This document shows, in pieces, positions 1 to 64,000 of a DNA stretch of 64,000 nucleotides. How positions within the stretch are numbered: position 1 is the stretch's first letter; every line of letters starts with the position of its first letter. The DNA is taken from NCBI GenBank assembly GCA_030424665.1, contig JAUHWN010000002.1:7731-71730 (forward strand). The letters run 5' to 3'. The DNA comes from Bdellovibrionia bacterium. Lineage in GTDB: Bacteria > Bdellovibrionota > Bdellovibrionia > Bdellovibrionales > JAGQZY01. A program made the translations under genes and the position numbers. Below the pieces are notes generated by a model. That model saw nothing but the letters and a program-made list of their open reading frames with translations, searched no databases and was not told the DNA's origin.

Positions 1-19
1 TTCATTACAGGTAAAGTCA

Positions 20-1543
20 TTATTGCACCTCCACATAGGCAAGAAGACCGTGCAGTCCGCCTTCGCGGCCCATTCCACTTTCAAAATAACCACCAAAAGG
101 AGAGGCAGGATCAAATTTATTATAAGTATTGGCCCAAATTACACCCGCCTTTAACTCTCCAGAAACTTTTTGAATCTTAGAGGCTTTTTCGGACCACAAA
201 CCCGCTGCTAATCCGTAATGGGTGTCATTCGCTTTTTGAATCGCCTCTTGAGGGGTTCTAAAAGTAGAAATACCTAAGACGGGACCAAAGATTTCCTTAC
301 GCATAATCAAATGGGAGTTCGAAACTCCTTTAAAGAAACATGGCTTTAAGAAAAAACCTTTTTCAGGAATATCCTGTTTATGGGATTCAAAGTACTCGAG
401 CCCTTCTTTACGGGAAGTCTCGACGATATTCTTAATTTTATTGTATTCTGCTTCAGAGTTAATAGCTCCCATGTCGGTATTTTTGTCTAAAGGATTCCCC
501 ACACGGATTTGATCAATTCTCTTTTTTAGCTTATTGACAAAGGTATCCAAAATAGACTCTTCAACAAGAAGTCTCGAACCTGCGCAACATACATGACCTT
601 GGTTAAAATAAATCCCAGAAACAACTCCCTCGATGGCCTGATCGATCGCAGCGTCTTCAAAAATCAAGTGGGCAGACTTTCCACCTAGCTCAAGAGTCAG
701 CTTTTTATTTTGACCAATAACCGCCTGGGAAATCTTCTTTCCTACTTCTGTAGATCCTGTAAATGCCACCTTTTGTACATCCTTATGGCTCACGAGAGCT
801 GCACCAGTAGCTCCGGCTCCGGTCACAATATTAACGACCCCAGGAGGAAGACCTGAATCTTGAATGACCTCAGCCAATAATAGTAAGGACAGTGATGTCG
901 TCTCCGCAGGTTTAATAACGACTGTGTTTCCAGCAGCCAAAGCAGGAGCAATTTTCCAAGCGGCCATAAGAAGAGGAAAGTTCCAAGGAATAACTTGAGC
1001 AGCGACACCGATCGGTTTTACCTTTCGACCAGGAACAAGGTAATCAAGTTTATCAGCCCACCCCGCATAGTAAAAAAAGTGTGCTGCAACGAGAGGGATA
1101 TCGACGTCACGAGTTTCTTTAATAGGCTTACCATTATCAAGAGTTTCAAGAACGGCAAATTCTCTAGCACGCTCTTGAATCATTCGAGCAATTCGAAAGA
1201 GGTATCGAGAACGTTCCGATGGAGTAATTTGACCCCAAGACTTTTGAAAAGCTTTATTAGCAGACTCAACAGCTTTATCCACATCTTCATCACCTGCCAC
1301 AGAAATCTTAGCTAAGACCTCGCCCGTAGCTGGGTTAATGCTGTCCAAAGTTTCTTTTGACTTTGACGGAGTAAACTTTCCGTCCACGAACAAGTCATAC
1401 TTTTCTTTGAGCTGAACGATAGAAGTGCTTTCTGGCGCATCATCGTAGTCAAATTGAAAACCAGCTTGATGGGCTGATTCATGGGCGAGAGGACTTTTCT
1501 TTTCTAAGTTTTGATCTGAAGTTGTTTTCATTGACCACCTCAA
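20..1543 (-). CDS. NAD(P)+-dependent aldehyde dehydrogenase family protein
   Basis: 507-aa ORF with ALDH hallmarks: PWNFPLLM, ELGGKS, and the catalytic-Cys motif GHVCCAGSRLLV. It overlaps the upstream deoC-like gene by 4 nt (1540-1543), which suggests an operon. Confidence 0.9.
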   Translation of the reverse strand: MRWSMKTTSDQNLEKKSPLAHESAHQAGFQFDYDDAPESTSIVQLKEKYDLFVDGKFTPSKSKETLDSINPATGEVLAKISVAGDEDVDKAVESANKAFQKSWGQITPSERSRYLFRIARMIQERAREFAVLETLDNGKPIKETRDVDIPLVAAHFFYYAGWADKLDYLVPGRKVKPIGVAAQVIPWNFPLLMAAWKIAPALAAGNTVVIKPAETTSLSLLLLAEVIQDSGLPPGVVNIVTGAGATGAALVSHKDVQKVAFTGSTEVGKKISQAVIGQNKKLTLELGGKSAHLIFEDAAIDQAIEGVVSGIYFNQGHVCCAGSRLLVEESILDTFVNKLKKRIDQIRVGNPLDKNTDMGAINSEAEYNKIKNIVETSRKEGLEYFESHKQDIPEKGFFLKPCFFKGVSNSHLIMRKEIFGPVLGISTFRTPQEAIQKANDTHYGLAAGLWSEKASKIQKVSGELKAGVIWANTYNKFDPASPFGGYFESGMGREGGLHGLLAYVEVQ

Positions 1544-2502
1544 TCCATGGAATAGGCACGATCGTAGTAATATCGGCCGGTATAGTATTTGTAAATTTGT
1601 TTTAGAACATCATTGAGCAGACTGCTGGCTCCAAAGCGAAACAGATCAGGAGTTAACCACTGGCTCCCGAGAGTCTCATTAACCATGCATAGGTAGTGAA
1701 TAGCTTGCTTGGCTGTTCGAATTCCACCAGCGGGTTTCATTCCAATGAGTTCACCTGTTTCATCGTAATGATCAGCAATCACATTAAGCATCACTAAGGT
1801 CACCGGCAGAGTTGCCGCAGGACTCACTTTACCCGTAGAGGTTTTTATGAAATCGGCGCCAGCATGAATTGCCAAACGAGAAGCAAACTGTACTTTGTCA
1901 TACGTACCGAGTTCACCTGTTTCTAAAATTACTTTTAGGTGTGCTTCACCGCAGGCCTCTTTAATAGCGATGATCTCATCGAAAACTTCCTGGTAGCGCC
2001 CCGAGAGAAAGGCACCCCTGTTGATCACCATATCAATTTCGTCAGCTCCGAAATCGACAGCTCTTTTGACATCGGCCAAGCGAATATCTAGAGGTAGTTG
2101 ACCAGCCGGAAAACCGGTGGCTACTGAGGCAATCTTAATATCAGTGTCCTGTAAATACTCGGCTGCATAGGGAACCATCGATGGATAAACACAAACAGCC
2201 GCTACTTGTGGAATGTCGAGAAATTCATCATGGTTAGAGAGAAGCTCCCGAAAATGATCGGTCACTGGGTATTTTGCTTTTATGCATAGCTGTCTGACTC
2301 GCTCCGGAGTATCCGCTCCTTCAAGAGTCGTCAGATCAATCATTCGAACCGTTTCATAAAGCGCTTTGAGTTTACTCTGCTTTTTGATACTACGCTTAGT
2401 GAACATGGCGGCCCGCTGTTCTAGCATGACCTGGTCTATGGGCTTCATTTCGACTTGGAACCTTTTGGATTCAATTCCGTCGAGAACAATTTGTCTTATC
2501 AT
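1540..2502 (-). CDS. deoC: deoxyribose-phosphate aldolase (long ~320-aa form)
   Basis: Class I aldolase motifs DEIDMVIN and the Schiff-base lysine context ADFIKTSTGK. Length and layout fit the DERA family. Confidence 0.85.
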   Translation of the reverse strand: MIRQIVLDGIESKRFQVEMKPIDQVMLEQRAAMFTKRSIKKQSKLKALYETVRMIDLTTLEGADTPERVRQLCIKAKYPVTDHFRELLSNHDEFLDIPQVAAVCVYPSMVPYAAEYLQDTDIKIASVATGFPAGQLPLDIRLADVKRAVDFGADEIDMVINRGAFLSGRYQEVFDEIIAIKEACGEAHLKVILETGELGTYDKVQFASRLAIHAGADFIKTSTGKVSPAATLPVTLVMLNVIADHYDETGELIGMKPAGGIRTAKQAIHYLCMVNETLGSQWLTPDLFRFGASSLLNDVLKQIYKYYTGRYYYDRAYSMD

Positions 2503-2653
2503 CTTCGATTCCTGGCTTGTTTCCTAAGCCATAGATAATACAGGGAAAGCTCAGATTCAATGGGAGCTTTTTCAAAGTCCTTTCAAACCCAGTTTAAATG
2601 GATATTCAACCCACCAATTGAAAATTATTCACCAGGTTTCAAGGGGTTAGAGA

Positions 2654-4165
2654 CTATTTGGGGCCCAAAAACTCTTCACATCGCCAAATCTTGAATTCCC
2701 TCGCCAAAACTCCATACCGGTGAGCCTGAACCTTCTTAATCTCGGAACATTCCTTAGCCTGCATAGAATCCTGAGGTGTTCGTTTATACCGATTGTCCTC
2801 AACAAAGTAGATAACCTTGCCCTTGTGCTTCTCGAGACCTTTTTGAAAATAGTTGTACTGGTTCGAATGAGCACCAATTGATAAAGCCTGTAGACCTGAG
2901 TAAAAGCTTAAAGGAGCCGCTAGCTGGTAGCGATGGCTCGAAATAACAAACTCTTTCTCTTCGCTTGCAGCCAACTCATTAAGCTCTTTTGCTAAATCTG
3001 GCCACCCGTAGAGATCGTTAGTGATATCAAAGCGGGCCTGCCACTTTTGATCAGGGTTAAAAACCACGTGGAGTTTTGCAATGACAGGATATTGAGTTGC
3101 AAAGACAAAAAATAAATTGAAAAAAACCACAAAGCCAAGGCTACCCCAACTTATAAAGGCCCAAAGTCGTCTCTTTTTTGCACCAGACAAGAGCTTAATA
3201 AAATAATCAGACGCCAGTGGTATCAGAGCCAAATAGGCTGGAGCGATCCAATGGGGTTTAAAGTCAGACATAAATGGCTGTAATCCAAAAAGTAAAAGAC
3301 TGGGCAATGCAAAACTCGAAAAGAAGAGATCATTTTGTTTATCTTCGGGTGTTTTAAACGTCCAAATATAACTGAGATCCATTCGTTTGATCAAAACGAC
3401 GATAAATAAAACAAAAAATGACGGCGATAGAAAAATCAGTTGCGTCGCCAAGAACTGAAACCAGCGACCGACACTGAAGTGACCACCTTGATGGCGATCA
3501 GAAAGGTGAAAGGCAAAACTGGGCCAGTCATTGAGTAAATTCCAAATCATTACTGGAGAACTTGCAACAATAAAAGCCACAACAGTCAGTAATATATGGT
3601 ACCACTTCGGTCGGATTTTCCAATGGCCAAAAAGATAGAGGATTCCCAAACTTCCAAAAAGTAAAACACCTGGGTATTTCGACAAAAATGAAAATCCAAG
3701 GGTAAAACCGAGTGCTACAAAAAGCCAAAAGTAATTTTTGGTGTCCGAAGTTTTCATCAATAAATGTGTGAGGTAAATACAGAGACTCCAGAAAAAGAGA
3801 AGTGGCATATCCGGAACCATCATCGTGCTTCCAATAAAGAAAACGGGAATCAGGGCGTAAAATATGATTGATAAGTAAGAAGCCTTTTTGCCATAGCGCT
3901 CGTCAGCCACACGGTAGATAAAAAAGCTCGATAGGGCATAAATCAAAATCGAAGGAAAGCGAACTGCGAACTCATTCCGCCCAAAAATCGACTCTGACAA
4001 ATGAATCAGCCAGGCAACCATTCCAGGGTGGTCAAAGTAGCTCCAGTCTAAAAACTGGGCCCAATTCCAATAATAGGCTTCGTCGTCACCTAGACCCGTG
4101 GTTACTGCGAGAAAGACTTTAATTAACAGCACTGCGCTAAAAATACCGATGGCTAGTGATTTCAT
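2654..4165 (-). CDS. GT-C fold glycosyltransferase, ArnT/PMT-like (family 39/83), polytopic membrane protein
   Basis: The N-terminal motif GDDEAYYWNWAQ...DHPGMVAW is typical of ArnT/PMT_2 enzymes. About 10 or more hydrophobic segments are followed by a soluble C-terminal domain. The ORF track starts at 4222. I prefer the ATG at 4165 (MKSLAIGIF), which removes the overlap with the divergent PAP2 gene. Confidence 0.75.
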   Translation of the reverse strand: MKSLAIGIFSAVLLIKVFLAVTTGLGDDEAYYWNWAQFLDWSYFDHPGMVAWLIHLSESIFGRNEFAVRFPSILIYALSSFFIYRVADERYGKKASYLSIIFYALIPVFFIGSTMMVPDMPLLFFWSLCIYLTHLLMKTSDTKNYFWLFVALGFTLGFSFLSKYPGVLLFGSLGILYLFGHWKIRPKWYHILLTVVAFIVASSPVMIWNLLNDWPSFAFHLSDRHQGGHFSVGRWFQFLATQLIFLSPSFFVLFIVVLIKRMDLSYIWTFKTPEDKQNDLFFSSFALPSLLLFGLQPFMSDFKPHWIAPAYLALIPLASDYFIKLLSGAKKRRLWAFISWGSLGFVVFFNLFFVFATQYPVIAKLHVVFNPDQKWQARFDITNDLYGWPDLAKELNELAASEEKEFVISSHRYQLAAPLSFYSGLQALSIGAHSNQYNYFQKGLEKHKGKVIYFVEDNRYKRTPQDSMQAKECSEIKKVQAHRYGVLAREFKIWRCEEFLGPK

Positions 4166-4251
4166 ATTTACCCTTAAAACTTCTTTTTTTATCAGTTTTC
4201 GAGTACCATAGCTCCGTGTCACTTAAAAATGTTTTTCTCGCAAAAAATTTT

Positions 4252-4926
4252 ATGGGTCAGGCACTCTGGCTCATCACTTTAATTTTACTTTCAATGGCGT
4301 TCATTGACCAAAGGCTCCTCCTGTTTCTAAAGCCACGAGTACCCCCTTATTACGAGATCATTCATTTTATTACGGATTTGGGTGATGCCGGTTACCTGAT
4401 TTTTGGGTCACTCTTCGCTTTTGTTATCACGCGCTATGGCATTATGACCTACGTAGCGGCTGGAGATTTTAAATGGTTGCGCAAGCTTCAAAAATTCTCA
4501 CGAGCGAGCCTACACCTCTTTTACTCTCTGCTTTTCTGCGGAATTTTAACCATTCTTCTGAAGTTTCTATTTGGTCGAATGCGTCCTTATGGAAGCGATT
4601 CTTTTGATCCATTTACTTTCGTTCCTTTCAATGGCTCTCACGTCTATCAGTCTTTTCCAAGCGGCCATACCCAAGTCGTCTTTTGTCTTTTTGCCATCAC
4701 TTGGATTTACTATCGTAAGTACGCACCCTATGTATTTATTTTTTCATTTACGATCGCTCTGACTCGCCCCATGGTTTTTAACCACTTCTTTTCGGATCTC
4801 ATTTTTGGTGCAGCGGTAGGGTTTTTCGGTACTCGTCTTGCTGTCGGCGACCAGTTTAGTATCAAACAAGTCATTCTTAATAAACGTAGAATCAAGACTC
4901 TACAAAAAATATCAGGTGATACTTAG
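4252..4926 (+). CDS. PAP2-family (type 2 phosphatidic acid phosphatase-like) membrane lipid phosphatase
   Basis: Carries the three PAP2 motifs: KFLFGRMRP (KxxxxxxRP), PSGHT, and NHFFSD (HxxxD). The track ORF starts at 4156. The ATG at 4252 (MGQALWLITL) is more plausible. Confidence 0.75.
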   Translation: MGQALWLITLILLSMAFIDQRLLLFLKPRVPPYYEIIHFITDLGDAGYLIFGSLFAFVITRYGIMTYVAAGDFKWLRKLQKFSRASLHLFYSLLFCGILTILLKFLFGRMRPYGSDSFDPFTFVPFNGSHVYQSFPSGHTQVVFCLFAITWIYYRKYAPYVFIFSFTIALTRPMVFNHFFSDLIFGAAVGFFGTRLAVGDQFSIKQVILNKRRIKTLQKISGDT

Positions 4927-5079
4927 GTTAAAATCAAGTTTTCATTTTTAAATTACCTATAACACCCAGACTCCAAAAACGGCCAGACCAGGCCTAGAGC
5001 CTGATTTAAATAGCCTTTAGCCATGAAGATTTCTCCTCTATTGCTTTAGCGCCAGAGCTCCTTAAAATAAAGTTTTGGT

Positions 5080-6036
5080 ATGAAATTAATCACTTTTCTT
5101 CTTATTTCACTTTTCACTTTTGTGGCTCAATCAGCCGTTGTCGTTAAAGTCAGCGACAAAATCGTATTGCTTACTTTCTCCGAAAAAGAGACACTAGACA
5201 TCGGCGATCGCCTCAAGTTTAATGACACCGAAATTGTAATTACCAGGGTTAAGAAGAGTAAGGCCAAGGCTATTGTTCTAAATGGTGAAGCCACTGTAGG
5301 AATGATCCTTGAACCCCAGTCGGAAGAAACATTCGCAAGCGACGAAACTAGTACCCAAAGCAAAGACCCTTCTCTCGTAGAAAAAGACAACAAGGAACGA
5401 ACACCTGCAAACGAAGAACTCATGACAAAGATCGATGAGGGTGATGACTGGTCGGCTGTTGTCACATTAATGTCGACCCATGTTTGGCGTGGTCTCGATC
5501 TCGGGCGTGGCCAACCTCTAGTTGTTGGCGCTCTAAACTATCAACCCGCGTCTTCTTTTAAAGTTGGCACAAAGATTTACAATCGAGGCTACAACTCAAA
5601 TTCGCGCAATGACTTTTACATGCAACTCATCTTTGGAAAGACCCTTGGTATCAGCTATTACTCAGCACTCTATACGGTTCCTAAGGAATCGATTAGTTCT
5701 CTTCAACACGACTTTGCATTCTTTTATAAGTCTTTTAGAATTGGACTTGGCCTTTTCCCCGACTTTTTCAAGATCGATGAATTTAGTTATTATTACATTA
5801 AGTGGTCACCGCGAATTACTTCGAAAATAGGATTTATTTCTGAAGTCGGTTATTCAATCCCCAACACTGAGGCTAGCTTCGGCTTTAAAAACTATCTCGA
5901 TTACAAAGCGGGCCTTAGCTATTCGGCTGAGATCGCTAAAGTTCAATTTACGTACAACAACACCAACCGTGTCGATCTCCTAGACGAAAAAATCAACGAC
6001 GAAGTCTTCGCCGTCGCTCTCACAGTGCCCCTTTAA
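5080..6036 (+). CDS. secreted protein with a C-terminal TorF/Gcw_chp-like putative outer-membrane beta-barrel
   Basis: Signal peptide MKLITFLLISLFTFVAQS. The segment STHVWRGLDLGRGQPLVVGALNY resembles the SDYxxRGxSQxxxxPAxQG start of TorF-family porins. The C-terminal half is rich in alternating Tyr/Phe. An extra ~100-aa N-terminal domain is present. Confidence 0.45.
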   Translation: MKLITFLLISLFTFVAQSAVVVKVSDKIVLLTFSEKETLDIGDRLKFNDTEIVITRVKKSKAKAIVLNGEATVGMILEPQSEETFASDETSTQSKDPSLVEKDNKERTPANEELMTKIDEGDDWSAVVTLMSTHVWRGLDLGRGQPLVVGALNYQPASSFKVGTKIYNRGYNSNSRNDFYMQLIFGKTLGISYYSALYTVPKESISSLQHDFAFFYKSFRIGLGLFPDFFKIDEFSYYYIKWSPRITSKIGFISEVGYSIPNTEASFGFKNYLDYKAGLSYSAEIAKVQFTYNNTNRVDLLDEKINDEVFAVALTVPL

Positions 6037-8096
6037 TTTGGCTTTCTCAAGGGTCGATATTCTAAATTAAAATGTTCTTTGATAATGGACATCATCAATA
6101 TCTGGTAGAAACGGTTTCCGTGATTACCCTTTGTCGATCGATGGTAATTAAATTTTTCTTGTCCAAGCTGTAAAAATAACTCATAGGCAAACTCAGCCTC
6201 TTGCTTACCGCCTTGGTCCACTCGATCATCAAGACCATTCGTAAGTAGATTGAGAATGAAATCACCCTCGATATCGTCGATCAAATGCATGGGATCTATA
6301 CTCTTAACATAGTCCCAGAATTTCTTATCGAGAACATAGTCACCATTTTCATCGATGAATGGGGCTAAATCAGAATGAGCAATACGACCAAACCAACCAT
6401 TCATAAACATATCAATGAGATCAATCACCGGCACAACGGGATTAATCATGCAGTACTTGCATCCGTGTTTTGCTGCGAGAACTAGGGATGTTAAACCACC
6501 CCAAGATCGCCCCATAGCTACCATCTTATTTTTTACACTAGGCACTTTGCCTTCAATAAAAGCGCGAGCTTGGTCTAAGTAATCAACCATCTTAAGACGA
6601 TTTCGCGATCCATCGATAAACCAGTCCTCTCCTCTCTCACCACCACCCGGCATATCCAGGGTGATGTAAGCTCCTCCCAATTCGAGGGCCATTTGAATCT
6701 CTCTCGGTTCAGGAGAGTTTTTAATGGATATCCATCCATAGTAGCGCATAAATGCAAAGTCAGGATCTTCGCCCTTGCGCTTATAAATTCTACCAGAGAG
6801 CTTTCTTCCATCCTTAGCCGTAAACTCAAAAAATTCCTCTTCGACTTTGTTCTCATCAAAATTAATATCTTTTTTGTTTTTAAGAACTTCAAGAGACCCA
6901 GAGGCCAAATCCATTTCGATGGCAAGATCACCCCTGTATACATCCGAAAATACGGCTCGATCTTTTTCAGCACCGGGGGAAAATAAGAAACGTGTTAGGT
7001 TTCCGTAGGGAGTGACTCCAAGAGACTCAAGAGAGGTCGATTTAATAATTTCTCTCTTTGCTAAATCCATAACGTCGACAGATACATATTTATGGGGAAT
7101 GGTATGATATTGAAGGATTAGACGATCCTTTGCCACTTCTGCAGTATGCAACACTTGATCGCTTCGAGCCGGCACTAAGGTTTCAATTACCGGCTCGCCG
7201 TCACCACGAACATCAATCGAAGAAATACCGTAATTATTTCCCTCGCCGGCTGTTTGAATGAGAACCTTTCCCTGATAAATTCCAAGAAAGACACCGACAT
7301 ACTTATTACGAGGGTAAACGACTTCCCATTTATAGCTTCCATCATCTTGCCGAACACCCTTGTACATTGAGAATGTAGTTTTTATCCCCACCGCAGGATT
7401 GAGAACCCGGTATGCAACAAGTGTTTTTCCTTCGTCGAGGTCGGCAATTTCAAAGTTCTCAGCTTTCTTATGATCGAAGGTCAGATGATCACTGCCATCT
7501 AGGAGACTGCGAAAACGTGTTTCAAGAATGGGCTTCTCTCCACGCTTAACCTCATCTTTTGGGTGCCAAAATGAATAATAGAGTCCATCACTCGTAGCGT
7601 TCCAAGAAAACCCTTGCATTCGATTGATCACAGGGTTTTCCAAAATGGGGTTCGCACCCTTTCTAATTTCAATTGCATTCCAGTGCTTCAAATCTTGACC
7701 CTGAAAGGTAACGTGATAAGCGACTTTTGATCCATCGGGACTCACTGTAAATCCACTGATTCGATAGCCCTCATCAAAGTCAGAGTGTTTCACCATAAGA
7801 GTTTCTATACCGCCCTTATCTCGCCAAACGAGTCCTTTTGCAGTGATATACATTTCTCCGCGCAGAAACTGTTCCGGTGAAGAATCTGGTAGAACTGTGA
7901 CTAATTCTTCAAATCGCTCTTTAATTTCGGGAGCAATTTTTGCCTCAACCCTCGCAGATTGTTCCTTCACGAAATCTTCGGGAACGCTTGGTTTTATGAG
8001 GTCTAAGACAAGCTCTTCACAGCTCATGCCCAAAGCATGACCAGACATACTTAATGTAACAATAAATAGGACTAGAAATCGCAAATTATCTTTCAT
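6033..8096 (-). CDS. secreted S9 (prolyl oligopeptidase family) serine peptidase
   Basis: Nucleophile elbow GRSWGG in a C-terminal alpha/beta-hydrolase domain, a long N-terminal propeller-like region, and the signal peptide MKDNLRFLVLFIVTLSMSGHALG. I chose the start at 8096 rather than the track start at 8171. Confidence 0.8.
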   Translation of the reverse strand: MKDNLRFLVLFIVTLSMSGHALGMSCEELVLDLIKPSVPEDFVKEQSARVEAKIAPEIKERFEELVTVLPDSSPEQFLRGEMYITAKGLVWRDKGGIETLMVKHSDFDEGYRISGFTVSPDGSKVAYHVTFQGQDLKHWNAIEIRKGANPILENPVINRMQGFSWNATSDGLYYSFWHPKDEVKRGEKPILETRFRSLLDGSDHLTFDHKKAENFEIADLDEGKTLVAYRVLNPAVGIKTTFSMYKGVRQDDGSYKWEVVYPRNKYVGVFLGIYQGKVLIQTAGEGNNYGISSIDVRGDGEPVIETLVPARSDQVLHTAEVAKDRLILQYHTIPHKYVSVDVMDLAKREIIKSTSLESLGVTPYGNLTRFLFSPGAEKDRAVFSDVYRGDLAIEMDLASGSLEVLKNKKDINFDENKVEEEFFEFTAKDGRKLSGRIYKRKGEDPDFAFMRYYGWISIKNSPEPREIQMALELGGAYITLDMPGGGERGEDWFIDGSRNRLKMVDYLDQARAFIEGKVPSVKNKMVAMGRSWGGLTSLVLAAKHGCKYCMINPVVPVIDLIDMFMNGWFGRIAHSDLAPFIDENGDYVLDKKFWDYVKSIDPMHLIDDIEGDFILNLLTNGLDDRVDQGGKQEAEFAYELFLQLGQEKFNYHRSTKGNHGNRFYQILMMSIIKEHFNLEYRPLRKPN

Positions 8097-8210
8097 ATGA
8101 ATCTCCACCGTGAACAATTGCCTTAATTGTTCTTGGATTTTGCAATTCCTAAACCAAAAAAAGGGACCCACAAGGTCCCTTTTTCAAAATCAAATTGTAA
8201 ACTAAGTCGC

Positions 8211-9374
8211 TTATTTGCGCTTAGGAATGGCTGAAGTTTTCTTCTTCTTTGCCGGTGGCTTAGGTACAGCCTTAACTTCGTCAACCGATGCCTTTTGTGC
8301 AGCAGCTTTCTCTAAGGCCTCTTTCTTTTCTTCTTCCGTCGCCGTTTCCATATCAATCAGGTCCTCACCAATTCCTTTTTTAGAAAGGATCTTGGCACGA
8401 AGTTCGTCGCGAAGCTCTTTGTTCTCTTTTAAGAAATTCTTGGCAGCATCACGACCCTGTCCCATGCGCTCACCATTAATACTATACCAAGCACCTGACT
8501 TCTCTACCATTTCGTACTTAACAGCGAGATCGAGAACATCTCCCTCAAGAGAAATTCCTTCACCATACATGATATCGAATTCAATTTTAGCAAACGGGGG
8601 TGCCATCTTATTTTTTACAACCTTAACAGCTGTTCGGTTACCGACAATATCATCACCATTTTTAATGGCTCCGATTCGACGGACATCCAAGCGAACTGAA
8701 GAGTAAAACTTAAGGGCATTACCGCCAGTTGTAGTCTCTGGATTACCGAACATCACACCAATTTTCATACGAATTTGGTTAATGAAAACGACAGTACAGT
8801 TACTGCGATTGATTGCACCCGTTAACTTACGAAGAGCCTGTGACATCAAACGAGCTTGGAGTCCCACGTGACTATCACCCATATCACCTTCGATTTCTGC
8901 TCGCGGAGTTAGTGCCGCAACAGAATCGACGACAAGAATATCAATGGCTCCAGAGCGAACAAGAGTCTCCGTAATTTCGAGGGCCTGCTCACCAGTATCT
9001 GGTTGTGAAATCAAAAGGTCTTGAGTGTTCACACCAAGCTTTCTGGCATAACCAACATCAAGCGCGTGCTCAGCATCAACAAAGGCGGCTACTCCACCCA
9101 TCTTCTGGGCTTCAGCGATGGCCGTTAAAGCCAAAGTCGTTTTACCGGAACTTTCTGGTCCATAGATTTCTACAATTCTTCCTTTAGGGTAACCGCCAAT
9201 TCCGAGAGCAATATCTAGGCTTGGTGAACCAGAGGGAATGACTTCAACATCATCGTGAAGAGTCTTTCCTTCACCAAGCTTCATGATGGAGCCTTTACCA
9301 AACTGTTTCTCAATGGCAGAAAGTGCGAGATCTAGTGCCTTTGTTTTGTTGTCGTCTTTTTTAATTTTTTCCAT
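8211..9374 (-). CDS. recA: recombinase RecA
   Basis: Canonical RecA sequence: [15 protein letters not shown] Walker A, VDSVAAL, and [28 protein letters not shown]. It has an unusual ~50-aa C-terminal extension ending in a Lys-rich tail. Confidence 0.97.
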
Positions 9375-9447
9375 GGGTTTTCCTCCCTCTATCCAATTTT
9401 TTAATTTTTTACTTACTCACTTTGCTTCTTTCAAAATCAGCTAAGCT

Positions 9448-9957
9448 CTAAGAGCTTTTTACTTCTTCGGAAAGAAACTTTAGGGCAAACTCAGCAGATT
9501 TTTGCTGAATCTCCTCCCTGGTACCTGTAAAGTTCTCGCTCTTGGTTTTGGCAATGTTTGGACCATATAAACCAAAGCATACAAGACCTACAGGCTTGTC
9601 CGGTGTTCCCCCTGTCGGACCGGCGATCCCGGTAATACTCACAGCCCATTGGGCGTGAAGACGAGTGGCGACACCTTTTGCCATCTGCGAAGCGACTTGC
9701 TCACTGACGGCTCCAAATTGTTCTAGATCCTTTGAGCTTACTCCCAACACTTCCGCTTTCACCTGGTTGGAATATGCTACTACCGATCCTTGAAAGATCT
9801 TTGAAACACCGGAGAGTTTAGCGAGCTCAGAAGAGAGAAGTCCACCTGTGCAACTTTCTGCGAAAGACACAGTTTGGCTTTTCGCCAAAAGAGCTTCTAC
9901 CAGTTCTCCAACTAAATTTGAAATCATGGACTCGTTCCTGCTCAACCGGTATTCCAA
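9448..9957 (-). CDS. CinA C-terminal-domain protein / nicotinamide-nucleotide amidase (PncC-like)
   Basis: Motifs FAESCTGGLL and SITGIAGPTGG are typical of the CinA_C domain. It lies directly upstream of recA, as in many bacteria. The start may be the ATG at 9927 (MISNLVGEL). Confidence 0.85.
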   Translation of the reverse strand: MEYRLSRNESMISNLVGELVEALLAKSQTVSFAESCTGGLLSSELAKLSGVSKIFQGSVVAYSNQVKAEVLGVSSKDLEQFGAVSEQVASQMAKGVATRLHAQWAVSITGIAGPTGGTPDKPVGLVCFGLYGPNIAKTKSENFTGTREEIQQKSAEFALKFLSEEVKSS

Positions 9958-10177
9958 TAAACTCTCTCACAATGGTGTGGAAGGAGTTTACTGTCAAACC
10001 TAAAGCCGAGGGAGTGAACGAACCTGCCCCATAAATATCGCAGTTCATCATGAAGCACAGCCGTCTTTTTGTTTACAGGCAAATTCTGGAGAAAAGTCCG
10101 GAGACTTGCTTATTTTTTAAGCAGAAATACAAGGGTGATAGCTTATTTTTAGAGGCCAAAGGACTCCTAAGCCTGAC

Positions 10178-10669
10178 TCAACTGGGAAAGCTCAGCTGAC
10201 TGCCAAGCCAATTCGTTTGGGTATAAATCACCTGTAAAATGATATTGCTGACTAAGCCTGCTGCCAGATCATCAACAACGGTACCTAGTCCGCCCTTAAC
10301 TTTTTTATCCAAATAACTAATGGGGTAGGGTTTCAGAATATCGAAAAGCCGAAACAACAAAAAGCCAGCTAAAAGGGACTGCCATGTCATCGGCAACCAA
10401 ACCATGGTCACTAAGAATCCAGCGACCTCATCAATGGTTACATGACTCTGGTCATGCTCACCCGAATATTGTTCATAAAGATGGCAAACCCAAATTGAAA
10501 TGCCAATAAACAAGAAACTGAGAACCATGTAATTGAGAATCCCAGCAAGACTAAAAACATAGGCCAGTGGCAAACCCCAGAGAGTTCCCACTGTACCGGG
10601 CATGAACTTAACTTTTTTAAAAAAACCACAGGTCGCTAATATTTCTATGATGAACTTGTACTTTTCCAT
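10178..10669 (-). CDS. pgpA: phosphatidylglycerophosphatase A
   Basis: PgpA motifs PGTVGTLWGLPLA, IDEVAG and FRLFDILKPYP. Small polytopic protein. Confidence 0.85.
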   Translation of the reverse strand: MEKYKFIIEILATCGFFKKVKFMPGTVGTLWGLPLAYVFSLAGILNYMVLSFLFIGISIWVCHLYEQYSGEHDQSHVTIDEVAGFLVTMVWLPMTWQSLLAGFLLFRLFDILKPYPISYLDKKVKGGLGTVVDDLAAGLVSNIILQVIYTQTNWLGSQLSFPS

Positions 10670-10828
10670 TAGTTCCTAATTCGCATCTAAGGCCGTTCTT
10701 TACTTCCTACCGCAAATAGAGGCCTCTATCGAGTCTTTTTTAGGGAATTGAACTATTTAACCGATATCGACATTGGTCCTGTCACAAAAATAGTCTCTTC
10801 AACCGATAAGAACTACTGAGGAGTAGTA

Positions 10829-12091
10829 ATGACCATAGACGAAATACTCACGCTGGCAGTAAAAAAAGGAGCCAGTGATGTACACATCAAAGCAGGGATC
10901 GTTCCCGTTGTTCGAAAGCACGGTATGCTTCGTCCCCTTGCCGCTGGTCTTCCTCAATTGTCATCAGAAAATATCGAACAAATGGCAGCCACCATGATGG
11001 ACGATGAGGCCAAAAAACACTTTCGTGAGTTCAACGAAGTCGACTTGGGTTATGGTGTTCGTGGTCTTGGACGTTTTCGCGTTAATATATTCATGCAACG
11101 TGGATCTATGCGAATGGTAATTCGAACCATTCCTTTTAAAGTTCCGCAGCTAGAAGAACTGCAACTTCCGAGTGTTGTGCAAAAAATCTCTGACCTTGAG
11201 CGGGGCCTCGTTTTAGTAACTGGTGTCACTGGATCGGGAAAATCAACCACGCTTGCCGCCATGATCGATCACATCAATAGAACTAAAAATAAACATATTC
11301 TGACCATTGAAGATCCCATTGAATACCTGATTAGGGACCGCAAGAGTCTCGTTTCACAAAGGGAACTCGGAGTTGATACCTATTCTTTTACTGGTGCCCT
11401 CCGAGCGGCCCTCAGACAAGATCCTGATATCATCCTCATTGGTGAGATGAGAGATAAAGAAACCATTGATATCGCCCTCGTAGCGGCTGAGACCGGCCAC
11501 CTCGTGCTCTCCACGTTGCACACTCTCGATGCCACTGAATCGATCAACCGAATTCTCTCGTGCTATGAACCTTATCAGCAACTACAAATTCGTCGACAAC
11601 TGGCCTCTGTCCTCAAGGCGACGATTTCCCAACGTCTTTGTCGCAAAGCCGACAAAAAGGGCTTTGTTCCGGCCGTAGAGGTCTTGATAAATAATCCTCG
11701 AATTAAAGAACTCATCGAGGATGAAACGCGCACAAAAGAGATTAAGTCAGCGATTGAACAAGGTCGCGGAAATAACATGCAGTCTTTTGATCAAAGCCTT
11801 ATGGTTCTTGTGAGTAAAAAATTAATCACTTTTGAAGAGGGCATGAAGCAGGCTGCGAATCCTGAAGACTTTCAACTTCGATTTCAAGGTATTGCTTCTG
11901 GTGGAGATCATTTCTCGCAACACGACAAAGTGGGCGAGATGGATATGCAAAAAAGTTGGGACAATCTCGAAAAACTCGAGATCGACCCTTCATCGAAAGA
12001 GAAAAATCGCAAAGACATCGACCCCAGTTTAAAAATCCAGAAAAACCAAGACTACGGCGGTATGGATGACGACAGTGAGGATGCGAGTTAA
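10829..12091 (+). CDS. pilT: type IV pilus retraction ATPase PilT with a charged C-terminal extension
   Basis: Walker A GVTGSGKSTTLA, Asp box and Walker B DIILIGEMRD, and His box LVLSTLHT. About 70 extra C-terminal residues are rich in Asp, Glu and Lys. RBS GAGGAG lies upstream. Confidence 0.9.
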   Translation: MTIDEILTLAVKKGASDVHIKAGIVPVVRKHGMLRPLAAGLPQLSSENIEQMAATMMDDEAKKHFREFNEVDLGYGVRGLGRFRVNIFMQRGSMRMVIRTIPFKVPQLEELQLPSVVQKISDLERGLVLVTGVTGSGKSTTLAAMIDHINRTKNKHILTIEDPIEYLIRDRKSLVSQRELGVDTYSFTGALRAALRQDPDIILIGEMRDKETIDIALVAAETGHLVLSTLHTLDATESINRILSCYEPYQQLQIRRQLASVLKATISQRLCRKADKKGFVPAVEVLINNPRIKELIEDETRTKEIKSAIEQGRGNNMQSFDQSLMVLVSKKLITFEEGMKQAANPEDFQLRFQGIASGGDHFSQHDKVGEMDMQKSWDNLEKLEIDPSSKEKNRKDIDPSLKIQKNQDYGGMDDDSEDAS

Positions 12092-12236
12092 GCATTCTCC
12101 TTTGAATTGGATTGCCGTTTCGGCTTAATAATTCAACCCTTTCAAAGTCTCAAATCGAAACAATTCAGCCTTAGTGTGTACGAAATTTTCAGCTGTCATT
12201 CTTATAGACGCCGATCTCCCACTCATTACCTTGGAG

Positions 12237-12260
12237 TTGGTCTCGAGTTTGTATCTATAA
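12237..12260 (+). promoter_or_regulatory. candidate promoter element shared by the two paralogous lipoprotein genes (TTGG-N9-TTG-ATCTATAAA)
   Basis: TTGGTCTCGAGTTTGTATCTATAA lies 50 nt upstream of 12310. A near-identical arrangement sits at 13223-13249. GG/TG spacing equals that of sigma-54 -24/-12 elements, but the -12 GC is not conserved. A sigma-70 -10 (TATAAA) reading is also possible. Confidence 0.3.
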
Positions 12261-12309
12261 ATTTACTAAGGGGATTACAAAGTTTTTGTAATAGGTATTT
12301 GGGGGAAAA

Positions 12310-13143
12310 ATGATTCGTTTCAAGATCCAGCACGCTGTGCTCTTTTCTATACTTTCTTTATTTATAATCTCATTCCAGAATTGCGCTGAAGAAGGTGCTC
12401 TTAGCTTGAAGTCGATTGGTAATAACAACAATCAAGCTGAGAACAATCCCACTGATGAAACCGTAGAGCCAGTCGAAGAAGAAGTCGAAGAGCCAGTTGC
12501 GACTCCGACACCCGCTCCTCCGAAATTCAGAGCTGGTGACGTGGTATCAGTTGATAAAATGCCTTCGGATAAGACTTATATGAAAGATGGCCTCAATGCC
12601 TACATAGTTTCAGGTGGCTTTAAAGCTATTGCCATCGCAGCTAATGGCTACGGATACATGAGCTATGGCGGGCAAACCGCGGTTAGTAATGATCAAGCGG
12701 AAGCCAATCAGAGAGCTCTCGAAGCCTGCCAGATTGCCAGTAACAACAATGCTTGCGCAATTTGGGCCGAAGCAAATGTCGTAAAATACGACGAAGCAGA
12801 TTTTCCAAACAATTTTGTTTTACCAATCAATCTCGCCGACACTTCATACGCTCCAGCTAAAGTTCCCTGGATCGATAGTGACGTACGGGGCAATCAACTT
12901 AATGCCTATACCAATGGTGCAACTCAAAAAGCACTTGCTCTGGCTCTTGATGGCGGTGGCGGATTTGGTCGTGGAGAAGCCAGTCAAAATGCTGCTAGAA
13001 ATACTGCTCTTACCGAATGTCGGAATGCTAATGCTCCCGACGATTGCATCATCTACGCGGTCAATGGACAGATCGTTTTAGATGCGGCAATTATCGAAGC
13101 ATTCTTTATGGCTAACTATTACGAAGCACCACCTTCGTTCTAA
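12310..13143 (+). CDS. lipoprotein with two Cys-pair (DUF4189-like) modules, paralog 1
   Basis: Lipobox ISFQNC, an acidic/Pro linker, then two modules: FKAIAIAANGYGY...ACQIASNNNACAIWA and KALALALDGGGGFG...ECRNANAPDDCIIYA. Clearly paralogous to 13279-14049. Confidence 0.65.
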   Translation: MIRFKIQHAVLFSILSLFIISFQNCAEEGALSLKSIGNNNNQAENNPTDETVEPVEEEVEEPVATPTPAPPKFRAGDVVSVDKMPSDKTYMKDGLNAYIVSGGFKAIAIAANGYGYMSYGGQTAVSNDQAEANQRALEACQIASNNNACAIWAEANVVKYDEADFPNNFVLPINLADTSYAPAKVPWIDSDVRGNQLNAYTNGATQKALALALDGGGGFGRGEASQNAARNTALTECRNANAPDDCIIYAVNGQIVLDAAIIEAFFMANYYEAPPSF

Positions 13144-13151
13144 GTAGCTTC

Positions 13152-13190
13152 AAGCAGGTGGAAAATTGTTAGACACCTGCTTAGCTTTTG
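13152..13190 (+). terminator. possible rho-independent terminator between the two paralogs
   Basis: A 9-bp stem AAGCAGGTG/CACCTGCTT (13152-13160 and 13174-13182) with a 13-nt loop, followed by AGCTTTTG. The T-tract is weak. Confidence 0.4.
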
Positions 13191-13222
13191 AAGCTTAAAT
13201 CGATCAGAATCCCCGTTCGTCT

Positions 13223-13249
13223 TTGGCACTATTCTTGATCTATATAAAA
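13223..13249 (+). promoter_or_regulatory. candidate promoter element, TGGCAC-N5-TTGA followed by ATCTATATAAAA
   Basis: TTGGCACTATTCTTGATCTATATAAAA lies 30 nt upstream of 13279. The -24 box TGGCAC is perfect, with sigma-54 spacing to TTGA (consensus TTGC). The layout is conserved with 12237-12260. Confidence 0.35.
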
Positions 13250-13278
13250 GTATAACGATTAGGTTACGGGGTACGAAG

Positions 13279-14049
13279 ATGACTAACTCACTAAAAAAAC
13301 TAACGATAATCTTTTTCTCACTAGGGCTGATGGTCTTATTTCAAAATTGCTCTCCAGCGAGCACTAAGACCGCTCCCCCAAGCAATAATAACGGAAGCGG
13401 AACCGGTGATCCTACGCCCACTCCAAATCCGAATCCAACTAACAACGCATTCACTGCAGGAGATGCAGTTTCCAGTCAAAATATTCCAACTGATAAATCG
13501 TATATGCTTAACAATCTGAGCAACTACCTAGCTGCCAGTGGCTTTAAAGCGATTGCGATTGCACAAAACGGTTACGGCTACCTTATGTATGGGGATACCG
13601 ATGCCCCCAGTGAGAATCAAACAATTGCCAGTGTACGAGCCATGGAAGCCTGTCAAATTGCGAGCGACAACAATGCTTGCTCTCTTTTTGCAGAGGGCAA
13701 TACAGTTAAATACGATGAAGCTGACTTTAACCAGAATTTCCAAAAGTTTATCGATCTTTCAGTGTCTACCTACTCAGCTGATAACGTGCCTTTCGTAAAT
13801 GAGGCCATTTACACAAACACCCTTCCCGGTTACACCAATGGTGGCACGAACAAAGCTTTAGCCCTGACCATTGATGGCGGTGGAGGATTTAGAGTTGGAG
13901 CTCCTACGGCAGATGAAGCTGAAGCCGATGCTATGAACCAATGTGAGCAGGCCAACCCTGGCTTCTGCCTCCTCTACTCGATAAACGATCAGGTGGTTCT
14001 CGATCAGGCCGCCATAACAAGTTTCTTTAACGCAAATTTCAAAGAGTAA
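13279..14049 (+). CDS. lipoprotein with two Cys-pair (DUF4189-like) modules, paralog 2
   Basis: Lipobox VLFQNC and a Pro/Thr/Asn linker. Blocks are shared with paralog 1: GFKAIAIA-NGYGY, ACQIAS-NNAC, VKYDEADF, YTNG..KALAL..DGGGGF, and Q-VLD-AAI--FF-AN. Confidence 0.65.
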   Translation: MTNSLKKLTIIFFSLGLMVLFQNCSPASTKTAPPSNNNGSGTGDPTPTPNPNPTNNAFTAGDAVSSQNIPTDKSYMLNNLSNYLAASGFKAIAIAQNGYGYLMYGDTDAPSENQTIASVRAMEACQIASDNNACSLFAEGNTVKYDEADFNQNFQKFIDLSVSTYSADNVPFVNEAIYTNTLPGYTNGGTNKALALTIDGGGGFRVGAPTADEAEADAMNQCEQANPGFCLLYSINDQVVLDQAAITSFFNANFKE

Positions 14050-14130
14050 ATGAATGGGGCTATTAGCCCCTCTTTAGCTGATTTCTTAGATTCTATGGAC
14101 AAATAGGTCATTCCATCCTATGACTTCATC

Positions 14131-14553
14131 ATGCCTAAAAAACCAGCACGCGAAAAACTCATGGACTATCTCGCCAGACGCGACCATTCCGAAATGGAGC
14201 TCCGGCAAAAACTCAGAGCCAACTACGAAGATTCTGAAATTTCCGAAGCTATCGAAGAGGCTAAAGAAACCGGTTGGCTCCCCGAAGAGGGCGAACTTTC
14301 AAAGAAAGTGGCCAGGCAGCTTGATGCAAGAGGCAAAGGATACCTTTACATCTGTAATTACCTGCGAAAAAAAGGCCTCCCTCGAGTTCCCAAAAATTCT
14401 GAAATAGAAATGTCAAAGGCTCTCGATTTCGCAGAAGCTAAATTAGGTCCAGATAAGAAGACCTGGAAAGAAAACACTGATAAACTCTGTCGCTGGTTGA
14501 AAAGTCGAGGCTTTGAAGACGAGACGATTTGGAAGGTAGTTTATGGAGAGTAA
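14131..14553 (+). CDS. recX: RecA regulator RecX
   Basis: 140-aa helical-repeat protein. The N-terminus AREKLMDYLARRDHSEMELRQKL is typical of RecX. It overlaps alaS by 11 nt, giving the classic recX-alaS arrangement. Confidence 0.8.
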   Translation: MPKKPAREKLMDYLARRDHSEMELRQKLRANYEDSEISEAIEEAKETGWLPEEGELSKKVARQLDARGKGYLYICNYLRKKGLPRVPKNSEIEMSKALDFAEAKLGPDKKTWKENTDKLCRWLKSRGFEDETIWKVVYGE

Positions 14554-17263
14554 AAAGATTCGCGATCATTTTGTAAAGTATTTCGAAAAGCAAGGCCATC
14601 AGCACTTGCCCAGCTCATCTTTGATTCCTGAAGATGATCCGACTCTCTTATTTGCCAACGCCGGGATGAATCAGTTTAAAAATAAATTTCTCGGCCTGGA
14701 GAAACCAGAATCAAAGCGGGCCGTGACTGTTCAAAAAGTCGTACGCGCTGGTGGTAAACACAATGACCTTGAAAACGTTGGACACACAGCCCGACACCAT
14801 ACTTTTTTTGAAATGCTCGGTAACTTTTCGTTTGGTGATTACTTTAAAGATGATGCGATAGCCTTCGCCTGGGAGTTTCTCACCCAAGAATTGGCAATTC
14901 CAAAAGATAAACTCTATGTCACCGTATTTGAATCGGACGATGATGCCGCCGAAATCTGGCAAAAAAAGATTGGTGTCCCAAAAGATAAAATTTACCGGTT
15001 CGGCGAAAAGGACAACTTCTGGCGGATGGGCGACACTGGGCCCTGTGGCCCTTGCTCCGAAATCTTTTTTGATCACGGTCCCAATTGTTACCCAGGTGCA
15101 GACAAAGAGACAATGGAAGACGGTGGAGATCGCTTTGTCGAAATTTGGAATCTGGTATTCATGCAATACAATGAAGATGGAACAGGACAAAAACCCCTTC
15201 CATCTCCGTCCGTTGATACCGGTTCCGGTCTTGAACGTGTTGCGGCCGTCATGCAAAACCAATTTAATAACTACGACACAGATATTTTTTCTCCGATCAT
15301 TCGATCGGCGGCCAATCAATCAAAAAAAGATTACGTCTCTGATCCTCATATTCTAAAAGATGATGAGGAGGCTCGAAAAACGACCGCTGCCATGCGAGTC
15401 GTTGCCGACCATGCCAGAGCAACTTGTTTTCTTATTGCCGACGGTGTTCTTCCTTCAAACGAAGGACGCGGCTATGTACTCAGAAGAATCATGCGCCGAG
15501 GAATTCGCTACGGTCGAAATCTAACGGACTCCCAAGACTTGTTTTCGATTCTCGTTGGTACGGTGATAGAACAAATGTCTGATTTCTACCCCTACCTTTT
15601 AGATCGTAAAAAAATTATCATGCGAAACGTACAGGATGAAACAAAGAGGTTTCTCAGTACTCTGGATCAAGGAACAGATATATTAAATAATCAGCTTAAA
15701 AAACTGAATCCCGGCGACCAACTCGACACTGAAGTCGTCTTCAAACTTTATGACACCTTTGGTTTTCCCGTCGATCTCACTCGAGTTATGGCTGAAGAGC
15801 GCAATGTTAAAGTTGATGAATCTGCTTTCGAAGCCCGCATGGAAGAATCCAAGGCTCAGGCTCGGGCTAGCTGGAAGGGTTCTGGTCCGGACTCTGATGA
15901 ACAATCTTTAATCGCAATTACTCACGAAGTTCACAAAAGTACCGGAGACACTGAGTTTACCGGATATACCGAAACTTCAGATGTTGCGCAGATTCTCGCT
16001 CTCTTAAAAGGGGGTGTTAGAAGCGAATCCCTTAAAAAAGGCGATAAAGGTTATATCATTTGTGATCAAACTTGTTTCTATGCTGAAAGTGGTGGGCAAG
16101 TTGGAGATACAGGATTTATCCTTTCTTGGAGCCCAGAGGCCCTAGCAAAGGTCACTGATTGCCAAAAGAAAAATGGTATCTTCATTTTAAGTGTTGAAGT
16201 ACTCGACGGAGAATTGAAGCCTCAAACTGAAATCTTACAAATTGTTGATGAAAGTCGTCGTCGAGCAATAATGTCTAACCACTCTGCAACACACTTGCTT
16301 CACGCTGCCTTAAGAGATGTACTCGGAGATCACGTCACCCAGGCTGGTTCTCTCGTCGACGCTACTCGATTAAGATTTGACTTTACCCACAACCAGCCCC
16401 TGAATCAGCACGAAATTTTAGCGATTGAAAGTCTCGTCAATGAGCAGGTCGGAGCCAGTCACAGTGTACAGAGTACGTTAAAGACCTACGACCAAGCCGT
16501 TGCCGATGGAGCTCTCGCACTTTTCGGCGAGAAATACGAAGATGAAGTTCGAGTCATTAAAATGGGTCCTTTTTCTATGGAGCTTTGCGGAGGAACCCAT
16601 GTCAGTAATACCAACGACATTCGAGTCTTTAAAATAGTTACAGAAACCGGTGTCAGCTCGGGCGTGCGTCGAATCGAAGCTTTAACTGGTAATCTGGCCT
16701 TTAATTATTTGAATCAGCTCACTGAGCAACATAAAAAACTTTTGCAAGAGAGAAATCATCGAATCGATTGGAAGACCCTTTCGGAGCCCCTTAATCCTGA
16801 GCAATTTGCAGACTCACCGATCGAAGAGGATATTTTAAAACTTCAGGCTAAAATCAAAAATCTAGAAAAGTCCTTTAAAGATGTACAATCCAGCCAAACT
16901 GATTTTGACTCTCTCATTAGCCAAGCCCATGACTTTAACATTCAGGGGACCAGTGGACGACTTGTTTGGGCACCTCTTCAGTTGGACGACCGAAAAATTC
17001 TCTCCGAAATGACAGATAAAATTAAAGACAAGGTTCAATCTGGAATCGTCGTTGTCATTGGTCAAGGAGAGGATAGTTCACCACTGATTGTTTCAGTCAC
17101 CAAGGATTTGTCGGGATCAATAAAGGCCGGAGATGTCATTAAAAAGATAACTGCCATTACCGGTGGTAAAGGTGGAGGTCGTCCTGACTTCGCCCAGGGA
17201 GCCATTCAAGATCGTGGCAACTTGGATAAAGCAAAAGCCGACCTTATCGGTGGACTCAACTAG
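14543..17263 (+). CDS. alaS: alanine--tRNA ligase
   Basis: 906 aa. Class II motifs FANAGMNQFK and HHTFFEMLGNFSFGDYFK, the editing-domain HxxxH/CGGTH motif (SNHSATHLLH and ELCGGTHV), and a C-terminal DHHA1-like GGKGGGRPDFAQG. Confidence 0.97.
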   Translation: MESKKIRDHFVKYFEKQGHQHLPSSSLIPEDDPTLLFANAGMNQFKNKFLGLEKPESKRAVTVQKVVRAGGKHNDLENVGHTARHHTFFEMLGNFSFGDYFKDDAIAFAWEFLTQELAIPKDKLYVTVFESDDDAAEIWQKKIGVPKDKIYRFGEKDNFWRMGDTGPCGPCSEIFFDHGPNCYPGADKETMEDGGDRFVEIWNLVFMQYNEDGTGQKPLPSPSVDTGSGLERVAAVMQNQFNNYDTDIFSPIIRSAANQSKKDYVSDPHILKDDEEARKTTAAMRVVADHARATCFLIADGVLPSNEGRGYVLRRIMRRGIRYGRNLTDSQDLFSILVGTVIEQMSDFYPYLLDRKKIIMRNVQDETKRFLSTLDQGTDILNNQLKKLNPGDQLDTEVVFKLYDTFGFPVDLTRVMAEERNVKVDESAFEARMEESKAQARASWKGSGPDSDEQSLIAITHEVHKSTGDTEFTGYTETSDVAQILALLKGGVRSESLKKGDKGYIICDQTCFYAESGGQVGDTGFILSWSPEALAKVTDCQKKNGIFILSVEVLDGELKPQTEILQIVDESRRRAIMSNHSATHLLHAALRDVLGDHVTQAGSLVDATRLRFDFTHNQPLNQHEILAIESLVNEQVGASHSVQSTLKTYDQAVADGALALFGEKYEDEVRVIKMGPFSMELCGGTHVSNTNDIRVFKIVTETGVSSGVRRIEALTGNLAFNYLNQLTEQHKKLLQERNHRIDWKTLSEPLNPEQFADSPIEEDILKLQAKIKNLEKSFKDVQSSQTDFDSLISQAHDFNIQGTSGRLVWAPLQLDDRKILSEMTDKIKDKVQSGIVVVIGQGEDSSPLIVSVTKDLSGSIKAGDVIKKITAITGGKGGGRPDFAQGAIQDRGNLDKAKADLIGGLN

Positions 17264-17270
17264 ACTCAGT

Positions 17271-17301
17271 AAAAAAGGGAGCTGGTGGCTCCCTTTTTTT
17301 T
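17271..17301. terminator. bidirectional rho-independent terminator
   Basis: AAAAAAGGGAGC-TGGTG-GCTCCCTTTTTTTT. A 6-bp GC-rich stem is flanked by an A-run and a T-run. It sits between the convergent alaS (+) and K+ channel (-) genes. Confidence 0.8.
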
Positions 17302-17327
17302 AAAACTCTAAAATTATACCATTAAAG

Positions 17328-18338
17328 CTAAGCTTCAAATAATTTCAAGGTTTCCTTGTAGTCATCCCTCTTCACAATCCCAACGACACAATCATCAACG
17401 CGAAATATCTCGTCCCCCTTTGGTGCAAAAATAAATTCATCGTTACCACGCCGAATCCCAATGACCACAAAACCGTGGTCTCCCTTTTTTAGACCACTGT
17501 TAACCAGTGCCTTGCCCTCTAAGGGGGAACCCGACTTAACCGTGATATCGACAACCTGCACTCCATGCTCGGTACCATCCGTTAAGCCACCAATTTCCAT
17601 TATTTCTTCGACGGCAGGATTAATTACTGATTGTGCCACTTTCTTTCCACTCATCGTTAGTGGCTGCACCACTCGATTGGCCCCCATCCGAACCATTCTA
17701 TTTCGTGCGGTCTCCGAGCTCGCTCGAATCACTGTGTAGATATCTGGATTAATATTTCGTGCAGCGAGAAGAACATAAAGGCTATCGGCATCACTATCGA
17801 TCGCAGAGACAAGTACATTGGCCCTTTCAACACAGACTTCAATTAGAATATCATCTTCAGCCGCATCCCCTTCAACCCATAAATAATTCGTTTGCCTGAG
17901 CTGTTCAATACACTCTGGTTTTTGCTCAATAACCACAAAGGGAAATCCCTTCAAAGAAAGTTCTTCGCAAATAACTTTTCCCATGCGGCCATATCCACAA
18001 ATAATGGCATGACCTCGGAGACGTGCGATTTCCTTGAGCATCCTCTTTCTCCTTCTTTTCTCAATTTCTTCGAATTGAGACGAAACAAACTCACGTAAAA
18101 TGTAGGCAAAGGTACCAATTCCGAAAAGCATCAGGAAAATTGTGAAAACACGGCCTTCATCACTGAGCTTATGAACCTCACCGTAACCAGTGGTTGTTAG
18201 AGTGATGACCGTCATGTAGAGAGAGTCTAAAAAGTCCCAGTCCTCAATGAGCTCATATCCAATGACCCCAAAAGAGAAAACGCTAAGTAATAATGCTATA
18301 TAAACAAGACTTCTATTTGATTCCATGCCCTTAGGCAC
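17328..18338 (-). CDS. potassium channel with RCK (TrkA-N/TrkA-C) gating domain
   Basis: Two TM segments flank the selectivity filter TLTTTGYGE. A Rossmann motif IICGYGRMG (TrkA-N) and a TrkA-C-like C-terminus follow. Confidence 0.85.
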   Translation of the reverse strand: MPKGMESNRSLVYIALLLSVFSFGVIGYELIEDWDFLDSLYMTVITLTTTGYGEVHKLSDEGRVFTIFLMLFGIGTFAYILREFVSSQFEEIEKRRRKRMLKEIARLRGHAIICGYGRMGKVICEELSLKGFPFVVIEQKPECIEQLRQTNYLWVEGDAAEDDILIEVCVERANVLVSAIDSDADSLYVLLAARNINPDIYTVIRASSETARNRMVRMGANRVVQPLTMSGKKVAQSVINPAVEEIMEIGGLTDGTEHGVQVVDITVKSGSPLEGKALVNSGLKKGDHGFVVIGIRRGNDEFIFAPKGDEIFRVDDCVVGIVKRDDYKETLKLFEA

Positions 18339-18341
18339 ATT

Positions 18342-19304
18342 TTACTTTGCCTGGGCAAAAAGGCCAATAAATTCAAAGATTGAGTCTAGAGCGGCTAAAC
18401 AGGTTATTTCACTTTGATCGTAGGCTGGACACACTTCTACCAAGTCACATGCTACGAGGTTTTTTATTTTGAGAGATCTTAAAATCTGCTGCGTCTCATA
18501 GGTCGTTAGTCCACCAGGCACTGGAGTCCCCGTTCCTGGCGCATAGGCAGGGTCTAAACAATCGATATCAAAAGAAATATAAACCGGATCGTCATTAAAT
18601 TCCGGTAGGGCATCAACAAATTCAAAGATTCCCTTTCTACGAATATCATCAACAGTATGAACATTAATCTTATGTTTTGTCACAAAGTCTAGGTCGTCAG
18701 AACCCGCTAAAGGTCCACGTATCCCAAACTGATGACTCTTTTCTGGAAGAATTAATCCTTCTTCAACCGCATGGCGAACAAAAGCGCCATGGTGGTATTC
18801 ACATCCCCATGCAGCTGGGTAAGTATCTAAATGGGCGTCAAAGTGAATTAATTGAACTGGGCGACCTAGGTTTTTCTTTACTGCACGAAGTAGGGGAAGT
18901 GTTGTTGAGTGGTCGCCGCCAACAGCAATGAACTTCTTATTCTTGGATAGTAAATTTAAAAAGTAAGCTTCGATTTTTTCGTAAGTTTGTTTGAGATCAA
19001 TAGGAACTGTCGGACAATCACCCAGATCGGCTACTTTCAGCTTTTCGACAAAACTCTGGTGGCGGCCCCAGTTATAAACTCTACCTAATGAAGAAACTTC
19101 TCGAATCCGCGTCGGACCAAAGCGAGCCCCGGGTCGATAAGAAACTCCTCCATCAAAAGGAACTCCGACGATTCCCAATTCGTAATCAGCATCGATGTCG
19201 ACATGGGGTAACCTAAAAAAAGTCTTGATCGCTGAAAATCGTGGAAAGTCTCTACCGGGTAATGGTTTATATTCTGACACAAAAAACTCCAAGTAATGAA
19301 TCAC
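18342..19304 (-). CDS. speB: agmatinase (ureohydrolase/arginase family)
   Basis: Mn-binding motifs GGDHSTT, HFDAHLDTY, and SFDIDCLDPAYAPGTGTPVPGGLT. Substrate specificity (agmatine versus another guanidino compound) is inferred only from family resemblance. Confidence 0.75.
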   Translation of the reverse strand: MIHYLEFFVSEYKPLPGRDFPRFSAIKTFFRLPHVDIDADYELGIVGVPFDGGVSYRPGARFGPTRIREVSSLGRVYNWGRHQSFVEKLKVADLGDCPTVPIDLKQTYEKIEAYFLNLLSKNKKFIAVGGDHSTTLPLLRAVKKNLGRPVQLIHFDAHLDTYPAAWGCEYHHGAFVRHAVEEGLILPEKSHQFGIRGPLAGSDDLDFVTKHKINVHTVDDIRRKGIFEFVDALPEFNDDPVYISFDIDCLDPAYAPGTGTPVPGGLTTYETQQILRSLKIKNLVACDLVEVCPAYDQSEITCLAALDSIFEFIGLFAQAK

Positions 19305-19339
19305 TTGGAGTTTTATACATCTCAGCCATAAAAATCAAG

Positions 19340-20167
19340 CTATTGGCCAGAAAGCTTCCTTGAACGGAGGTATTCGTTGATTGAAAACTGCAAAATTCTA
19401 GAAGTTTTACTATTTTCTGGCAATTCTTCTTGCAGACGGTGGAATATATCGAAGGTCTCAGGAGTCATAAACTCTAGAGATTTCTTTGCCAGATCTCGGG
19501 ACAAGAAAAACCCACCATGACGAATTTGGTGCGAAATAAAACTAGAAACTTCGCGACCAAAGCCAAACTGATGATATGATTTTAGTAATGCGGTCGCCGA
19601 ATCATAAAGAGGAACACTCGATGACTGCGACAAGCCACCCATAATAGCTTCTAACCTCTCCTGATTTGGCTCTACCCAAGCAAAGTACTCAAGGGCCTGT
19701 TCTTTAACAAAATCATCTTGATGAGCCACATAGCTAGAAAAAAGATATTCGAACTTTCCCGTATACTCGGGGTTCTTCAATAAAAAGTCTTTTATAGCAA
19801 TGAGTGCGTCCAAAGTTTGCTTACGAAAGTGAGAATTAGCATCCAAAGGCGATTGTGCTTCGAACTCCAATTCACAATTTGGATCGAACCAACATTTTTG
19901 ACTCTCTTCCAACTTCTCCAACTGAACCTGAAGAGCCTCTAGATCACCACGTTCCGCATCGGACTCACTGGCATCGAAAAGTTCTTTCATCAATTCTTGA
20001 GAATTTTCTTTTATCTCTTTAGATTGAGAAACTGGGTCGTTCATATGCTGCTGACTCTCACTTGGTGAACGATCACCAAGTGCTGACAACTTCGAGTCTG
20101 AAACTATCAAGGCTACAAACCCCAAAATAATTAATACTAATAAACTGTAATAAAACCGATCCTTCAC
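19340..20167 (-). CDS. hypothetical membrane-anchored or secreted helical protein
   Basis: 275-aa ORF with an N-terminal hydrophobic segment YYSLLVLIILGFVALIV. No recognisable motif. It lies 9 nt downstream of the SLT/SH3 gene, so it is probably co-transcribed. Confidence 0.5.
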   Translation of the reverse strand: MKDRFYYSLLVLIILGFVALIVSDSKLSALGDRSPSESQQHMNDPVSQSKEIKENSQELMKELFDASESDAERGDLEALQVQLEKLEESQKCWFDPNCELEFEAQSPLDANSHFRKQTLDALIAIKDFLLKNPEYTGKFEYLFSSYVAHQDDFVKEQALEYFAWVEPNQERLEAIMGGLSQSSSVPLYDSATALLKSYHQFGFGREVSSFISHQIRHGGFFLSRDLAKKSLEFMTPETFDIFHRLQEELPENSKTSRILQFSINEYLRSRKLSGQ

Positions 20168-20176
20168 AACACTATC

Positions 20177-21772
20177 CTATTCAGAGATTTTGACCCACGA
20201 GTCCGTGGTTACACTTGGATTCATGCGACCCGCGTAGAGGTAAGACATACGCCCGTCGTGTTGTACGAGTAAATAGACAAGTGATTCCTCGCCTATAACC
20301 CTTACTGCATAAACCTTAAACGTTTCACCCGTTTCAGCGGTGGTAACGACTTCACTGTCCTCATGGGGACTTCGAAGAAGCTTAGTTCCTTCTTCTTTTA
20401 CTACTTCAGCAACTTGTCCTTTTGACGGAAACACATAATTAGAGTCTTCATTGGCTTCGACTTCTTCTGCCCACTCTAAATGGTCTTCAATATCGCCAGC
20501 GTAAATATAGCCATACTTTCCATTCACTTTTATTAGATAATAACGTCCACCAGACCCATCATTTTTAAAATCGAAATCGAGAACCTGATAGATGTCACCA
20601 GCCGTTGTCCCAGTGACGAGATTCCCTCCTGGGGTCGCTCGCACATTAATTGACTTGTTTAGTTTAATAAAACTGTGGCGCTTGATAAGACTTGGAAAGG
20701 CATTGTGACAAATCAGGTCTCTATTGGTGAACGTTTTGATGATCATGTCATCGGACTTTTCAAACTCAACAAAGCCCTTTTTCTCTTCAGGTAAACCCTC
20801 GGAAGCCTTGAAACAGCTACGCATTCTCGAGTCTTGAAAACATGAAAGTTCTGCCTCACCTGTTCGATAGCAAGTTTCACCAGATGCGAGTAGGTATTTG
20901 TCTCCATCGTAGTAGGCGTCATAATTTACTGACTTATCACAATTACCTTCGTCATTCATAAGGCAATTGATATCAACCGGGCTTTTTGAATCGTCTTGAT
21001 GGCTTTCGGCATGCCTCAACCAAAGTTGATCTTTCCATTTCTGGTGATAACCACGGTCGTTCTGCGCCCAACGTGCTCCACTGTTCGTCCATCGACAGTA
21101 TGAACCGGGACCACCGTTGTAGGCTGAATAAGCACTACGCGCTCTTCTTTTAAAGTAATCAGAATTCCCTTCGCGGCCTCGAACACAACTCTTTGATTTT
21201 GAACCTTCCCAATAGTCATAAAAATGATCGAGACCATAGAGAATGTTTTCGACGAGATCCACGCCAATATCGGTACCTTGAATCTTATGCCACCTTCGGT
21301 GAATTTGCATAATTCCATAACTATAAAGACTATCGCCCGTAGTTAGTTTTATATTTCCATCTCTCTCTATTCGGTAATGAGACAAATATGTTTCTTGATT
21401 TCCCTTAGCCAGAATGGCGCGAACCCAGGCTTTTTTCTCCTGTTCACTGGCATTTGGTTTTCTTTGATCGATATAGAATCGAGCCAAGTCGGCGATAAGG
21501 CCGACCATTGAAGTCACATACTCTTTACGCTGAACTTCAGTTTCTTCTGCTCTGTTAAAAACAAAACTTGCGTAGTTGAACATGACGTCTGGAATTTCTT
21601 TGTAGGCACTGACGTCGCAACCGACCCCACCTTCTCCAAAATCAAATTCTCCACCTTTTCGATTCTTACAACGATTACTTCGATAATCAGTGGCAAAAGC
21701 CGACTGACAGATCAGTATCGTTAGTACGCTAAAAACTAGTAACCACCTAAATGGTGCTTTACGCCTTTCCAT
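20177..21772 (-). CDS. secreted lytic transglycosylase-like protein with two C-terminal SH3b-like domains
   Basis: Signal peptide LLVFSVLTILICQSAFA. SLT-like motif series: Glu in NQETYLSH, SYGIMQI, and AYSAYNGGPG. Multiple Cys are present. Two SH3b-like repeats occur near the C-terminus (INVRATPGG...YGYIYAGDI and TKLLRSPHED...MSYLYAGRM). Confidence 0.6.
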   Translation of the reverse strand: MERRKAPFRWLLVFSVLTILICQSAFATDYRSNRCKNRKGGEFDFGEGGVGCDVSAYKEIPDVMFNYASFVFNRAEETEVQRKEYVTSMVGLIADLARFYIDQRKPNASEQEKKAWVRAILAKGNQETYLSHYRIERDGNIKLTTGDSLYSYGIMQIHRRWHKIQGTDIGVDLVENILYGLDHFYDYWEGSKSKSCVRGREGNSDYFKRRARSAYSAYNGGPGSYCRWTNSGARWAQNDRGYHQKWKDQLWLRHAESHQDDSKSPVDINCLMNDEGNCDKSVNYDAYYDGDKYLLASGETCYRTGEAELSCFQDSRMRSCFKASEGLPEEKKGFVEFEKSDDMIIKTFTNRDLICHNAFPSLIKRHSFIKLNKSINVRATPGGNLVTGTTAGDIYQVLDFDFKNDGSGGRYYLIKVNGKYGYIYAGDIEDHLEWAEEVEANEDSNYVFPSKGQVAEVVKEEGTKLLRSPHEDSEVVTTAETGETFKVYAVRVIGEESLVYLLVQHDGRMSYLYAGRMNPSVTTDSWVKISE

Positions 21773-22006
21773 AGTTCCTCCCCCGTTGCCCCAATCCCGC
21801 GGGCATTTTCTCTTCCCTCCCCTTAGAGCAAGGCAGGGGCCAAGTAGCCCTGAAAAATTTTTGCAAAGGAGCCCAATCAGTCACCAAAGGTAAGTCACTA
21901 GAGTTTTTCGCCTTTCGCCTATGACATGCTAAAGCATGATTTTTACTCGAATTTGACGCGCTGAGATAAGTTGCCGGAAAGGGGCTCATTCGATTAAAGA
22001 AATTCC

Positions 22007-23011
22007 ATGCATAAACTTCCGACGAAAAAAAAGATCGCTCGTAAAAGGGATTCAATTCTCGATTGGTACCGTGAAAACCGCAGACCTTTGCCGTGGAGAA
22101 GCAGTCGAAATCCCTACAAGATTTGGATATCTGAAGTCATGCTTCAACAAACGACTGTTCAAGCCGTGATCCCTTATTATGAGAGGTTTTTAAAACGCTT
22201 CCCAAGTATCGATGATCTCGCTACCGCAGATATCAGTGAAGTCTATGAAGCTTGGGCCGGATTGGGATACTACTCGAGAGCCAGGAATTTGCACAAGGCG
22301 GCCCAAGAAATTTCAAAAATTGGTTTTGCTCAATCCTGGGAAGATCTCATTAAACTTCCAGGTTTTGGAGATTACACATCGAGAGCTGTTTCTAGTCTCG
22401 CTTTTGGCGAAAGTGTAGGCGTTGTCGACGGCAATGTGATTCGGGTCCTCAGCAGGGCCTTTAATTTAAGTTTGGAATGGTGGAAGACGAAAGAGAAGCG
22501 CTTTTTACAAAGCCTCAGTGATAGCATTAATTCTGAAGGTCCGTCTGAAGAAATAAATCAAGCATTGATGGAACTCGGTGCGACCATTTGCACACCTCAA
22601 TCTCCTGCCTGCCTCATATGCCCTTGGTCATCGACTTGTGAATCGAGAAAACAAGATACTCATTTAAACCTTCCGCTTAAGAAAAAGAAGGCTCCACCAG
22701 AGATTTGGCATTGGAAGCTGGAGGTTCCGAGATTCAACAAAAAGAGTTTTGGCTTTCAAGAAAATAACTACGCTCCCTTTTTAAAAAATCACCTACTTCC
22801 GCCCGGTGAAGTTCGTCGCTTAAAAAAAGCTCCTCGCCAATTCGACTTACGTCATAAGGTTACAAAATACGATCTCTTCATTGATGTGGAGTTTAAAAAC
22901 TGTAGAAAGCAGGCGAAGTCTTACCGCTGGATCGACAAAAAAGCAGTGAGTAAAGAAATCCCCCTCTCAGTTGTAAAAAAAATATTAAGCCTTGCTGACT
23001 CCCCCACTTAA
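22007..23011 (+). CDS. mutY: A/G-specific adenine DNA glycosylase
   Basis: LPWR..RNPYKIWISEVMLQQT, an HhH-GPD region, the 4Fe-4S loop CTPQSPACLICPWSSTC, and a C-terminal NUDIX-like domain. Confidence 0.9.
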   Translation: MHKLPTKKKIARKRDSILDWYRENRRPLPWRSSRNPYKIWISEVMLQQTTVQAVIPYYERFLKRFPSIDDLATADISEVYEAWAGLGYYSRARNLHKAAQEISKIGFAQSWEDLIKLPGFGDYTSRAVSSLAFGESVGVVDGNVIRVLSRAFNLSLEWWKTKEKRFLQSLSDSINSEGPSEEINQALMELGATICTPQSPACLICPWSSTCESRKQDTHLNLPLKKKKAPPEIWHWKLEVPRFNKKSFGFQENNYAPFLKNHLLPPGEVRRLKKAPRQFDLRHKVTKYDLFIDVEFKNCRKQAKSYRWIDKKAVSKEIPLSVVKKILSLADSPT

Positions 23012-23029
23012 GTGTTTCATTAATATGTT

Positions 23030-24094
23030 ATGTATTTAAGGACTCTATTTTATTTAGCAATTAGTCTTTTTATCACCCAATGCACAACCGGTGATAAGCC
23101 ACAGTCTGACTCTAAGCCCATTCAACGAAAAGGGGATCAAGCTAAACAGATAACCTTTAGTGGACAAAATAAATACGGTCGGTTTTCTCCCGATGCACAA
23201 AAAATTATTTTTCACTCAAGCAACCGAAAGAACCACGAAAATTCGCAGATATACATCATGGATATGAGCAACAAAAAAGAACGCAGGATCACCTACCACG
23301 ATGGCGATACGGCTAATGCGCAGTTTTTGTACGACTCTAAAAATATCGCTTATTTATCAACAACTGATGAAATTAAAGAATACCCCCGCCTCATTCAAGA
23401 GGTCCTCGAGGGAAAATCTATTCGCACTAAGTCCGAAAACGAACTCTACCTCCATCCACTAAGACCCTATGAGGTTTATACAAGTCGCATTGATGGCAGT
23501 TCAATAAAACGACTGACTCGAACCCGTGGTTACGATGGAAGTTTGTTTTGGAATTCCAACGATCGACTTTTTTATTTTACGAGCCAGCGGAATAAACGAT
23601 TACAACTCTATTCTATGAGCATGAGTGGGCGAGCTCTACGAAGAAAGCTATCTAGAAGAAATAACGTATTTGATATTCGCTATAATAAGTCACAAAAAAC
23701 TTGGGCTTGGATTGAGTACAGCCCCGATTTTCAAAGTTCTAATATTTTTGTAAGTCGAGCCAACTTTACTAATGTAAAACAATTGAAACTTCCCCAGGGT
23801 TTACATTGGTCTCTCGAATTCTTTCCCGATGGACAAAGGCTGGTCTTTAGCTCCCAATCTCCAGGTACAACTGGCTTCAACCTTTTTGCCTACAACCTAA
23901 AAACAGATTGTATTGATACAATCACAGAGTTGACGGGCCACGAGTACGCACCAGACTTTAATCCTGTTACCGGTGAGCTCTTGTTTACTTACAAAACCAG
24001 TTTAGAAACCCAACTTTACATTCACAAAATCAATTCTAAAGAACTCTGCGGAGCTAGCCCTCCCCCAGCCCAGATTCAGTCCAAAAAAATGTAA
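23030..24094 (+). CDS. TolB-like beta-propeller (PD40 repeat) lipoprotein
   Basis: Lipobox LFITQC. Repeated PD40-like units: FSPDAQKIIFHS, FFPDGQRLVFSS, and YAPDFNPVTGELLFT. Confidence 0.65.
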   Translation: MYLRTLFYLAISLFITQCTTGDKPQSDSKPIQRKGDQAKQITFSGQNKYGRFSPDAQKIIFHSSNRKNHENSQIYIMDMSNKKERRITYHDGDTANAQFLYDSKNIAYLSTTDEIKEYPRLIQEVLEGKSIRTKSENELYLHPLRPYEVYTSRIDGSSIKRLTRTRGYDGSLFWNSNDRLFYFTSQRNKRLQLYSMSMSGRALRRKLSRRNNVFDIRYNKSQKTWAWIEYSPDFQSSNIFVSRANFTNVKQLKLPQGLHWSLEFFPDGQRLVFSSQSPGTTGFNLFAYNLKTDCIDTITELTGHEYAPDFNPVTGELLFTYKTSLETQLYIHKINSKELCGASPPPAQIQSKKM

Positions 24095-24156
24095 TTTAAT
24101 GTGTGACCTCGTGCAAAATGCTTGCTGCGAGAGCTAGCCCTAGTTATTGTTTTAGT

Positions 24157-24711
24157 ATGAAATACACAAGCCTAATTATAAAAGTCGTCTTTAGTTTATT
24201 ACTCTCCATTCCTGCTCTAGCTGCTCCGATTCCAGGAACAACAAGTTCAGAAGTGGTAAAACCACAACTCGGTATCTACCGGTCTCCTCTTGGATTTGAA
24301 ATTTCAAGTCAGCAGACGGATTGGTTACCGACGAATGTTCCAGATGCCAGTAAATTCATCGAGACTCTCTACCGGTCTCCCAATAAGGTTTACGATACTC
24401 GTGGAACTCTCACCGTCCGAGTTGATAAACTGAAAAACCAAGTTTCGCTCAAACAATACATGTCTCGCTGGAGCAAAGAGTATCCCCGCTTTGGCTACAA
24501 TGTTCAGAGAAACAAACCTTTTAAGTTGGGTAAAAATCTCGGCTACGTCGTGGACCTTGTAAATCAAGAAAAGAAGAGACAAATCAGACAAGTCGTTTAC
24601 AAGAAGAATGACACGGCAGTGATTCTTACTTGTAGAGATCACGTTCTCAACTTTAAAGAATCACTCAAGGCTTGTAATCGAATCATTAGATCTTTCGCCT
24701 GGAACAAATAA
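24157..24711 (+). CDS. hypothetical secreted protein
   Basis: I chose the start at MKYTSLIIKVVFSLLLSIPALA (signal peptide); the track ORF begins at 24103. No recognisable catalytic motif. Confidence 0.5.
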   Translation: MKYTSLIIKVVFSLLLSIPALAAPIPGTTSSEVVKPQLGIYRSPLGFEISSQQTDWLPTNVPDASKFIETLYRSPNKVYDTRGTLTVRVDKLKNQVSLKQYMSRWSKEYPRFGYNVQRNKPFKLGKNLGYVVDLVNQEKKRQIRQVVYKKNDTAVILTCRDHVLNFKESLKACNRIIRSFAWNK

Positions 24712-24738
24712 GGTAATTAAATAATTTGCTGTGTAAGA

Positions 24739-24764
24739 AGCTCCTGAAAGGGAGCTTTTTTTTT
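24739..24764 (+). terminator. rho-independent terminator
   Basis: AGCTCC-TGAAAG-GGAGCT followed by a run of 9 T's, immediately after the stop at 24711. Confidence 0.8.
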
Positions 24765-24786
24765 CGGCAAAAGAATAGGACTCTCC

Positions 24787-25920
24787 ATGGAATGGCTTAT
24801 AGCAACATTCATATTTTCAATCTTTCTCGCCTATTCCAATGGAGCCAATGACAATTTTAAAGGTGTCGCCACCCTCTTCGGAAGTAAGACTGCGACCTAT
24901 AAAAAGGCATTAATATGGACTTCTATAACAACGTTCCTCGGAGCGATCACAGCTCTGTTTATTGCCAGCGAACTCGTAATCGTTTTTAAGGGCAAGGGAC
25001 TCGTTCCAAGCGAAGTTATTACAATGAGCGCCTTCCCGGTGGCAGTCGGGCTCGGTGCTGCATTAACGGTCATGTTGGCTACAATCCTAGGACTTCCCGT
25101 TTCCACAACCCATGCTCTCATTGGTGCTTTGGCTGGCGCGGGATGGATGGCAAGCGCTTCAGGAATAAACGGCGCAAAGCTTGCCGAAAAGTTTTTTCTG
25201 CCCTTGATCGCAGGGCCACTTATCTCCATGCTCTTGGCTTTTGTTCTTTACCCCTTGTTTCGAAAACTAAGAGAACTGACCAGCATAGAGCCAGAAACCT
25301 GTGTTTGTATTGGCAACAAGGTGGTCGCGACCGTTCCGGCCGGTATCAGCACCCCCCATGAGGCTGCGAAAATGCTCGAGATGAATTCCGTAGCTTTACC
25401 CCAAGCTATCATCGCAGACGAAGCCTATTGTCGCTCGAGCTACTCAGGTTCAGTCCTTGGCCTATCTGCACGTAACCTTCTGGACACACTTCATTATGCC
25501 AGTGGTGGTCTCGTCTGCTTTGCCAGGGGCCTGAACGATACACCTAAAATTGCAGCCCTATTACTCATAGGTTCCGCATTTTCACTTCACGTTTCTATTG
25601 CGGCAGTGGGGGTCGCTATGGTGATTGGTGGCCTTATTCACTCACGAAAGATTGCGGAAACCATGGGAGACCGAATTACAGAGATGCAGCCAGGCCAAGC
25701 ATTCACCGCCAACCTTGTGACAGGTATCATGGTCTTTGGAGCCTCAAAAATTGGTGTACCCGTCTCTACAACCCATGTATCTTGCGGTTCAATTTTTGGG
25801 ATAGGAGCAGTTACTAAAAAAGCGAAATGGGATACCATTAAGAAAATTCTCGTGGCGTGGGTGACGACCCTTCCCCTCGGGGCCCTTCTCGGCCTGATTG
25901 CAATGGCCATCCTCAGCTAA
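24787..25920 (+). CDS. inorganic phosphate transporter, PiT (PHO4) family
   Basis: Polytopic protein with the duplicated PiT signature: GANDNFKGVATLFGS near the N-terminus and GLNDTPKIAALL in the second half. VSTTHA and VSTTHV repeats are also present. Confidence 0.85.
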   Translation: MEWLIATFIFSIFLAYSNGANDNFKGVATLFGSKTATYKKALIWTSITTFLGAITALFIASELVIVFKGKGLVPSEVITMSAFPVAVGLGAALTVMLATILGLPVSTTHALIGALAGAGWMASASGINGAKLAEKFFLPLIAGPLISMLLAFVLYPLFRKLRELTSIEPETCVCIGNKVVATVPAGISTPHEAAKMLEMNSVALPQAIIADEAYCRSSYSGSVLGLSARNLLDTLHYASGGLVCFARGLNDTPKIAALLLIGSAFSLHVSIAAVGVAMVIGGLIHSRKIAETMGDRITEMQPGQAFTANLVTGIMVFGASKIGVPVSTTHVSCGSIFGIGAVTKKAKWDTIKKILVAWVTTLPLGALLGLIAMAILS

Positions 25921-25930
25921 AGCCCCCGCC

Positions 25931-26304
25931 AAGAACTAACACCCCATTAAATTCTTCTGTCACCCTCTCCATTTCTATCTTAGTAGAAACCCCAAATGCG
26001 GCTAGGGCTGCGGCCTCCACCTTTCTTCTTCGAACAGTCCTCACCTCACTCCATTTTCACAATGATGGAAATTTTTAGCTACGCAGGCTTTGTTAGGATT
26101 TTTCAATTATTAAAAAATTAGTGTTTGTTTCGCACTATTCTAAGCGCCGAGGACTGCCTAACAAATTTCCGTTATTGGGAAAATGGAGTGAGGTTGCGGA
26201 ACTCGAAGAAAGGGGGGCCTCAGCCCTAGCAGCAAATGGGGTCTACTAAATAATAAGAAATGGAGAGGATGACAGAAGAACTCAAAGGGATGGGGTTAGT
26301 TCTT
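25931..26304. repeat. long imperfect inverted repeat (arms ~25931-26096 and ~26156-26304, with a ~60-bp spacer)
   Basis: Manual reverse-complement alignment. The outermost 10 bp match perfectly (AAGAACTAAC/GTTAGTTCTT). Internal perfect blocks are TTCTTCTGTC, CCTCTCCATTTCT, GCTAGGGCTG, ACCTCACTCCATTTTC, and GGAAATTT..GTTAGG. Substitutions and small indels lie between them. The right end overlaps the last 3 codons of the helicase. Confidence 0.85.
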
Positions 26305-28080
26305 TGAGTTCTTGTCTTTGCCTTTTTTACTTTTGCTGTCTTTGGACTTTTTACCGCCGAAGAGACTTGAGATAAGTCCTTTAACCTTAGCCCCAATACC
26401 TTTCTTAGTATTGTGGCTCGATTTCATCTTCATAGACTTATTACTTTTCTTCTTATTCGACTTTTTATTTTGTTGGCCTTTAGTGTTCTTCCGACCTTGG
26501 CCAGCTTTGCCCGCTGACTTTTTATTGTCGTTATTGCGATTCTTATGGCGTCCAGAGCGGCGATCACGATGGACACTCTTTTCTTCATCTCCCGATTGAG
26601 ACGACTTGCTTCTTCTCTTGCGGTGCTTAGTATCTGAATCCGCTGAGCGCTGCTCACCATCTTGATCTTTTCGCGGCTTTTTATGATGGGGCTTCTTGCG
26701 CCCTTTATTGGAGCCACCCTGATTGCGCTTTGAATGTTGGTGACGCCGAGAACCTCTCATATCGTTCTCTGTAGGAAACGCTTTAAAGTCATCTACCAAA
26801 AATTCGTCTTCGAGCCACGCAACTGGCAATTTATTGCCGAGAAACTCTTCGATACGAGAAAGAGCGTCTACGTCATATTCGCCAGCCATACTATAGGCAT
26901 GACCTTTCTCTCCTGCACGACCCGTTCGACCAATTCTATGGACATAATTTTCAGGATCATCCGGAAGCTCGTAATTAATAACGAGATCGACACCCTTAAT
27001 ATCGAGACCTCGAGCCGCCACGTCCGTAGCCACCAAAATGTTTTGCTCGCCATCTTGCTTGAACTGAGAAATCACTTTATTGCGCTGACTTTGCGAAAGC
27101 ATACTGGAAATTCCCAAAGCTGGAATTCCGTTGCTCTCCAAAAATCGCGCAATTTTAGCTACGTTAAATTTAAAGTTGCTAAAAATGATGGCTTGTTTAG
27201 GTTTGTGCTTCTTTAAAATGCCTATTAAATGCTGAGGTTTATCATCGCGTCCGACGTGGAAGATTTCATCTTCCACATTTTCAGCGCGGGCCTCATCTTT
27301 TGAAATATTAATTTCAACCGGATTTGATCCAAAGTTATAAGCGGTACTCATTACCTCTAAATTGAGAGTCGCACTAAACAAAAGGAACTGTCTGTCCTTG
27401 GGAATTCTTTGCAGTATAAAGCGCATATCATCTTTAAATCCCATATCGAACATGCGATCTGCTTCATCAAAGACAATGGCCTTTACCATTTTTAAATCAA
27501 TAAGGTGCTCTTTATAGAGATCAATTAAACGACCTGGAGTTGCAACGATAAATTCAACACCTTCGCGCAGGGGCTTTTTTTGCTTATCGTAAGAAACTCC
27601 GCCATAAATCGGTACAGAGCGGATTCCAGAATCACCACGAAGTGACTGAATGTTTTGCTCTACTTGCTCCGCCAACTCCCGAGTGGGAACGAGAATCAAA
27701 ACAAAGTTTCGCGCATTCCAATCAGGATAACACCTTTCTTTGATTTCATCGCTATCTTCAGCACTAGCTTTTTGTGAGCGCAGTACCCTTTCGAGCAGTG
27801 GTAACACAAAAGCTGCCGTCTTGCCCGTTCCCGTTTGCGCCAGTCCCGCTACATCCTGTCCCTTTAGAACAAGTGGAATCGCTTGGGTCTGAATGGGAGT
27901 GGTCTTATCAAAGCCCATCTTGTCGACGGCTTTTTGAAGGGAATCAATTAATTTGAGTTCGGCAAAAGGAATACCCTCAGGCTCTTCAGTTTCGCTAGGT
28001 ATATCAGGCTCTATTTGGGAAGCAACATTAGCTTCAGTATTTTGATCTTCGCCGATCATAGGGTCGTTTTCAGTGGACAC
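26296..28080 (-). CDS. DEAD-box ATP-dependent RNA helicase with a long basic C-terminal tail
   Basis: Q-motif region, AQTGTGKTAAF, PTRELA, DEAD, SAT, and HRIGRTGRAG. About 155 C-terminal residues are Lys/Arg/Ser/Gly-rich. Confidence 0.92.
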   Translation of the reverse strand: MSTENDPMIGEDQNTEANVASQIEPDIPSETEEPEGIPFAELKLIDSLQKAVDKMGFDKTTPIQTQAIPLVLKGQDVAGLAQTGTGKTAAFVLPLLERVLRSQKASAEDSDEIKERCYPDWNARNFVLILVPTRELAEQVEQNIQSLRGDSGIRSVPIYGGVSYDKQKKPLREGVEFIVATPGRLIDLYKEHLIDLKMVKAIVFDEADRMFDMGFKDDMRFILQRIPKDRQFLLFSATLNLEVMSTAYNFGSNPVEINISKDEARAENVEDEIFHVGRDDKPQHLIGILKKHKPKQAIIFSNFKFNVAKIARFLESNGIPALGISSMLSQSQRNKVISQFKQDGEQNILVATDVAARGLDIKGVDLVINYELPDDPENYVHRIGRTGRAGEKGHAYSMAGEYDVDALSRIEEFLGNKLPVAWLEDEFLVDDFKAFPTENDMRGSRRHQHSKRNQGGSNKGRKKPHHKKPRKDQDGEQRSADSDTKHRKRRSKSSQSGDEEKSVHRDRRSGRHKNRNNDNKKSAGKAGQGRKNTKGQQNKKSNKKKSNKSMKMKSSHNTKKGIGAKVKGLISSLFGGKKSKDSKSKKGKDKNSKN

Positions 28081-28151
28081 GAAATCTCCAAAATTAACAC
28101 AACTGGTCAGATGATTCTACAATCTATAAACAAGTCTAGGATTTGTCAAAA

Positions 28152-28187
28152 AGACAAAAAAAAAGAGGGAGGCACTATTCCTCCCTC
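28152..28187 (-). terminator. rho-independent terminator (minus strand)
   Basis: An 8-bp stem GAGGGAGG/CCTCCCTC with a 7-nt loop. On the minus strand a run of 9 T's follows. It lies 36 nt downstream of the stop at 28223. Confidence 0.85.
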
Positions 28188-28222
28188 ATTGACCTAATTA
28201 GAGCTGGGCCGATCCTGAAGCT

Positions 28223-28759
28223 TTACTCATCCCCAATGACCCGAGTACCTTCTTTACTCGTCGATTGCTTAAACTGGGCTTGCTTTCGCGAAGCCTGACC
28301 ATCCCCATAGTCGAGCAGCAAGGTGATTTTCGTCACTCTCATAGCCGCTCCCCGTGGCTTTAAGTTGAGGCGATCTTTTTGCGGACCCCAAACCAAATCC
28401 AGATCAACCCCGGTTTTCTGCACTCTATTTCCTAGGCTAAACACCTTCACAGGGCTGTCCCCCAACGAAAGTATTCCTCTCTTGCCCGATTCTGTAGTTA
28501 CCAAAATTTTGAGAATACGAACGCCGTCTATATTCTCTAGATCAAAAAGAGTATCAATCGGCAAATACTCACCTGGAAGGAGAGTCTGATTCACTTCTTT
28601 AACAAGTAAAATGCCGTCTTTTGTTTTGGAAATCTCTTGAGATTCACTAAGGTCTGCAGCCTGAATAGACCCAGCAAATAGTAGAATCATAATGACACTC
28701 ACGAGCGAGCGCCCTAGATATTCGAGCTTTTCCATTAACGTACCTCTTTTTTGCTCCAT
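28223..28759 (-). CDS. hypothetical secreted protein
   Basis: Signal peptide SLVSVIMILLFAGSIQA. No recognisable motif. A strong terminator follows. Confidence 0.5.
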   Translation of the reverse strand: MEQKRGTLMEKLEYLGRSLVSVIMILLFAGSIQAADLSESQEISKTKDGILLVKEVNQTLLPGEYLPIDTLFDLENIDGVRILKILVTTESGKRGILSLGDSPVKVFSLGNRVQKTGVDLDLVWGPQKDRLNLKPRGAAMRVTKITLLLDYGDGQASRKQAQFKQSTSKEGTRVIGDE

Positions 28760-28866
28760 AGAAAGTATCGGCAGACTCTACCAAAGTCTGAGTAAATGTC
28801 GAAATATTTGCTAGTTTTCTCAAATTAATACAGGGATCTTGAAAAATTCTCAGATTGAAGGCGTAT

Positions 28867-29706
28867 TTATTCACTAAAAAAGTCGCTAAGTGCCCGAATA
28901 AAGGCCTCCGATTGCTCAGAGTGAATCCAGTGGCCTGCCTCTTTAATTACTTGCCCCTTGGCCTTCTGATTCCTATTGAGCATTTCTTCGAAGATCTCAG
29001 GGCTGAGTTCCAATGACCTCTCGCCTCTGAGGAGTAGAATGGGCAAATCGAGTGATTCCCACTCCTTCCAACGATCTTGGGCTCGTCCCGCCTCGAGACT
29101 ATCAAAAATCCCCTTTTTCGAAAAACGCCAGTCCATTTTGCCATTATCCAAACTCTTGAGGTTGGCAAAAAGATATTGAGCCAAAGCTTGGGGATTTTGC
29201 CGATCGGCAAACTTCTTCGGAAATTCCATTTCAAAGAACTCCTTAGCCTGATCTCGGCTGGCAAAAGGAGCTGGAACGCCATTGATTAGACTTCGAATTC
29301 GATCAATATTTGAGCGATCAGCCTCGGGACCAATATCTTCGACCACTAACTTTTTTACGCGCCGCATATTATCAGAGGTAAATTGGATGGCATTTCTTCC
29401 TCCCAATGAGTGGCCGACGAGGGTAATTTCCGGCCAATTCAGCTCATCTAGTATTTTTTCAAGGTCTGCAGCGAAATCTTCTGGACGATATCCGGAATTT
29501 GGCTGAAAAGATCGGCCATGACCCCTTTGATCATAGACCAAAATCTGATATTCCTGTTCGAAGGCTTTGGTGATTTTTCGCCAGTTCGAAGAGAAGCCCA
29601 TGAGTCCGTGTAAGAATACGAGTTTAGGAAGCTCCGAGGAGCCGTAAAGTTGATAGTGGAAATTTTCTAAGTATGACATCTCAACTCCAAGAGGAATCTC
29701 AAACAA
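28867..29706 (-). CDS. alpha/beta-fold hydrolase
   Basis: Oxyanion region LVFLHGLMG, nucleophile elbow GHSLGG, and the C-terminal His context EAGHWIH. The start may be the ATG at 29679 (MSYLENF). Confidence 0.8.
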   Translation of the reverse strand: MFEIPLGVEMSYLENFHYQLYGSSELPKLVFLHGLMGFSSNWRKITKAFEQEYQILVYDQRGHGRSFQPNSGYRPEDFAADLEKILDELNWPEITLVGHSLGGRNAIQFTSDNMRRVKKLVVEDIGPEADRSNIDRIRSLINGVPAPFASRDQAKEFFEMEFPKKFADRQNPQALAQYLFANLKSLDNGKMDWRFSKKGIFDSLEAGRAQDRWKEWESLDLPILLLRGERSLELSPEIFEEMLNRNQKAKGQVIKEAGHWIHSEQSEAFIRALSDFFSE

Positions 29707-30977
29707 ATAGTAAAGCTACTTCATCTCCTAGCACGAGCCCCGTGAATAAGCCATCTCTTCATAAAGCATGGATTGATCCGCACGCCTTAGGTATCGTTAA
29801 GGCTTTGCAAAAAGGCGGTTACACCACTTATCTCGTTGGTGGATGTGTTCGCGATTTACTCATTGGTATTACGCCAAAAGATTTCGACATCGCTACATCA
29901 GCCCCACCACAAAAAGTAAGAAAGCAGGTTTACCAGTCTTATATTATCGGTAAACGGTTTCGTCTTGTTTTAGTTAAGCGAGATGATCACCAATACGAAG
30001 TTGCGACCTTTCGCAAACAGCCGCCCCAAGAAGACATCCCGGATGTGGGTCCGATTTTAGAAGACAATCTCTTTGGAAGTCCCAAAGAAGATGCGACTCG
30101 AAGAGATTTTACCATTAACGGTTTGTTTTACGACCCCGTTAAAGAGGATCTTATCGATTACAATGAAGGTCTTCGCGACATTCAGTTGAGAATGATTCGA
30201 ATGATCGGCGACCCCTACCAGCGCCTCGAAGAAGACCCAATTCGAATTTTGCGAGCCCTACGCTTAGCCCATAAAATTCAGTTTAGCATTGAGCCCGAAC
30301 TCAGAGAGGCCATGCAGTCCCAGGCAGAAACTTTGAAGTTTTCTGTCTTACCTCGAAAGCGCGAAGAGCTTTTGAAAATTCTAAGACTCGCGCATCCAGA
30401 GCTCGCCTTTGCCGAAGCCTTCGACTTAGACGTACTCCGGTATGTAATACCAAGCCTTCACGACGTATTGATGCAAGAAGGTGTCGCTGAGGCCTTTTTT
30501 AATAACCTCAAACACTACCTAAAGTTTAGAGATGATTTGAGTGACAACATTCAAATTTTTGGACTCTTCCTTTATGCCATATTCAGAACTCTCAATGGCG
30601 AAATTCCTGAAAAATTTCCGTCTAGCAATCACTTCCTAGAGGATGATTTCTATTCGCAAATCATGCGCGACGAACTGGGAATGTTTAAATACGAGCAGCA
30701 ATCTGTTGCACGCGCTATTCAATTGCTGAATGTCCTCGATCGATTGGACTCTTTTAATCAACGAACTCCCAGTCGACAACTGGCACTCCTCAAAAATGAA
30801 GGGTTTTGTTTGGCTTTGCAGTTTGCTGAGGCTGATTGCCTGATTCACCCGAGAAAACTCAATACCTGGCACAATCTCTACAATGAGAATATCGACCAGA
30901 TTTCCTCAATCGAGGATGAAAAGGCTAAACGCCGCAAGAAAAAACGCAAAAAGAAATACCAAAGATCTTCCAAATAA
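29673..30977 (+). CDS. pcnB: poly(A) polymerase I (class II nucleotidyltransferase)
   Basis: GGCVRDLLIG..PKDFDIAT and RRDFTINGLFYD. The published bacterial PAP signature [LIV][LIV]G[RK][RK]Fx[LIV]h[HQL][LIV] is satisfied by IIGKRFRLVLV. No HD motif is present. The tail is basic (KRRKKKRKKKYQRSSK). The start is uncertain and could be the GTG at 29742. Confidence 0.8.
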   Translation: MTSQLQEESQTNSKATSSPSTSPVNKPSLHKAWIDPHALGIVKALQKGGYTTYLVGGCVRDLLIGITPKDFDIATSAPPQKVRKQVYQSYIIGKRFRLVLVKRDDHQYEVATFRKQPPQEDIPDVGPILEDNLFGSPKEDATRRDFTINGLFYDPVKEDLIDYNEGLRDIQLRMIRMIGDPYQRLEEDPIRILRALRLAHKIQFSIEPELREAMQSQAETLKFSVLPRKREELLKILRLAHPELAFAEAFDLDVLRYVIPSLHDVLMQEGVAEAFFNNLKHYLKFRDDLSDNIQIFGLFLYAIFRTLNGEIPEKFPSSNHFLEDDFYSQIMRDELGMFKYEQQSVARAIQLLNVLDRLDSFNQRTPSRQLALLKNEGFCLALQFAEADCLIHPRKLNTWHNLYNENIDQISSIEDEKAKRRKKKRKKKYQRSSK

Positions 30978-31098
30978 CGGTCTTCGTCAGGCGCGCATAA
31001 AAAGAGTCATTCTAAATACCTTTTTGGTCCCTAATTTCGCTCTCAGAGGGCTTGAGCTTTGCATTTCTAGTGGACCTATTAAAAAGGCTTGGGTCAAA

Positions 31099-34000
31099 TT
31101 GAAGTGGATTAAATACTTACTACAAATATTAATAATTACACTTGGTTTAATTTTTTCAACCATTGGACTCACTCATGCCCAAGGAGAACCTACAGATGCT
31201 GAACTTTGGTGGGACTCTAAAACGATCCATCACTTTTTAGTGAAACCGAGCCCCAATGCTAGCGGACTTTTTGATTTTTTTGATATGTTAGAAAATGATC
31301 CAAAAGCCGAAACCGTTCTCAAAGAACAGCTTTTGAAAAAATACCCAAGTCTCCTTAGATACTATCAACAAGGTCTGAACTTTAAAGCGGAATACCAAGA
31401 ACTTGTTCGCAATAGAATTCAAGACGATCATCATGGCTATCATCTTTTCTTTACCAATTATGCCATTCAAAGGGTGCTGGAGTTATCGGAAACCATCGCT
31501 ATTGATCGAACTGAAGCTCCCCTCGATTTTAGGGAACGAGAACGACGAGCTCTTGGCCATGTCTCTCAGAGATATGGACTCGCATCAGGAATTACCACCG
31601 CTGACCTTCGAAGAGGAATTCTAGAGAACTCCGGAGATCTTTCTCAACATTACGAAAATGCACTCCTTACCTACGATCGACTTATGTTTTTTTATGAAGG
31701 TGAAAAGGAGAGAAAAAAAAGGATCGCTCCTCTGAGTGTTGATGAAATTCTAGATACTCTTAGTAGCGAAATTATGGAGGCTCGACTCAATAACCTGCGA
31801 GCCACCGTTGAGTTGGCTCGAGAAAAACGAGCAGCTAGAAATATCCACCTCAAGACATTGGATGGAAATTTAATACCAGTCCACGAAATAGGAACTGTCA
31901 CCCAAATCCAAGAGACGAGTTCAGGAACTGAAACTCACACTGTTTTTTCTAAAGGAGTGTCATATAGTACAGACTTTCAAAGAAGGTCATGGTGGGGATT
32001 TTTATTCGGAGGATGGACCAATTTTTCAGTACCAAATGTTCGAGAAAACTCATGGGTCCGTGACTTCCTGCTACCAGAACGATTTAAAGCTAGAAACAAT
32101 AAAAATTCAGTTCTTATTGAAACTGAGACTGATCGCTACGTCATATCTAGGTCTGACTATGAGAAGTTACTTAACGAATTGCGACTAAAAGGGTCTGACA
32201 ATCCGCAGGCTGGAAGAAAAAAACTAATCAAACGATTTCAAATCGAAGCTTCTGCAAGAGAAGCTCTTTTAGCAGACCTTTTTACTTTTGTTGTTCAAAC
32301 GCGATTTCCAGATACCAATACGCTCCTGACTCAACTGGAACAATATCAGAGTAAACTGACTAGGGAACAAAGAGCGACTGGCCTATCACTAAGTCTCATA
32401 TCTTCGATTGAGGGAAAAGAATCCTATTCATCACTCGGCTTTCTCAATGGATTGCGATGGTGGGGATATTCTTTTCATCCTGGCAACTGGCTCAGGCGAG
32501 AAATCCTAGCACAAGATCAACTCCTTCCGAGTATTTTTAAACTCAAAAACGGTATGGCTTTCAAAAAACTAGATAAACATCAAAAGAAAGCCTTGAAAGA
32601 AGAAAAGGATCAAGTGAAAAAGTGGCGCGCGACCAGAGGGCTCCGAAGGTGGCGAGTATATAGATGGATTGTCGGTGTCAGTTTACTTCTCGCTCCTTTA
32701 AGCCCCGGCTTAATTGATGTTTCGAATGTCTGGCAAAATGAAGAGCCCGCCCCTAGTCTGAATCAAAACCCAATGCATATGGAAGAGAGCTCATCTGAGC
32801 ATTATATAGGCTCGGAAGAACAAAAACAATTACAAGGGAAGGTAGAATTATTTAAGGTAAGAGACTTTAATTTTGTAAATTGGAACAGAACTATTCATAT
32901 TGCAACTGAAAGTAATCTCCCTCGGTCAGCCATCGAAAATATGGATCCCACAAACGAAGGAGACGATGTTGTTTTAATTGCGCCAGAGCCTTTGCAAACC
33001 ACACCCGAGGACGTATTTTCAATCGAAACCATTCAGTATGTTGTTCCTCTAAATGGTAGAGTTGGAATTGCAACTCCTTCTGGCTTTGAAGTCTCAAGAA
33101 TTCGAGTGAACGAGGTCGCAAAACTAGAAAATGAGAGTTGGCTGAACACTCCATTAACAATAAACGAAGACTACAAAGTCTATAGAATTCCGACAAATGG
33201 ACTTTATTACCTTGAATTGGCTAATCCCAATGTGGAAGGAATTAAATATACAGTCAGCTTTGAGAAAACAGACGCTCCTGCTGTAAAAATCGACTTCGAA
33301 TTTGACCCAGAAACACTTCGTATACTTTCTCTTGAAAACTATAAATTGGGAGCGGAAAAAGTGGCGACAGAGATTTATAGATATTCTCAAGGGGGATATC
33401 GTAGTCTCAGCTTAACTCAGCTTGAAGGAATCTATTCAAGTCACTCAATTTATACTTTTGATTACCAATCTGATGGTGAAAGTCAGATCGAACCAAGTGA
33501 TCTGTTTCAGGGACTAGAGCAGTATTCTAAAGATGGTTATCTTTGGTACCAGTGCACTGGTGCGGCCGCACACTTGGCTGAAAGTTTTGAATATGCTTTT
33601 AAAAGACAAAGTGCTCCGTACCAAGCCCAACAAGTTAGTGGGTATAATTATGGAGAGCGATACGTATCAAGTGGTTTTATCGTCTCAGGTGACATGGCTC
33701 ACAGTCAGGTTCTCGTAAGTGACAAAAGAAATGACTTTCAATATGAAATTTTTGATTCTACCCCCTACGAAAGAACTCCCCCTGAGCCCGAGCCAATCGA
33801 ACTACCTCGAGCCTATGAGCAACTCTTTACTCGTCCCGAGCAACCACGCGAAATTAAAGAGTCCGAGTCACTGGCTCAAGCTCGAATTAATCGAGCCCTT
33901 CATTTGTTTGATGAAGTAACAATTATATCTCAGGAGCTGAATGAACTCGCAGAAAAATTAGGTCCAGAGAATCCTATCTTTAATAATCCTAGAGAATTGC

Positions 34001-34461
34001 GAGCCTTACCACAAACGAAACTTATGGCAATCTCTAGAGTTCTCCAAGAGGCTAAAAAAGAAGATATCACGTTTAGAAAAGCGATTTTTAAGATCTATCT
34101 TATTTCTCAAGGACAATTTGAATCCTATAATTTCGAGTCAGACCAAGAGTGGGTGGCGGCTTATAATGAACAAGTTGAGATTGACGGCGGCTACCAAAAT
34201 TTAATTCAGAATATATTGACGGGAATTAATGATAGTATGGGACAACTCTACTCTGGACTCGATAAAAACGTAGACAACGAGAGCATTCAACAAATTCAAT
34301 ATTTAAATTCAAGTCCTTGGCGGACACGTCATCGAAATCTAATTCAAATCCTATTGGCTGTCGATTTAAACGCAGTCTTCGATGGAGAATTGGTATCCAT
34401 GGAATATTCGCGTCTAACTAACAATCGTTGCGAGAATCTCTTTATCGAGTCATATCTATAA
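31099..34461 (+). CDS. large (~1120 aa) membrane-associated protein with a C-terminal transglutaminase-like Cys-protease core
   Basis: The frame is open from 30883. I propose the TTG start at 31099 (LKWIKYLLQILIITLGLIFSTIGLTHA, a signal or TM segment), which avoids the overlap with pcnB. A second TM lies near WIVGVSLLLAPLSPGL. The candidate triad is Cys at 33553 (WYQCTGAAAHLA), His at 33700 (MAHSQVLV), and Asp at 33754 (IFDSTP). Spacing is typical of the transglutaminase-like superfamily. Confidence 0.6.
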   Translation: MKWIKYLLQILIITLGLIFSTIGLTHAQGEPTDAELWWDSKTIHHFLVKPSPNASGLFDFFDMLENDPKAETVLKEQLLKKYPSLLRYYQQGLNFKAEYQELVRNRIQDDHHGYHLFFTNYAIQRVLELSETIAIDRTEAPLDFRERERRALGHVSQRYGLASGITTADLRRGILENSGDLSQHYENALLTYDRLMFFYEGEKERKKRIAPLSVDEILDTLSSEIMEARLNNLRATVELAREKRAARNIHLKTLDGNLIPVHEIGTVTQIQETSSGTETHTVFSKGVSYSTDFQRRSWWGFLFGGWTNFSVPNVRENSWVRDFLLPERFKARNNKNSVLIETETDRYVISRSDYEKLLNELRLKGSDNPQAGRKKLIKRFQIEASAREALLADLFTFVVQTRFPDTNTLLTQLEQYQSKLTREQRATGLSLSLISSIEGKESYSSLGFLNGLRWWGYSFHPGNWLRREILAQDQLLPSIFKLKNGMAFKKLDKHQKKALKEEKDQVKKWRATRGLRRWRVYRWIVGVSLLLAPLSPGLIDVSNVWQNEEPAPSLNQNPMHMEESSSEHYIGSEEQKQLQGKVELFKVRDFNFVNWNRTIHIATESNLPRSAIENMDPTNEGDDVVLIAPEPLQTTPEDVFSIETIQYVVPLNGRVGIATPSGFEVSRIRVNEVAKLENESWLNTPLTINEDYKVYRIPTNGLYYLELANPNVEGIKYTVSFEKTDAPAVKIDFEFDPETLRILSLENYKLGAEKVATEIYRYSQGGYRSLSLTQLEGIYSSHSIYTFDYQSDGESQIEPSDLFQGLEQYSKDGYLWYQCTGAAAHLAESFEYAFKRQSAPYQAQQVSGYNYGERYVSSGFIVSGDMAHSQVLVSDKRNDFQYEIFDSTPYERTPPEPEPIELPRAYEQLFTRPEQPREIKESESLAQARINRALHLFDEVTIISQELNELAEKLGPENPIFNNPRELRALPQTKLMAISRVLQEAKKEDITFRKAIFKIYLISQGQFESYNFESDQEWVAAYNEQVEIDGGYQNLIQNILTGINDSMGQLYSGLDKNVDNESIQQIQYLNSSPWRTRHRNLIQILLAVDLNAVFDGELVSMEYSRLTNNRCENLFIESYL

Positions 34462-35938
34462 GCTCAGAGTCTTCGTAGTAATAGGTCACGATCTCTTCGG
34501 CCCTTTTACCTTTGAGGGCAAAGAGCTGGGCACCCCATTGAGACATCCCCACCCCGTGGCCAAAACCGTGACCGACAACAGTTTGCCAACCGTTCTTCAT
34601 GGGTGAGAGTTCATATAAATAGGAGCGAATACCGCCAAATAAACTCATAAAAGATCGGCTATCTTCCCTCGAAAGAAGAGTTTCATGACCATCCGAATAG
34701 ACAACCTTAAGTTGCCAGGTTCTACCGCTGGGCCCCTTAACACCTGATTCAATTTGTTTGAATCCGCTCGTAGGAATCCCCTTCTCTTGAAGCTTTCTAA
34801 TAAGGTTTGTACGGGTTAGTCTTGCGTCTTTACCCCAAGTACCGGTGATTCCCGTTTCTTCGCGAATGCCTTCAACATCTGGCTTGATTACAAGATAGTC
34901 GGGGTTACTATCAGTATTAAAGCACTCATCTGCACGACACGTGATACCGCCTGAGTTACTCGAAAAATAGGCCTTTAGAATTTCATTGTCATGAAACAGA
35001 GCTAAATTGGCAGTATCTTCAACGGCTCGACTGGTACGTTCAACCTCCATGACCCTAAGTGAGCCATTTCCTTTTTGAAAAGACTGGCCACGATAGCTTT
35101 GAAACCACGTTGTCGGGTCTACGTCCCATTTTCTTTGAATGATTTTTCTGGACTCCATCATTTCAAAAAGTGCATAAGTTCTTGCGGCGATCGCTTGTGC
35201 TCGCAAAGCCTGATCATGCCATGAGTGAATAACTTCTGATGGAACGACCGCTAGGAGGTAATCATTTACAGGAAGAACGTTAATGATCGACCATACGTTT
35301 TCTCTGACTTGATCTTCAATCATCTTTGAAACGACAAAGCTCTGACTTTCATTCTCGCGAACGAGCTTGGGCACTATGTTCTTTGAGTATGTCGTTTGTT
35401 TGTTTACAAATTCACCCCGCAATTCGAGGCGCATCTCATTTGTTTTACCTCGGTCCCAACGCACCGTCGTAAATACATCCTTATCTTTTGGAACAAACCA
35501 ATAAACATCAAGATCCAGACGTCGCCCATCAACAAAAATGTTATTTCGATCGAATTGGAAGACTATCTTCTTACCACTTAATACGAGGCTCCCATTTTGT
35601 TCATTACGGACTTCTATGCCTTTTGAATTGTAAAGTTCAGCTCTATAAATATTCTCTGTTAAGGGATAGGGATCTCGGTAAGGCGCTGTCATTACAGGAA
35701 ACATTCTCACCCAAATGTTTTTGTAACTGCGATCGGGCTGGTTGGGATCTACCGGATTGAGTCCCCTCCAATCATCTACGATCTCATTGGATGCTCCAAC
35801 AGGAACTAAGGGAATATCCGCTGGCGGAGGATCGACGCCCAAGTATAAGTCATCAGCAACTTTTGATTCTTTTGCACATGAAAGCATCAGTGTGCATAAA
35901 AACAATGCAGAAAGTATGCGCTTAAACAATGAGCTCAT
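34442..35938 (-). CDS. SpoIID/LytB-domain protein (peptidoglycan lytic enzyme family), lipoprotein
   Basis: Lipobox LMLSCAK. SpoIID motifs ALRAQAIAARTYAL, YFSSNSGGIT, and GHGVGMSQWGA. Confidence 0.85.
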   Translation of the reverse strand: MSSLFKRILSALFLCTLMLSCAKESKVADDLYLGVDPPPADIPLVPVGASNEIVDDWRGLNPVDPNQPDRSYKNIWVRMFPVMTAPYRDPYPLTENIYRAELYNSKGIEVRNEQNGSLVLSGKKIVFQFDRNNIFVDGRRLDLDVYWFVPKDKDVFTTVRWDRGKTNEMRLELRGEFVNKQTTYSKNIVPKLVRENESQSFVVSKMIEDQVRENVWSIINVLPVNDYLLAVVPSEVIHSWHDQALRAQAIAARTYALFEMMESRKIIQRKWDVDPTTWFQSYRGQSFQKGNGSLRVMEVERTSRAVEDTANLALFHDNEILKAYFSSNSGGITCRADECFNTDSNPDYLVIKPDVEGIREETGITGTWGKDARLTRTNLIRKLQEKGIPTSGFKQIESGVKGPSGRTWQLKVVYSDGHETLLSREDSRSFMSLFGGIRSYLYELSPMKNGWQTVVGHGFGHGVGMSQWGAQLFALKGKRAEEIVTYYYEDSELIDMTR

Positions 35939-36179
35939 CCTTGCCCCCCTAAAAATATCCGAATGTCCCTATAAATAGTTGGTAATTTTGTTAGGAAAAG
36001 GTCAAGGCGACTGCTTGGTCTTGAGTCCTAGGTCGAGTCCAAATGTCTTAAAATAAGAAAAAATCCTTTACCAAGGCCCTAAATATAAGGATAAAGGGCT
36101 GAATTTAGGGGATTTTTTAAATGCCCCTAGAGAAATGACCCAGTCATTGTCATAATAAGAAGTATCGGAGGCATCTCGT

Positions 36180-36413
36180 ATGGGCGTATCTGTATGGCAA
36201 ATTTTAATTATCGTACTTGTTGTTGTTCTTTTATTCGGAGCAAGACGACTCCCTGAACTCGGTAAATCGCTGGGTGAAGCCATCAATGGATTTAAAAAGG
36301 GAATCAGTACAGACGATTCGATCGATGTAACTGAAGATAAAGAAAAAATCGAAAAGGGTGAAGAAGAAGCCGCCCAAGCATCCGCTAAAGAAAATTCAAA
36401 AGAGAAAGCCTAA
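36180..36413 (+). CDS. tatA: twin-arginine translocase subunit TatA/E
   Basis: 77 aa. N-terminal TM plus hinge: WQILIIVLVVVLLFGARRLPELGKSLGEAINGFKKG. RBS GGAGG lies upstream. Confidence 0.9.
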   Translation: MGVSVWQILIIVLVVVLLFGARRLPELGKSLGEAINGFKKGISTDDSIDVTEDKEKIEKGEEEAAQASAKENSKEKA

Positions 36414-36428
36414 GGCTTTCTCTTTTTT
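36401..36428. terminator. bidirectional rho-independent terminator
   Basis: AGAGAAAGCC-TAA-GGCTTTCTCT followed by TTTTT. The tatA stop codon forms the loop. It lies between convergent genes. Confidence 0.75.
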
Positions 36429-36434
36429 CTTATT

Positions 36435-38459
36435 TTACTCAACCAAAGTTTTAGCAGCTCTAACAACCGATTGGTCATCAAGGCCATGTTTTTGATAAAG
36501 TTCAATCGCCGTATAAGAACTCTGACCAAACTGATCGCCCACACCCAAACTTCTTGAACGTGTGGCAATTCCCTCATTATTCAATCGATGAATAAGCATC
36601 GAACCCATTCCTGCAATTGAGCGATGATCCTCAAGAGTAACGAGTCGGCCATCGGTTTTTCTCAAGGCATCTTGAAAACACGAAACATCAGGACGATTAA
36701 TGGTTGAAGGATTTATAACTATAGAGCCCACACCCTCAGCTGCCAAAATTTCAGCCGCACTTATCGCCTGAGGTAGTAACGAGCCGGCCGCGGCAATGGT
36801 TACCGAGCGATCAAATTGATCCGCCCGGTCGATAAGCACCTGAGCTTTTCCGAGTTCATAACTATAGTTTTCATCGAGATAAGTTCTTTGAAAATTCTCT
36901 CTACCTAAAAAGAAAATCTGGCTATGGGGAACTTCACCTTGCCTTCTATCCTCAGCGAATTTTTCAATGGCTTGAGCCATCAAAGCATAGGCCTCTGAAG
37001 AAGAGGTTAAACAATAAACATCAACCTTCGGGATTGCCGAAAGCATTGCAAAGTAACTGAGCGCTTGGTGAGAAGCACCGTCGGCTGCATCTTGAAAGCC
37101 TGTGTGGGAGAAAACTGCGATGACCGGTCCCTCAGAAAGGTTACTCATAATGATTGGCAAACTCCCTTTAGTAACACCGAACTGACTGAAAGTATCGACA
37201 ACAGGAATATAGCCTGCCTTTGACAGTCCAATCCCCATGCTGACCATGTTGGCTTCAGCCACACCTACATCTTGAGAAAATTCAGGAAACTCTTTTCTAA
37301 ATCCGGCCGTACCAGTCGAACCAGCTAAGTCCGAAGATATTGATACTACTGGAAAGCCTTTTTTGCGCATATCTACCATGGCTTGAGTGATTCCCACTTG
37401 AATCTTTTCTTTCGGAATATCGGAAGCCGACGAGGATTTAGGCTTTGCGGATTCCCGCTCCTTGATTTTGCCAATCCAATGACTCATCTCTTCTGGCACA
37501 GCTTGGCCGGAATAAATTTCAGCAAGAAACTGGGTCAGCTCATCGGCCTTCTTTAACGGAAAGCCATGGGCTCCCGAAGCGGATTCTTCTGTGGCTTTCG
37601 TTCCCTTGCCTTTAATCGTCTTTACGTGAAGTGCGACTGGTTTCTTAGGATTAGCCAAGACTTTTTCGTAGGCCTCTTCAATACTGTGGTAACACTTTTC
37701 TAAATTGTGACCTTCATCTACGGTAATTATTTCCCAACCTAAATCCCCGAGTGAAGTGAAACTTCCAGACATTGAAAATGCCTCTTGGTCGATTCGACCA
37801 CTCAATTTTGTATTGTTGTCGCTAATGATACAAATAAATGGCGCTAACTTACCGGCAGCGGCAAGTCCCGGAATTGCAGCAAATGCTTCCTTGGCTTCGC
37901 CTTCCATACATCCACCATCAGAAATAGCGGTGACTGTAACTCTCGGATTTTTAGAAAGAGCATCTGCAAACGCGAGTCCCTGGGCTTGGGGCAGACCAGA
38001 ACCTAATGGGCCATTAGAAACATAAACCCCTTCTGGGTAAGCATCGACTTCACCGTGCCCAGTCAGAGGGCTTTTAATCGACCGAAACTCCATAAGCTGA
38101 TCGATACTCAATCCCCCAAAATTGTAATTCGCTTTGAGAGCGTATATTCCGTTTTCGCAATGTCCGGCATCGTTGACCAAATGAAAATGATCGTACCACT
38201 GACCACCCTTCTCTTTTGAGGTCTTGAAGGCAAAACCGTGGAGAGCTGACATGATTTCTGCAAAGGCAGCCGGTCCACCAAAGTGACTGGCAGCTCCACC
38301 GATTACGGCGGCCATATCCATTAGAGCTACGAGAGCTCGAGTGGCATTGGGGTCAGCAAGAGTAATCTGGTCACCTTTTTTGCTCTTGATTACCTGAGCG
38401 TACTTGGGTTGATTTTCAGGGTTTCCGGCAAGTCTTTGAGGAATTTTCAATCGATCCAT
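36435..38459 (-). CDS. transketolase-family thiamine-diphosphate enzyme (fused N- and C-terminal modules)
   Basis: TPP-binding region SDGGCMEGEAKEA (compare Tkt GDGCLMEG), a Pyr-domain segment VGVAEANMVSMGIGLS, and a C-terminal transketolase-C-like domain. The N-terminal region is divergent. I chose the start at 38459 (MDRLKIPQ) rather than the track start at 38606, which would overlap add. Confidence 0.75.
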   Translation of the reverse strand: MDRLKIPQRLAGNPENQPKYAQVIKSKKGDQITLADPNATRALVALMDMAAVIGGAASHFGGPAAFAEIMSALHGFAFKTSKEKGGQWYDHFHLVNDAGHCENGIYALKANYNFGGLSIDQLMEFRSIKSPLTGHGEVDAYPEGVYVSNGPLGSGLPQAQGLAFADALSKNPRVTVTAISDGGCMEGEAKEAFAAIPGLAAAGKLAPFICIISDNNTKLSGRIDQEAFSMSGSFTSLGDLGWEIITVDEGHNLEKCYHSIEEAYEKVLANPKKPVALHVKTIKGKGTKATEESASGAHGFPLKKADELTQFLAEIYSGQAVPEEMSHWIGKIKERESAKPKSSSASDIPKEKIQVGITQAMVDMRKKGFPVVSISSDLAGSTGTAGFRKEFPEFSQDVGVAEANMVSMGIGLSKAGYIPVVDTFSQFGVTKGSLPIIMSNLSEGPVIAVFSHTGFQDAADGASHQALSYFAMLSAIPKVDVYCLTSSSEAYALMAQAIEKFAEDRRQGEVPHSQIFFLGRENFQRTYLDENYSYELGKAQVLIDRADQFDRSVTIAAAGSLLPQAISAAEILAAEGVGSIVINPSTINRPDVSCFQDALRKTDGRLVTLEDHRSIAGMGSMLIHRLNNEGIATRSRSLGVGDQFGQSSYTAIELYQKHGLDDQSVVRAAKTLVE

Positions 38460-38579
38460 AAGAATGTCCTTTATTGCAAAATCATCTTGATGAACTCTGC
38501 CTTTTTTGTAATTTTGCGTCAAGGTTTTCAAGGGACTTAAAGGCTCTAAAGGAGGAGATCCGTGCAAGAAATCGCGTCG

Positions 38580-39554
38580 ATGGCAAAAGTTGAACTTCAC
38601 CGTCATCTAGAAATGAGTTTTGACTGGAATAGCCTCTATAAAATGGCGCAGGAGGACGGAGAAAAGCAGGATTTTGCCGCCTTCAAAAAGAACCTGATTT
38701 TAGACAGCCCCTCGCAAAATCTAGCCGAAGTTCTCCATAAATTTTTAGACCCATCAAGGATCCTCAATACTCCAGAAAGAATCAGCCAGATCATCAAAGA
38801 GACCTGCGATGAAGCCATCAATCACGGAATCAAACTCCTCGAACTCCGATTTGCACCCACCTTTTTGGCCGACCTCAACGATATGGAAATGGAATCCATT
38901 CTGAAAGGCATCATTGACGGTCTTCCCAAGGACTCTTCAAATATCTCTGTGGGTTTGATTGCTATATTTCAAAGAACGAAGCCCATCAAAGACCTAGAAA
39001 AGGTTTGGGAGTTTATTGAGGCAAATAAAGAAACATTTATAGGCGTCGACCTTGCCGATGACGAGGATAATTACGACAGTCACCTATTTAGTGGTCTTTT
39101 TAAGAAAGTCAGAGATCTGGGCCTTCCAGTAACCATTCATTCGGGCGAAGTGAATTCGCAGGCATCCATTAAAAATATTGGAGACTCAATTGAACTCCTC
39201 GGAGCCCAGAGAATTGGTCACGGGATTCAGGCTATTAAGGATCAAGCCACTATTAATCTTCTCAAGAGAGAAAATATTCACCTTGAGGTTTGCCCTACAA
39301 GCAACTGGATTACTCAAGGTGTGGATGAATTGAAAAACCACCCCATTCGAAAGCTTTACGACGCCGGCATTTCACTTTCAATAAATACCGACGATCCAGC
39401 AGTTTTTGATACTGATATTTTAAAAGAGTACCAAATTTGTCAAAAGTACTTTGGCTTCACTACTGATGAATTTAAGCACATGAATCAACTAGCCTTCGCC
39501 GCGAGCTTCTTACCTGAAAGCGAAAAAAATTGCTTTTCTAAAAGCTTTGATTAG
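38580..39554 (+). CDS. add: adenosine deaminase
   Basis: Metal-binding motifs KVELHRHLE, VTIHSGE, HGI, and SINTDDPAVF. I chose the start at MAKVELH (38580). Confidence 0.85.
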   Translation: MAKVELHRHLEMSFDWNSLYKMAQEDGEKQDFAAFKKNLILDSPSQNLAEVLHKFLDPSRILNTPERISQIIKETCDEAINHGIKLLELRFAPTFLADLNDMEMESILKGIIDGLPKDSSNISVGLIAIFQRTKPIKDLEKVWEFIEANKETFIGVDLADDEDNYDSHLFSGLFKKVRDLGLPVTIHSGEVNSQASIKNIGDSIELLGAQRIGHGIQAIKDQATINLLKRENIHLEVCPTSNWITQGVDELKNHPIRKLYDAGISLSINTDDPAVFDTDILKEYQICQKYFGFTTDEFKHMNQLAFAASFLPESEKNCFSKSFD

Positions 39555-39667
39555 ATAATCTCCCGACCTCCAGCTAGCAGGATTTGACCCGAGAAATATT
39601 CGACGATCTATCTAGACAATTCCCCATAAATTCTGGATGCTATAGGGGTCTTTTAAAGGAGAAATAA

Positions 39668-40264
39668 ATGACAGCCTTAATCGGATTGATTGTGGTAGTG
39701 GTCATCATCGGAATTCTTGCGATGATCGTTATCGGAATTTACAACAAACTTGTTAGATTGAAAAACCAATTTAAAAATGCGTTTGCGCAAATTGATGTGC
39801 AACTAAAAAGAAGATACGATCTCATACCTAACTTAGTAGAAACAGCCAAAGCCTTTATGGCTCACGAACGAGAAACACTCGAGGCCGTTATCCAAGCGCG
39901 AAATGGAGCTGTTAGTGCTCAGCAAAAAATGGCGGGTGATCCTTCCAATCCTTCTGATGTGAAACAACTCATGAATGCTGAAGCGCAACTTGGATCTTCT
40001 ATGGGAAAGCTCTTTGCTCTTTTTGAAAGTTATCCCGATCTTAAGTCGGATTCGAGTATGAATAATCTTATGGAAGAACTGACATCTACTGAAAATAAGA
40101 TTTCATTTGCCCGTCAGGCTTATAACGACAGCGTTATGACATACAATACGCAAAGAGAAACGTTCCCAACTATTATTTTTGCCGGTATGTTTAACTTTCA
40201 AGCGGCACAACTTTTTGAAGTTGATTCTCCCGAAGAACGTCAAGCGGTTAAAGTTTCTTTTTAA
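39668..40264 (+). CDS. lemA: LemA family protein
   Basis: N-terminal TM followed by the LemA signature KRRYDLIPNLVETAK...YPDLKS...YN. RBS AAAGGAG lies upstream. Confidence 0.9.
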   Translation: MTALIGLIVVVVIIGILAMIVIGIYNKLVRLKNQFKNAFAQIDVQLKRRYDLIPNLVETAKAFMAHERETLEAVIQARNGAVSAQQKMAGDPSNPSDVKQLMNAEAQLGSSMGKLFALFESYPDLKSDSSMNNLMEELTSTENKISFARQAYNDSVMTYNTQRETFPTIIFAGMFNFQAAQLFEVDSPEERQAVKVSF

Positions 40265-40270
40265 TTCGCT

Positions 40271-42169
40271 ATGCAGTTTTTTGAAGAACAACGAAAAGCA
40301 AAGGTTAATACCAAAAAGTTGGTGGCCTATTTTATAATGGCCATTATCGGTATGTGCGTTACCGTTAGCCTCGTTGTTCATCTTTTGTTTCAGTACATGC
40401 TCAATTCTCAAGGCAATATAGACCCCATTCAAACTCCACTAGAGTTCATATTGGGTGCCAATATAGTAACATTAATTGTGATTATTGGTGGATCACTGTA
40501 CAAGACGTCTCAGCTGCGACAAGGGGGACCTGCCGTGGCGGAGTCCATGGGAGCCGTCAATGCCCTTCTCCTTAGAAAAGACCCCTTGGTTAAACGCTAT
40601 CTCAATGTCGTTGAAGAAATGGCTATTGCATCGGGCACACCAATTCCAGATGCCTACGTCATTGAAAATGAACTCGGGATTAATGCCTTTGCCGCCGGTT
40701 ACGACCTTGATCACGCCGTCGTTGCGGTCACCCGGGGCTGCCTTGAAAAATTAACCCGTGATGAACTCCAGGGCGTCGTCGCCCATGAATTCAGTCACAT
40801 TCTCAATGGCGACATGAGAATTAATATTAAATTGATTGGAGTTCTCCACGGTATACTCATAATTTCACTTCTTGGTGAACTTATGCTTCGCTCGATGGGT
40901 CGCTCCAGAAGCTCCAGTAAAGATAGCGGCCAGGGAAAACTTGCAATACTTGCGATTGGCCTGACATTACTTATTATTGGTTACCTTGGGTTTTTTGTCG
41001 GCCGACTGATAAAAGCGGCCGTCAGTCGACAACGGGAATTTCTTGCCGATGCATCGGCAGTTCAATTCACTCGAAACCCACACGGAATCGGTGGTGCCCT
41101 ATTGCGAATTCGCGGTAATACAGAACATGGAATTATCGACAACAATAAAGCTGAAGAAATGTCGCACATGTTCTTTGACTCTGCCGTAAAATTTAAATTT
41201 TTCTCAGGCATGCTAGCAACTCACCCTAGCCTCGAAAAGAGAATCGCTAATATTGACCCCAATCTCTTTAAAATGAAACTTCCTGAAGTCAATAACTCCA
41301 AACCTCAAGACCAGGAAACCGTAACCTCTGAAAAAACTGATGATCCAATAAACAAAAAGATAGGCTCTATAGACCCCAAAGATCTAATGGTGGCCCAAAC
41401 TATTCTAACCGCTATGGGAGTTGAAGCCTCTGAGGTAAAGGATGATCCTCAATCAGAAACTTTAGATCTGGATTCCCTTTTGGAACTGGCCGAAATAAGA
41501 CTCTACCTTATTTTGAATAATTTCGACGAAAACTCTAATAATATCAATTTTGCTTTAAAAGATTTTTCTGAAGAACTCGTAATCCAGTGTAAAACACAAA
41601 TTGAACCTCTTGAATCAATCGCAGAAATGCTCGCTCTTGTTGAAATATGCCTTAGAGACTTAAGAATGGGAGAAGATTCCCGCAAAACTAAAATTTTAAA
41701 AGTAATTAAAGCACTTATTATGAGAGATCAAAATATTAGTAGCTTAGAACTTTGCATTTACGTACTCGTTCACAACTCTTTTCGACCCAGCAATGATCAA
41801 TTTAATAAAGGACAAAAATCCTTAAAGGGTAGTAAATCGAGTATTGCGTTGGTTTTGCATTTTCTATCTTTAGAATCAGAAAATCCGAAACTCGCCTTTG
41901 AGAAAGCCAGTCGGGAAATCTACGGCGAAATTATTAGTCATCCCGGCGACGGGCTCTTAATTTTCGATTATCTCTTCGATGCATTTCAGAGACTCGCTAA
42001 ACTTGATCCTCAAGGAAAAGAAAAGCTTCTCGAGGGGCTTATGAGTTGTGTCTACGCTGATGAAGAAGTTAAAGAGGAAGAAATAGAACTCGTTCGAGTT
42101 GTATTGAAGAGCTTACAAATACCGGCCCCCATTCAGTATTCTCATCACTTTCAAACTGAAGAAATCTAA
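40271..42169 (+). CDS. M48-family zinc metallopeptidase (HtpX-like) with a ~300-aa C-terminal extension
   Basis: HEFSHILNGD (HExxH), a downstream Glu in REFLAD, and ATHPSLEKRI. TM segments flank the catalytic domain. It lies 6 nt after lemA. Confidence 0.8.
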   Translation: MQFFEEQRKAKVNTKKLVAYFIMAIIGMCVTVSLVVHLLFQYMLNSQGNIDPIQTPLEFILGANIVTLIVIIGGSLYKTSQLRQGGPAVAESMGAVNALLLRKDPLVKRYLNVVEEMAIASGTPIPDAYVIENELGINAFAAGYDLDHAVVAVTRGCLEKLTRDELQGVVAHEFSHILNGDMRINIKLIGVLHGILIISLLGELMLRSMGRSRSSSKDSGQGKLAILAIGLTLLIIGYLGFFVGRLIKAAVSRQREFLADASAVQFTRNPHGIGGALLRIRGNTEHGIIDNNKAEEMSHMFFDSAVKFKFFSGMLATHPSLEKRIANIDPNLFKMKLPEVNNSKPQDQETVTSEKTDDPINKKIGSIDPKDLMVAQTILTAMGVEASEVKDDPQSETLDLDSLLELAEIRLYLILNNFDENSNNINFALKDFSEELVIQCKTQIEPLESIAEMLALVEICLRDLRMGEDSRKTKILKVIKALIMRDQNISSLELCIYVLVHNSFRPSNDQFNKGQKSLKGSKSSIALVLHFLSLESENPKLAFEKASREIYGEIISHPGDGLLIFDYLFDAFQRLAKLDPQGKEKLLEGLMSCVYADEEVKEEEIELVRVVLKSLQIPAPIQYSHHFQTEEI

Positions 42170-42816
42170 GCCTGGTCATTCACGGACGTGATCTGACCCA
42201 TCTCAATACGGCATACCCTTGTAGCCAATTCGTCTATGTCTTCAGAATCATGGGTGATCATAAACACAGGAATCGGTTTTTCTTGCAAAAGACTATTCAA
42301 AAGCCTACGAGCTTCTAAGCGCAAATCTCGGTCTAAAGCAGAAAATGGCTCATCAAGTAATAAAATTCTCGGTTGAGAAATCAAGGCGCGTGCCAAAGCG
42401 ACTCTTTGACTTTCTCCCCCTGATAGCAAATGAGCCTTTCTATTTAAAAAACGATTCATCTCCAAAACCTCTGATAGATGTTCGAGGTCTTTATTTGCCA
42501 CCTCTTGGCTGATACTTCTAGCTTTGGCTGCAAACATAATATTATCTTTAGCCGTCATATGTGGAAAGAGATCTAGACTTTGAAAAACCACTCCAAGCCT
42601 TCTCTCTCCCGGACTCAGCTGATCGAGACGTTCACCCTGAAACTCCCATTCGAGACTCGGGCAATCAATCAATCCACAGAGAGTTCTAAAAACCGTAGTT
42701 TTACCTGAGCCCGATGCTCCCCAAAGGGCTGTCACCCCTTGATCAAGTAATTCTAGCTCGCCAATGTCGATACTAAATTCTTCGAATTTAAGAAATAAGT
42801 TTTTTATGGTAGACAT
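42166..42816 (-). CDS. ABC transporter ATP-binding protein, ThiQ-like (short, no C-terminal regulatory domain)
   Basis: Walker A GASGSGKTT, signature LSGGESQRVALARAL, and Walker B LLLDEPFSALD. At 216 aa it fits ThiQ rather than the longer FbpC/PotA types. Confidence 0.7.
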   Translation of the reverse strand: MSTIKNLFLKFEEFSIDIGELELLDQGVTALWGASGSGKTTVFRTLCGLIDCPSLEWEFQGERLDQLSPGERRLGVVFQSLDLFPHMTAKDNIMFAAKARSISQEVANKDLEHLSEVLEMNRFLNRKAHLLSGGESQRVALARALISQPRILLLDEPFSALDRDLRLEARRLLNSLLQEKPIPVFMITHDSEDIDELATRVCRIEMGQITSVNDQA

Positions 42817-44245
42817 AGCCTATTCCAGAAAATAACGCGAAAGTCAGAATTCCACAAATCAATAAAAGCCATAGTAATAAAACGGCCAACTCTAGGCGAT
42901 AGGAAGTCATTAGAGCTTGAATGACCAGAGCAACAGTATGGGAGCGGTCAGCAACAATACTCGATAAAGCGAAATCACCCCAAGCCCAAAACGATGCAAT
43001 TCCTGAAAGAAAACAAGCCGAAAAGAAACTCTGTGGAAAAATAATTCGCTTGAAGACTTCAGCGTCACTCGCTCCTAAGAGAACGGCCACTTCTCTCTGT
43101 CTCTCCAACGAATATATCGTATTAGCAAATTGGAGCCGTATGAGTGCTGGAACTGATATGAGACTGATACCCAGGATCATTCGAATGAGTGAACTCACTT
43201 CCCCTTGAGGTCCAAAGATTAAAAAGGCAAAACCACAAATAACAGTGCTCGGAGCGGCATAACTTAGGATTATTTTTTTTAAGGTGCCTCTATAGAAAAC
43301 AAAAGCAATAAGATTAAACAAAAGAAATGAAAACAGTCCCGTTCCTATCGCTACAACAAGCGAGTTTAAAATTTGTCCCGGGAGCTCAGCCCTAAGAAGA
43401 TCCAAACGCAAGAACTGCTTCATTCCCATACTAAATGAACCAAATAAACCGATAATAATAATCAAAGCCGGAATCAAAGCAATGGGAATCCCAATACGAC
43501 TCGAAAGGTATTGATTTCTTCTAAAGCTTTCTTTAGTTGCTTCTATTTTCTGCGGTATAAAATAGCAAAGCACAAAAATACTAATGGCTTGGAGAAGTGC
43601 TAAGAAACTCGCCTTAGCCCAGTCCCCTTCTAGTCGAATCTGTTCAAAAATTAATACCTCAATGGTTGTAAATTGACTTCCACCCACGACTAATGGAATC
43701 GCGAAACTCGAATAACAAATTGCAAAAACAAAAAGGCCAACCATGGCCAAATCACCAAATATGGTTTGCAGCCCCCCTCGAAATAAAAACTGTGCGCGAC
43801 TCGCACCAAAAAGAGCCGAAACCTCAGAAAGCCCTGATAGTTTATTTGAGACAATTTTCTGAATACTCAAAGCAACAATGCCTAAATTCATTAGAGTATG
43901 CAGAAGTAGAATTCCCGTGAAGCCAAACGGAAATGGATCGATCACCTTTAGAGACGCGAGAATCACCATAATCACGGGTACTACATTTGGTAAAAGACAA
44001 GAGGGCCTTAAAATCCACTTATAAAAAACGGGATATCGATTTGCTGAATAGATTAAGCCTAAGGCCGCAATAAAGCCAAGAACCAAACTTGCGAGCGAGC
44101 TAAGAAAAGCTTGTAATAAAGTAAAAGCAAAAACATTTATATCATTATAGGATATATCAAAACTCAGTCCCTGACCGTGAAAGAAACTCAGGGCATAAGG
44201 TGAAAATATGATGATTATGACTAAGAGGCCAAGGGCACGTCTCAT
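42788..44245 (-). CDS. ABC transporter permease with duplicated permease domain (ThiP/FbpB-like)
   Basis: 485-aa polytopic protein with two tandem six-TM-like halves. It overlaps the ATPase gene by 29 nt and abuts the binding-protein gene. Confidence 0.7.
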   Translation of the reverse strand: MRRALGLLVIIIIFSPYALSFFHGQGLSFDISYNDINVFAFTLLQAFLSSLASLVLGFIAALGLIYSANRYPVFYKWILRPSCLLPNVVPVIMVILASLKVIDPFPFGFTGILLLHTLMNLGIVALSIQKIVSNKLSGLSEVSALFGASRAQFLFRGGLQTIFGDLAMVGLFVFAICYSSFAIPLVVGGSQFTTIEVLIFEQIRLEGDWAKASFLALLQAISIFVLCYFIPQKIEATKESFRRNQYLSSRIGIPIALIPALIIIIGLFGSFSMGMKQFLRLDLLRAELPGQILNSLVVAIGTGLFSFLLFNLIAFVFYRGTLKKIILSYAAPSTVICGFAFLIFGPQGEVSSLIRMILGISLISVPALIRLQFANTIYSLERQREVAVLLGASDAEVFKRIIFPQSFFSACFLSGIASFWAWGDFALSSIVADRSHTVALVIQALMTSYRLELAVLLLWLLLICGILTFALFSGIGYVYHKKLIS

Positions 44246-45292
44246 CTAAAGACCTAGCTTCTTCCATCTTTCGAGGAGCGAGCGTCGATCTCTCGTCAAG
44301 GATTGTGCGCTAAAAGGTATTAAGCGAACTTTAGGAATATTGGCAAATTCAGTTCCCTGCTCGATCTGATCGACCACTGGAAGCATATAGTTTTTCGCCA
44401 TAATTATTTTTTGAATCTCTGGCCTCAATAAAAAGTTGACGAAAGCCTCTGCTAAATCACAATTTTTGCACTTTTCAGGAATTCCAACGTATTCAACTTG
44501 ATAGGGGTGACCATCTTCAAAAATAGCCGCCCTATAATCACCACTTTCTTCTTCGATCATATGATAAATCGGTGAAGTTAAATACGAAAAAGTCAGCTTC
44601 GCCTGCCCCCGTTTAAAAAGTCCGTAGGAGGTAGACCACGAAGTCGATATAGAATGAATAGACTCACTCAGGTTTCCCAAGAAACTAAAGCCAGCATCAA
44701 TTCCCTTTTCAGAGAGTATCCAATACAAAAATTGAAGGCCCGGTGTACTCGTTCTTGGATCTTGAAGAGAAATTGTCCCTTGGTATTTTTTTGATAATAA
44801 CTCCTCTAAACTCTTTGGAGGGTCGAGCTGCCCCTTTTTATAAACAAAGGCTAGTGGTCCCCAATCAAAGGGCACAAAATCTCTTTGTAAAGCGTCCTTG
44901 GGCAGTCTTTTGTGCCATAGAATTTCTGGGTACGAAAAATTCCTCCACTCGAGAACCTCTCTGGCTCCATCAATAGTCAGTTGATCGAGACCTAAGACAA
45001 CATCAACGGACTGATTAGCATTTTGAAATCGCAGTCGCTCAATGATTAGACCCGCATCTCCAGCATTGATCCATTGTAATTTAACACCGTACTCTTTTTC
45101 AAAAATTTTTCCGACTGCCGGGCCAGGCCCCCAACTGCTTACAAAAGAACCGTAGGATATAATAGTTAAGTCAGCATTTGAGTTTTCAGAGCCTGATTCA
45201 GAAGTCCAATATATGAGTAAACCCAAACTAATCGGTAACAGGGCAAATAGAATTGCGAAGGTGCTTGTTTTTTGCTTTTCCATTACCACCAA
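44246..45292 (-). CDS. periplasmic substrate-binding protein, thiamine (ThiB/TbpA)-like or iron(III)-like
   Basis: 348 aa with a signal/anchor segment. It has the family-1 SBP layout next to the ThiP/ThiQ-like genes. The thiamine assignment is inferred from operon composition only. Confidence 0.6.
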   Translation of the reverse strand: MVVMEKQKTSTFAILFALLPISLGLLIYWTSESGSENSNADLTIISYGSFVSSWGPGPAVGKIFEKEYGVKLQWINAGDAGLIIERLRFQNANQSVDVVLGLDQLTIDGAREVLEWRNFSYPEILWHKRLPKDALQRDFVPFDWGPLAFVYKKGQLDPPKSLEELLSKKYQGTISLQDPRTSTPGLQFLYWILSEKGIDAGFSFLGNLSESIHSISTSWSTSYGLFKRGQAKLTFSYLTSPIYHMIEEESGDYRAAIFEDGHPYQVEYVGIPEKCKNCDLAEAFVNFLLRPEIQKIIMAKNYMLPVVDQIEQGTEFANIPKVRLIPFSAQSLTRDRRSLLERWKKLGL

Positions 45293-45765
45293 ATGCCTCT
45301 TCGACTTCTATAGAAATAGTAGTCAAAACCTAAACACCGACCTGCACCGACAGCAAAAAGAACTAAGTTGATAATAAATAGATTGAAATAATAGTCAGTA
45401 GCCGTGGCCCCTAAAGCCCACATAAGATTGATTGCCAGAAAGCTTGCAAACAACGAAAAAGGTCGAACTAAGTAGCCCAATAGAAAACTAACACCTATCA
45501 AAAACTCAGACGAAATAAGTAAATAGGTGAAAAACTGCCAGTTCTCCTGGACTATTCCCTCCAAAAAACTCTTATACCAATCGGGAGAATTACTCGTTGG
45601 CATACCTAGACGTATGCTTTCATTAATATAGGCATTAGAAAAGTACCCATCTTTATAGCGCTGAATGGCTACATTGATGTACTGATATCCGATAAAGATT
45701 CTAAATAGAGCAAGGGGCCATAAATGCCCGACATATTTGAAGCTTTCTACAAACGCTAGGACCAT
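45283..45765 (-). CDS. DoxX-family membrane protein
   Basis: Four hydrophobic segments, LFRIFIGYQY near the N-terminus, and a C-terminal GAGRCLGFD resembling the DoxX GAGxxSLD motif. It overlaps the binding-protein gene by 10 nt. Confidence 0.6.
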   Translation of the reverse strand: MVLAFVESFKYVGHLWPLALFRIFIGYQYINVAIQRYKDGYFSNAYINESIRLGMPTSNSPDWYKSFLEGIVQENWQFFTYLLISSEFLIGVSFLLGYLVRPFSLFASFLAINLMWALGATATDYYFNLFIINLVLFAVGAGRCLGFDYYFYRSRRGIWW

Positions 45766-45899
45766 GAATCATTGTTGAAATTTATGAGATTACTGTCAAA
45801 TAGCAAAACTATCTGGTCCTTAGACTAAGGGTCCTGTTTTGAAGTTCAAGACCTGAGAAATTCGCCAACAAATTATAAAATAAGGCTTAGGAGTGAACC

Positions 45900-46991
45900 A
45901 TGGAAGGACCACGACCACCAATAGATAAAGAGCTCGGTGAGCTATTTCAATTTCTCAATGACGAACTTCGACCCCAAAATGAATGGTCGATTGTATCTGA
46001 GTATCCCACCGTTTTTGACAACCGAAATTCGGGAAACATTAGAATCATAACAGAGGGAGATAAAGTTCTCTCCCACGCTGTGATGAAACCAATGATAATT
46101 AAGTCACCAGCGGGACTGTTTAAGGCAGCAGGGATCGGCTCAGTCGTCACATCAAGTCAACATCGGGGCAAAGGGCTGAGTACAAAGAACCTCAACTCTT
46201 GCTTAGAAGCGGCTGAAAACCACGGATGCGACTTCGCCATCCTTTGGACCGACCTTTTTGATTTCTATCGAAAACTTGGATTTGAGTTGGTCGGTTCGGA
46301 AATTTCATTTGAGCTTACAAAACCAATTGCAGATCTTCCACCGGGTACGACAGTCAAAGAAACTAATAAGATTTCTGCCGATGCCCTTTTACGGGTCTAC
46401 AGCCAGCACACTGTACAAACTCTACGAACCCGAGAAGATATTCAAAAGGGATTAGAAATTCCTAATTCAAGAGTTTACACTCTTTGGAGCGGCAACAACG
46501 AACTTCTCGCCTACGCCGTAGAAGGCAAAGGGGCTGATCTCAACGGCTATATCCACGAATGGGGCGGCAAGGTTTCTCACCTCCTGCCACTTTTCTCTGA
46601 AATCCAGAGAAAACAAGGCCGAAATATTCAACTCATTGTTCCGATTCATTCCAGCAATTTAATTGCCGAACTGGAAAAACATGGACTTTTCAGGGTCGAC
46701 GGCTACTTAGGAATGATCAAAATTCTAAATCCAAAATTTTTAGCGAGCAAAATTAAGCGCTATGCAAGGGCCCTCGGCTATCATGACCTCGTTTTTGAGT
46801 TCGAAAGTGGCAAATTTTACTTTGGCACCGAAGCCGAGATCTTCGCCACAGATTCTTCGGCCGATATTTGCCGACTTATTTTTGGTCCTCAAAAAGCTAA
46901 AGAAATTCATTCTTTCGACAAAGAAACCGAAGAGGTGTTTGAAAAACTATTTCCTCTACCAATGTGGATCTGGGGGTGGGACTCAATATGA
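45900..46991 (+). CDS. GNAT-family N-acetyltransferase with a C-terminal extra domain (Eis-like architecture)
   Basis: Acetyl-CoA motif A SSQHRGKGLSTKNL, followed by AILWTDLFDFYRKLGFE. About 200 further residues follow. Confidence 0.7.
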   Translation: MEGPRPPIDKELGELFQFLNDELRPQNEWSIVSEYPTVFDNRNSGNIRIITEGDKVLSHAVMKPMIIKSPAGLFKAAGIGSVVTSSQHRGKGLSTKNLNSCLEAAENHGCDFAILWTDLFDFYRKLGFELVGSEISFELTKPIADLPPGTTVKETNKISADALLRVYSQHTVQTLRTREDIQKGLEIPNSRVYTLWSGNNELLAYAVEGKGADLNGYIHEWGGKVSHLLPLFSEIQRKQGRNIQLIVPIHSSNLIAELEKHGLFRVDGYLGMIKILNPKFLASKIKRYARALGYHDLVFEFESGKFYFGTEAEIFATDSSADICRLIFGPQKAKEIHSFDKETEEVFEKLFPLPMWIWGWDSI

Positions 46992-47854
46992 AGTTGAGAT
47001 CAATTTCCTCGGTAATTTCGCTAATATCTATTTTTCTCATTCTTTCGTGTGCCCCTCAGAGCGAAGAACTCGAAGAGTTTGGCCCGCAGGCTAGTTCTGA
47101 TGAAGTTAATGATGAACTCACAAAGGGTCTCTCGGGGGCCAATGCTTTGAGTATGGAAGTAGGAGACTTCATTCATCGCCTCGAAACTTCTGAATATACA
47201 ACAGCTGATGGTCAACAAGAGCTGATCTCCGCCGAACTTGGCTACAATGTTCTCGACATGCAAACTATCGACAACATAAGACGATATACCCTTGTTCGTG
47301 AAATCATTGACTACACCGGTGATGAAGTTCAAAAAAACACATTTGAAAGCGAAATTGAATTCGATCTCAGCGAATTTGTCGAAAGTTCTTACTTAAAACT
47401 CATTTCAACAGATGTTCACTCTAGGGCAGAGAATTTACTTTTTGACCACACCAGAAAAGCTAAAATCCTGTTCATTGAATCTTCTAATGGACGAAACCCT
47501 CTTAATACAATGAGTGAAAGCGAAATTCAGGTCACCTATCACAACCTTGAATCAAAAGAAATCGAGATCGATGTCCCGGCAAGAGTCTTGGAGAGAGATC
47601 AGTGTGGTGGCGTTCCCTCTTGCAAGCTCAATGTACTCTATATCACGTACGACGAAATTCTGAGAAACGACGAATCCGCTGAACGATACCGAAATGAATA
47701 TTACTTTTCAAACGACATTCCATTTTCTCCATTTAATGGAGAACTCAACTTACTCAAACAATGCCTTACCGGTATCGGAAAAATAGGGACGAGCCGACTC
47801 TTGGTTAAACAGTGTACCTCCGTCGTCGATTTCCGTCATGGAGTCCCCGAATAG
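46988..47854 (+). CDS. hypothetical lipoprotein
   Basis: The ATG at 46988 overlaps the GNAT stop (ATGA). Signal and lipobox: MKLRSISSVISLISIFLILSCAP. No recognisable domain. Confidence 0.55.
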   Translation: MKLRSISSVISLISIFLILSCAPQSEELEEFGPQASSDEVNDELTKGLSGANALSMEVGDFIHRLETSEYTTADGQQELISAELGYNVLDMQTIDNIRRYTLVREIIDYTGDEVQKNTFESEIEFDLSEFVESSYLKLISTDVHSRAENLLFDHTRKAKILFIESSNGRNPLNTMSESEIQVTYHNLESKEIEIDVPARVLERDQCGGVPSCKLNVLYITYDEILRNDESAERYRNEYYFSNDIPFSPFNGELNLLKQCLTGIGKIGTSRLLVKQCTSVVDFRHGVPE

Positions 47855-47973
47855 GGACTCTTCTCCCATTACTCAAAAAAATGAGTTAAGTCTCTGTAAA
47901 ATGCTTTGCAACGAAGAGTGACTCCCCTGCGGTTTGGGCTTATTCTTGAGATACAAAGTTGGAGGCTCGAGCT

Positions 47974-48627
47974 ATGAAAAATATTGCAGTTGTTCTTTCT
48001 GGTTGTGGCTTTAAAGATGGGACAGAAATTACTGAATCCATTTCAAGTCTGATCGCCATTACTGAGTTTGGAGGGCAATACCAGTGCTTTGCTCCTCTTG
48101 TCGAATTTGAAACTACAGCCCACTCAGATTCTCCAGGTAAACTCTCTCCTCGAAATACATACGAAGAATCTGCTAGAATTTGTCGCGGCAACATAAAAAA
48201 CCTCAAAGAACTCAACGAATCCGAATTTGATGCCCTAGTTATTCCCGGTGGATTTGGCGCAGCCCTTCACCTTTCCTCTTGGGCTAAAGAAGGATCTCAA
48301 TCTAAGGTCGAGCCCCATCTAGAAAAGCTCATCAAAGATTTTCATCAAGCATCGAAACCTATTGGGGCCATGTGTATCGCTCCTACACTTTTGGCAAAAG
48401 TTTTGGGAAGTGAGACGGCCACGGTAACGATCGGTGATGATAAAGAAACCGCCCAAGAAATTGAAAAAACCGGAGCCCACCACGAGAATTGTGAAGTAAC
48501 CGACTATATCACCGACCGCGAAAATAAACTTCTAACAACCCCTGCTTATATGTACGACGATGCCCAGCCATTTGAAGTATTCACTGGTATACGAAAGATG
48601 ATAAAAGAAGTCATAGAGATGGCTTAG
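47974..48627 (+). CDS. elbB: ElbB-like DJ-1/PfpI-family glyoxalase
   Basis: The N-terminus MKNIAVVLSGCGFKDGTEITES matches the ElbB pattern (ILSGCGVxDGSEIHE). The conserved Cys context is GAMCIAP. Confidence 0.8.
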   Translation: MKNIAVVLSGCGFKDGTEITESISSLIAITEFGGQYQCFAPLVEFETTAHSDSPGKLSPRNTYEESARICRGNIKNLKELNESEFDALVIPGGFGAALHLSSWAKEGSQSKVEPHLEKLIKDFHQASKPIGAMCIAPTLLAKVLGSETATVTIGDDKETAQEIEKTGAHHENCEVTDYITDRENKLLTTPAYMYDDAQPFEVFTGIRKMIKEVIEMA

Positions 48628-48636
48628 GAGAATTGA

Positions 48637-49725
48637 GTGAAAAAAACAGTCGCTATTTTATTTGGCGGTCAAAGCGCTGAACACAATGTTTCATTGGTAT
48701 CTGCCAAGTGTCTCTTAGAGGCTCTTAACACTGAGCTATTTACTCCAATTCTTGTTGGAATCTCAAGAGAGGGTGACTGGTACCAAGTCAATGAGGAGTT
48801 GCTAAAACAAACGCAATTCAATAAGCCAATCGACTTTCGCAAAAATGGTGAAGAAGTATTTCTAAATCCAGGACAAAAAGGCGCACGTTTGATGGAAGTC
48901 TACGGGCAGAAGAATCCAGTAAATATAGACTTTGCTTTCCCCATTGTTCACGGGCCTCTGGGTGAAGACGGAACTCTTCAAGCTCTTTTTCGATTATTAA
49001 AAATTCCCTTTGCCGGTTGTGATGTCACTTCGTCTTCGATTTGCATGGATAAAGATCTCGCCAAAAGAATTCTTCAGAATCACGAAATCAACGTCAGTCC
49101 TTTTATCAGTCTTAGACGTTATCAAAAAGTTCAATATGATATTGTCTCTAAAAAGCTTGGAAAGACCTTGTATATAAAGCCCTGCAATATGGGATCCTCA
49201 GTGGGAGTCAGCCGTGCTAGCACTAAAGAAGAGTTTGAATCAGCCATAGAAATCGCATTTAAATACGATGATAAAATACTCATTGAATCTGCCGTCGAGG
49301 GCGTGGAAGTGGAAGTCGCCGTCACAGGAAATTCCTATCCTAAGGCTTCTATACCAGGAAGCTTTAAGACTTCAGATAACTTTTATAGCTATGGAGCAAA
49401 GTATTTGGATAAAGGGGAAACTCGCTTTCAAATCCCTGCCACAAACGACGATAGTCTTAACAAAAATATTCAAGACTTTGCCCTAGAGGCCTACAAAGCA
49501 CTTGGTTGCGAGGGATTTGCACGGGTCGATTTATTCGTCACCTCCACCGGTGAACTCCTTCTTAATGAAATTAATACTCTCCCTGGACTGACTCCGATCT
49601 CTATGTTTCCAAAACTATGGCAAGAGTCAGGCATTAGCTTTACTGATTTGATCACGGATATTATTAATCTTGGTGTCGAACGATTTGAAGCCTTCTCTAA
49701 AAGAAGTACCATATCTCCCGATTAA
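48637..49725 (+). CDS. ddl: D-alanine--D-alanine ligase
   Basis: GTG start preceded by AGGAG. Motifs VAILFGGQSAEHNVSL, HGPLGEDGTLQ, IKPCNMGSSVGVS, and NEINTLPGLT. Confidence 0.92.
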   Translation: MKKTVAILFGGQSAEHNVSLVSAKCLLEALNTELFTPILVGISREGDWYQVNEELLKQTQFNKPIDFRKNGEEVFLNPGQKGARLMEVYGQKNPVNIDFAFPIVHGPLGEDGTLQALFRLLKIPFAGCDVTSSSICMDKDLAKRILQNHEINVSPFISLRRYQKVQYDIVSKKLGKTLYIKPCNMGSSVGVSRASTKEEFESAIEIAFKYDDKILIESAVEGVEVEVAVTGNSYPKASIPGSFKTSDNFYSYGAKYLDKGETRFQIPATNDDSLNKNIQDFALEAYKALGCEGFARVDLFVTSTGELLLNEINTLPGLTPISMFPKLWQESGISFTDLITDIINLGVERFEAFSKRSTISPD

Positions 49726-49732
49726 GAGGAAC

Positions 49733-50857
49733 TTACTTTTTATTGTCATTGTACATAGCTGGCTTGTATCTCCATTTAATTCCCATGACGCCAAAAACAT
49801 AGGTCAGCATAATATGATTTCCCAAAGAATTGAGATGGCAGCAAGAATCTCGATAGGTAGTCTCTTTCGTATTTTTAAAGATACTCGTTAGATCTAAAAA
49901 ATATTGACTCCCTCTAAAGACAGTTCTGTAGGTTTCTCTAGCATGCACAATCTTTTTTTCAGTTGAGACTCTATATTTATTATTCTTAACCCATCCCTCT
50001 TCCTCTTCACTCAGTGGCTTAGAGTTCGAAATATAGTGACTCGGTTGAAAGAAGACGAAGTGCTTTTTATTGGCGATTTGCGAAAATCCCTTAGATCGAC
50101 TAAGAAATTTTTTTAAACGCCCATAGCTGAATCTCTCTTGCATAATACTTTCGTATTCTGATTTTGAACAATTCTGTCGAGTTGACTCAACATGATTTGA
50201 ACTCAATCTAAAATAATTATCGATAAGGCTCGGAGTCATTCGATGTACTATGAGTTTTGCAGTGTTGATATGTGATGACAACCTCACCAAAGCACCTATG
50301 CTATACTTTAAAGCGAATGTTAATAATTTATATATGCTAGAGTCCATGTTCCCAAAATTATGAGAGGCGAAGCTCCAATCACTGGGGAGGCAAGAGTAGT
50401 GAAAATCCAATGCCTCATTGTATCCCTCAATTGAAATAAACATGTCAGCTTTTTCCGTATATAATACAGTTTGAATCAACTGCTGAGGCTGCCTATATCC
50501 GGCAACAGCTAATTTAACAAATTCTACAGGTCTCCCTTGGTATGTGGCTTTTCCGGACTCATCGAGAAAGAGTGCGAATTCTTCAGCAACAGATCCGCCG
50601 ACAATGCCAATTCGAATTGCCCTACTATCTACTTTTTTAACCGACTTCTTTCGTTCGTAAGTTAGATAGGGATGATAAATTTTATCACTCCAGAAGTTAT
50701 ATGTATCATTGATACTTTTAAGCTGCTTTGGAAATTCCTTTTCCAAATTTTCGTTAAAAACATAATTAACTAAAATACTGCTAAAAGACTCCATCAAGAT
50801 GATCAAAAAAAACGAAAGAATAAAACTACGACTAAGAAATTTAAAACCCATTTTCAT
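49733..50857 (-). CDS. membrane-anchored protein with a possible SGNH/GDSL-like fold
   Basis: N-terminal TM FILSFFLIILMESF. A possible block I IGIVGGSVAEEF and block V DSCCHLNSLGNHIM (DxxH). This is a weak, motif-level call only. Confidence 0.4.
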   Translation of the reverse strand: MKMGFKFLSRSFILSFFLIILMESFSSILVNYVFNENLEKEFPKQLKSINDTYNFWSDKIYHPYLTYERKKSVKKVDSRAIRIGIVGGSVAEEFALFLDESGKATYQGRPVEFVKLAVAGYRQPQQLIQTVLYTEKADMFISIEGYNEALDFHYSCLPSDWSFASHNFGNMDSSIYKLLTFALKYSIGALVRLSSHINTAKLIVHRMTPSLIDNYFRLSSNHVESTRQNCSKSEYESIMQERFSYGRLKKFLSRSKGFSQIANKKHFVFFQPSHYISNSKPLSEEEEGWVKNNKYRVSTEKKIVHARETYRTVFRGSQYFLDLTSIFKNTKETTYRDSCCHLNSLGNHIMLTYVFGVMGIKWRYKPAMYNDNKK

Positions 50858-51231
50858 TCACCCATTCCCACTAGCAATCGATTTACCAATTCGATTCGCT
50901 TAATTAATTTGCTAACCATCGTGTGAATAGTGCTGATTCTATGACCTGTTTTTAAACAAAGAGGTGCCTTTCTCGAAACCCACGGATTTCACAGTGATTC
51001 AATGGGGTCAACGTTTTTGGGACCTGCCATTTTTCTCTATTGTTAAAATGCTGTTGTATTAATAATTACCTAATTATCTAGACTTCTTGAGTCAGATATA
51101 CCCTATTCACAATATCAAATTATCAGAATGACTCGACAGTAATAGCCACGTTCCAAAGTGAGACCTAATTCATATATACTTGAAGGTAATCGAAAGGATA
51201 AAATTTAGAGTTTTCTTCCAGATATATAAAT

Positions 51232-51915
51232 CTAAACGGCGTTCATTAGGTATTTATAAACTTCGTCGGACCGAACAAACTCGACACCAATAGCGTCATT
51301 GTTTTGTTGGTCTTTAGATTTCCAAATGATTCGAGCGGGCATCGTATATTCACGATCCACTTCACTCAGGTTAATTTGTAACCTTAAAAGCTCACCGACA
51401 TTGAGTCCATGGAAGGAACCAACTACATAAGCTCCACCCTTTGAAAGATTAAGAACCGTTCCCTCTTTTACACCATCTTGTGTATACCGCTCAATTCGCG
51501 TTTTTTGATTCGTTCGGTATCTTCTGAAGATTCTTTGCTTAACCTGATGGGCCACAATATATTTTCTAACGATTCCAACAAGATCTTTAGTGTCATAGGG
51601 CTTTTCAAGAAAAGTGAGGTTGTCCATTGTTTTAAATTCTTTAATGATCGCCGCACTCTCGGGTCGCGCCGTCAAAACAATCGGCCCCGAATAACCCATA
51701 CCACGAACCTGGGTAATAATACTTCTTTGGCTGGAATTAAAGTAATGGAGGTTAATGATTAAAACAGCAAGATCACTAGATAGGGAGTGAGATAAATTAC
51801 TGGGGCGACATGTTTGGTAGTGCATACCGTGAAACTCTGACGCTAGGCTAGTTAACTTACCCTTTAAGAGTGAGTTCTCCTCCTCAGTAATACTCGATAT
51901 CAGTATCTTCTGCAT
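51232..51915 (-). CDS. PilZ-domain protein with a degenerate N-terminal receiver-like domain
   Basis: C-terminal PilZ motifs QRIFRRYR (RxxxR) and NLSKGG (D/NxSxxG). The N-terminal ~120 aa follow a CheY-like pattern: the T (VLTARP) and K (LEKPYD) are retained, but the acidic pocket is replaced (ILISS and LIINL). Confidence 0.7.
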   Translation of the reverse strand: MQKILISSITEEENSLLKGKLTSLASEFHGMHYQTCRPSNLSHSLSSDLAVLIINLHYFNSSQRSIITQVRGMGYSGPIVLTARPESAAIIKEFKTMDNLTFLEKPYDTKDLVGIVRKYIVAHQVKQRIFRRYRTNQKTRIERYTQDGVKEGTVLNLSKGGAYVVGSFHGLNVGELLRLQINLSEVDREYTMPARIIWKSKDQQNNDAIGVEFVRSDEVYKYLMNAV

Positions 51916-52111
51916 AAATACCCCCAGATGGTGACCCTTTACTACCTATTTTGTTATCGGAGTTCTTTGAGGAGTTTTTATAAGTACCTAATATTTTTTA
52001 TCTTTTTTTGTTTTTATTGATTTTTAGTTCGACAGTTTCGGGTAAAACTCGATATCGAAATATTATGTTAATCAGGAGTTTGACAGTTTCTACAAACTTC
52101 TCGATGTCTCA

Positions 52112-52145
52112 GAAAAAAACAAAGGCAGAGTCTAGCTCTGCCTTT
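52112..52145 (-). terminator. rho-independent terminator (minus strand) of the citrate synthase gene
   Basis: A 10-bp stem AAAGGCAGAG/CTCTGCCTTT with a 5-nt loop. On the minus strand GTTTTTTTCT follows. It lies 32 nt downstream of the stop at 52177. Confidence 0.85.
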
Positions 52146-52176
52146 ATGGAATTACTGATAAAATTTCGCTGGAATA

Positions 52177-53328
52177 CTAGCGACTTTCAATCGGACTATA
52201 CTTGAGGCCTTCGTTTCCATTCCACTTACCACGTGGACGGTAAATTCGATTGTTTTGCCACTGCTCAAGAATATGGGCCAGCCAGCCAGACACTCTAGCG
52301 GCTGCAAAAATTGGAGTAAATAAATCGATTGGAATTCCAAGGCTGTAATAGGTCGTTGCCGAATAGAAGTCTACGTTTGGTAGTAGTCCCTTTTCGCTTT
52401 GAACTGTATCATCGATCACCTTAGACATATCATACCACTCAGGGTGCCCCGCTTTTTTCGTAAGGCTTTCGCTCATGCTTCTGAGAATTTTTGCACGAGG
52501 ATCACCATTTTTATAAACGCGATGACCAAAACCCATAATCTTTTCTTTATTAGCCAGAGCTTCTTTAACCCACTCAGTCGCTTTTTCAACAGTACCGATA
52601 TTAGTGAGCATTCTCATCACCTGCTCGTTAGCGCCACCGTGAAGGGGGCCTTTTAGAGCTGCGATTCCACTAACGACTGCCGAATAAACATCACTTAAAG
52701 AGGATGCAACAACACGAGCCGAAAAGGCTGAACAGTTGAGTTCGTGGTCGGCGTGAAGAATTAAACAAGTATCAAAAACTTTAACCGCTTCAGGATCAGG
52801 CTCCTGGCCGGTTAAAGTATAAAGAAAATTCCAAGCAATACTCTTTTCTGGGTTAACTGCTTTAGGGTCTTTTCCATTGCGAATACATTCGAGAGCAGAA
52901 ACAAGAAGTGGCATTTTGGCAGTGAGGCGGATCGCTTTACGCATATTCGCTTCATCTGAACTATCCTGGCTTTCTTTGTCGAAATGGCTCAACAAAGAAG
53001 TCGCAGTTTCCATCCAAGTCATTGGGTGAACACCTTGATAGGGAAGAGATTTAAGCAAAGACATAAATTCAGCTGGTAGAACACATTCTTGTCTGAGATC
53101 TTTTACGAATTGAGTAAACTCATCTTTTTTTGGAAATCTGTTATTCCACAGTAGAAATACAACTTCTTCATATGTTGAATTCGCTGCTAAATCTTCAATG
53201 GTGTAACCTCTATAACAAAGAGTTGCATCCACTATCGAAGAGATCCCTGTCGTACAGGCTACAACACCTTCAAGTCCTCTATCCAATGCGCCTTCATAGA
53301 CTTCGGCCATTTCTACATCCTTTCTCAC
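52177..53328 (-). CDS. gltA: citrate synthase (short ~380-aa type)
   Basis: Motifs LHADHELN, GPLHGGANE, GFGHRVYKNGDPRA, and NVDFYS. The start may be the ATG at 53310. Confidence 0.92.
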   Translation of the reverse strand: MRKDVEMAEVYEGALDRGLEGVVACTTGISSIVDATLCYRGYTIEDLAANSTYEEVVFLLWNNRFPKKDEFTQFVKDLRQECVLPAEFMSLLKSLPYQGVHPMTWMETATSLLSHFDKESQDSSDEANMRKAIRLTAKMPLLVSALECIRNGKDPKAVNPEKSIAWNFLYTLTGQEPDPEAVKVFDTCLILHADHELNCSAFSARVVASSLSDVYSAVVSGIAALKGPLHGGANEQVMRMLTNIGTVEKATEWVKEALANKEKIMGFGHRVYKNGDPRAKILRSMSESLTKKAGHPEWYDMSKVIDDTVQSEKGLLPNVDFYSATTYYSLGIPIDLFTPIFAAARVSGWLAHILEQWQNNRIYRPRGKWNGNEGLKYSPIESR

Positions 53329-53398
53329 TGCTTATTTCGTTTGCGATTTCTATCAGATACTAATGATCTTGTGATGTGATAACGCTTTGCTTAACCAA

Positions 53399-54307
53399 CT
53401 AATTTCTACTAGTGGCCAATTTTATCACTCTATCCTTCACTTCCATAACCACGAGGGTTTGATCCCTCTTAATCTGGTCTTTTTGACCTGTGAACTGGGA
53501 AAGCTGAAAGAAAACCTCATTGCGGATGTCGTGGACGTCCGCCTTAGGTTTAGAAAGCAATATTTGAAAGAGTCGCTCAATACCGAACGCCTCACCCGCT
53601 TGATTTTGTGCTTCAATAACACCAATCGAAGCAAACAAAAGTCGATCCCTTGGATTCAAGGTCACCTTTTTAGTTTCTGTTTCCAATTTGGAGTCCTTGG
53701 TCAGTACAGGGGTTGGTTTCAGTATTTGGCTCACTTGATTACTCGTAATGTCATGGTGAACAAGAGCTAGACCCCCAGCCTGACACACCTCGATATGAAA
53801 ATGTCTTCGATCGACAACGCCATAGAATAGGTGTGCTGAGTCATTGGGATTCATTTGCGGCCTTAAATCGTCTACCAAAGCTCGAATCAATTCATCGGGC
53901 TCTTGCCCCCGTCGCGCAGCAAGTTGTCCGGTCATCTTTAAAAGAACTGATAGAAACAAGGCACTCATACTGTAGCCAGAGGCACTGGCCATCACTATGC
54001 CAAATCGAAATTTTTCATCGTGTTCGAAAATATCGTAATAATCTCCACCAGATATGGCACTCGGTAAAAACTTCGTTGAGAATTCAAAACCGGGGATATT
54101 GGGGATTTCTTTGGGCACCATGTACTTCTGAATTTGCGCCGCCTTCTCCACCTCTTTTTCAACCTGACGCAAAAACTTTTCAATTTTTACATTGGCATCG
54201 GAAAGCTCTTTTCGAAACAGCTCGATATCACGATTTCGATCGGCGAGTTCCGCCTCTAAATCCCGTATCTTTTGCTTTAAAATTTCGGTGTCATTGTGCT
54301 CGGCCAC
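53399..54307 (-). CDS. SpoIIE/PP2C-family phosphatase domain protein with an N-terminal coiled coil
   Basis: The N-terminal ~60 aa are heptad-like (KIRDLEAELADRNRDIELFRKEL). The SpoIIE hallmark GGDYYDIF is present. The expected TDG motif reads ASIG. Confidence 0.7.
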   Translation of the reverse strand: MAEHNDTEILKQKIRDLEAELADRNRDIELFRKELSDANVKIEKFLRQVEKEVEKAAQIQKYMVPKEIPNIPGFEFSTKFLPSAISGGDYYDIFEHDEKFRFGIVMASASGYSMSALFLSVLLKMTGQLAARRGQEPDELIRALVDDLRPQMNPNDSAHLFYGVVDRRHFHIEVCQAGGLALVHHDITSNQVSQILKPTPVLTKDSKLETETKKVTLNPRDRLLFASIGVIEAQNQAGEAFGIERLFQILLSKPKADVHDIRNEVFFQLSQFTGQKDQIKRDQTLVVMEVKDRVIKLATSRN

Positions 54308-54401
54308 AATCTATTCTGCGGAAATCTGTTATTTCCTGTCAACGCTTACTGAAAACTATCTTTTTTTGTCTTGAAACAGGCCCTGGAGCTGATAATGCTG
54401 A

Positions 54402-55238
54402 ATGACTATGAACGGCTTAAGTCCAGAAATTAACCAAGAAAATCAAAGATTTGAGATTTCTATCTTTGCGCAAAGCCTTTGTGAAATCGCAGCTCACCTC
54501 AATAGTGATTGCGACCTCTCGCAATTAAAGCGCAGAGTTCAGTTTTTGATTTTTGATATCCGTTCACAAATTTCTTTGGACGAATCTTTGAGTGAAAAAG
54601 TTCACAAGCTCTCTCGACTCTTTTTCTTAGACAAGAATTACAAGATAACGAACGAGCCACTCAATGAAAACTTTAGTGTTTCGACACATTTATTGGATAA
54701 CTGTCTAACTAAAAAGACCGGAACTCTCGATATTACTTGTGGCCTTTATTTTATTCTCTGTGAGGCATTAAATATTAAAGCAGAATTTCTTAATCTCTAC
54801 CCTCCCTGCTACCTCAAGTTTTATGAGGACGGCCACACTTTCTATGTGGATCTCAGTCAAATGGGTCGAGAGCTCGAAACTGAAGATATGCTGCAAATTA
54901 TAAATAAGTACTACAGTGAATTAGACATCAACGACTCCCACCTTATGGCAGGGATGTCGTCTGCAGAATTTTTGGATCACTACATAGCGCAAATACAATC
55001 GCGATTAAAAGCGAATTCGCGATTTGATTCTTGGCGAAGCCTGCAGAACATTCGAATGACCTTAAAACCTGAGTCCCTAGGACTCATTGCTGAGCGGGCC
55101 CTGGTTCACTACGAAATGGGACTCCACAAAGAAGCCCTTTTAGATCTCAAACGCTATTTTTCTTTTGTGGATTATCAACAAGCCCCTTCACGACTTGCCC
55201 TACTTTACGAACACCTTAACTCTAAAGAACTTCAGTAA
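54402..55238 (+). CDS. SirB1-like protein (transglutaminase-like N-domain plus TPR-like C-terminus)
   Basis: The pattern CLTKKTGTLDITCGLYFILCEALNIKAEFLNLYPPCYLKF...HTFYVDL resembles the SirB1/UPF0162 N-domain. The C-terminal ALVHYEMGLHKEALLDLKRYF is TPR-like. Family-resemblance call only. Confidence 0.45.
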   Translation: MTMNGLSPEINQENQRFEISIFAQSLCEIAAHLNSDCDLSQLKRRVQFLIFDIRSQISLDESLSEKVHKLSRLFFLDKNYKITNEPLNENFSVSTHLLDNCLTKKTGTLDITCGLYFILCEALNIKAEFLNLYPPCYLKFYEDGHTFYVDLSQMGRELETEDMLQIINKYYSELDINDSHLMAGMSSAEFLDHYIAQIQSRLKANSRFDSWRSLQNIRMTLKPESLGLIAERALVHYEMGLHKEALLDLKRYFSFVDYQQAPSRLALLYEHLNSKELQ

Positions 55239-56866
55239 TTGAGCTTTTGCCCAATCCAAGTTTCAATTAAGTTTTCTAACTGTCCGATCATATCCCGAAA
55301 ACTATAGCTTAAGCGCCATAGAACTAGATTTTCGCCTTCTGACTTTTCGCTCCCTCGAAAACGTTCATGCCAATCAGTACGTAGGTCTTCGGTTAGTTTA
55401 ACTAACTCTTGAAAGGTGATTTTATACTCTCTGAGGTCGACTTCAATTTTTTCGGTCATGCTGGTGAAGATAGATTCGTAGGTCTGAAGAATTCTTTCTA
55501 AAGTCTGACTAACTTCTCCGTACCATGCAGAATCAAAATGCAGATCTTGTTCACAGATAATTTTTTTCGAACGACAGAGGTTTCTACAGGAATCGGCCAA
55601 CCCTTCTAGCATACCGGCAATGCGCATATTTTTGCTCAAGGAAACACTTTGTGAAGAATGAAGGCTTTGCTCTAAAACTCCTTGAGAAAAGCTAGTAATT
55701 TCACGCTTCACATTATCAGTGATCTTTTCATATTTCTCTACTTTGTCAAAAAGGTCCTTATGGAAATTAGGAGAGACCAAACACTCTTGGGAGAGTTCAA
55801 TCAACCGATGAATCATGGCCGCCATTTTTATAACCTCTTGATTAACCAATTCTGTGGCGAGAGAGGGCGGGAGATCACTTGGATTGCCAAAATCTTCTAA
55901 CTTTTGAACCTGCTTCTTTTTTAAGTCAGGAATGATTTTATCAAAAATATTTTCAAAAATAGGTCTCAACAAGAGAAGAACTATACTCGGAATAAGATAG
56001 GCCAGGGTCTCAACAAAAGCGACGTAAAAAATTGCTTGGGTCGATATTGAAACCTGTTCGTAAAAATAATAGCTAACGTACCTATAAAGACTGTGACTGA
56101 TCCCTGTGAAATAAAGAACCGAGAAAAAACTGAAACCAAAAACCAGAATAATGAAATTAAAGAGAAAGATTCTCTTTGTAATCCTTCGCCCTTGCCTCAA
56201 CTTAAAAAATTGGGGAATCATAGGTCCAAGGTGTGAGGCAAAAAGAGCTAAAATAATAGCCAGTTCGCTAACGACCCCAGAAGACAGTGCCGTGAGTGTA
56301 AAAACTATGCCGACTTGCTCTGATTTTGAAAAACCTGAAAGTATGAGGGCGATAAAAACCACGAGAGGTAAAAAGTAAAGCTCGTTAAAGAATTCTGCAA
56401 AAATCCCAGGCTCTAAAAGGTAGTACAAGACGATTAACACGAAACCAAAATGAAAAAAGCTAAGAAAGAGGGCTTTAAAGCGGCGACCACTCATAGAAAT
56501 TAGGCCTACTAAACCCAATGTGCAAAAAATAAGGCCCATGGAAATTCCGTAGAGTTGATAGAGCCAAAGAATGAGTACTCCACCGAGAGTGGCACCGAGT
56601 AAAAGACTCATGGCTTGTCTTGCTGAAACCACACCGGAATTAATAAAACCAAAAATCATAAGTTTGGTCTGGCTTCGCGAAAAAGCACACAAACTCATGG
56701 CCATTCCCACAAAGAGAGAGCCCAGAGCACTATCTGAAATATGCTGTACGAGCCATCGAACAAACGAAGAAAGACTCTGTTGAAAGTGAGAGGTTAGAAG
56801 GGTGCGATTAAGCCAAAAAGTCCCTAGTAAAACGATTGGTATGAGCGAGTTGTAGTAATAATCCAA
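55232..56866 (-). CDS. polytopic membrane protein with a PhoU-like C-terminal helical domain (Na/Pi cotransporter YjbB-like architecture)
   Basis: About 8 TM segments in the first ~300 aa, then a ~230-aa helical cytoplasmic domain. At 544 aa, size and layout fit the NptA/YjbB family. The canonical NIGTT motif was not seen. Confidence 0.45.
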   Translation of the reverse strand: MDYYYNSLIPIVLLGTFWLNRTLLTSHFQQSLSSFVRWLVQHISDSALGSLFVGMAMSLCAFSRSQTKLMIFGFINSGVVSARQAMSLLLGATLGGVLILWLYQLYGISMGLIFCTLGLVGLISMSGRRFKALFLSFFHFGFVLIVLYYLLEPGIFAEFFNELYFLPLVVFIALILSGFSKSEQVGIVFTLTALSSGVVSELAIILALFASHLGPMIPQFFKLRQGRRITKRIFLFNFIILVFGFSFFSVLYFTGISHSLYRYVSYYFYEQVSISTQAIFYVAFVETLAYLIPSIVLLLLRPIFENIFDKIIPDLKKKQVQKLEDFGNPSDLPPSLATELVNQEVIKMAAMIHRLIELSQECLVSPNFHKDLFDKVEKYEKITDNVKREITSFSQGVLEQSLHSSQSVSLSKNMRIAGMLEGLADSCRNLCRSKKIICEQDLHFDSAWYGEVSQTLERILQTYESIFTSMTEKIEVDLREYKITFQELVKLTEDLRTDWHERFRGSEKSEGENLVLWRLSYSFRDMIGQLENLIETWIGQKLNY

Positions 56867-56874
56867 AGTAAACT

Positions 56875-57627
56875 CTAGTTCCTCAAATACATCTCTATCT
56901 TGTGTGATTTTCCTTTAAAAATGTGCTGAGGTCCATCATTAATTTGCGGAGCATGAAGGGGTCTTTTATATAAAACTCTATTTTTACACACATCCAATGC
57001 TACAGAGAAGAGTTCGTCTTTATCAAGATCCCCGCCCACCAAATTTTTTAGAATTTGCATTTCTTTTCCCGGAAGGGCTGATTTCTTCTTTTCTACAAAC
57101 ATCGGGTCCAAATAAATGATTTCTGGGGCTTCAAAGCCCTCAAAAACTCCCTGATTTTTCCAAATCCTACAGGCTTCTTTGGCATCCGCAAAGAAGTAAT
57201 TGATTTTAGCACTGAAAGGAAAACCCTTCTCGGGCCCTCTTTGCAAGGCGATCGAGTTAAAGACAAAGAGAATGGGAGAGCGCTCAAAGGCGAGAACATT
57301 AAATCCCTTTGCGGCCATTGCCAAACTGTCAGCACCTAGACCAAAGGTGAAATCCCCAATTCGACTTTCACTTTCCAATTTGGAAATGGCTTTAATAAGT
57401 GGCTCTGTTTTATTGAGAGTTTTCAGACGATGACTAAAGCCCTTAGAGAAAAGTGGATGGCTGAGGCTTAAATTTAAACTCTTATCTATGAGTTCGAGTT
57501 GGTTTTCGGATGTTTTAATCACAAAATTGGCTTCAGCTTCTGTGTCTACAAGGAAATCTCTAATGATTGTATTATTAATGAGGGTCTCATCATAGGGAAC
57601 GTCCCCCACTATAAAAAAACGATTCAT
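56875..57627 (-). CDS. rsmJ: 16S rRNA (guanine1516-N2)-methyltransferase RsmJ-like class I SAM methyltransferase
   Basis: DFTFGLGADSLAMAAKGFNVLAFERSP (compare RsmJ DATAGLGRDAFVLA..G..V...ER.P) and IIYLDPMF (RsmJ VVYLDPMFP). The 250-aa size fits. Confidence 0.7.
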   Translation of the reverse strand: MNRFFIVGDVPYDETLINNTIIRDFLVDTEAEANFVIKTSENQLELIDKSLNLSLSHPLFSKGFSHRLKTLNKTEPLIKAISKLESESRIGDFTFGLGADSLAMAAKGFNVLAFERSPILFVFNSIALQRGPEKGFPFSAKINYFFADAKEACRIWKNQGVFEGFEAPEIIYLDPMFVEKKKSALPGKEMQILKNLVGGDLDKDELFSVALDVCKNRVLYKRPLHAPQINDGPQHIFKGKSHKIEMYLRN

Positions 57628-57646
57628 CCCGTGAGAATACCAAATA

Positions 57647-57677
57647 AATAAAAAAAACCCACCTCGTAAGGTGGGTT
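57647..57677 (-). terminator. rho-independent terminator (minus strand)
   Basis: An 8-bp stem AACCCACC/GGTGGGTT with a 6-nt loop. On the minus strand a T-rich run follows (TTTTTTTTATTTATTT). It lies 41 nt downstream of the stop at 57718. Confidence 0.85.
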
Positions 57678-57717
57678 TTCTTCGAAATACATTTAAGGAG
57701 AATAGCTAGGGCTCGAC

Positions 57718-59499
57718 TTAGAGGCTTCCTGATCTTTCAGCCGTTTCTGCTTCGACAGCCTCAAGACCTCTTTCAACATCCTCAAATAAGCCATCTTCTT
57801 CACCACCGACACCATTAGCATTCTCTTCAACTGAAAAGTTGAAGTCACTAACATCGGCAGTCACACCAACTTGAGCGATCTGGTGAATTGCATCATCGAC
57901 ACCGGCTTGCCTAGCATCAAAATCAGACATGCGCTCAGCAATGACGTCATCGTTCCGAGCTAATTCAGTAAGACGTCTTTGGTGGCTAGCGATTTGCTCT
58001 TCCACTCTCTCAATGGCATCAGATCTGTCAAATACCATGGTACGAACTCGCATGTTCGTTTCGTGGTTAAACTGCGCCACATCTTCAGTCATTCTATGGG
58101 CGAGACCGGACATATGATCAGAAGTCTCTGCCAATTCGCGAGCGATACTTCCACCAAGGGCTCTTGCCGTACTTGCAGCAACTTGAAATTCAATGGCTTC
58201 AAGATCCTCTTGAGCTGCCATAGAAAGAGATACATACATTTCGTAATCTTGTTTCATACCTTCTCTGCGCAATTTCTCTTGTTGAATATGGAGTCTTCGG
58301 CTCTGGAGTCTACGGTTGAGGAGCTCAAGAGCTTGCCCATATTGACCTGCAACTTCAAGAAGTCTTGGGTCTTGCTCGCCCTGGGGCTGAGCTGCTAATG
58401 CCGCATCAACTTTAGTTTTGGCTTCATTAACTTGGTGAATAGCAAATCGAATGGCATTTACATCGTCATTGAGTTGATGCTCAAGAATAATACTTCTTCG
58501 ATATTCTTCCTTTGATCGATCCGCAGCCTCGTCAACCTTATCAATCATTTCACCAATTTTTACTGTAATATTTTTTACGAAATCGAGAAGTGAACCGCGC
58601 TTAACTTTTAATTTATTAAAGATCTCTTCTTTAACTTCTTCAGAAGTATTTGGATCGTTGTACATAGCTTCAGCTTCGTCATCAGTCAACTCTACTTCTT
58701 GTGTACGTCTAAACATTCCTGTACCGGGGATCGTGACTCTGATTTTGCTGGCAGAATCCATGATATTTGATAGAGCATCTTGGCCACCTTGTATAAGGGA
58801 TGAAAGACCATTTCTAGCTGCCTGAACACGAGTTGGATTTAACTGAGCATTAATTGCTTCTTGCATTGCTTCTTGATTAGAAGTGTCGATATCGTTTTCT
58901 AGGACAATACTGATTTCAGCAAAGGCTCGCTTAATTGCCTTGGCATTAGCTAAATCGGCCTCTCGTGCTTCATTCAAAGTTCCTGAATTAAAACTATGGG
59001 CCTGAGAATTTCTTAAAGTATCTTTACCAATCTTAGCAATTGTACTGAGATCAGCGACATTGAAACCCTCTAGTTTTTTTCTTAAATCAGCAATTTCTTG
59101 CTCACGAGATCTTCTTAATTCCTGATCAATTTGTAAGAAAAGAGAAGAGCTATAACGTGCTTCCATACCAGCAGCGAGCTCTGAAGTATCTGTGTCATCG
59201 CCAAAATTAATATTTGTTTCCCACATTCCACCGTCTTCACCGGCTAAGCCCGCCATAAGGTCATCATTACCACTAGCATCTGCGATCAAAGCATCGAGAG
59301 CTGAACCAGGTGCAGTCGGTGCTTCTGCCGCCGGTGCTTCTGCAGTCATTTCTGCAATTACAGAATTTCTAATACCAGAAACACTTTCTTCACAAGAAAG
59401 GGTATCTGCGTGGGCAGCATGACTTGCTACCATACTGATACTTGCAACTGCGATTTTTAGAGCAAGCAAGCCTCGTAAATTTCGTCGAGTAAGTTTCAT
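57718..59499 (-). CDS. secreted coiled-coil protein (593 aa), function unknown
   Basis: Signal peptide MKLTRRNLRGLLALKIAVASISMVASHAAHA, the Ala/Pro/Glu linker AEAPAAEAPTAPGS, then long Glu/Arg/Gln/Ala-rich heptad-like sequence and an acidic C-terminus. RBS AGGAG lies upstream. Confidence 0.6.
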   Translation of the reverse strand: MKLTRRNLRGLLALKIAVASISMVASHAAHADTLSCEESVSGIRNSVIAEMTAEAPAAEAPTAPGSALDALIADASGNDDLMAGLAGEDGGMWETNINFGDDTDTSELAAGMEARYSSSLFLQIDQELRRSREQEIADLRKKLEGFNVADLSTIAKIGKDTLRNSQAHSFNSGTLNEAREADLANAKAIKRAFAEISIVLENDIDTSNQEAMQEAINAQLNPTRVQAARNGLSSLIQGGQDALSNIMDSASKIRVTIPGTGMFRRTQEVELTDDEAEAMYNDPNTSEEVKEEIFNKLKVKRGSLLDFVKNITVKIGEMIDKVDEAADRSKEEYRRSIILEHQLNDDVNAIRFAIHQVNEAKTKVDAALAAQPQGEQDPRLLEVAGQYGQALELLNRRLQSRRLHIQQEKLRREGMKQDYEMYVSLSMAAQEDLEAIEFQVAASTARALGGSIARELAETSDHMSGLAHRMTEDVAQFNHETNMRVRTMVFDRSDAIERVEEQIASHQRRLTELARNDDVIAERMSDFDARQAGVDDAIHQIAQVGVTADVSDFNFSVEENANGVGGEEDGLFEDVERGLEAVEAETAERSGSL

Positions 59500-59759
59500 T
59501 TTTTAATCTCCTTAATAGAGGTCACGAAATATTCGTAGATCTCTTTTTATTTTCGAATGTGTCTAGTATTTACACAGAACATGCCATTCAAAAGAGCCCT
59601 CAAATTAAAGAAACTTCATTTGATGACGATTTTTGGTTCCAATTTGCAACCAAAACCATAGTGCAATCCGCTATTTGCGCAGTTCTGCGCCAATCAATGT
59701 CACTCCTTTCATAAAATTTACAGCCATCTTCGAGATATTAGATTTCGTTTTTTTAGTAG

Positions 59760-59775
59760 CGGCACAAGGGCTGCA
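59760..59775 (+). promoter_or_regulatory. candidate sigma-54 (-24/-12) promoter
   Basis: CGGCACAAGGGCTGCA versus the consensus TGGCACG-N4-TTGCA. The GG and GC dinucleotides have exact consensus spacing. The element ends 45 nt upstream of the ATG at 59821. Confidence 0.4.
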
Positions 59776-59820
59776 ATTGAAGCGAGGATTCAGGATTAAG
59801 AATGAATATTAGGATATGAA

Positions 59821-62800
59821 ATGATTGCGAACTTTCTATTTAATAAACAGATTAGGATCTTTGATGTGAAACTCCTCGCTCGGAGATTTGTCTATATATA
59901 TGTCATAGCGATGCTCAGTTTTTCGCAAACTGCAATAGCCCAAGAAGACGGTGATAGTCTTTCTGACCTACTCGGTAACTTAGGGATCAATACCGAAACC
60001 TTTGGTGGCGATTCAGCTGCTGAGCCGGCGCCTTCGGATGATGAAGCTGAAACTGAGCCCGTCGAAATAGAGGCCACCCCAGAAACAAGTGAGGAAGAAC
60101 CTGCTCCGAGTCCTTCGGTATCAACTCAGGCTGGTCCTCAAGAGACCGAACTGATCACAGAACTTTCTCCAGAAGTTGAGGCTATCGAAGCTCCCGTGAT
60201 TCCACCGGCAGCTCAACAAGTTGTTCGCCAACAAGGAACGAGTACGGTTAATGGAATCACTCTTCCCCAACGCGCTCCAGAGTTTAGAGATTTTTCTTCG
60301 GCACCCTGGAGAATCGCTAATCTACCAATTCTTATTAAAATCGAGAAGGTCAATCAACAATTAGAAACAGCCCGCGCCAATGGCCAAGCCAGCGAGCAAG
60401 TGGAAGAACAGGGAAAAAGAACCCTTGATAAGCTAAAAGAGCAACTCAAGGGTGTTCTTATCGAAACATTTTTTGATGATCTCACTGAACAGGTCTACTT
60501 TGAGCAATTCACTGATCGTCCATTATATCGTGATGAGTATATTGGTTCTGTCGCTACGACTCTCAGTTCAAGACAAAACCCTTACTTCCTCGTTCATGGT
60601 GACGCTGGACAGGGAAAGACTTTAATCCCCTACGAAATTGCAAACCGAATTATAGAAGGAAATATTCCGTCTCGTCTTAGAGGAAGACGGGTTATTAGGC
60701 TCGATCTCGAAGAGTTATCTCGTGACAATCACAAATTGCCTAAACACCTGCAAAAGGGTGATGTAAATAACAGACTTATAGCTCTAACAGATGAACTCGA
60801 AGAATACCAAAACGACGTAATCATTGCTGTGGATATTAGTAACCCAGCTCTACAGAGAACCCATCTTGATAAGGTTCTCACACAAATATCTAAAAATAGA
60901 AATATACCTATTCTTTTGATAGGACAAGAAACTGACAATATTTTCGTCAAAGACGGAGTTCAACTGACTCTTGAAAGTCGCGAACAACCCCACCTCAGTA
61001 AAGATGAAGTCGTCGATATAATATTTAGACGAGTGGCCCCACTTGAGGAGGAGTATGGAATTAGTGTCAACAGAGAGGCCATTCGCGATCTTGTTAATGT
61101 CATGGAATTGAGAATTGGGGCTGAAAACTTTCCCGGTCAAGCGATCGAGATTGTTGAAAGAGCTATTCACCGTCGCTACGAAAACAGAATTAGCGGTAAA
61201 TCGGAACGCGTTCAATTCTTAGAAAGAGAAATCGCAAAGCTTCACCTAGAACTCGCTGGGCTCGACAACGAACAAGGCCCACTCGCCGATCGTGAGAGAG
61301 ATAAAATCGACGCAAAAATCTCACAAATTCGCGAAGAAATGGCCGCCGTCGAAAAATGGCTCGAAGGCTATGAAGAAGCCTTTGATTTCTTACAGCAAAA
61401 TGACGACTATATTTCAAATGCACAAAACGCTCGATCTCAGGCCCTACGAACTCGAACCCAATTAGAAATTCGCTTGGCACCTTACTGGACGCAACTGCGA
61501 TTGGGTCTCCACATGAGAATTTCTCAATTTAACGATGCAAAAGGCCTTGAATTTATTGAAAAGCTTTTTGAAAAGTCCTACGAATTAGGCATGGGTGATT
61601 CGGGGTCTCAACCTATCGAAAATGCCGAAACTAATGTTACATTACTCATGCAAGAATATCTATCAAATGAGACCTATCCCGCTGATGTTCTCGATACTAT
61701 TTATCAGCAGATTATGGGAATGCTCAATGCGATTTTTACTGAAGCCTTCAAGGGCGGATACAATGTTTCCTACCTCGGTTTGACACAAACTATTCAAGAG
61801 GCTGACTCTAAAATTGCCGAGGCTCGTGGACATTCACAAGATGTCTTCGGCCAACTTCAAGAGGCTCTAGGGGAGAACTGGCCCGAGGACATGGGTCCTA
61901 CTCTTGGGCGACAGGAGTTGATTGAAACACTAGCTCGCGCGACCAATAAAAGCTACGAGAGTCTTATTTCAGTTTTCGAAACTCCAGAAGATCGACTCAG
62001 AAGAATTGAAGAGGCCATTAGCGAAAGGTATGTTGGTCAGCCCCACTTTGTTTCGGCAATCATGGAAATGGAGAGAAATGGTAGGATGTCAGATAAAGGC
62101 CCCGTCTATTCAGCCTTTTTCCTCGGTGGCTCAACTAAGGGTAAGTCAGAACTTCCTAAAATCATTGGTAATACCCTAGATCCCGACTGTTTCTTTGACT
62201 TTCCCATTGGTCAAGCTACCTCCGAAGCCGATATCAATACTTACTTAGGTTCCCCCGATGGTTACACTGGTGGAGAGGGTGAACTCTATGAAGCTCTAGA
62301 GAAGTGCAGTGAAGGTGTGATTAACTTCGACGAGATCGATAAAGTTGATCCAGCGATACTTCAATCATTCTTTTACCCGCTTTTAAGAGAAGGAATTACG
62401 CGAAACAAAAGAGGAAAAAGACTCGACTTTAGAAACTTCAGAATTTTTATGTCGGCCAATTCACTCGAGCAACTCCTACAAATGTTTCCAGATCTCGCAG
62501 AAAGTGCTACGGCAATGTTTAACAGTGACTCGGATCCAGATAGCCTTGAAGGTCGAGAACGATACCGCGCTCTTATGTTTAGAGCCCTTCACTCTGAAAA
62601 TAGTCAGGAACAAACTGATTCATTAAGGCAAATGTTAGAAGAACTCGACAGTGGACAATACGCCCAGGCCTTTTTACGTCGTCTTAACTATATAGGATAT
62701 GCTAACAACTTTAACGATCAGGACTACAAAGACTTAGTACGTGCTATTTTTGTTCACGATCTTGGGAAAGCCTTGCGTGAATATCTAAGAGTTGACGTTC

Positions 62801-63120
62801 GACTATCTGATTCAGCGATTGAACATCTTGCAAAATTAAGTATCAACCGCACTAGAGATGCCGCCAATGTCGCTTCAGTATTAAGAAATTCTGTAGTTGG
62901 ACCCATCAGGAATCTACTTTCTCAAGGAAGTATTACGAGAAATGACATTATTGATTTCGACTTCGAGAATGGTGAATTCAAGCTCTTTAAATTAGATAAA
63001 GATTTAAATCGTATCGAAAGTGAATCTTTTGGGTCACTTGAAGCGAGAATTCCTCGTTATGAAAGTGCTGCATACGTGCCCATGACTTGTGAAGACATCA
63101 TTGGAGCACTTGCTCAATAA
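59821..63120 (+). CDS. ClpB/Hsp100-like double-AAA+ ATPase with N-terminal signal peptide/anchor and acidic linker
   Basis: D1: FLVHGDAGQGKTLIPYEIANRIIEGNIPSRLRGRRVIRLDLEEL closely parallels ClpB D1, and the Walker B reads IIAVDISN. A middle coiled coil follows (LEREIAKLHLELAGLDNE...). D2: FFLGGSTKGKSELPK, VINFDEIDKVDP, and FRIFMSANS. The N-terminus is KLLARRFVYIYVIAMLSFSQTAIAQED, followed by a ~100-aa Pro/Glu/Ala-rich segment. Confidence 0.8.
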   Translation: MIANFLFNKQIRIFDVKLLARRFVYIYVIAMLSFSQTAIAQEDGDSLSDLLGNLGINTETFGGDSAAEPAPSDDEAETEPVEIEATPETSEEEPAPSPSVSTQAGPQETELITELSPEVEAIEAPVIPPAAQQVVRQQGTSTVNGITLPQRAPEFRDFSSAPWRIANLPILIKIEKVNQQLETARANGQASEQVEEQGKRTLDKLKEQLKGVLIETFFDDLTEQVYFEQFTDRPLYRDEYIGSVATTLSSRQNPYFLVHGDAGQGKTLIPYEIANRIIEGNIPSRLRGRRVIRLDLEELSRDNHKLPKHLQKGDVNNRLIALTDELEEYQNDVIIAVDISNPALQRTHLDKVLTQISKNRNIPILLIGQETDNIFVKDGVQLTLESREQPHLSKDEVVDIIFRRVAPLEEEYGISVNREAIRDLVNVMELRIGAENFPGQAIEIVERAIHRRYENRISGKSERVQFLEREIAKLHLELAGLDNEQGPLADRERDKIDAKISQIREEMAAVEKWLEGYEEAFDFLQQNDDYISNAQNARSQALRTRTQLEIRLAPYWTQLRLGLHMRISQFNDAKGLEFIEKLFEKSYELGMGDSGSQPIENAETNVTLLMQEYLSNETYPADVLDTIYQQIMGMLNAIFTEAFKGGYNVSYLGLTQTIQEADSKIAEARGHSQDVFGQLQEALGENWPEDMGPTLGRQELIETLARATNKSYESLISVFETPEDRLRRIEEAISERYVGQPHFVSAIMEMERNGRMSDKGPVYSAFFLGGSTKGKSELPKIIGNTLDPDCFFDFPIGQATSEADINTYLGSPDGYTGGEGELYEALEKCSEGVINFDEIDKVDPAILQSFFYPLLREGITRNKRGKRLDFRNFRIFMSANSLEQLLQMFPDLAESATAMFNSDSDPDSLEGRERYRALMFRALHSENSQEQTDSLRQMLEELDSGQYAQAFLRRLNYIGYANNFNDQDYKDLVRAIFVHDLGKALREYLRVDVRLSDSAIEHLAKLSINRTRDAANVASVLRNSVVGPIRNLLSQGSITRNDIIDFDFENGEFKLFKLDKDLNRIESESFGSLEARIPRYESAAYVPMTCEDIIGALAQ

Positions 63121-63131
63121 GGTATGAATTT

Positions 63132-64000
63132 GTGAAACAAAGTATATTGTTACCATTTATTTTTACTATGTGCATCTCACCCCTGGTGTTTGCGGAAGAC
63201 GCAAGCTTGAGGGGACTTTTAGTGGGTCGTTGTGAGGCTGGCCTAGATCCTGCTCATCAGATGGCAGCCAAAATATTGCGAGACATGAGCCCCTTTGTTT
63301 CAAGCTTCAGAGTTGAGTCCTTAGAATTCCAAAGAGATAGTAGTCGAGATATCATCAGTGTCTACACCTTGACGAATGGTGGAATGACTCGCAGAGCCTT
63401 AGATCTCGACCTAGAAGGAATTCGTAAACTATCAATGAGCATCAAAGATGCCAAAGACAAAGCGATGGAGGCTATCGGGGAACTGTCTTTAGAACGACAA
63501 TTTCGCAGAATGACCGAAGGGGAATCGACTCGCGATCAAATTCGTGCACGATGGAACCGAATTCGCGGAGCCGAAGGGGAAAAGGCTCCGATGATGGAAA
63601 TCCACGCTCAACTGGTTACCCTCGGCGAAGCCATTAAAAGAATCAACGAGGACCTATCAAAATCTTACACATTAATAGATTCGTCCATGCGCATACTCAC
63701 CGAAACCATGAGTGATGTCGATAGACAAATAGCTAAAATCGACCAAGGTTTAAGAATATACAATATTATATTCTTGCAAGTTGGTCGAATGATCCTAAGA
63801 GAAGTACCCGATTTGAATATCGACCGGAAAAAATTGAGAGATCTAAGACCAAAAGATGGTGTTAACTACATCTTAGAAGTACTTCAATCCTACGAAGATT
63901 CACCTTGGAGTAAGCAAAGAATCGGTAGACTCAAGGAGATCATCGAATGGTATCAAAGGGGGTATTCCTCGACACTCAACCTAAAAGCGGGCCATCTAGA
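63132..64000 (+). CDS. secreted coiled-coil-like protein, partial (runs off the window)
   Basis: Not in the supplied ORF track. I translated the frame from the GTG at 63132 to 64000 by hand and found no stop codon. The N-terminus VKQSILLPFIFTMCISPLVFAED is signal-peptide-like. Charged helical sequence follows (EAIGELSLERQFRRMTEGE...DRQIAKIDQGLRIY). It begins 11 nt after the AAA+ stop. Confidence 0.5.
   Translation, partial: MKQSILLPFIFTMCISPLVFAEDASLRGLLVGRCEAGLDPAHQMAAKILRDMSPFVSSFRVESLEFQRDSSRDIISVYTLTNGGMTRRALDLDLEGIRKLSMSIKDAKDKAMEAIGELSLERQFRRMTEGESTRDQIRARWNRIRGAEGEKAPMMEIHAQLVTLGEAIKRINEDLSKSYTLIDSSMRILTETMSDVDRQIAKIDQGLRIYNIIFLQVGRMILREVPDLNIDRKKLRDLRPKDGVNYILEVLQSYEDSPWSKQRIGRLKEIIEWYQRGYSSTLNLKAGHL

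Follow-up and report, generated by a model that had tools for sequence, protein, structure and literature searches.

Class I Hsp100 proteins of the ClpB/Hsp104 type (e.g. 1qvr) are built from two tandem AAA+ modules: D1, which has a lid and carries a coiled-coil M-domain within its small domain, and an AAA_2-type D2, which has a GY pore loop and its own small domain. They have no ClpP-docking loop. All of these features are shared by gene B, the second of three neighboring genes (A, B and C) in the 64,000-nucleotide window analyzed here, a stretch of DNA from an uncultured Bdellovibrionia bacterium (MAG). B differs from ClpB/Hsp104 in that Clp_N is replaced by a predicted Sec signal peptide and an acidic linker, D1 has neither the Walker B Glu nor the pore-loop Tyr, the sensor-2 GAR is changed, the M-domain is about twice as long, and a family-specific C-tail and three conserved Cys are present. 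It reaches 126 bits against ClpB (equivalog cut-off 1232), and DnaK is not encoded nearby. ClpV/TssH of type VI secretion, the best NCBIfam match of B by E-value (9.7e-38), is an Hsp100 that takes apart a helical-protein polymer rather than aggregates. However, B scores only 130 bits against it (cut-off 885), lacks the ClpV N-domain, has no T6SS genes nearby and, unlike the cytoplasmic ClpV, is predicted to be exported.

In Plasmodium, the ClpB-type HSP101 of the PTEX complex and its two orphan partners all bear signals; one partner is mostly disordered, the other is a helical pore former, and the C-terminal domain of HSP101 docks on the pore (PMC7355975). The trio described here resembles PTEX (HSP101, PTEX150 and EXP2) in pairing a ClpB-type ATPase bearing a secretory signal, which here too would act beyond the producer's cytoplasm, with helix- or disorder-rich orphan partners, whose export is here predicted. 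The topology is analogous as well, with a parasite in a vacuole in one case and a predator in prey periplasm in the other. In contrast to the trio, PTEX is eukaryotic, and in HSP101 the N-domain is retained and both rings are active; neither A nor C is detectably homologous to EXP2 or PTEX150 or shows a membrane-inserting segment. Torsins, in the ER lumen, and human CLPB/Skd3, in the mitochondrial intermembrane space, are Clp-D2-type AAA+ proteins with targeting signals and a single ring. Their compartments are topologically equivalent to the periplasm but contain ATP, and both are eukaryotic and single-module, unlike B, which shows no specific sequence affinity to either. For Skd3 this comparison draws on PMC9934407. 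The ClyA-family bi- and tripartite alpha-pore-forming toxins (alpha-PFTs; XaxAB/PaxB, AhlBC, MakA/E) are encoded in sets of two or three, as exported proteins of 350-450 aa that are all-helical and form long helical hairpins; A and C differ in having no hydrophobic head or tongue. We know of no alpha-PFT that works with an AAA+ protein. A first-pass annotation of this DNA knew of no described system of this kind, and our literature search likewise gave no bacterial counterpart of the B-A-C module. The three genes were found where that annotation had placed them, including C, which is missing from the ORF track (Table 1).

Table 1. Features of the A-B-C locus, in window positions; a slash marks a predicted cleavage site.
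Feature	Position	Strand	Details
Hairpin, intrinsic-terminator-like	57650..57683	-	15-pair stem then T run; 35 nt past stop of gene A
Gene A	57718-59499	-	593 aa
A-B intergenic region, divergent	59500..59820	.	321 bp
Palindrome, 12-nt arms	59631-59655		TTTTGGTTCCAA-T-TTGCAACCAAAA; inside A-B spacer
Sigma-70-like site	59717-59744	+	A-B spacer; score not above chance
Gene B	59821-63120	+	1099 aa; ATG start
Gene B signal peptide (predicted), aa 1-40	59821..59940	+	n-region +5/-1 charges; h-region FVYIYVIAMLSFS; site AIA/QE
Gene B linker, acidic, Pro/Glu-rich, disordered, aa 41-165	59941..60315	+	omega 0.24; about 125 aa
Gene B D1 AAA+ module, aa about 231-470	60511..61230	+	omega 0.006
Gene B enlarged M-domain-like coiled-coil insertion, aa about 471-700	61231..61920	+	vs about 120 aa in ClpB
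Gene B D2 AAA+ motor, small domain and family-specific C-tail, aa 756-1099	62086..63117	+	
Gene C	63132..64000, cut by window end	+	GTG start; omega 0.06

Judged by its domain matches, B is a genuine but extremely divergent member of the Hsp100 superfamily, so the ClpB-like assignment of the first-pass annotation holds, though at a distance. Pfam identifies AAA (D1), AAA_lid_9, AAA_2 (D2) and, weakly, ClpB_D2-small; the NCBIfam ClpV1 and ClpB models match at 1e-37 with only 126-130 bits (cut-offs 885-1232). The top PDB match is T. thermophilus ClpB, 1qvr, aligned from ClpB residue 149 into the M-domain, and the PTEX entries 6e10/6e11 are also among the matches. D1 retains Walker A (GDAGQGKT) and has lost the Walker B Glu (VDIS) and the pore-loop Tyr; with the P-loop kept and these two residues gone, it probably serves only in nucleotide binding and assembly. 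D2 retains Walker A (GGSTKGKS), Walker B (FDEID), the pore loop GYTG, the sensor-1 N and the Arg finger (FLRRLN), and its sensor-2 GAR has become DAAN. These motif states are shared with a 34-37%-identical orthologue, in which D1 has DIS or DVT for DE and no pore-loop Tyr, and D2 retains DEI, GY, N and R. Over long range conservation is highest in D2 (45-48% identity vs 27% for D1). The C-terminal domain is the most conserved of all regions in a relative with 63% identity (87%) and is second only to D2 large (48%) in a relative with 37% identity (45%). No conserved ClpP-docking loop (IGF/IGL) is present. The B gene of the 63% relative is frameshifted and lacks the D2 core of about 236 aa, with Walker A and B, and a stop inside the M-domain interrupts B in a third close genome; these disruptions may be assembly errors, or the gene may be dispensable.

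Signal peptides were predicted by heuristics (charged n-region, h-region and small residues at -3/-1) together with orthologue conservation, and the two agree with the Sec-type starts previously noted on all three proteins. A, B and C each have a single, N-terminal hydrophobic segment and no TM-like segment further on. Each predicted signal has a positive n-region, an h-region of 13-16 aa and a small-residue -3/-1 site, with cleavage predicted at SHAAHA/DT in A, QTAIA/QE in B and PLVFA/ED in C. The signal of B is retained in the orthologues from the 63% relative (L002; AQSTLA/QEDDG) and the 37% relative (L004; MKMLLLIFIFIGSTSMA/SS), and all B orthologues share an N-in charge bias and an h-region of 13-15 aa followed by a -3/-1 site. 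In window B and L002 the charges (+5/-1 before the h-region, -4 to -5 after it) predict an N-in/C-out orientation. B contains exactly three Cys (790, 829 and 1090), each at a position that is still conserved at 37% identity, and mature A, mature C and the protein encoded downstream of B in L004 contain exactly one each, a pattern that fits exported proteins. The ClpB-type ATPase B thus appears to be exported from the cell. ATP is not known to be present in the bacterial periplasm; export of B is therefore odd, and an ATPase that is both exported and active would call for a special explanation. About 19 of the 49 ORFs in the window (39%) pass the same crude signal-peptide test, so three adjacent signal-bearing genes are not improbable per se; the signal on an Hsp100 is the unusual item.

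The predicted signal peptide of A (aa 1-31, AHA/D) is followed by a single Cys (C36), an acidic Ala/Pro/Glu linker extending to about aa 105 and a stretch of long helices (aa 106-543), in which a beta-hairpin is predicted at 252-272; the tail is acidic. Full-length C has 432 aa (P0063), to which the 289 aa encoded in the window are identical. Its predicted signal peptide (aa 1-21, VFA/ED) precedes a conserved GLLVGRC motif carrying the sole mature Cys (C34), and the protein is all-helical; residues 152-224 and 261-364 form long helices. The coiled-coil character first described for both proteins is borne out by heptad-like 28-mers, which cover 54% of A (14% in shuffles) and 33% of C (11% in shuffles), and by AF2 secondary structure, which is nearly all helix. 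Neither protein matched any known family, or any PDB chain by sequence, and Foldseek gave no informative fold match with their low-confidence models (pLDDT 50-56). The PspA/ESCRT-III, TelA and apolipoprotein folds suggested by the first-pass annotation found no support: PspA/IM30, Snf7, TelA and apolipoprotein gave no Pfam match even at E<=1, and such folds were absent from the Foldseek top 50, a weak negative with models of this quality. ClyA-family toxins recur in the Foldseek lists of both proteins, but only as weak matches, at E 1e-3 to above 1 and TM 0.2-0.5 for these models. No hydrophobic or clearly amphipathic membrane segment was seen in A or C beyond the signal peptide.

The terminator-like hairpin 3' of A makes this gene a monocistronic unit. 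An AGGA ribosome-binding site lies 6 nt 5' of the ATG of B, and 11 nt separate the stop of B from the start of C. As previously noted, there are no ClpP, DnaK/GrpE or T6SS genes nearby (none within +/-10 kb or among ten window ORFs scanned). The pairing of B and C is conserved at 63% and 37% identity: a 433-aa C orthologue directly follows B in the 63% relative, and in L004 B is followed by a 457-aa helical protein whose N-terminus bears a hydrophobic segment and which has a GLLxxR..C motif and no detectable sequence homology to C. No homologue of A was found within 15 kb in the 37% relative; A is counted as a member solely because it is adjacent in two near-identical genomes and shares features with the others.

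An envelope or prey-directed remodeling machine, as first proposed, still seems the best frame for these data. From the observed gene anatomy, motif state, selection and synteny we infer, tentatively, a lineage-restricted module making an extracytoplasmic, D2-driven AAA+ remodeling machine in which B works together with C and maybe also A; prey may be its target. B would be a ClpB/Hsp104 derivative exported by Sec through a cleavable signal peptide and assembled as a hexamer, in which the D1 ring would provide only nucleotide binding and ring cohesion and the D2 ring, with its ATPase motifs and pore-loop Tyr kept, would be the sole threading motor. C, presumably co-transcribed and probably translationally coupled with B, would be its dedicated partner, as adaptor or substrate, and the divergently transcribed A is probably part of the same assembly. 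Since the motor needs ATP, it would most likely act in an ATP-containing compartment beyond the producer's cytoplasm, e.g. prey periplasm, bdelloplast or prey cytoplasm, where helical-protein assemblies or prey proteins would be unfolded or disassembled.

It is rather unlikely that B instead recycles an envelope structure of the producer itself, a filament, tether or bundle of A and/or C, with no prey involved, as NSF acts on SNAREs, ClpV on VipA/B and Vps4 on ESCRT-III. The heptad-rich long helices of A and C, the tight B-C coupling, a single conserved Cys that could link subunits covalently, and the separate promoter and strong terminator of A, as for an abundant structural protein, would all suit such a role. 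This recycling would face the same ATP problem with no external ATP source, PspA/IM30, Snf7 and TelA are not matched in Pfam, PDB or the Foldseek top 50, and the 37% relative has no A. B might alternatively be cytoplasmic, or tethered on the cytoplasmic side of the membrane, as a divergent conventional ClpB-like chaperone whose hydrophobic N-terminus does not act in export: its intact D2 ATPase points to an ATP-rich place, and its exported neighbors could be coincidental where signals are so common. This we consider unlikely, because a TM helix would need a longer h-region, the charge bias in window B and L002 predicts an N-in/C-out topology, -3/-1 sites follow in all orthologues, and the Clp N-domain has given way to an acidic, Pro-rich linker of the kind found in envelope proteins; the few, conserved Cys point the same way. 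Nor is B an ordinary ClpB with a mis-called start, as its N-terminal protein sequence is conserved and no internal Met of L002 could act as an alternative start.

B could also be exported but no longer work as an ATPase, serving as an ATP-independent periplasmic holdase or a ring-shaped scaffold for A and C. The dead D1, the altered D2 sensor-2 and the D2 core missing from one relative are consistent with this, but it is quite improbable given that in D2 the Walker A, a DE Walker B, the pore-loop Tyr, sensor-1 and the Arg finger all survive at 34-37% identity and that D2 is the most conserved region at long range, a pattern unexpected for a pseudo-enzyme. Very improbable is a PTEX-like translocon, in which C and/or A would form a pore or adaptor in the cytoplasmic membrane of the prey, and B, docked on it, would thread predator proteins across. 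The parallel in architecture (PMC7355975), the strong conservation of the C-terminal domain of B and the occurrence of periplasmic predators in the host class speak for it; the lack of sequence similarity of A and C to EXP2 or PTEX150 and of membrane segments in either, the fact that B is no nearer HSP101 than ordinary ClpB, and the unproven predation by this organism speak against it.

The class Bdellovibrionia includes periplasmic predators, and a predatory lifestyle of this bacterium is an assumption from taxonomy. The gene trio is very rare and the family nearly unique: among 1.84 billion cluster representatives, which stand for about 15 billion proteins, it was found only in three close genomes and in two further relatives, at 63% and 37%. 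The module seems to be lineage-restricted and vertically inherited. The first-pass annotation expected the cluster to continue past the window; instead, C ends at 432 aa and is followed, in a 95% relative, by convergent UbiA, polyprenyl synthase and men (menaquinone) genes. The A-B spacer is 97% identical to that of the 95% relative, and other intergenic regions are conserved equally. Purifying selection is strong on all three genes, with omega of 0.08 for A (0.036 in its helical part), 0.054 for B and 0.06 for C, resembling that of housekeeping neighbors.

Judged by its domains, gene B of the window is a genuine, very divergent Hsp100. The first-pass annotation had called it a ClpB/Hsp100 homolog lying between two other genes, here A and C, and all three ORFs were recovered as it had described them. 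Pfam matches in B comprise two tandem AAA+ modules (D1 and D2), a D1 lid and an AAA_2-type D2 followed by a weak match to ClpB_D2-small, which is the composition of a class I Hsp100/Clp protein; a coiled-coil M-domain is inserted in the D1 small domain, as in ClpB/Hsp104. No Pfam match to Clp_N (PF02861) was found in B. Residues 1-165 consist of the signal peptide and an acidic disordered linker, of which residues 41-165 are Pro-rich and fast-evolving (omega 0.24, omega being a measure of selection taken from comparison with L001, a relative at 95% identity). Among solved structures, T. thermophilus ClpB (1qvr) is the closest to B; it aligns in two stretches beginning at ClpB residue 149, past the N-domain, and reaching M-domain motif 1. 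The NCBIfam ClpV1 and ClpB models match B at E ~1e-37, with just 126-130 bits against cut-offs of 885-1232. The ClpB model TIGR03346 accounts for the 126 bits (cut-off 1232), and PRK10865 gives 90 (cut-off 1417).

Features of the A-B-C module. Nucleotide coordinates are those of the window unless another locus is named.
Feature	Coordinates	Strand	Remarks
Gene A	57718-59499	-	593 aa, ORF listing
Gene B	59821-63120	+	1099 aa, ORF listing
Gene C	GTG 63132, frame open to window end	+	start 11 nt past B stop
AAA (D1)	B aa 257-359		Pfam
AAA_lid_9	B aa 394-487		Pfam
AAA_2 (D2)	B aa 762-883		Pfam, 5e-12
Heptad-like segments	B aa 447-537, 622-685		heptad scan
Post-signal motif	59941-59990, 63195-63240; L002:224-270		shared by B and C
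Conserved Cys loci	57718-59499, 59821-63120, 63132-64000; L004:2796-7236

The motif states of B were read from an alignment of the window protein, an ortholog with 37% identity (locus L004) and a canonical ClpB. The pattern is family-specific and is kept within the family, including the 37% ortholog. D1 retains its P-loop (GDAGQGKT or GASGRGKS) and has lost the Walker B Glu (VDIS or LDVT versus IDEI) and the pore-loop Tyr (HLQKGDVNN in place of KYRGEFE); this catalytically "dead" ring nevertheless evolves at an omega of 0.006. D2 retains Walker A, Walker B (FDEID or LDEIG), the GY pore loop, the sensor-1 Asn and the Arg finger (FLRRLN or FLRRVN), with the sensor-2 GAR replaced by DAAN, and it is the most conserved region of B at long range (45-48% identity versus 27% for D1). 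The coiled-coil insert of about 230 aa is about twice the size of the ClpB M-domain. We read gene B as a one-motor Hsp100, in which D1 would serve assembly and D2 threading, with a new N-terminus. It is a descendant of ClpB/Hsp104 that would work like it, although it departs from that subfamily in N-domain, D1 catalysis and score; both rings are competent in ClpB, whereas in B the D1 Glu and Tyr are lost and D2 is intact.

Each of the three proteins has one N-terminal hydrophobic segment and no TM-like stretch later in heuristic scans, and their N-termini show an n/h/c layout with small residues at -3/-1. Heuristically predicted cleavage falls between SHAAHA and DT in A, QTAIA and QE in B, and PLVFA and ED in C. 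By our own heuristics, all three are thus predicted to carry the Sec (SPase I) signals that the first-pass annotation had proposed, as defined by a positive n-region, an h-region of 7-15 aa, small -3/-1 residues and no further TM segment. The ATG of B is the earliest possible start in its ORF, with AGGA 6 nt upstream. The signal layout of B is kept in L002, a relative with 63% identity (JGI 3300036203; MNAKFLINRSLKAINLKEVFRYIIYIYVSLSFAFAQSTLA followed by QEDDG), and in L004 (MKMLLLIFIFIGSTSMA followed by SS), and L002 B has no internal Met able to yield a signal-less protein. A mis-called start, which the earlier annotation had raised as a danger, is therefore not indicated, although export itself is a heuristic prediction. 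Charges of +5/-1 ahead of the h-region of B and -4 to -5 behind it predict an N-in/C-out topology, and B h-regions of 13-15 aa suit a cleavable signal rather than a TM anchor. The same crude test is passed by about 19 of the 49 window ORFs, so that three exported neighbors are unremarkable; what is remarkable is a signal on an Hsp100. A short motif, ED..SL[RS].LL.G, is common to the mature N-termini of B and C, where it lies right behind the predicted cleavage site (L002 B, EDDGNSLRALLGGIG; window B, EDGDSLSDLLGNLG; window C, EDASLRGLLVGRCEAG). Seen in so few sequences, it may serve as a secondary signal for sorting or recognition.

B contains exactly three Cys residues (790, 829 and 1090), at positions kept down to 37% identity. 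The D2 pore loop has one on either side, immediately before strands beta2 and beta3, and the C-tail contains the third. A single Cys is present in each of mature A, mature C and the partner protein at L004, near the mature N-terminus (GLLVGRC in C, GLLGERLGC in the L004 partner), and every Cys in the module is conserved. So few Cys, all conserved, are the pattern that would be expected for folding in an oxidizing compartment, and suggest a disulfide internal to D2, with the partners joined by intermolecular links.

The sequence of full-length C (432 aa) was taken from NCBI record P0063 of the window's own genome. Neither A nor C has a match in Pfam, NCBIfam, PADLOC, PHROGs or PDB sequences, and they are not paralogs of each other. 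Both are predicted by AF2 to be nearly all helix, with helices of 70-100 aa, and heptad periodicity is high (54% in A versus 14% in shuffles; 33% in C versus 11%). AF2 modeled the two proteins poorly, with pLDDT 56 for C and 50 for A, and Foldseek returned generic long-helix matches only: the Rad50 coiled coil, chemoreceptors, tektin-like ciliary proteins, BAR domains and alpha-PFTs. With models of such low confidence and TM scores of at most about 0.5, these matches were set aside as non-evidence. ClyA-family alpha-PFTs recur in the lists for both proteins and are treated as a lead, not a finding; the matches to MakA, XaxB, AhlC, PaxB and AhlB are weak (E 1.4e-3 to 1.5, TM 0.18-0.51, from the same pLDDT 50-56 models). 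Toxins of this family combine a helical tail bundle with a hydrophobic head or beta-tongue for membrane insertion. A scan for hydrophobic segments found none past the signal peptide in A or C, and no hydrophobic head of the kind that alpha-PFTs need; the hairpin predicted for A at 252-272 is a charged one. Of the interpretation offered by the first-pass annotation, the pairing of a putatively exported Hsp100 with helical proteins stands. Its suggested folds for A and C (PspA/Vipp1/ESCRT-III, TelA, apolipoprotein) receive no support, with no Pfam match to them at E<=1 and none in the Foldseek top 50 from these low-confidence models.

Comparison with L001 gives omega values of 0.08 (A), 0.054 (B) and 0.06 (C), and of 0.05-0.17 for neighboring housekeeping genes. 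A strong terminator hairpin closes gene A, and B is almost certainly co-transcribed with C. The contig past the window was inferred through L001, in which the module closes with C (432 aa) and convergent UbiA, polyprenyl synthase and men genes follow. The cluster thus stops at C, contrary to the earlier expectation that it would continue. The B-C order of L001 recurs in L002, where B is followed by a 433-aa C ortholog (60% identity) and then the same UbiA gene; the L002 contig stops short of the expected position of A. At L004, B is followed 20-30 nt on by a gene for a helical protein of 457 aa that has a hydrophobic segment at its N-terminus. This protein has no similarity to C by BLASTP or hhalign, and the two are alike in position, size, helical/heptad character and a GLL..R..C motif containing the sole Cys. 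No A homolog was found at the L004 locus. The arrangement in L002 and L004 identifies B and C as the conserved core; A is a plausible member, with a weaker claim than these two.

The neighbors of B are housekeeping genes (SAM methyltransferase, Na/Pi cotransporter, UbiA, men genes). GC content like that of the flanks and UbiA synteny kept at 63% identity indicate that the module is vertically inherited, and a mobile-element or phage origin was rejected on these grounds and for the lack of viral matches. The A-B intergenic region is 97% identical to that of L001, but other intergenic regions of this genome pair are 98-100% identical, and it was therefore rejected as a special regulatory element. 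In the middle of this divergent promoter region, at 59631-59655, lies a near-perfect palindrome, TTTTGGTTCCAA-T-TTGCAACCAAAA, a candidate operator. No Rfam match was found anywhere in the window.

The family is extremely rare and occurs only in uncultured organisms. In a word-indexed search of 5.8 billion clusters, just two relatives, at 95% and 63%, stood out from the generic Clp background, and an exhaustive HMMER search of 1.84 billion representatives (~15 billion proteins) added one at 37%; the family has five loci among these 1.84 billion cluster representatives. No further members appeared in metagenome-contig scans (by C-terminal alignment and full-length) or in viral-contig scans. A GTDB scan yielded only the 95% MAG, and the only named host is a Bdellovibrionia MAG. 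Gene A has one relative, the 95% protein, and C has only the full-length copy of the window's own genome and the 60% ortholog. B is damaged in two of the five loci. In L002 (104-2736, Ga0401697_1235) it lacks about 236 aa (window B ~689-924), that is, the whole D2 nucleotide-binding core with Walker A and B, and is frameshifted into pieces of 730 and 161 aa; identity to the window protein is 87% in the D2 small domain and about 65% elsewhere. In a third close genome (an 8,286-bp NCBI contig, P0215/P0217) a stop in the M-domain divides B into parts of 588 and 509 aa, with the break at codons 589-590, between ...KSYE and MGDTG.... The damage may be either assembly error or real decay.

Comparison with known bacterial systems excluded two identities for B. 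Of the ten window ORFs scanned, none matched a T6SS family, and the ClpV/TssH model TIGR03345 gives 130 bits against a cut-off of 885, so B is not ClpV. Coupling to ClpP of the ClpA/ClpC/ClpE type was likewise ruled out: no conserved IGF/IGL docking loop was found in D2, the [IL]G[FLM] tripeptides of B occur only in the M-region and are missing from the 37% ortholog, and there is no clpP near B. The first-pass annotation had also reported neither T6SS sheath/baseplate genes nor ClpP nearby. The nearest functional precedents for a signal-bearing Clp-type ATPase are eukaryotic, namely HSP101, torsins and CLPB/Skd3. Torsins are Clp-type ATPases of the ER lumen and carry a targeting signal. CLPB/Skd3 acts in the mitochondrial intermembrane space (PMC9934407), and HSP101 in PTEX has two signal-bearing orphan partners and docks via its C-terminal domain (PMC7355975). 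Full-text literature searches yielded no description of a bacterial system of this type, in agreement with the first-pass annotation. Several unrelated Clp-like AAA+ proteins among the distant matches also start signal-like (P0069, P0105, P0109, P0133 and P0144, at loci L005-L009), and in some of them two or three D2-type modules stand in tandem; P0133 is on a conjugative element, beside MobA and a TraG-type coupling protein. Exported Clp-type ATPases may be an overlooked, scattered phenomenon.

To our knowledge, bacterial Hsp100/Clp unfoldases are regarded as strictly cytoplasmic and the periplasm as ATP-free. The ATPase superfamily of B is known; its architecture, location signal and partners are new. 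We infer all functions of A, B and C from their sequences. A conserved Sec signal, a competent D2 and exported partners would imply either ATP-driven remodeling outside the producer cytoplasm, most plausibly inside prey, or an ATP-independent use of an AAA+ ring. Whichever holds would be of interest to specialists in AAA+ proteins, to envelope biologists and to those who study bacterial predation. The finding is surprising for AAA+ and envelope biology if the heuristically predicted export is real, though its practical weight is limited by the rarity of the family and its restriction to uncultured hosts. We tentatively favor extracytoplasmic remodeling driven by B, likely in the prey compartment, with C and probably A. 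B would be exported from the producer cytoplasm, assemble via a D1 that binds nucleotide and does not hydrolyze it, and thread polypeptide with D2; C would be its dedicated adaptor or substrate, and A would probably be in the same assembly. Selection on the motor motifs, together with a periplasm not known to contain ATP, argues for action in an ATP-containing space outside the producer cytoplasm. The obvious candidate would be the prey compartment, the host class having periplasmic predators.

It is possible, if somewhat doubtful, that B recycles a coiled-coil assembly in the producer's own envelope, as NSF, ClpV or Vps4 do; the heptad-rich partners could form it, and the source of ATP counts against it. 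A cytoplasmic B whose N-terminus is no export signal would be supplied with ATP, but the signal layout kept at long range makes this unlikely. We consider it quite improbable that B is an ATP-independent scaffold or holdase: the altered D1 could suit such a role, but the retained D2 motor motifs speak against it. A PTEX-like translocon, recalling HSP101 and its two partners, appears highly improbable. In that reading, the conserved C-terminal domain of a Sec-exported, single-motor Hsp100 hexamer would dock on a C and A assembly at the prey cytoplasmic membrane, and prey-derived ATP would drive the threading of proteins across, or their extraction from, that membrane. A PTEX-type partner would be homologous to EXP2 or PTEX150 or would have a membrane-inserting amphipathic helix; A and C have no match at E<=1 among PDB chains, which include PTEX entries 6e10/6e11. 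If true, such a translocon would bear on how periplasmic predators deliver proteins to the prey cytoplasm or draw material from it.

Several other observations were made in the window. Between 50000 and 64000, most alignable intergenic regions are 97-100% identical to L001 and coding DNA 89-96% (dS ~0.23-0.58), so that non-coding DNA is more conserved than synonymous sites over this stretch; the exceptions are the A 3' flank (91%) and an insertion site at 50858-51231. In the region 49733-51231, an extra 374-aa ORF (49733-50857, minus strand) with a signal-like N-terminus lies between Ddl-like and PilZ genes. These overlap directly in L001, and the ORF therefore represents an insertion or deletion difference. 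A 1192-aa ORF at 30883-34461 has no Pfam match at E<=1e-5. Predicted lipoproteins at 12310-13143 and 13279-14049 have an unusual ...FQNC lipobox (SFQNCA and LFQNCS). The same lipobox occurs at L004:1735-2010 (IFQNCE), which suggests a common broad lineage for the 37% relative and the window.

Follow-up and report, generated by a model that had tools for sequence, protein, structure and literature searches.

The window analysed here, i.e. the whole 64,000-nt stretch of DNA, originates from a member of Bdellovibrionia and contains, at 59821..63120 of its plus strand, an open reading frame for a 1099-aa protein of the two-ring Hsp100 type. The boundaries are exactly those given in the sequence-only reading that we followed up. 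The features of this gene and of the two genes that flank it are as follows.

57718..59499, minus strand: divergent gene of a 593-aa orphan protein with a predicted signal peptide (MKLTRRNLRG...HAAHA↓DT; arrows mark predicted cleavage), an acidic stretch rich in Ala and Pro, a helical body and a single Cys (C36)
59821..59940, plus strand: predicted Sec-type signal peptide, aa 1-40, with a basic n-region and FVYIYVIAMLSFSQTAIA as the uncharged h/c-region of 18 aa (cleavage predicted at AIA↓QE)
59941..60240, plus strand: acidic Pro/Glu/Ala/Ser-rich disordered linker, aa 41-140 (composition; AF2 pLDDT <50)
60241..60465, plus strand: conserved module specific to the family and preceding D1, aa 141-215 (TVNGITLPQRAPEFRDFSSAPWR..., beta-hairpin and helices; conservation)
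60466..61185, plus strand: D1 AAA+ ring domain, aa 216-455 (phmmer, MAFFT, motif table)
60598-60621, plus strand: D1 Walker A GDAGQGKT (motif alignment)
within 60745-60759, plus strand: D1 pore-loop position Q311 (motif alignment)
60817-60843, plus strand: D1 Walker-B remnant VIIAVDISN (motif alignment)
61186..61908, plus strand: enlarged coiled-coil middle domain, aa 456-696 (AF2 helices 462-686, insertions relative to ClpB)
61909..62700, plus strand: D2 AAA+ ring domain, aa 697-960 (Pfam AAA_2, motif table)
62125-62148, plus strand: D2 Walker A GGSTKGKS (motif table)
62188-62190, plus strand: C790 (sequence)
62248-62274, plus strand: D2 pore loop GSPDGYTGG (motif table)
62305-62307, plus strand: C829 (sequence)
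62317-62337, plus strand: D2 Walker B VINFDEI (motif table)
62452-62460, plus strand: D2 sensor 1 SAN (motif table)
62677-62682, plus strand: D2 Arg finger RR (motif table)
62701..63120, plus strand: D2-small domain, C-terminal beta extension and tail, aa 961-1099, with the stop codon (AF2, alignment)
62854-62874, plus strand: RDAANVA in place of the sensor-2 GARP (motif table)
63088-63090, plus strand: conserved tail Cys1090 (sequence)
63132..64000 (gene cut by the window end), plus strand: putatively co-transcribed downstream gene of an all-helical orphan with a predicted signal peptide (P0212, 432 aa in full)

The assignment of both rings as ClpB-like is confirmed by a phmmer search of the PDB, in which the best match, Thermus thermophilus ClpB (1qvr, E = 2e-30), comprised separate alignments of D1 (aa 210-517) and D2 (aa 717-881), and by a Foldseek search with the AF2 model, whose best fold match was ClpB 4ciu (E = 1.4e-26). 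The Pfam match in D2 is AAA_2 (5e-12). The protein is only about 22% identical to ClpB, and its scores are below the cut-offs of the NCBIfam models TIGR03346 (ClpB/Hsp104; 126.3 vs. 1232.1 bits), NF008118 (ClpB; 89.6 vs. 1417 bits) and TIGR03345 (ClpV/TssH; 130 vs. 884.95 bits), the last being the marginally highest match. The Clp N-domain (PF02861), which is carried by nearly all canonical Hsp100 matches, was undetected even at E ≤ 0.1, in agreement with its claimed absence. Membership among the anti-phage defence AAA+ proteins was rejected, as in a PADLOC search only D2 matched candidate models (PDC-M37B, 66 bits), and neither neighbouring gene product matched any model.

The family of signal-bearing Hsp100s to which this protein belongs is extremely rare, with three lineages among 1.84 billion representative proteins: the first comprises the protein studied and a 95% relative encoded in a Bdellovibrionia MAG (L003), the second a 63% relative (L001), and the third a 34% relative (P0063). 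The predicted signal peptide and the D1 defects are present in all family members, and the D2 motifs and all three Cys recur in both full-length relatives. Between the protein studied and its 95% relative, dN/dS is 0.054 overall at a dS of 0.43, the reading frame is intact at 1099 aa in both genomes, and purifying selection acts strongly on the protein as a whole. The recurrence of the architecture at 95%, 63% and 34% identity, together with this dN/dS, indicates that its features are not a matter of chance. The rarity of the family and a frame-shifting deletion in one relative might suggest a decaying gene or an annotation artefact without function. However, the reading frame is intact in two genomes at the divergence given above, a third intact member at 34% identity shows the same motif pattern, and the dN/dS result effectively refutes this explanation, which we consider of negligible probability. 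We are nearly certain that the protein is a real, functional Hsp100 derivative with a dead D1.

Signal-bearing N-terminus and flanking genes

The basic start, the 18-aa stretch ending AIA↓QE and the Glu/Pro/Ala/Ser-rich segment described earlier are all present. The net charge of aa 1-22 is +4, the uncharged stretch occupies aa 23-40, and in 19-aa windows this region is the sole hydrophobic segment of the protein. An equivalent N-terminus is seen in P0001, P0002 and P0063; in the last, it is hydrophobic and looks cleavable (MKMLLLIFIFIGSTSMA↓SS), and small residues occupy positions -3 and -1 in all three lineages (AIA↓Q, TLA↓Q, SMA↓S). Signal peptides were called by a crude rule, not by a trained predictor, and the same rule flags 20 of the 48 ORFs in the window. 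The signal is not of the Tat type, since the RR pair of 'LARRFVY' is unconserved (the 95% relative has 'IAQSLVY' here, and P0002 and P0063 lack the pair). The lipoprotein class was rejected as well, there being no lipobox Cys at +1 and no Cys in the first 789 residues. The linker (18% E, 12% P, 11% A, 9% S; net charge -23) is disordered in the AF2 model (aa 39-139), evolves fast (omega 0.33, with 18 synonymous and 22 nonsynonymous differences from L003) and is poorly conserved in P0002. The module that follows it (aa 141-215), for which no Pfam match was found, differs from that of L003 by 15 synonymous and 0 nonsynonymous substitutions (omega 0), is kept in P0002 and can be recognised in P0063 by 'SPPW' and 'FFTDLT'.

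By the positive-inside rule, the ATPase body had been placed outside the cytoplasm. Our data favour this placement, as the charge distribution is of the N-in/C-out type (+4 before the helix, QEDGD and the acidic linker after it), the N-terminus recurs in three lineages, and both flanking orphan genes also begin with predicted signal peptides. The bacterial periplasm contains no ATP, and we know of no ATP source in it; the ATP paradox of a signal-bearing Hsp100 is real. Three ways out of it had been proposed, namely an internal start, an inverted topology and delivery into another cell.

In the case of an internal start, a shorter cytoplasmic isoform without the signal peptide and linker would be functional, alone or beside the exported long form. 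The clpB gene of E. coli, which uses an internal GTG start (ClpB80), provides a precedent. Past the hydrophobic segment, only GTG126 and GTG194 qualify as start candidates; the former is in frame, within a locally conserved PVI patch, and is preceded by GAGG 14-18 nt upstream. However, this SD-like element is absent in L003, no start codon is present in L001 at the position equivalent to GTG126 or GTG194, and P0063 has no equivalent, so no conserved downstream start was found. Additionally, the N-terminal 40 residues are conserved as protein in the 63% and 34% relatives, which indicates that they are translated. We regard an internal start as very improbable.

The paradox would also be removed if the N-terminal helix, the cleavage of which is a prediction, stayed uncleaved in an N-out/C-in or in-plane orientation and tethered a ClpB-like unfoldase to the membrane on its cytoplasmic side, with normal access to ATP. 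The extra TM helices of another signal-bearing Clp-like protein, P0146, which would return its ATPase to the cytoplasm, indicate that membrane-tethered Hsp100s exist. In the family studied here, however, the charge bias of all members is opposite to that expected of an inverted topology, the hydrophobic segment is single, the residues at -3 and -1 are canonical in all three lineages, and both neighbouring genes encode signal-bearing proteins. Against tethering speak also the three Cys of the protein (C790, C829 and C1090 are the only ones in its 1099 aa), which are all conserved in P0063 and occupy positions at which none of the 26 canonical Hsp100s has a Cys. We consider a tethered cytoplasmic unfoldase unlikely. 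In the AF2 model, C790 and C829 lie just before the neighbouring strands beta2 and beta3, and the mature part of each flanking signal-bearing protein contains a single Cys (C34 in P0212). This pattern across the three proteins is typical of extracytoplasmic disulfide-bonded proteins.

The downstream gene is separated from the ATPase stop codon by 11 nt, in which no terminator was found, and its ortholog occupies the equivalent place in both L001 and L003. Its product P0212 has only two homologues among 5.8 billion proteins and matches nothing in Pfam or the PDB; no homology to it was detected for the downstream partner in L009. The AF2 model of P0212 is all-alpha (pLDDT 56), and a Foldseek search with this low-confidence model gave a best E of 0.025, which is not significant, and alpha-pore-forming toxins at E of 0.16-1.5. 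The sole homologue of the divergent 593-aa orphan, which likewise has no Pfam or PDB match, is its 95% relative P0214; its adjacency to the Hsp100 gene suggests that it may belong to the same system. Further neighbours are genes for a methyltransferase, a Na/Pi transporter, UbiA, a polyprenyl synthase and menaquinone biosynthesis.

Taken as a separate claim, export of the protein is probable. Delivery into another cell, the third way out of the paradox, gains plausibility from the fact that the source genome is that of a Bdellovibrionia member.

The two AAA+ rings

The absence of the catalytic Walker-B Glu from D1, noted in the sequence-only reading, is confirmed by two alignments. The phmmer alignment pairs ClpB 'VILFIDELH' with 'VIIAVDISN', and a MAFFT alignment with 26 canonical Hsp100s pairs D338 with the Walker-B Asp and shows that the Glu is gone along with some 20 residues after it; no shift of the register brings a DE pair back. 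No family member is free of the defect (P0001 and P0002 have DI, P0063 has DV). Results of our analysis indicate that the anatomical reading of the protein was fully correct but understated its losses: in D1, Gln311 stands at the position of the pore-loop Tyr (P0063 has Arg there), and 'ESR' ('KQQ' in P0063) takes the place of the Arg-finger pair 'ERR', so that one Arg finger is missing. The P-loop of D1 is kept in all family members, and with an omega of 0.005 this domain is the most constrained part of the protein. Judged by its motifs, D1 is catalytically dead and can at most serve in nucleotide binding, ring cohesion or as a docking platform, with neither ATP hydrolysis nor substrate threading. 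Hsp100 proteins normally have both rings active. In certain type II AAA+ proteins, one ring only binds nucleotide (D2 of NSF, D1 of PEX1) and the other is the motor. The similarity to these proteins consists in a P-loop ring that is unable to hydrolyse ATP and serves oligomerisation while the other ring drives, although NSF and PEX1 are cytoplasmic proteins from other AAA+ clades.

Between the D1 small subdomain and D2, a coiled-coil with about 225 residues in helices, which makes it some two times as long as the ClpB M-domain, aligns to that domain with large insertions (omega 0.039). The Walker A, Walker B (INFDEID) and sensor-1 motifs reported for D2 are present, and D2 also keeps the Arg finger (FLRRL) and the pore loop (GYTG). 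Five of six competence features are thus retained; the sixth, the sensor-2 'GARP', is 'RDAAN', and its Arg is lost in all members, a loss that had escaped the earlier reading. By these motifs, D2 is the only possible motor of the protein, and its activity is not assured because of the family-wide loss of the sensor-2 Arg. No ClpP-docking loop of the [LIV]G[FL] type (IGF, IGL or LGF) was found after sensor 1 in aa 880-955, while the alignment consensus of canonical ClpC-type matches has 'GF' at this position. The AF2 model places a low-confidence insert of about 60 aa there (aa 888-947).

At 42% identity in D2, P0063 keeps the Walker A and B, sensor 1, Arg finger and pore-loop Tyr of this ring, and the omega of the D2 core is 0.052. 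Three of the seven D2-core substitutions between the 95% relatives fall in the pore loop. In the 63% relative, the whole D2 nucleotide-binding core is gone by a frame-shifting deletion, and the signal peptide, D1, M-domain and C-terminal domain are kept at 63-80% identity (79.5% in the region of aa 961-1099). This suggests that either D2 may be dispensable or the gene decays easily.

Such observations could be reconciled with an exported pseudo-ATPase, in which the hexamer scaffold, mainly the dead D1 and the enlarged M-domain, would act without ATP, in the periplasm or at the surface, as a holdase, adaptor or structural platform together with the helical partners. The lack of periplasmic ATP, the extreme constraint on a dead D1, the missing sensor-2 Arg, the variable flanks of the pore loop and the survival of the remaining domains in L001 without the D2 core all fit this explanation. 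On the other hand, the D2 Walker A Lys, Walker B Asp-Glu, sensor-1 Asn, Arg finger and pore-loop Tyr are kept at 34% overall identity, the D2 core is constrained, and the D1 P-loop is kept in all members, whereas such motifs normally drift once nucleotide is unused, as the D1 Walker B did. Moreover, L001 may simply be a recent pseudogene, since its deletion shifts the frame. We consider an ATP-independent scaffold rather unlikely.

Comparison with known systems and proposed role

The protein resembles ClpB/Hsp104 (TIGR03346; 1qvr, 4ciu) in the order of its two AAA+ rings, in the coiled-coil middle domain set into the D1 small subdomain, and in an AAA_2-type D2 with a GYxG pore loop and no ClpP-docking IGF/IGL loop. 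It differs from ClpB/Hsp104 in having the signal peptide and acidic linker in place of Clp_N, in the losses from D1 (Walker-B Glu, pore-loop Tyr, one Arg finger) and D2 (sensor-2 Arg), in the M-domain of about double length, and in the post-sensor-1 insert of 60 aa and the C-terminal extension with a conserved Cys. If exported, it would also have no DnaK available. With ClpV/TssH (TIGR03345) it shares two Hsp100 rings without protease coupling. However, ClpV is cytoplasmic and has a VipB-binding N-domain and an active D1, while no T6SS genes are present within ±10 kb of the ATPase gene studied here; given this and the sub-threshold score, ClpV identity was rejected.

HSP101, which drives the PTEX translocon of Plasmodium (6e10/6e11), is also a ClpB-type Hsp100 with a secretory signal (rule-predicted in our case) and acts outside the cytoplasm of its producer, in a compartment bordering another cell. 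Both 6e10 and 6e11 were among the sequence matches, and 6e10 was also a structural match. In contrast to the protein studied, HSP101 is eukaryotic, keeps the N-domain and two active rings, and has the partners EXP2 and PTEX150; sequence and fold searches of the flanking orphans detected no counterparts of these partners or other translocon component. HSP101 is no closer in sequence to our protein than bacterial ClpB is. The likeness is one of analogy and not of membership, and the protein may work like HSP101. Torsins are signal-bearing, ER-lumenal, Clp-D2-like AAA+ proteins whose catalytic elements are degenerate and whose conserved Cys are important for function (PMC4999309, PMC7175109). They are eukaryotic and single-ring, and have neither a pore-loop aromatic residue nor an Arg finger of their own (LAP1/LULL1 supply one), unlike D2 of our protein, which keeps both; no specific sequence relationship to torsins was found.

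In the explanation that we prefer, and to which as a whole we assign a probability of about 0.4, the protein is a functional, lineage-restricted derivative of ClpB-type Hsp100s, in which the Clp N-domain was swapped for a signal peptide and disordered linker. It would be exported via Sec with the helical orphan encoded downstream, and probably also with the divergent orphan, and its site of action would lie outside the producer's cytoplasm. D2, as the sole motor, would drive a single-ring unfoldase or translocation machine where ATP is reachable, and for a member of a predatory phylum this would mean the prey cell after invasion, either the bdelloplast or the cytoplasm of the prey, with signal-bearing HSP101 as a functional analogue. 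The predatory lifestyle of the source MAG is assumed here from its taxonomy. ATP-driven action at a site with reachable ATP is suggested by the fact that selection still keeps the catalytic residues of D2; that this action takes place in or on prey is possible, though doubtful. Sec was described as important for the secretion of degradative enzymes into prey (Lambert et al. 2010, PMC2797640). A still more specific and distinctly unlikely variant of the preferred explanation is a bacterial counterpart of PTEX, in which one of the helical partners of the exported single-motor Hsp100 would make up a pore in the prey inner membrane or attach to one. With prey ATP, the ring would thread effectors of the predator into the cytoplasm of the prey or draw prey proteins out to be digested. 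If true, this would be the first known case of an ATP-driven AAA+ unfoldase at work outside a bacterial cytoplasm, and it would offer one explanation of how proteins are carried by periplasmic predators across the inner membrane of their prey.

Protein quality control and transport outside the bacterial cytoplasm are thought to run without ATP, and to our knowledge every characterised bacterial Hsp100 is cytoplasmic. The terms 'secreted', 'exported' or 'periplasmic AAA+' were not found in use in the full text of about 8.3 million papers. In the family described here, the predicted export signal is as old as the family itself, and the D2 motor motifs are still maintained. Should nucleotide be reachable at the site of action, e.g., inside prey, the protein would bring to light a step of bacterial predation not known so far; otherwise, it would represent an AAA+ hexamer turned into an ATP-independent extracytoplasmic scaffold. 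A D1 that is dead and at the same time the most constrained domain also provides a natural Hsp100 example bearing on the division of labour between rings.

Several unrelated signal-bearing Clp-type proteins were also present among the matches of the same search, and hence exported Clp-like ATPases may be an overlooked class.

The ATPase family and its two rings

The following features are discussed (window positions):
59821-63120, + strand: ATPase ORF, 1099 aa
62248-62274, + strand: D2 pore loop of the ATPase
63088-63090, + strand: codon of C1090, in the C-terminal tail of the ATPase
57718-59499, - strand: gene of a 593-aa acidic helical orphan, divergent to the ATPase gene
from 11 nt past the ATPase stop codon: gene of a 432-aa protein (P0212)

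The ORF has exactly the boundaries proposed in the sequence-only reading, and its description there as a two-ring, ClpB-like protein devoid of the Clp N-domain is borne out by our comparisons. In phmmer, the best PDB match was T. thermophilus ClpB (1qvr, E=2e-30), which gave one alignment for D1 and another for D2, and Foldseek searches with an AlphaFold2 (AF2) model (30-sequence alignment as input; mean pLDDT 68.5, ATPase domains mostly 70-90) returned ClpB, ClpC, Hsp104, and PTEX HSP101 at E values of 1e-26 to 1e-20. A Pfam search assigned aa 762-883 of D2 to AAA_2 (5e-12) and gave weak matches to AAA, AAA_lid_9, and ClpB_D2-small, and none to Clp_N. The NCBIfam scores, 130 bits for ClpV1 and 126 bits for ClpB, are about one-tenth of the equivalog cut-offs. 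The protein departs from ClpB in its score, its lack of the N-domain, the catalytic site and pore loop of D1, and its predicted location, and its identity with ClpV of the T6SS was rejected on score and on neighbourhood, where no T6SS genes were found.

A word-indexed search of 5.8 billion proteins identified P0001 (95% identity) and P0002 (63%) as the only family members, the other matches being ordinary ClpB, ClpC, or ClpE proteins of about 25% identity. When 1.84 billion representatives were searched exhaustively with HMMER, three proteins scored below 1e-30. Two were P0002 and a fragment of its tail, P0064; the third was a new relative of 1009 aa, P0063, whose identity to the ATPase is 34% overall, 42% in D2, and 29% in D1. 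A genome scan recovered the 95% MAG alone, and two metagenome scans added no further members; a candidate at locus L011 turned out to be an ordinary ClpB/C with an N-domain.

The motifs of the two rings were audited in an alignment of the family with 26 canonical Hsp100s.

Motifs of the ATPase compared with canonical Hsp100 proteins
Motif; canonical; ATPase; state
D1 Walker A; GEPGVGKT; GDAGQGKT; kept
D1 pore-loop Tyr; Y; Gln311, after a 6-aa insertion (P0063: Arg); lost
D1 Walker B; hhhhDE; VIIAVD-ISN, Glu and ~20 residues missing; lost
D1 Arg fingers; ERR; ESR (P0063: KQQ); degraded
D2 Walker A; GPTGVGKT; GGSTKGKS; kept
D2 pore loop; GYVG; GYTG; kept
D2 Walker B; LDEIEK; FDEIDK; kept
D2 sensor 1; TSN; SAN; kept
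D2 Arg finger; FLNR; FLRR; kept
D2 sensor 2; GARP; RDAAN; Arg lost

The loss of the catalytic Glu from the D1 Walker B, claimed in the sequence-only reading, holds in phmmer and in two MAFFT alignments, in each of which D338 is the Walker B Asp with no Glu after it; the TDELEE nearby is part of the preceding helix. The shift in register which that reading had itself raised as an objection falls away, since no alignment gives a DE in D1. The D2 elements GKS, FDEID, and SAN that it listed are likewise retained in the alignment with the canonical set. In P0063, D1 has the P-loop GASGRGKS, a Walker B without Glu (LVLDVTD), and no pore-loop Tyr; the D2 motifs are intact, and RDAANVA is the same as in the ATPase. 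As judged from these motifs, D1 can do no more than bind nucleotide, only D2 can serve as a motor, and the protein would resemble an Hsp100 with one active ring. A ClpP-coupled unfoldase was rejected, as the ATPase has no IGF/IGL loop.

Export signal, neighbouring genes, and cysteines

Counts of charge and composition agree with the N-terminal architecture noticed at first reading: aa 1-22 carry a net charge of +4 and precede an uncharged 18-aa segment ending in AIA/QE, after which comes a 100-aa stretch (18% E, 12% P, net charge -23) that is disordered in the AF2 model. This N-terminal segment is the sole hydrophobic 19-aa window of the protein. An N-in charge bias is found in all family members and small residues at -3/-1 in all three lineages. 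P0063 begins with MKMLLLIFIFIGSTSMA/SS and a low-complexity linker; it shares with the ATPase the predicted signal peptide and the pairing of an inactive D1 with an apparently functional D2, and both traits are therefore ancestral to the family. The signal is not of Tat type, since the RR pair is not conserved, and the protein is not a lipoprotein, having no lipobox and no early Cys.

Signal peptides were called by our own crude N-terminal rule, which does not tell them apart from TM anchors. It was negative for the cytoplasmic housekeeping proteins AlaRS, DEAD-box helicase, and transketolase, and positive for 20 of the 48 large ORFs in the window; this high fraction of signal-peptide- or anchor-like starts is in line with reports of large secretomes in Bdellovibrio-like organisms. 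A membrane tether that leaves the ATPase facing the cytoplasm is considered less likely. The paradox raised earlier, that of an ATPase placed where no ATP is available, is real; the way out offered with it, an internal start that would bypass the hydrophobic segment, is disfavoured. The only in-frame start codons 3' of this segment are GTG126 and GTG194, and neither their codons nor their SD sequences are conserved in the orthologs, which makes an internal start less likely as well.

No terminator was found between the ATPase gene and that of the 432-aa protein, which has a signal peptide by the crude rule, is all-helical in a low-confidence AF2 model (pLDDT 56), and has homologues in its own clade only. 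The gene occupies the same position at loci L001 (of P0002) and L003 (of P0001); at L009 (of P0063) this position holds a 457-aa helical protein whose N-terminus is hydrophobic and for which homology to the downstream partner was not detected (E=0.14). The 593-aa orphan (net charge -42, with a signal peptide) opens with MKLTRRNLRGLLALKIAVASISMVASHAAHA. This n-region resembles a twin-arginine one and may act as a Tat signal; an acidic, AEAP-rich stretch comes next. The neighbour proteins had no matches in Pfam, NCBIfam, PDB, PHROG, or PADLOC. Foldseek with the downstream model gave nothing significant, and the alpha-pore-forming toxins at E 0.16-1.5 were taken as noise. The locus is otherwise set in ordinary chromosomal DNA, with genes for an RsmJ-type methyltransferase, a Na/Pi transporter, UbiA, and menaquinone synthesis, and an origin in a defence system or phage was rejected, the matches being to generic AAA_2 only, the context chromosomal housekeeping, and the GC content that of the surroundings. 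Elsewhere in the window, a 1192-aa ORF (30883-34461, + strand) shares part of its length with the 434-aa ORF before it (29673-30977); the larger ORF matches nothing in Pfam at E<=0.001.

The ATPase has exactly three cysteines, C790, C829, and C1090, all conserved in P0063. In the C790 and C829 columns, Cys is absent from all 26 canonical Hsp100s, and C1090 lies in a C-terminal extension absent from most of them. In the AF2 model, C790 immediately precedes beta2 and C829 stands three residues before beta3; in the established AAA+ fold these two core strands run side by side and parallel, so that a C790-C829 disulfide is geometrically plausible. C34 is the only Cys of the mature downstream protein; it lies 13 aa past the signal peptide and is conserved in L001. 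The protein in the same position in L009 likewise has one Cys, and the 593-aa protein has only C36, 5-8 aa past its signal peptide. Together, the three cysteines of the ATPase and the single ones of its neighbours are independent hints of an oxidising location. C1090, C34, and C36, conserved and unpaired-looking in three adjacent exported-looking proteins, suggest that intermolecular disulfides may form.

Selection and the possible site of action

The 95% identical ortholog of the ATPase, encoded in Bdellovibrionia MAG JAUICP010000001, gave a dS of 0.43 and a dN/dS of 0.054, and the ATPase is therefore under strong selection. The dN/dS values were 0 in the pre-D1 module (aa 141-215; 15 synonymous and 0 nonsynonymous changes), 0.005 in D1, 0.039 in the M-domain, 0.052 in the D2 core, and 0.33 in the acidic linker, so that the catalytically dead D1 is the most constrained domain. 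Three of the seven amino acid changes in the D2 core lie inside the pore loop (GSPDGYTGG vs. GSPNGYKDG in L003), the flanks of which are either under relaxed constraint or diversifying.

In the 63% ortholog (L001:104-2736; JGI 3300036203, Ga0401697_1235), aa 689-921, the whole D2 nucleotide-binding core, are deleted with a shift of frame, the junction lying on a 4-nt GCCC microhomology. By tblastn, aa 1-688 are found in one frame and aa 922-1097 in another, and the C-terminal remainder forms a separate 161-aa ORF, 79.5% identical to the ATPase. L001 could represent a strain variant or a split gene, or a gene that became a pseudogene recently; its deletion weakens the claim that D2 is indispensable. 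It also speaks, together with the loss of sensor 2 in D2 and the extreme constraint on the dead D1, for the main rival explanation, an exported scaffold that works independently of ATP. The catalytic residues of D2 are still maintained, and the ATPase therefore probably acts where ATP can be reached.

We propose that the ATPase would be exported by Sec with its partner or partners and, in a member of a predatory phylum, would meet ATP in the invaded prey. Sec has been described as important for the secretion of degradative enzymes into prey (Lambert et al. 2010, PMC2797640). Delivery of the ATPase to prey is a plausible hypothesis.

Precedents and other putatively exported Clp-like proteins

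The closest functional precedent, by analogy, is Plasmodium HSP101, a ClpB homologue with a signal peptide and the motor of the PTEX translocon in the parasitophorous vacuole; its structure (PDB 6e10) is among the matches of the ATPase by both sequence and structure. A second precedent is provided by torsins, Clp-D2-like AAA+ proteins with functional cysteines in an extracytoplasmic, oxidising compartment. Our literature search found no description of a bacterial Hsp100 that is exported or of a Bdellovibrio ClpB with a signal peptide, nor of any secreted, exported, or periplasmic bacterial AAA+ protein. Clp-like ATPases that are exported or threaded through the membrane may have been overlooked as a class.

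P0173 (L010:1130-3784; GCA_964424215.1, CAYRIE010000147.1) is an unrelated 884-aa Hsp100-like protein that repeats the layout of the ATPase, with a signal peptide, no Clp_N, an altered D1 Walker B (ILAVEDIG), a long middle domain, and an intact D2, and its gene overlaps by 4 nt that of an upstream helical/TM protein. It was rejected as a distant family member, since ordinary ClpB is at least as close to it as this family is. Further Clp-type proteins with signal-peptide-like starts came from the exhaustive search. In P0065, P0076, and P0101 the signal peptide is followed by two or three D2-type AAA_2 modules in tandem, P0089 combines two such modules with a C-terminal HEAGH (FtsH/M41-like) peptidase, and in P0146 a signal peptide, an acidic linker, and 2-3 TM helices precede canonical D1 and D2.
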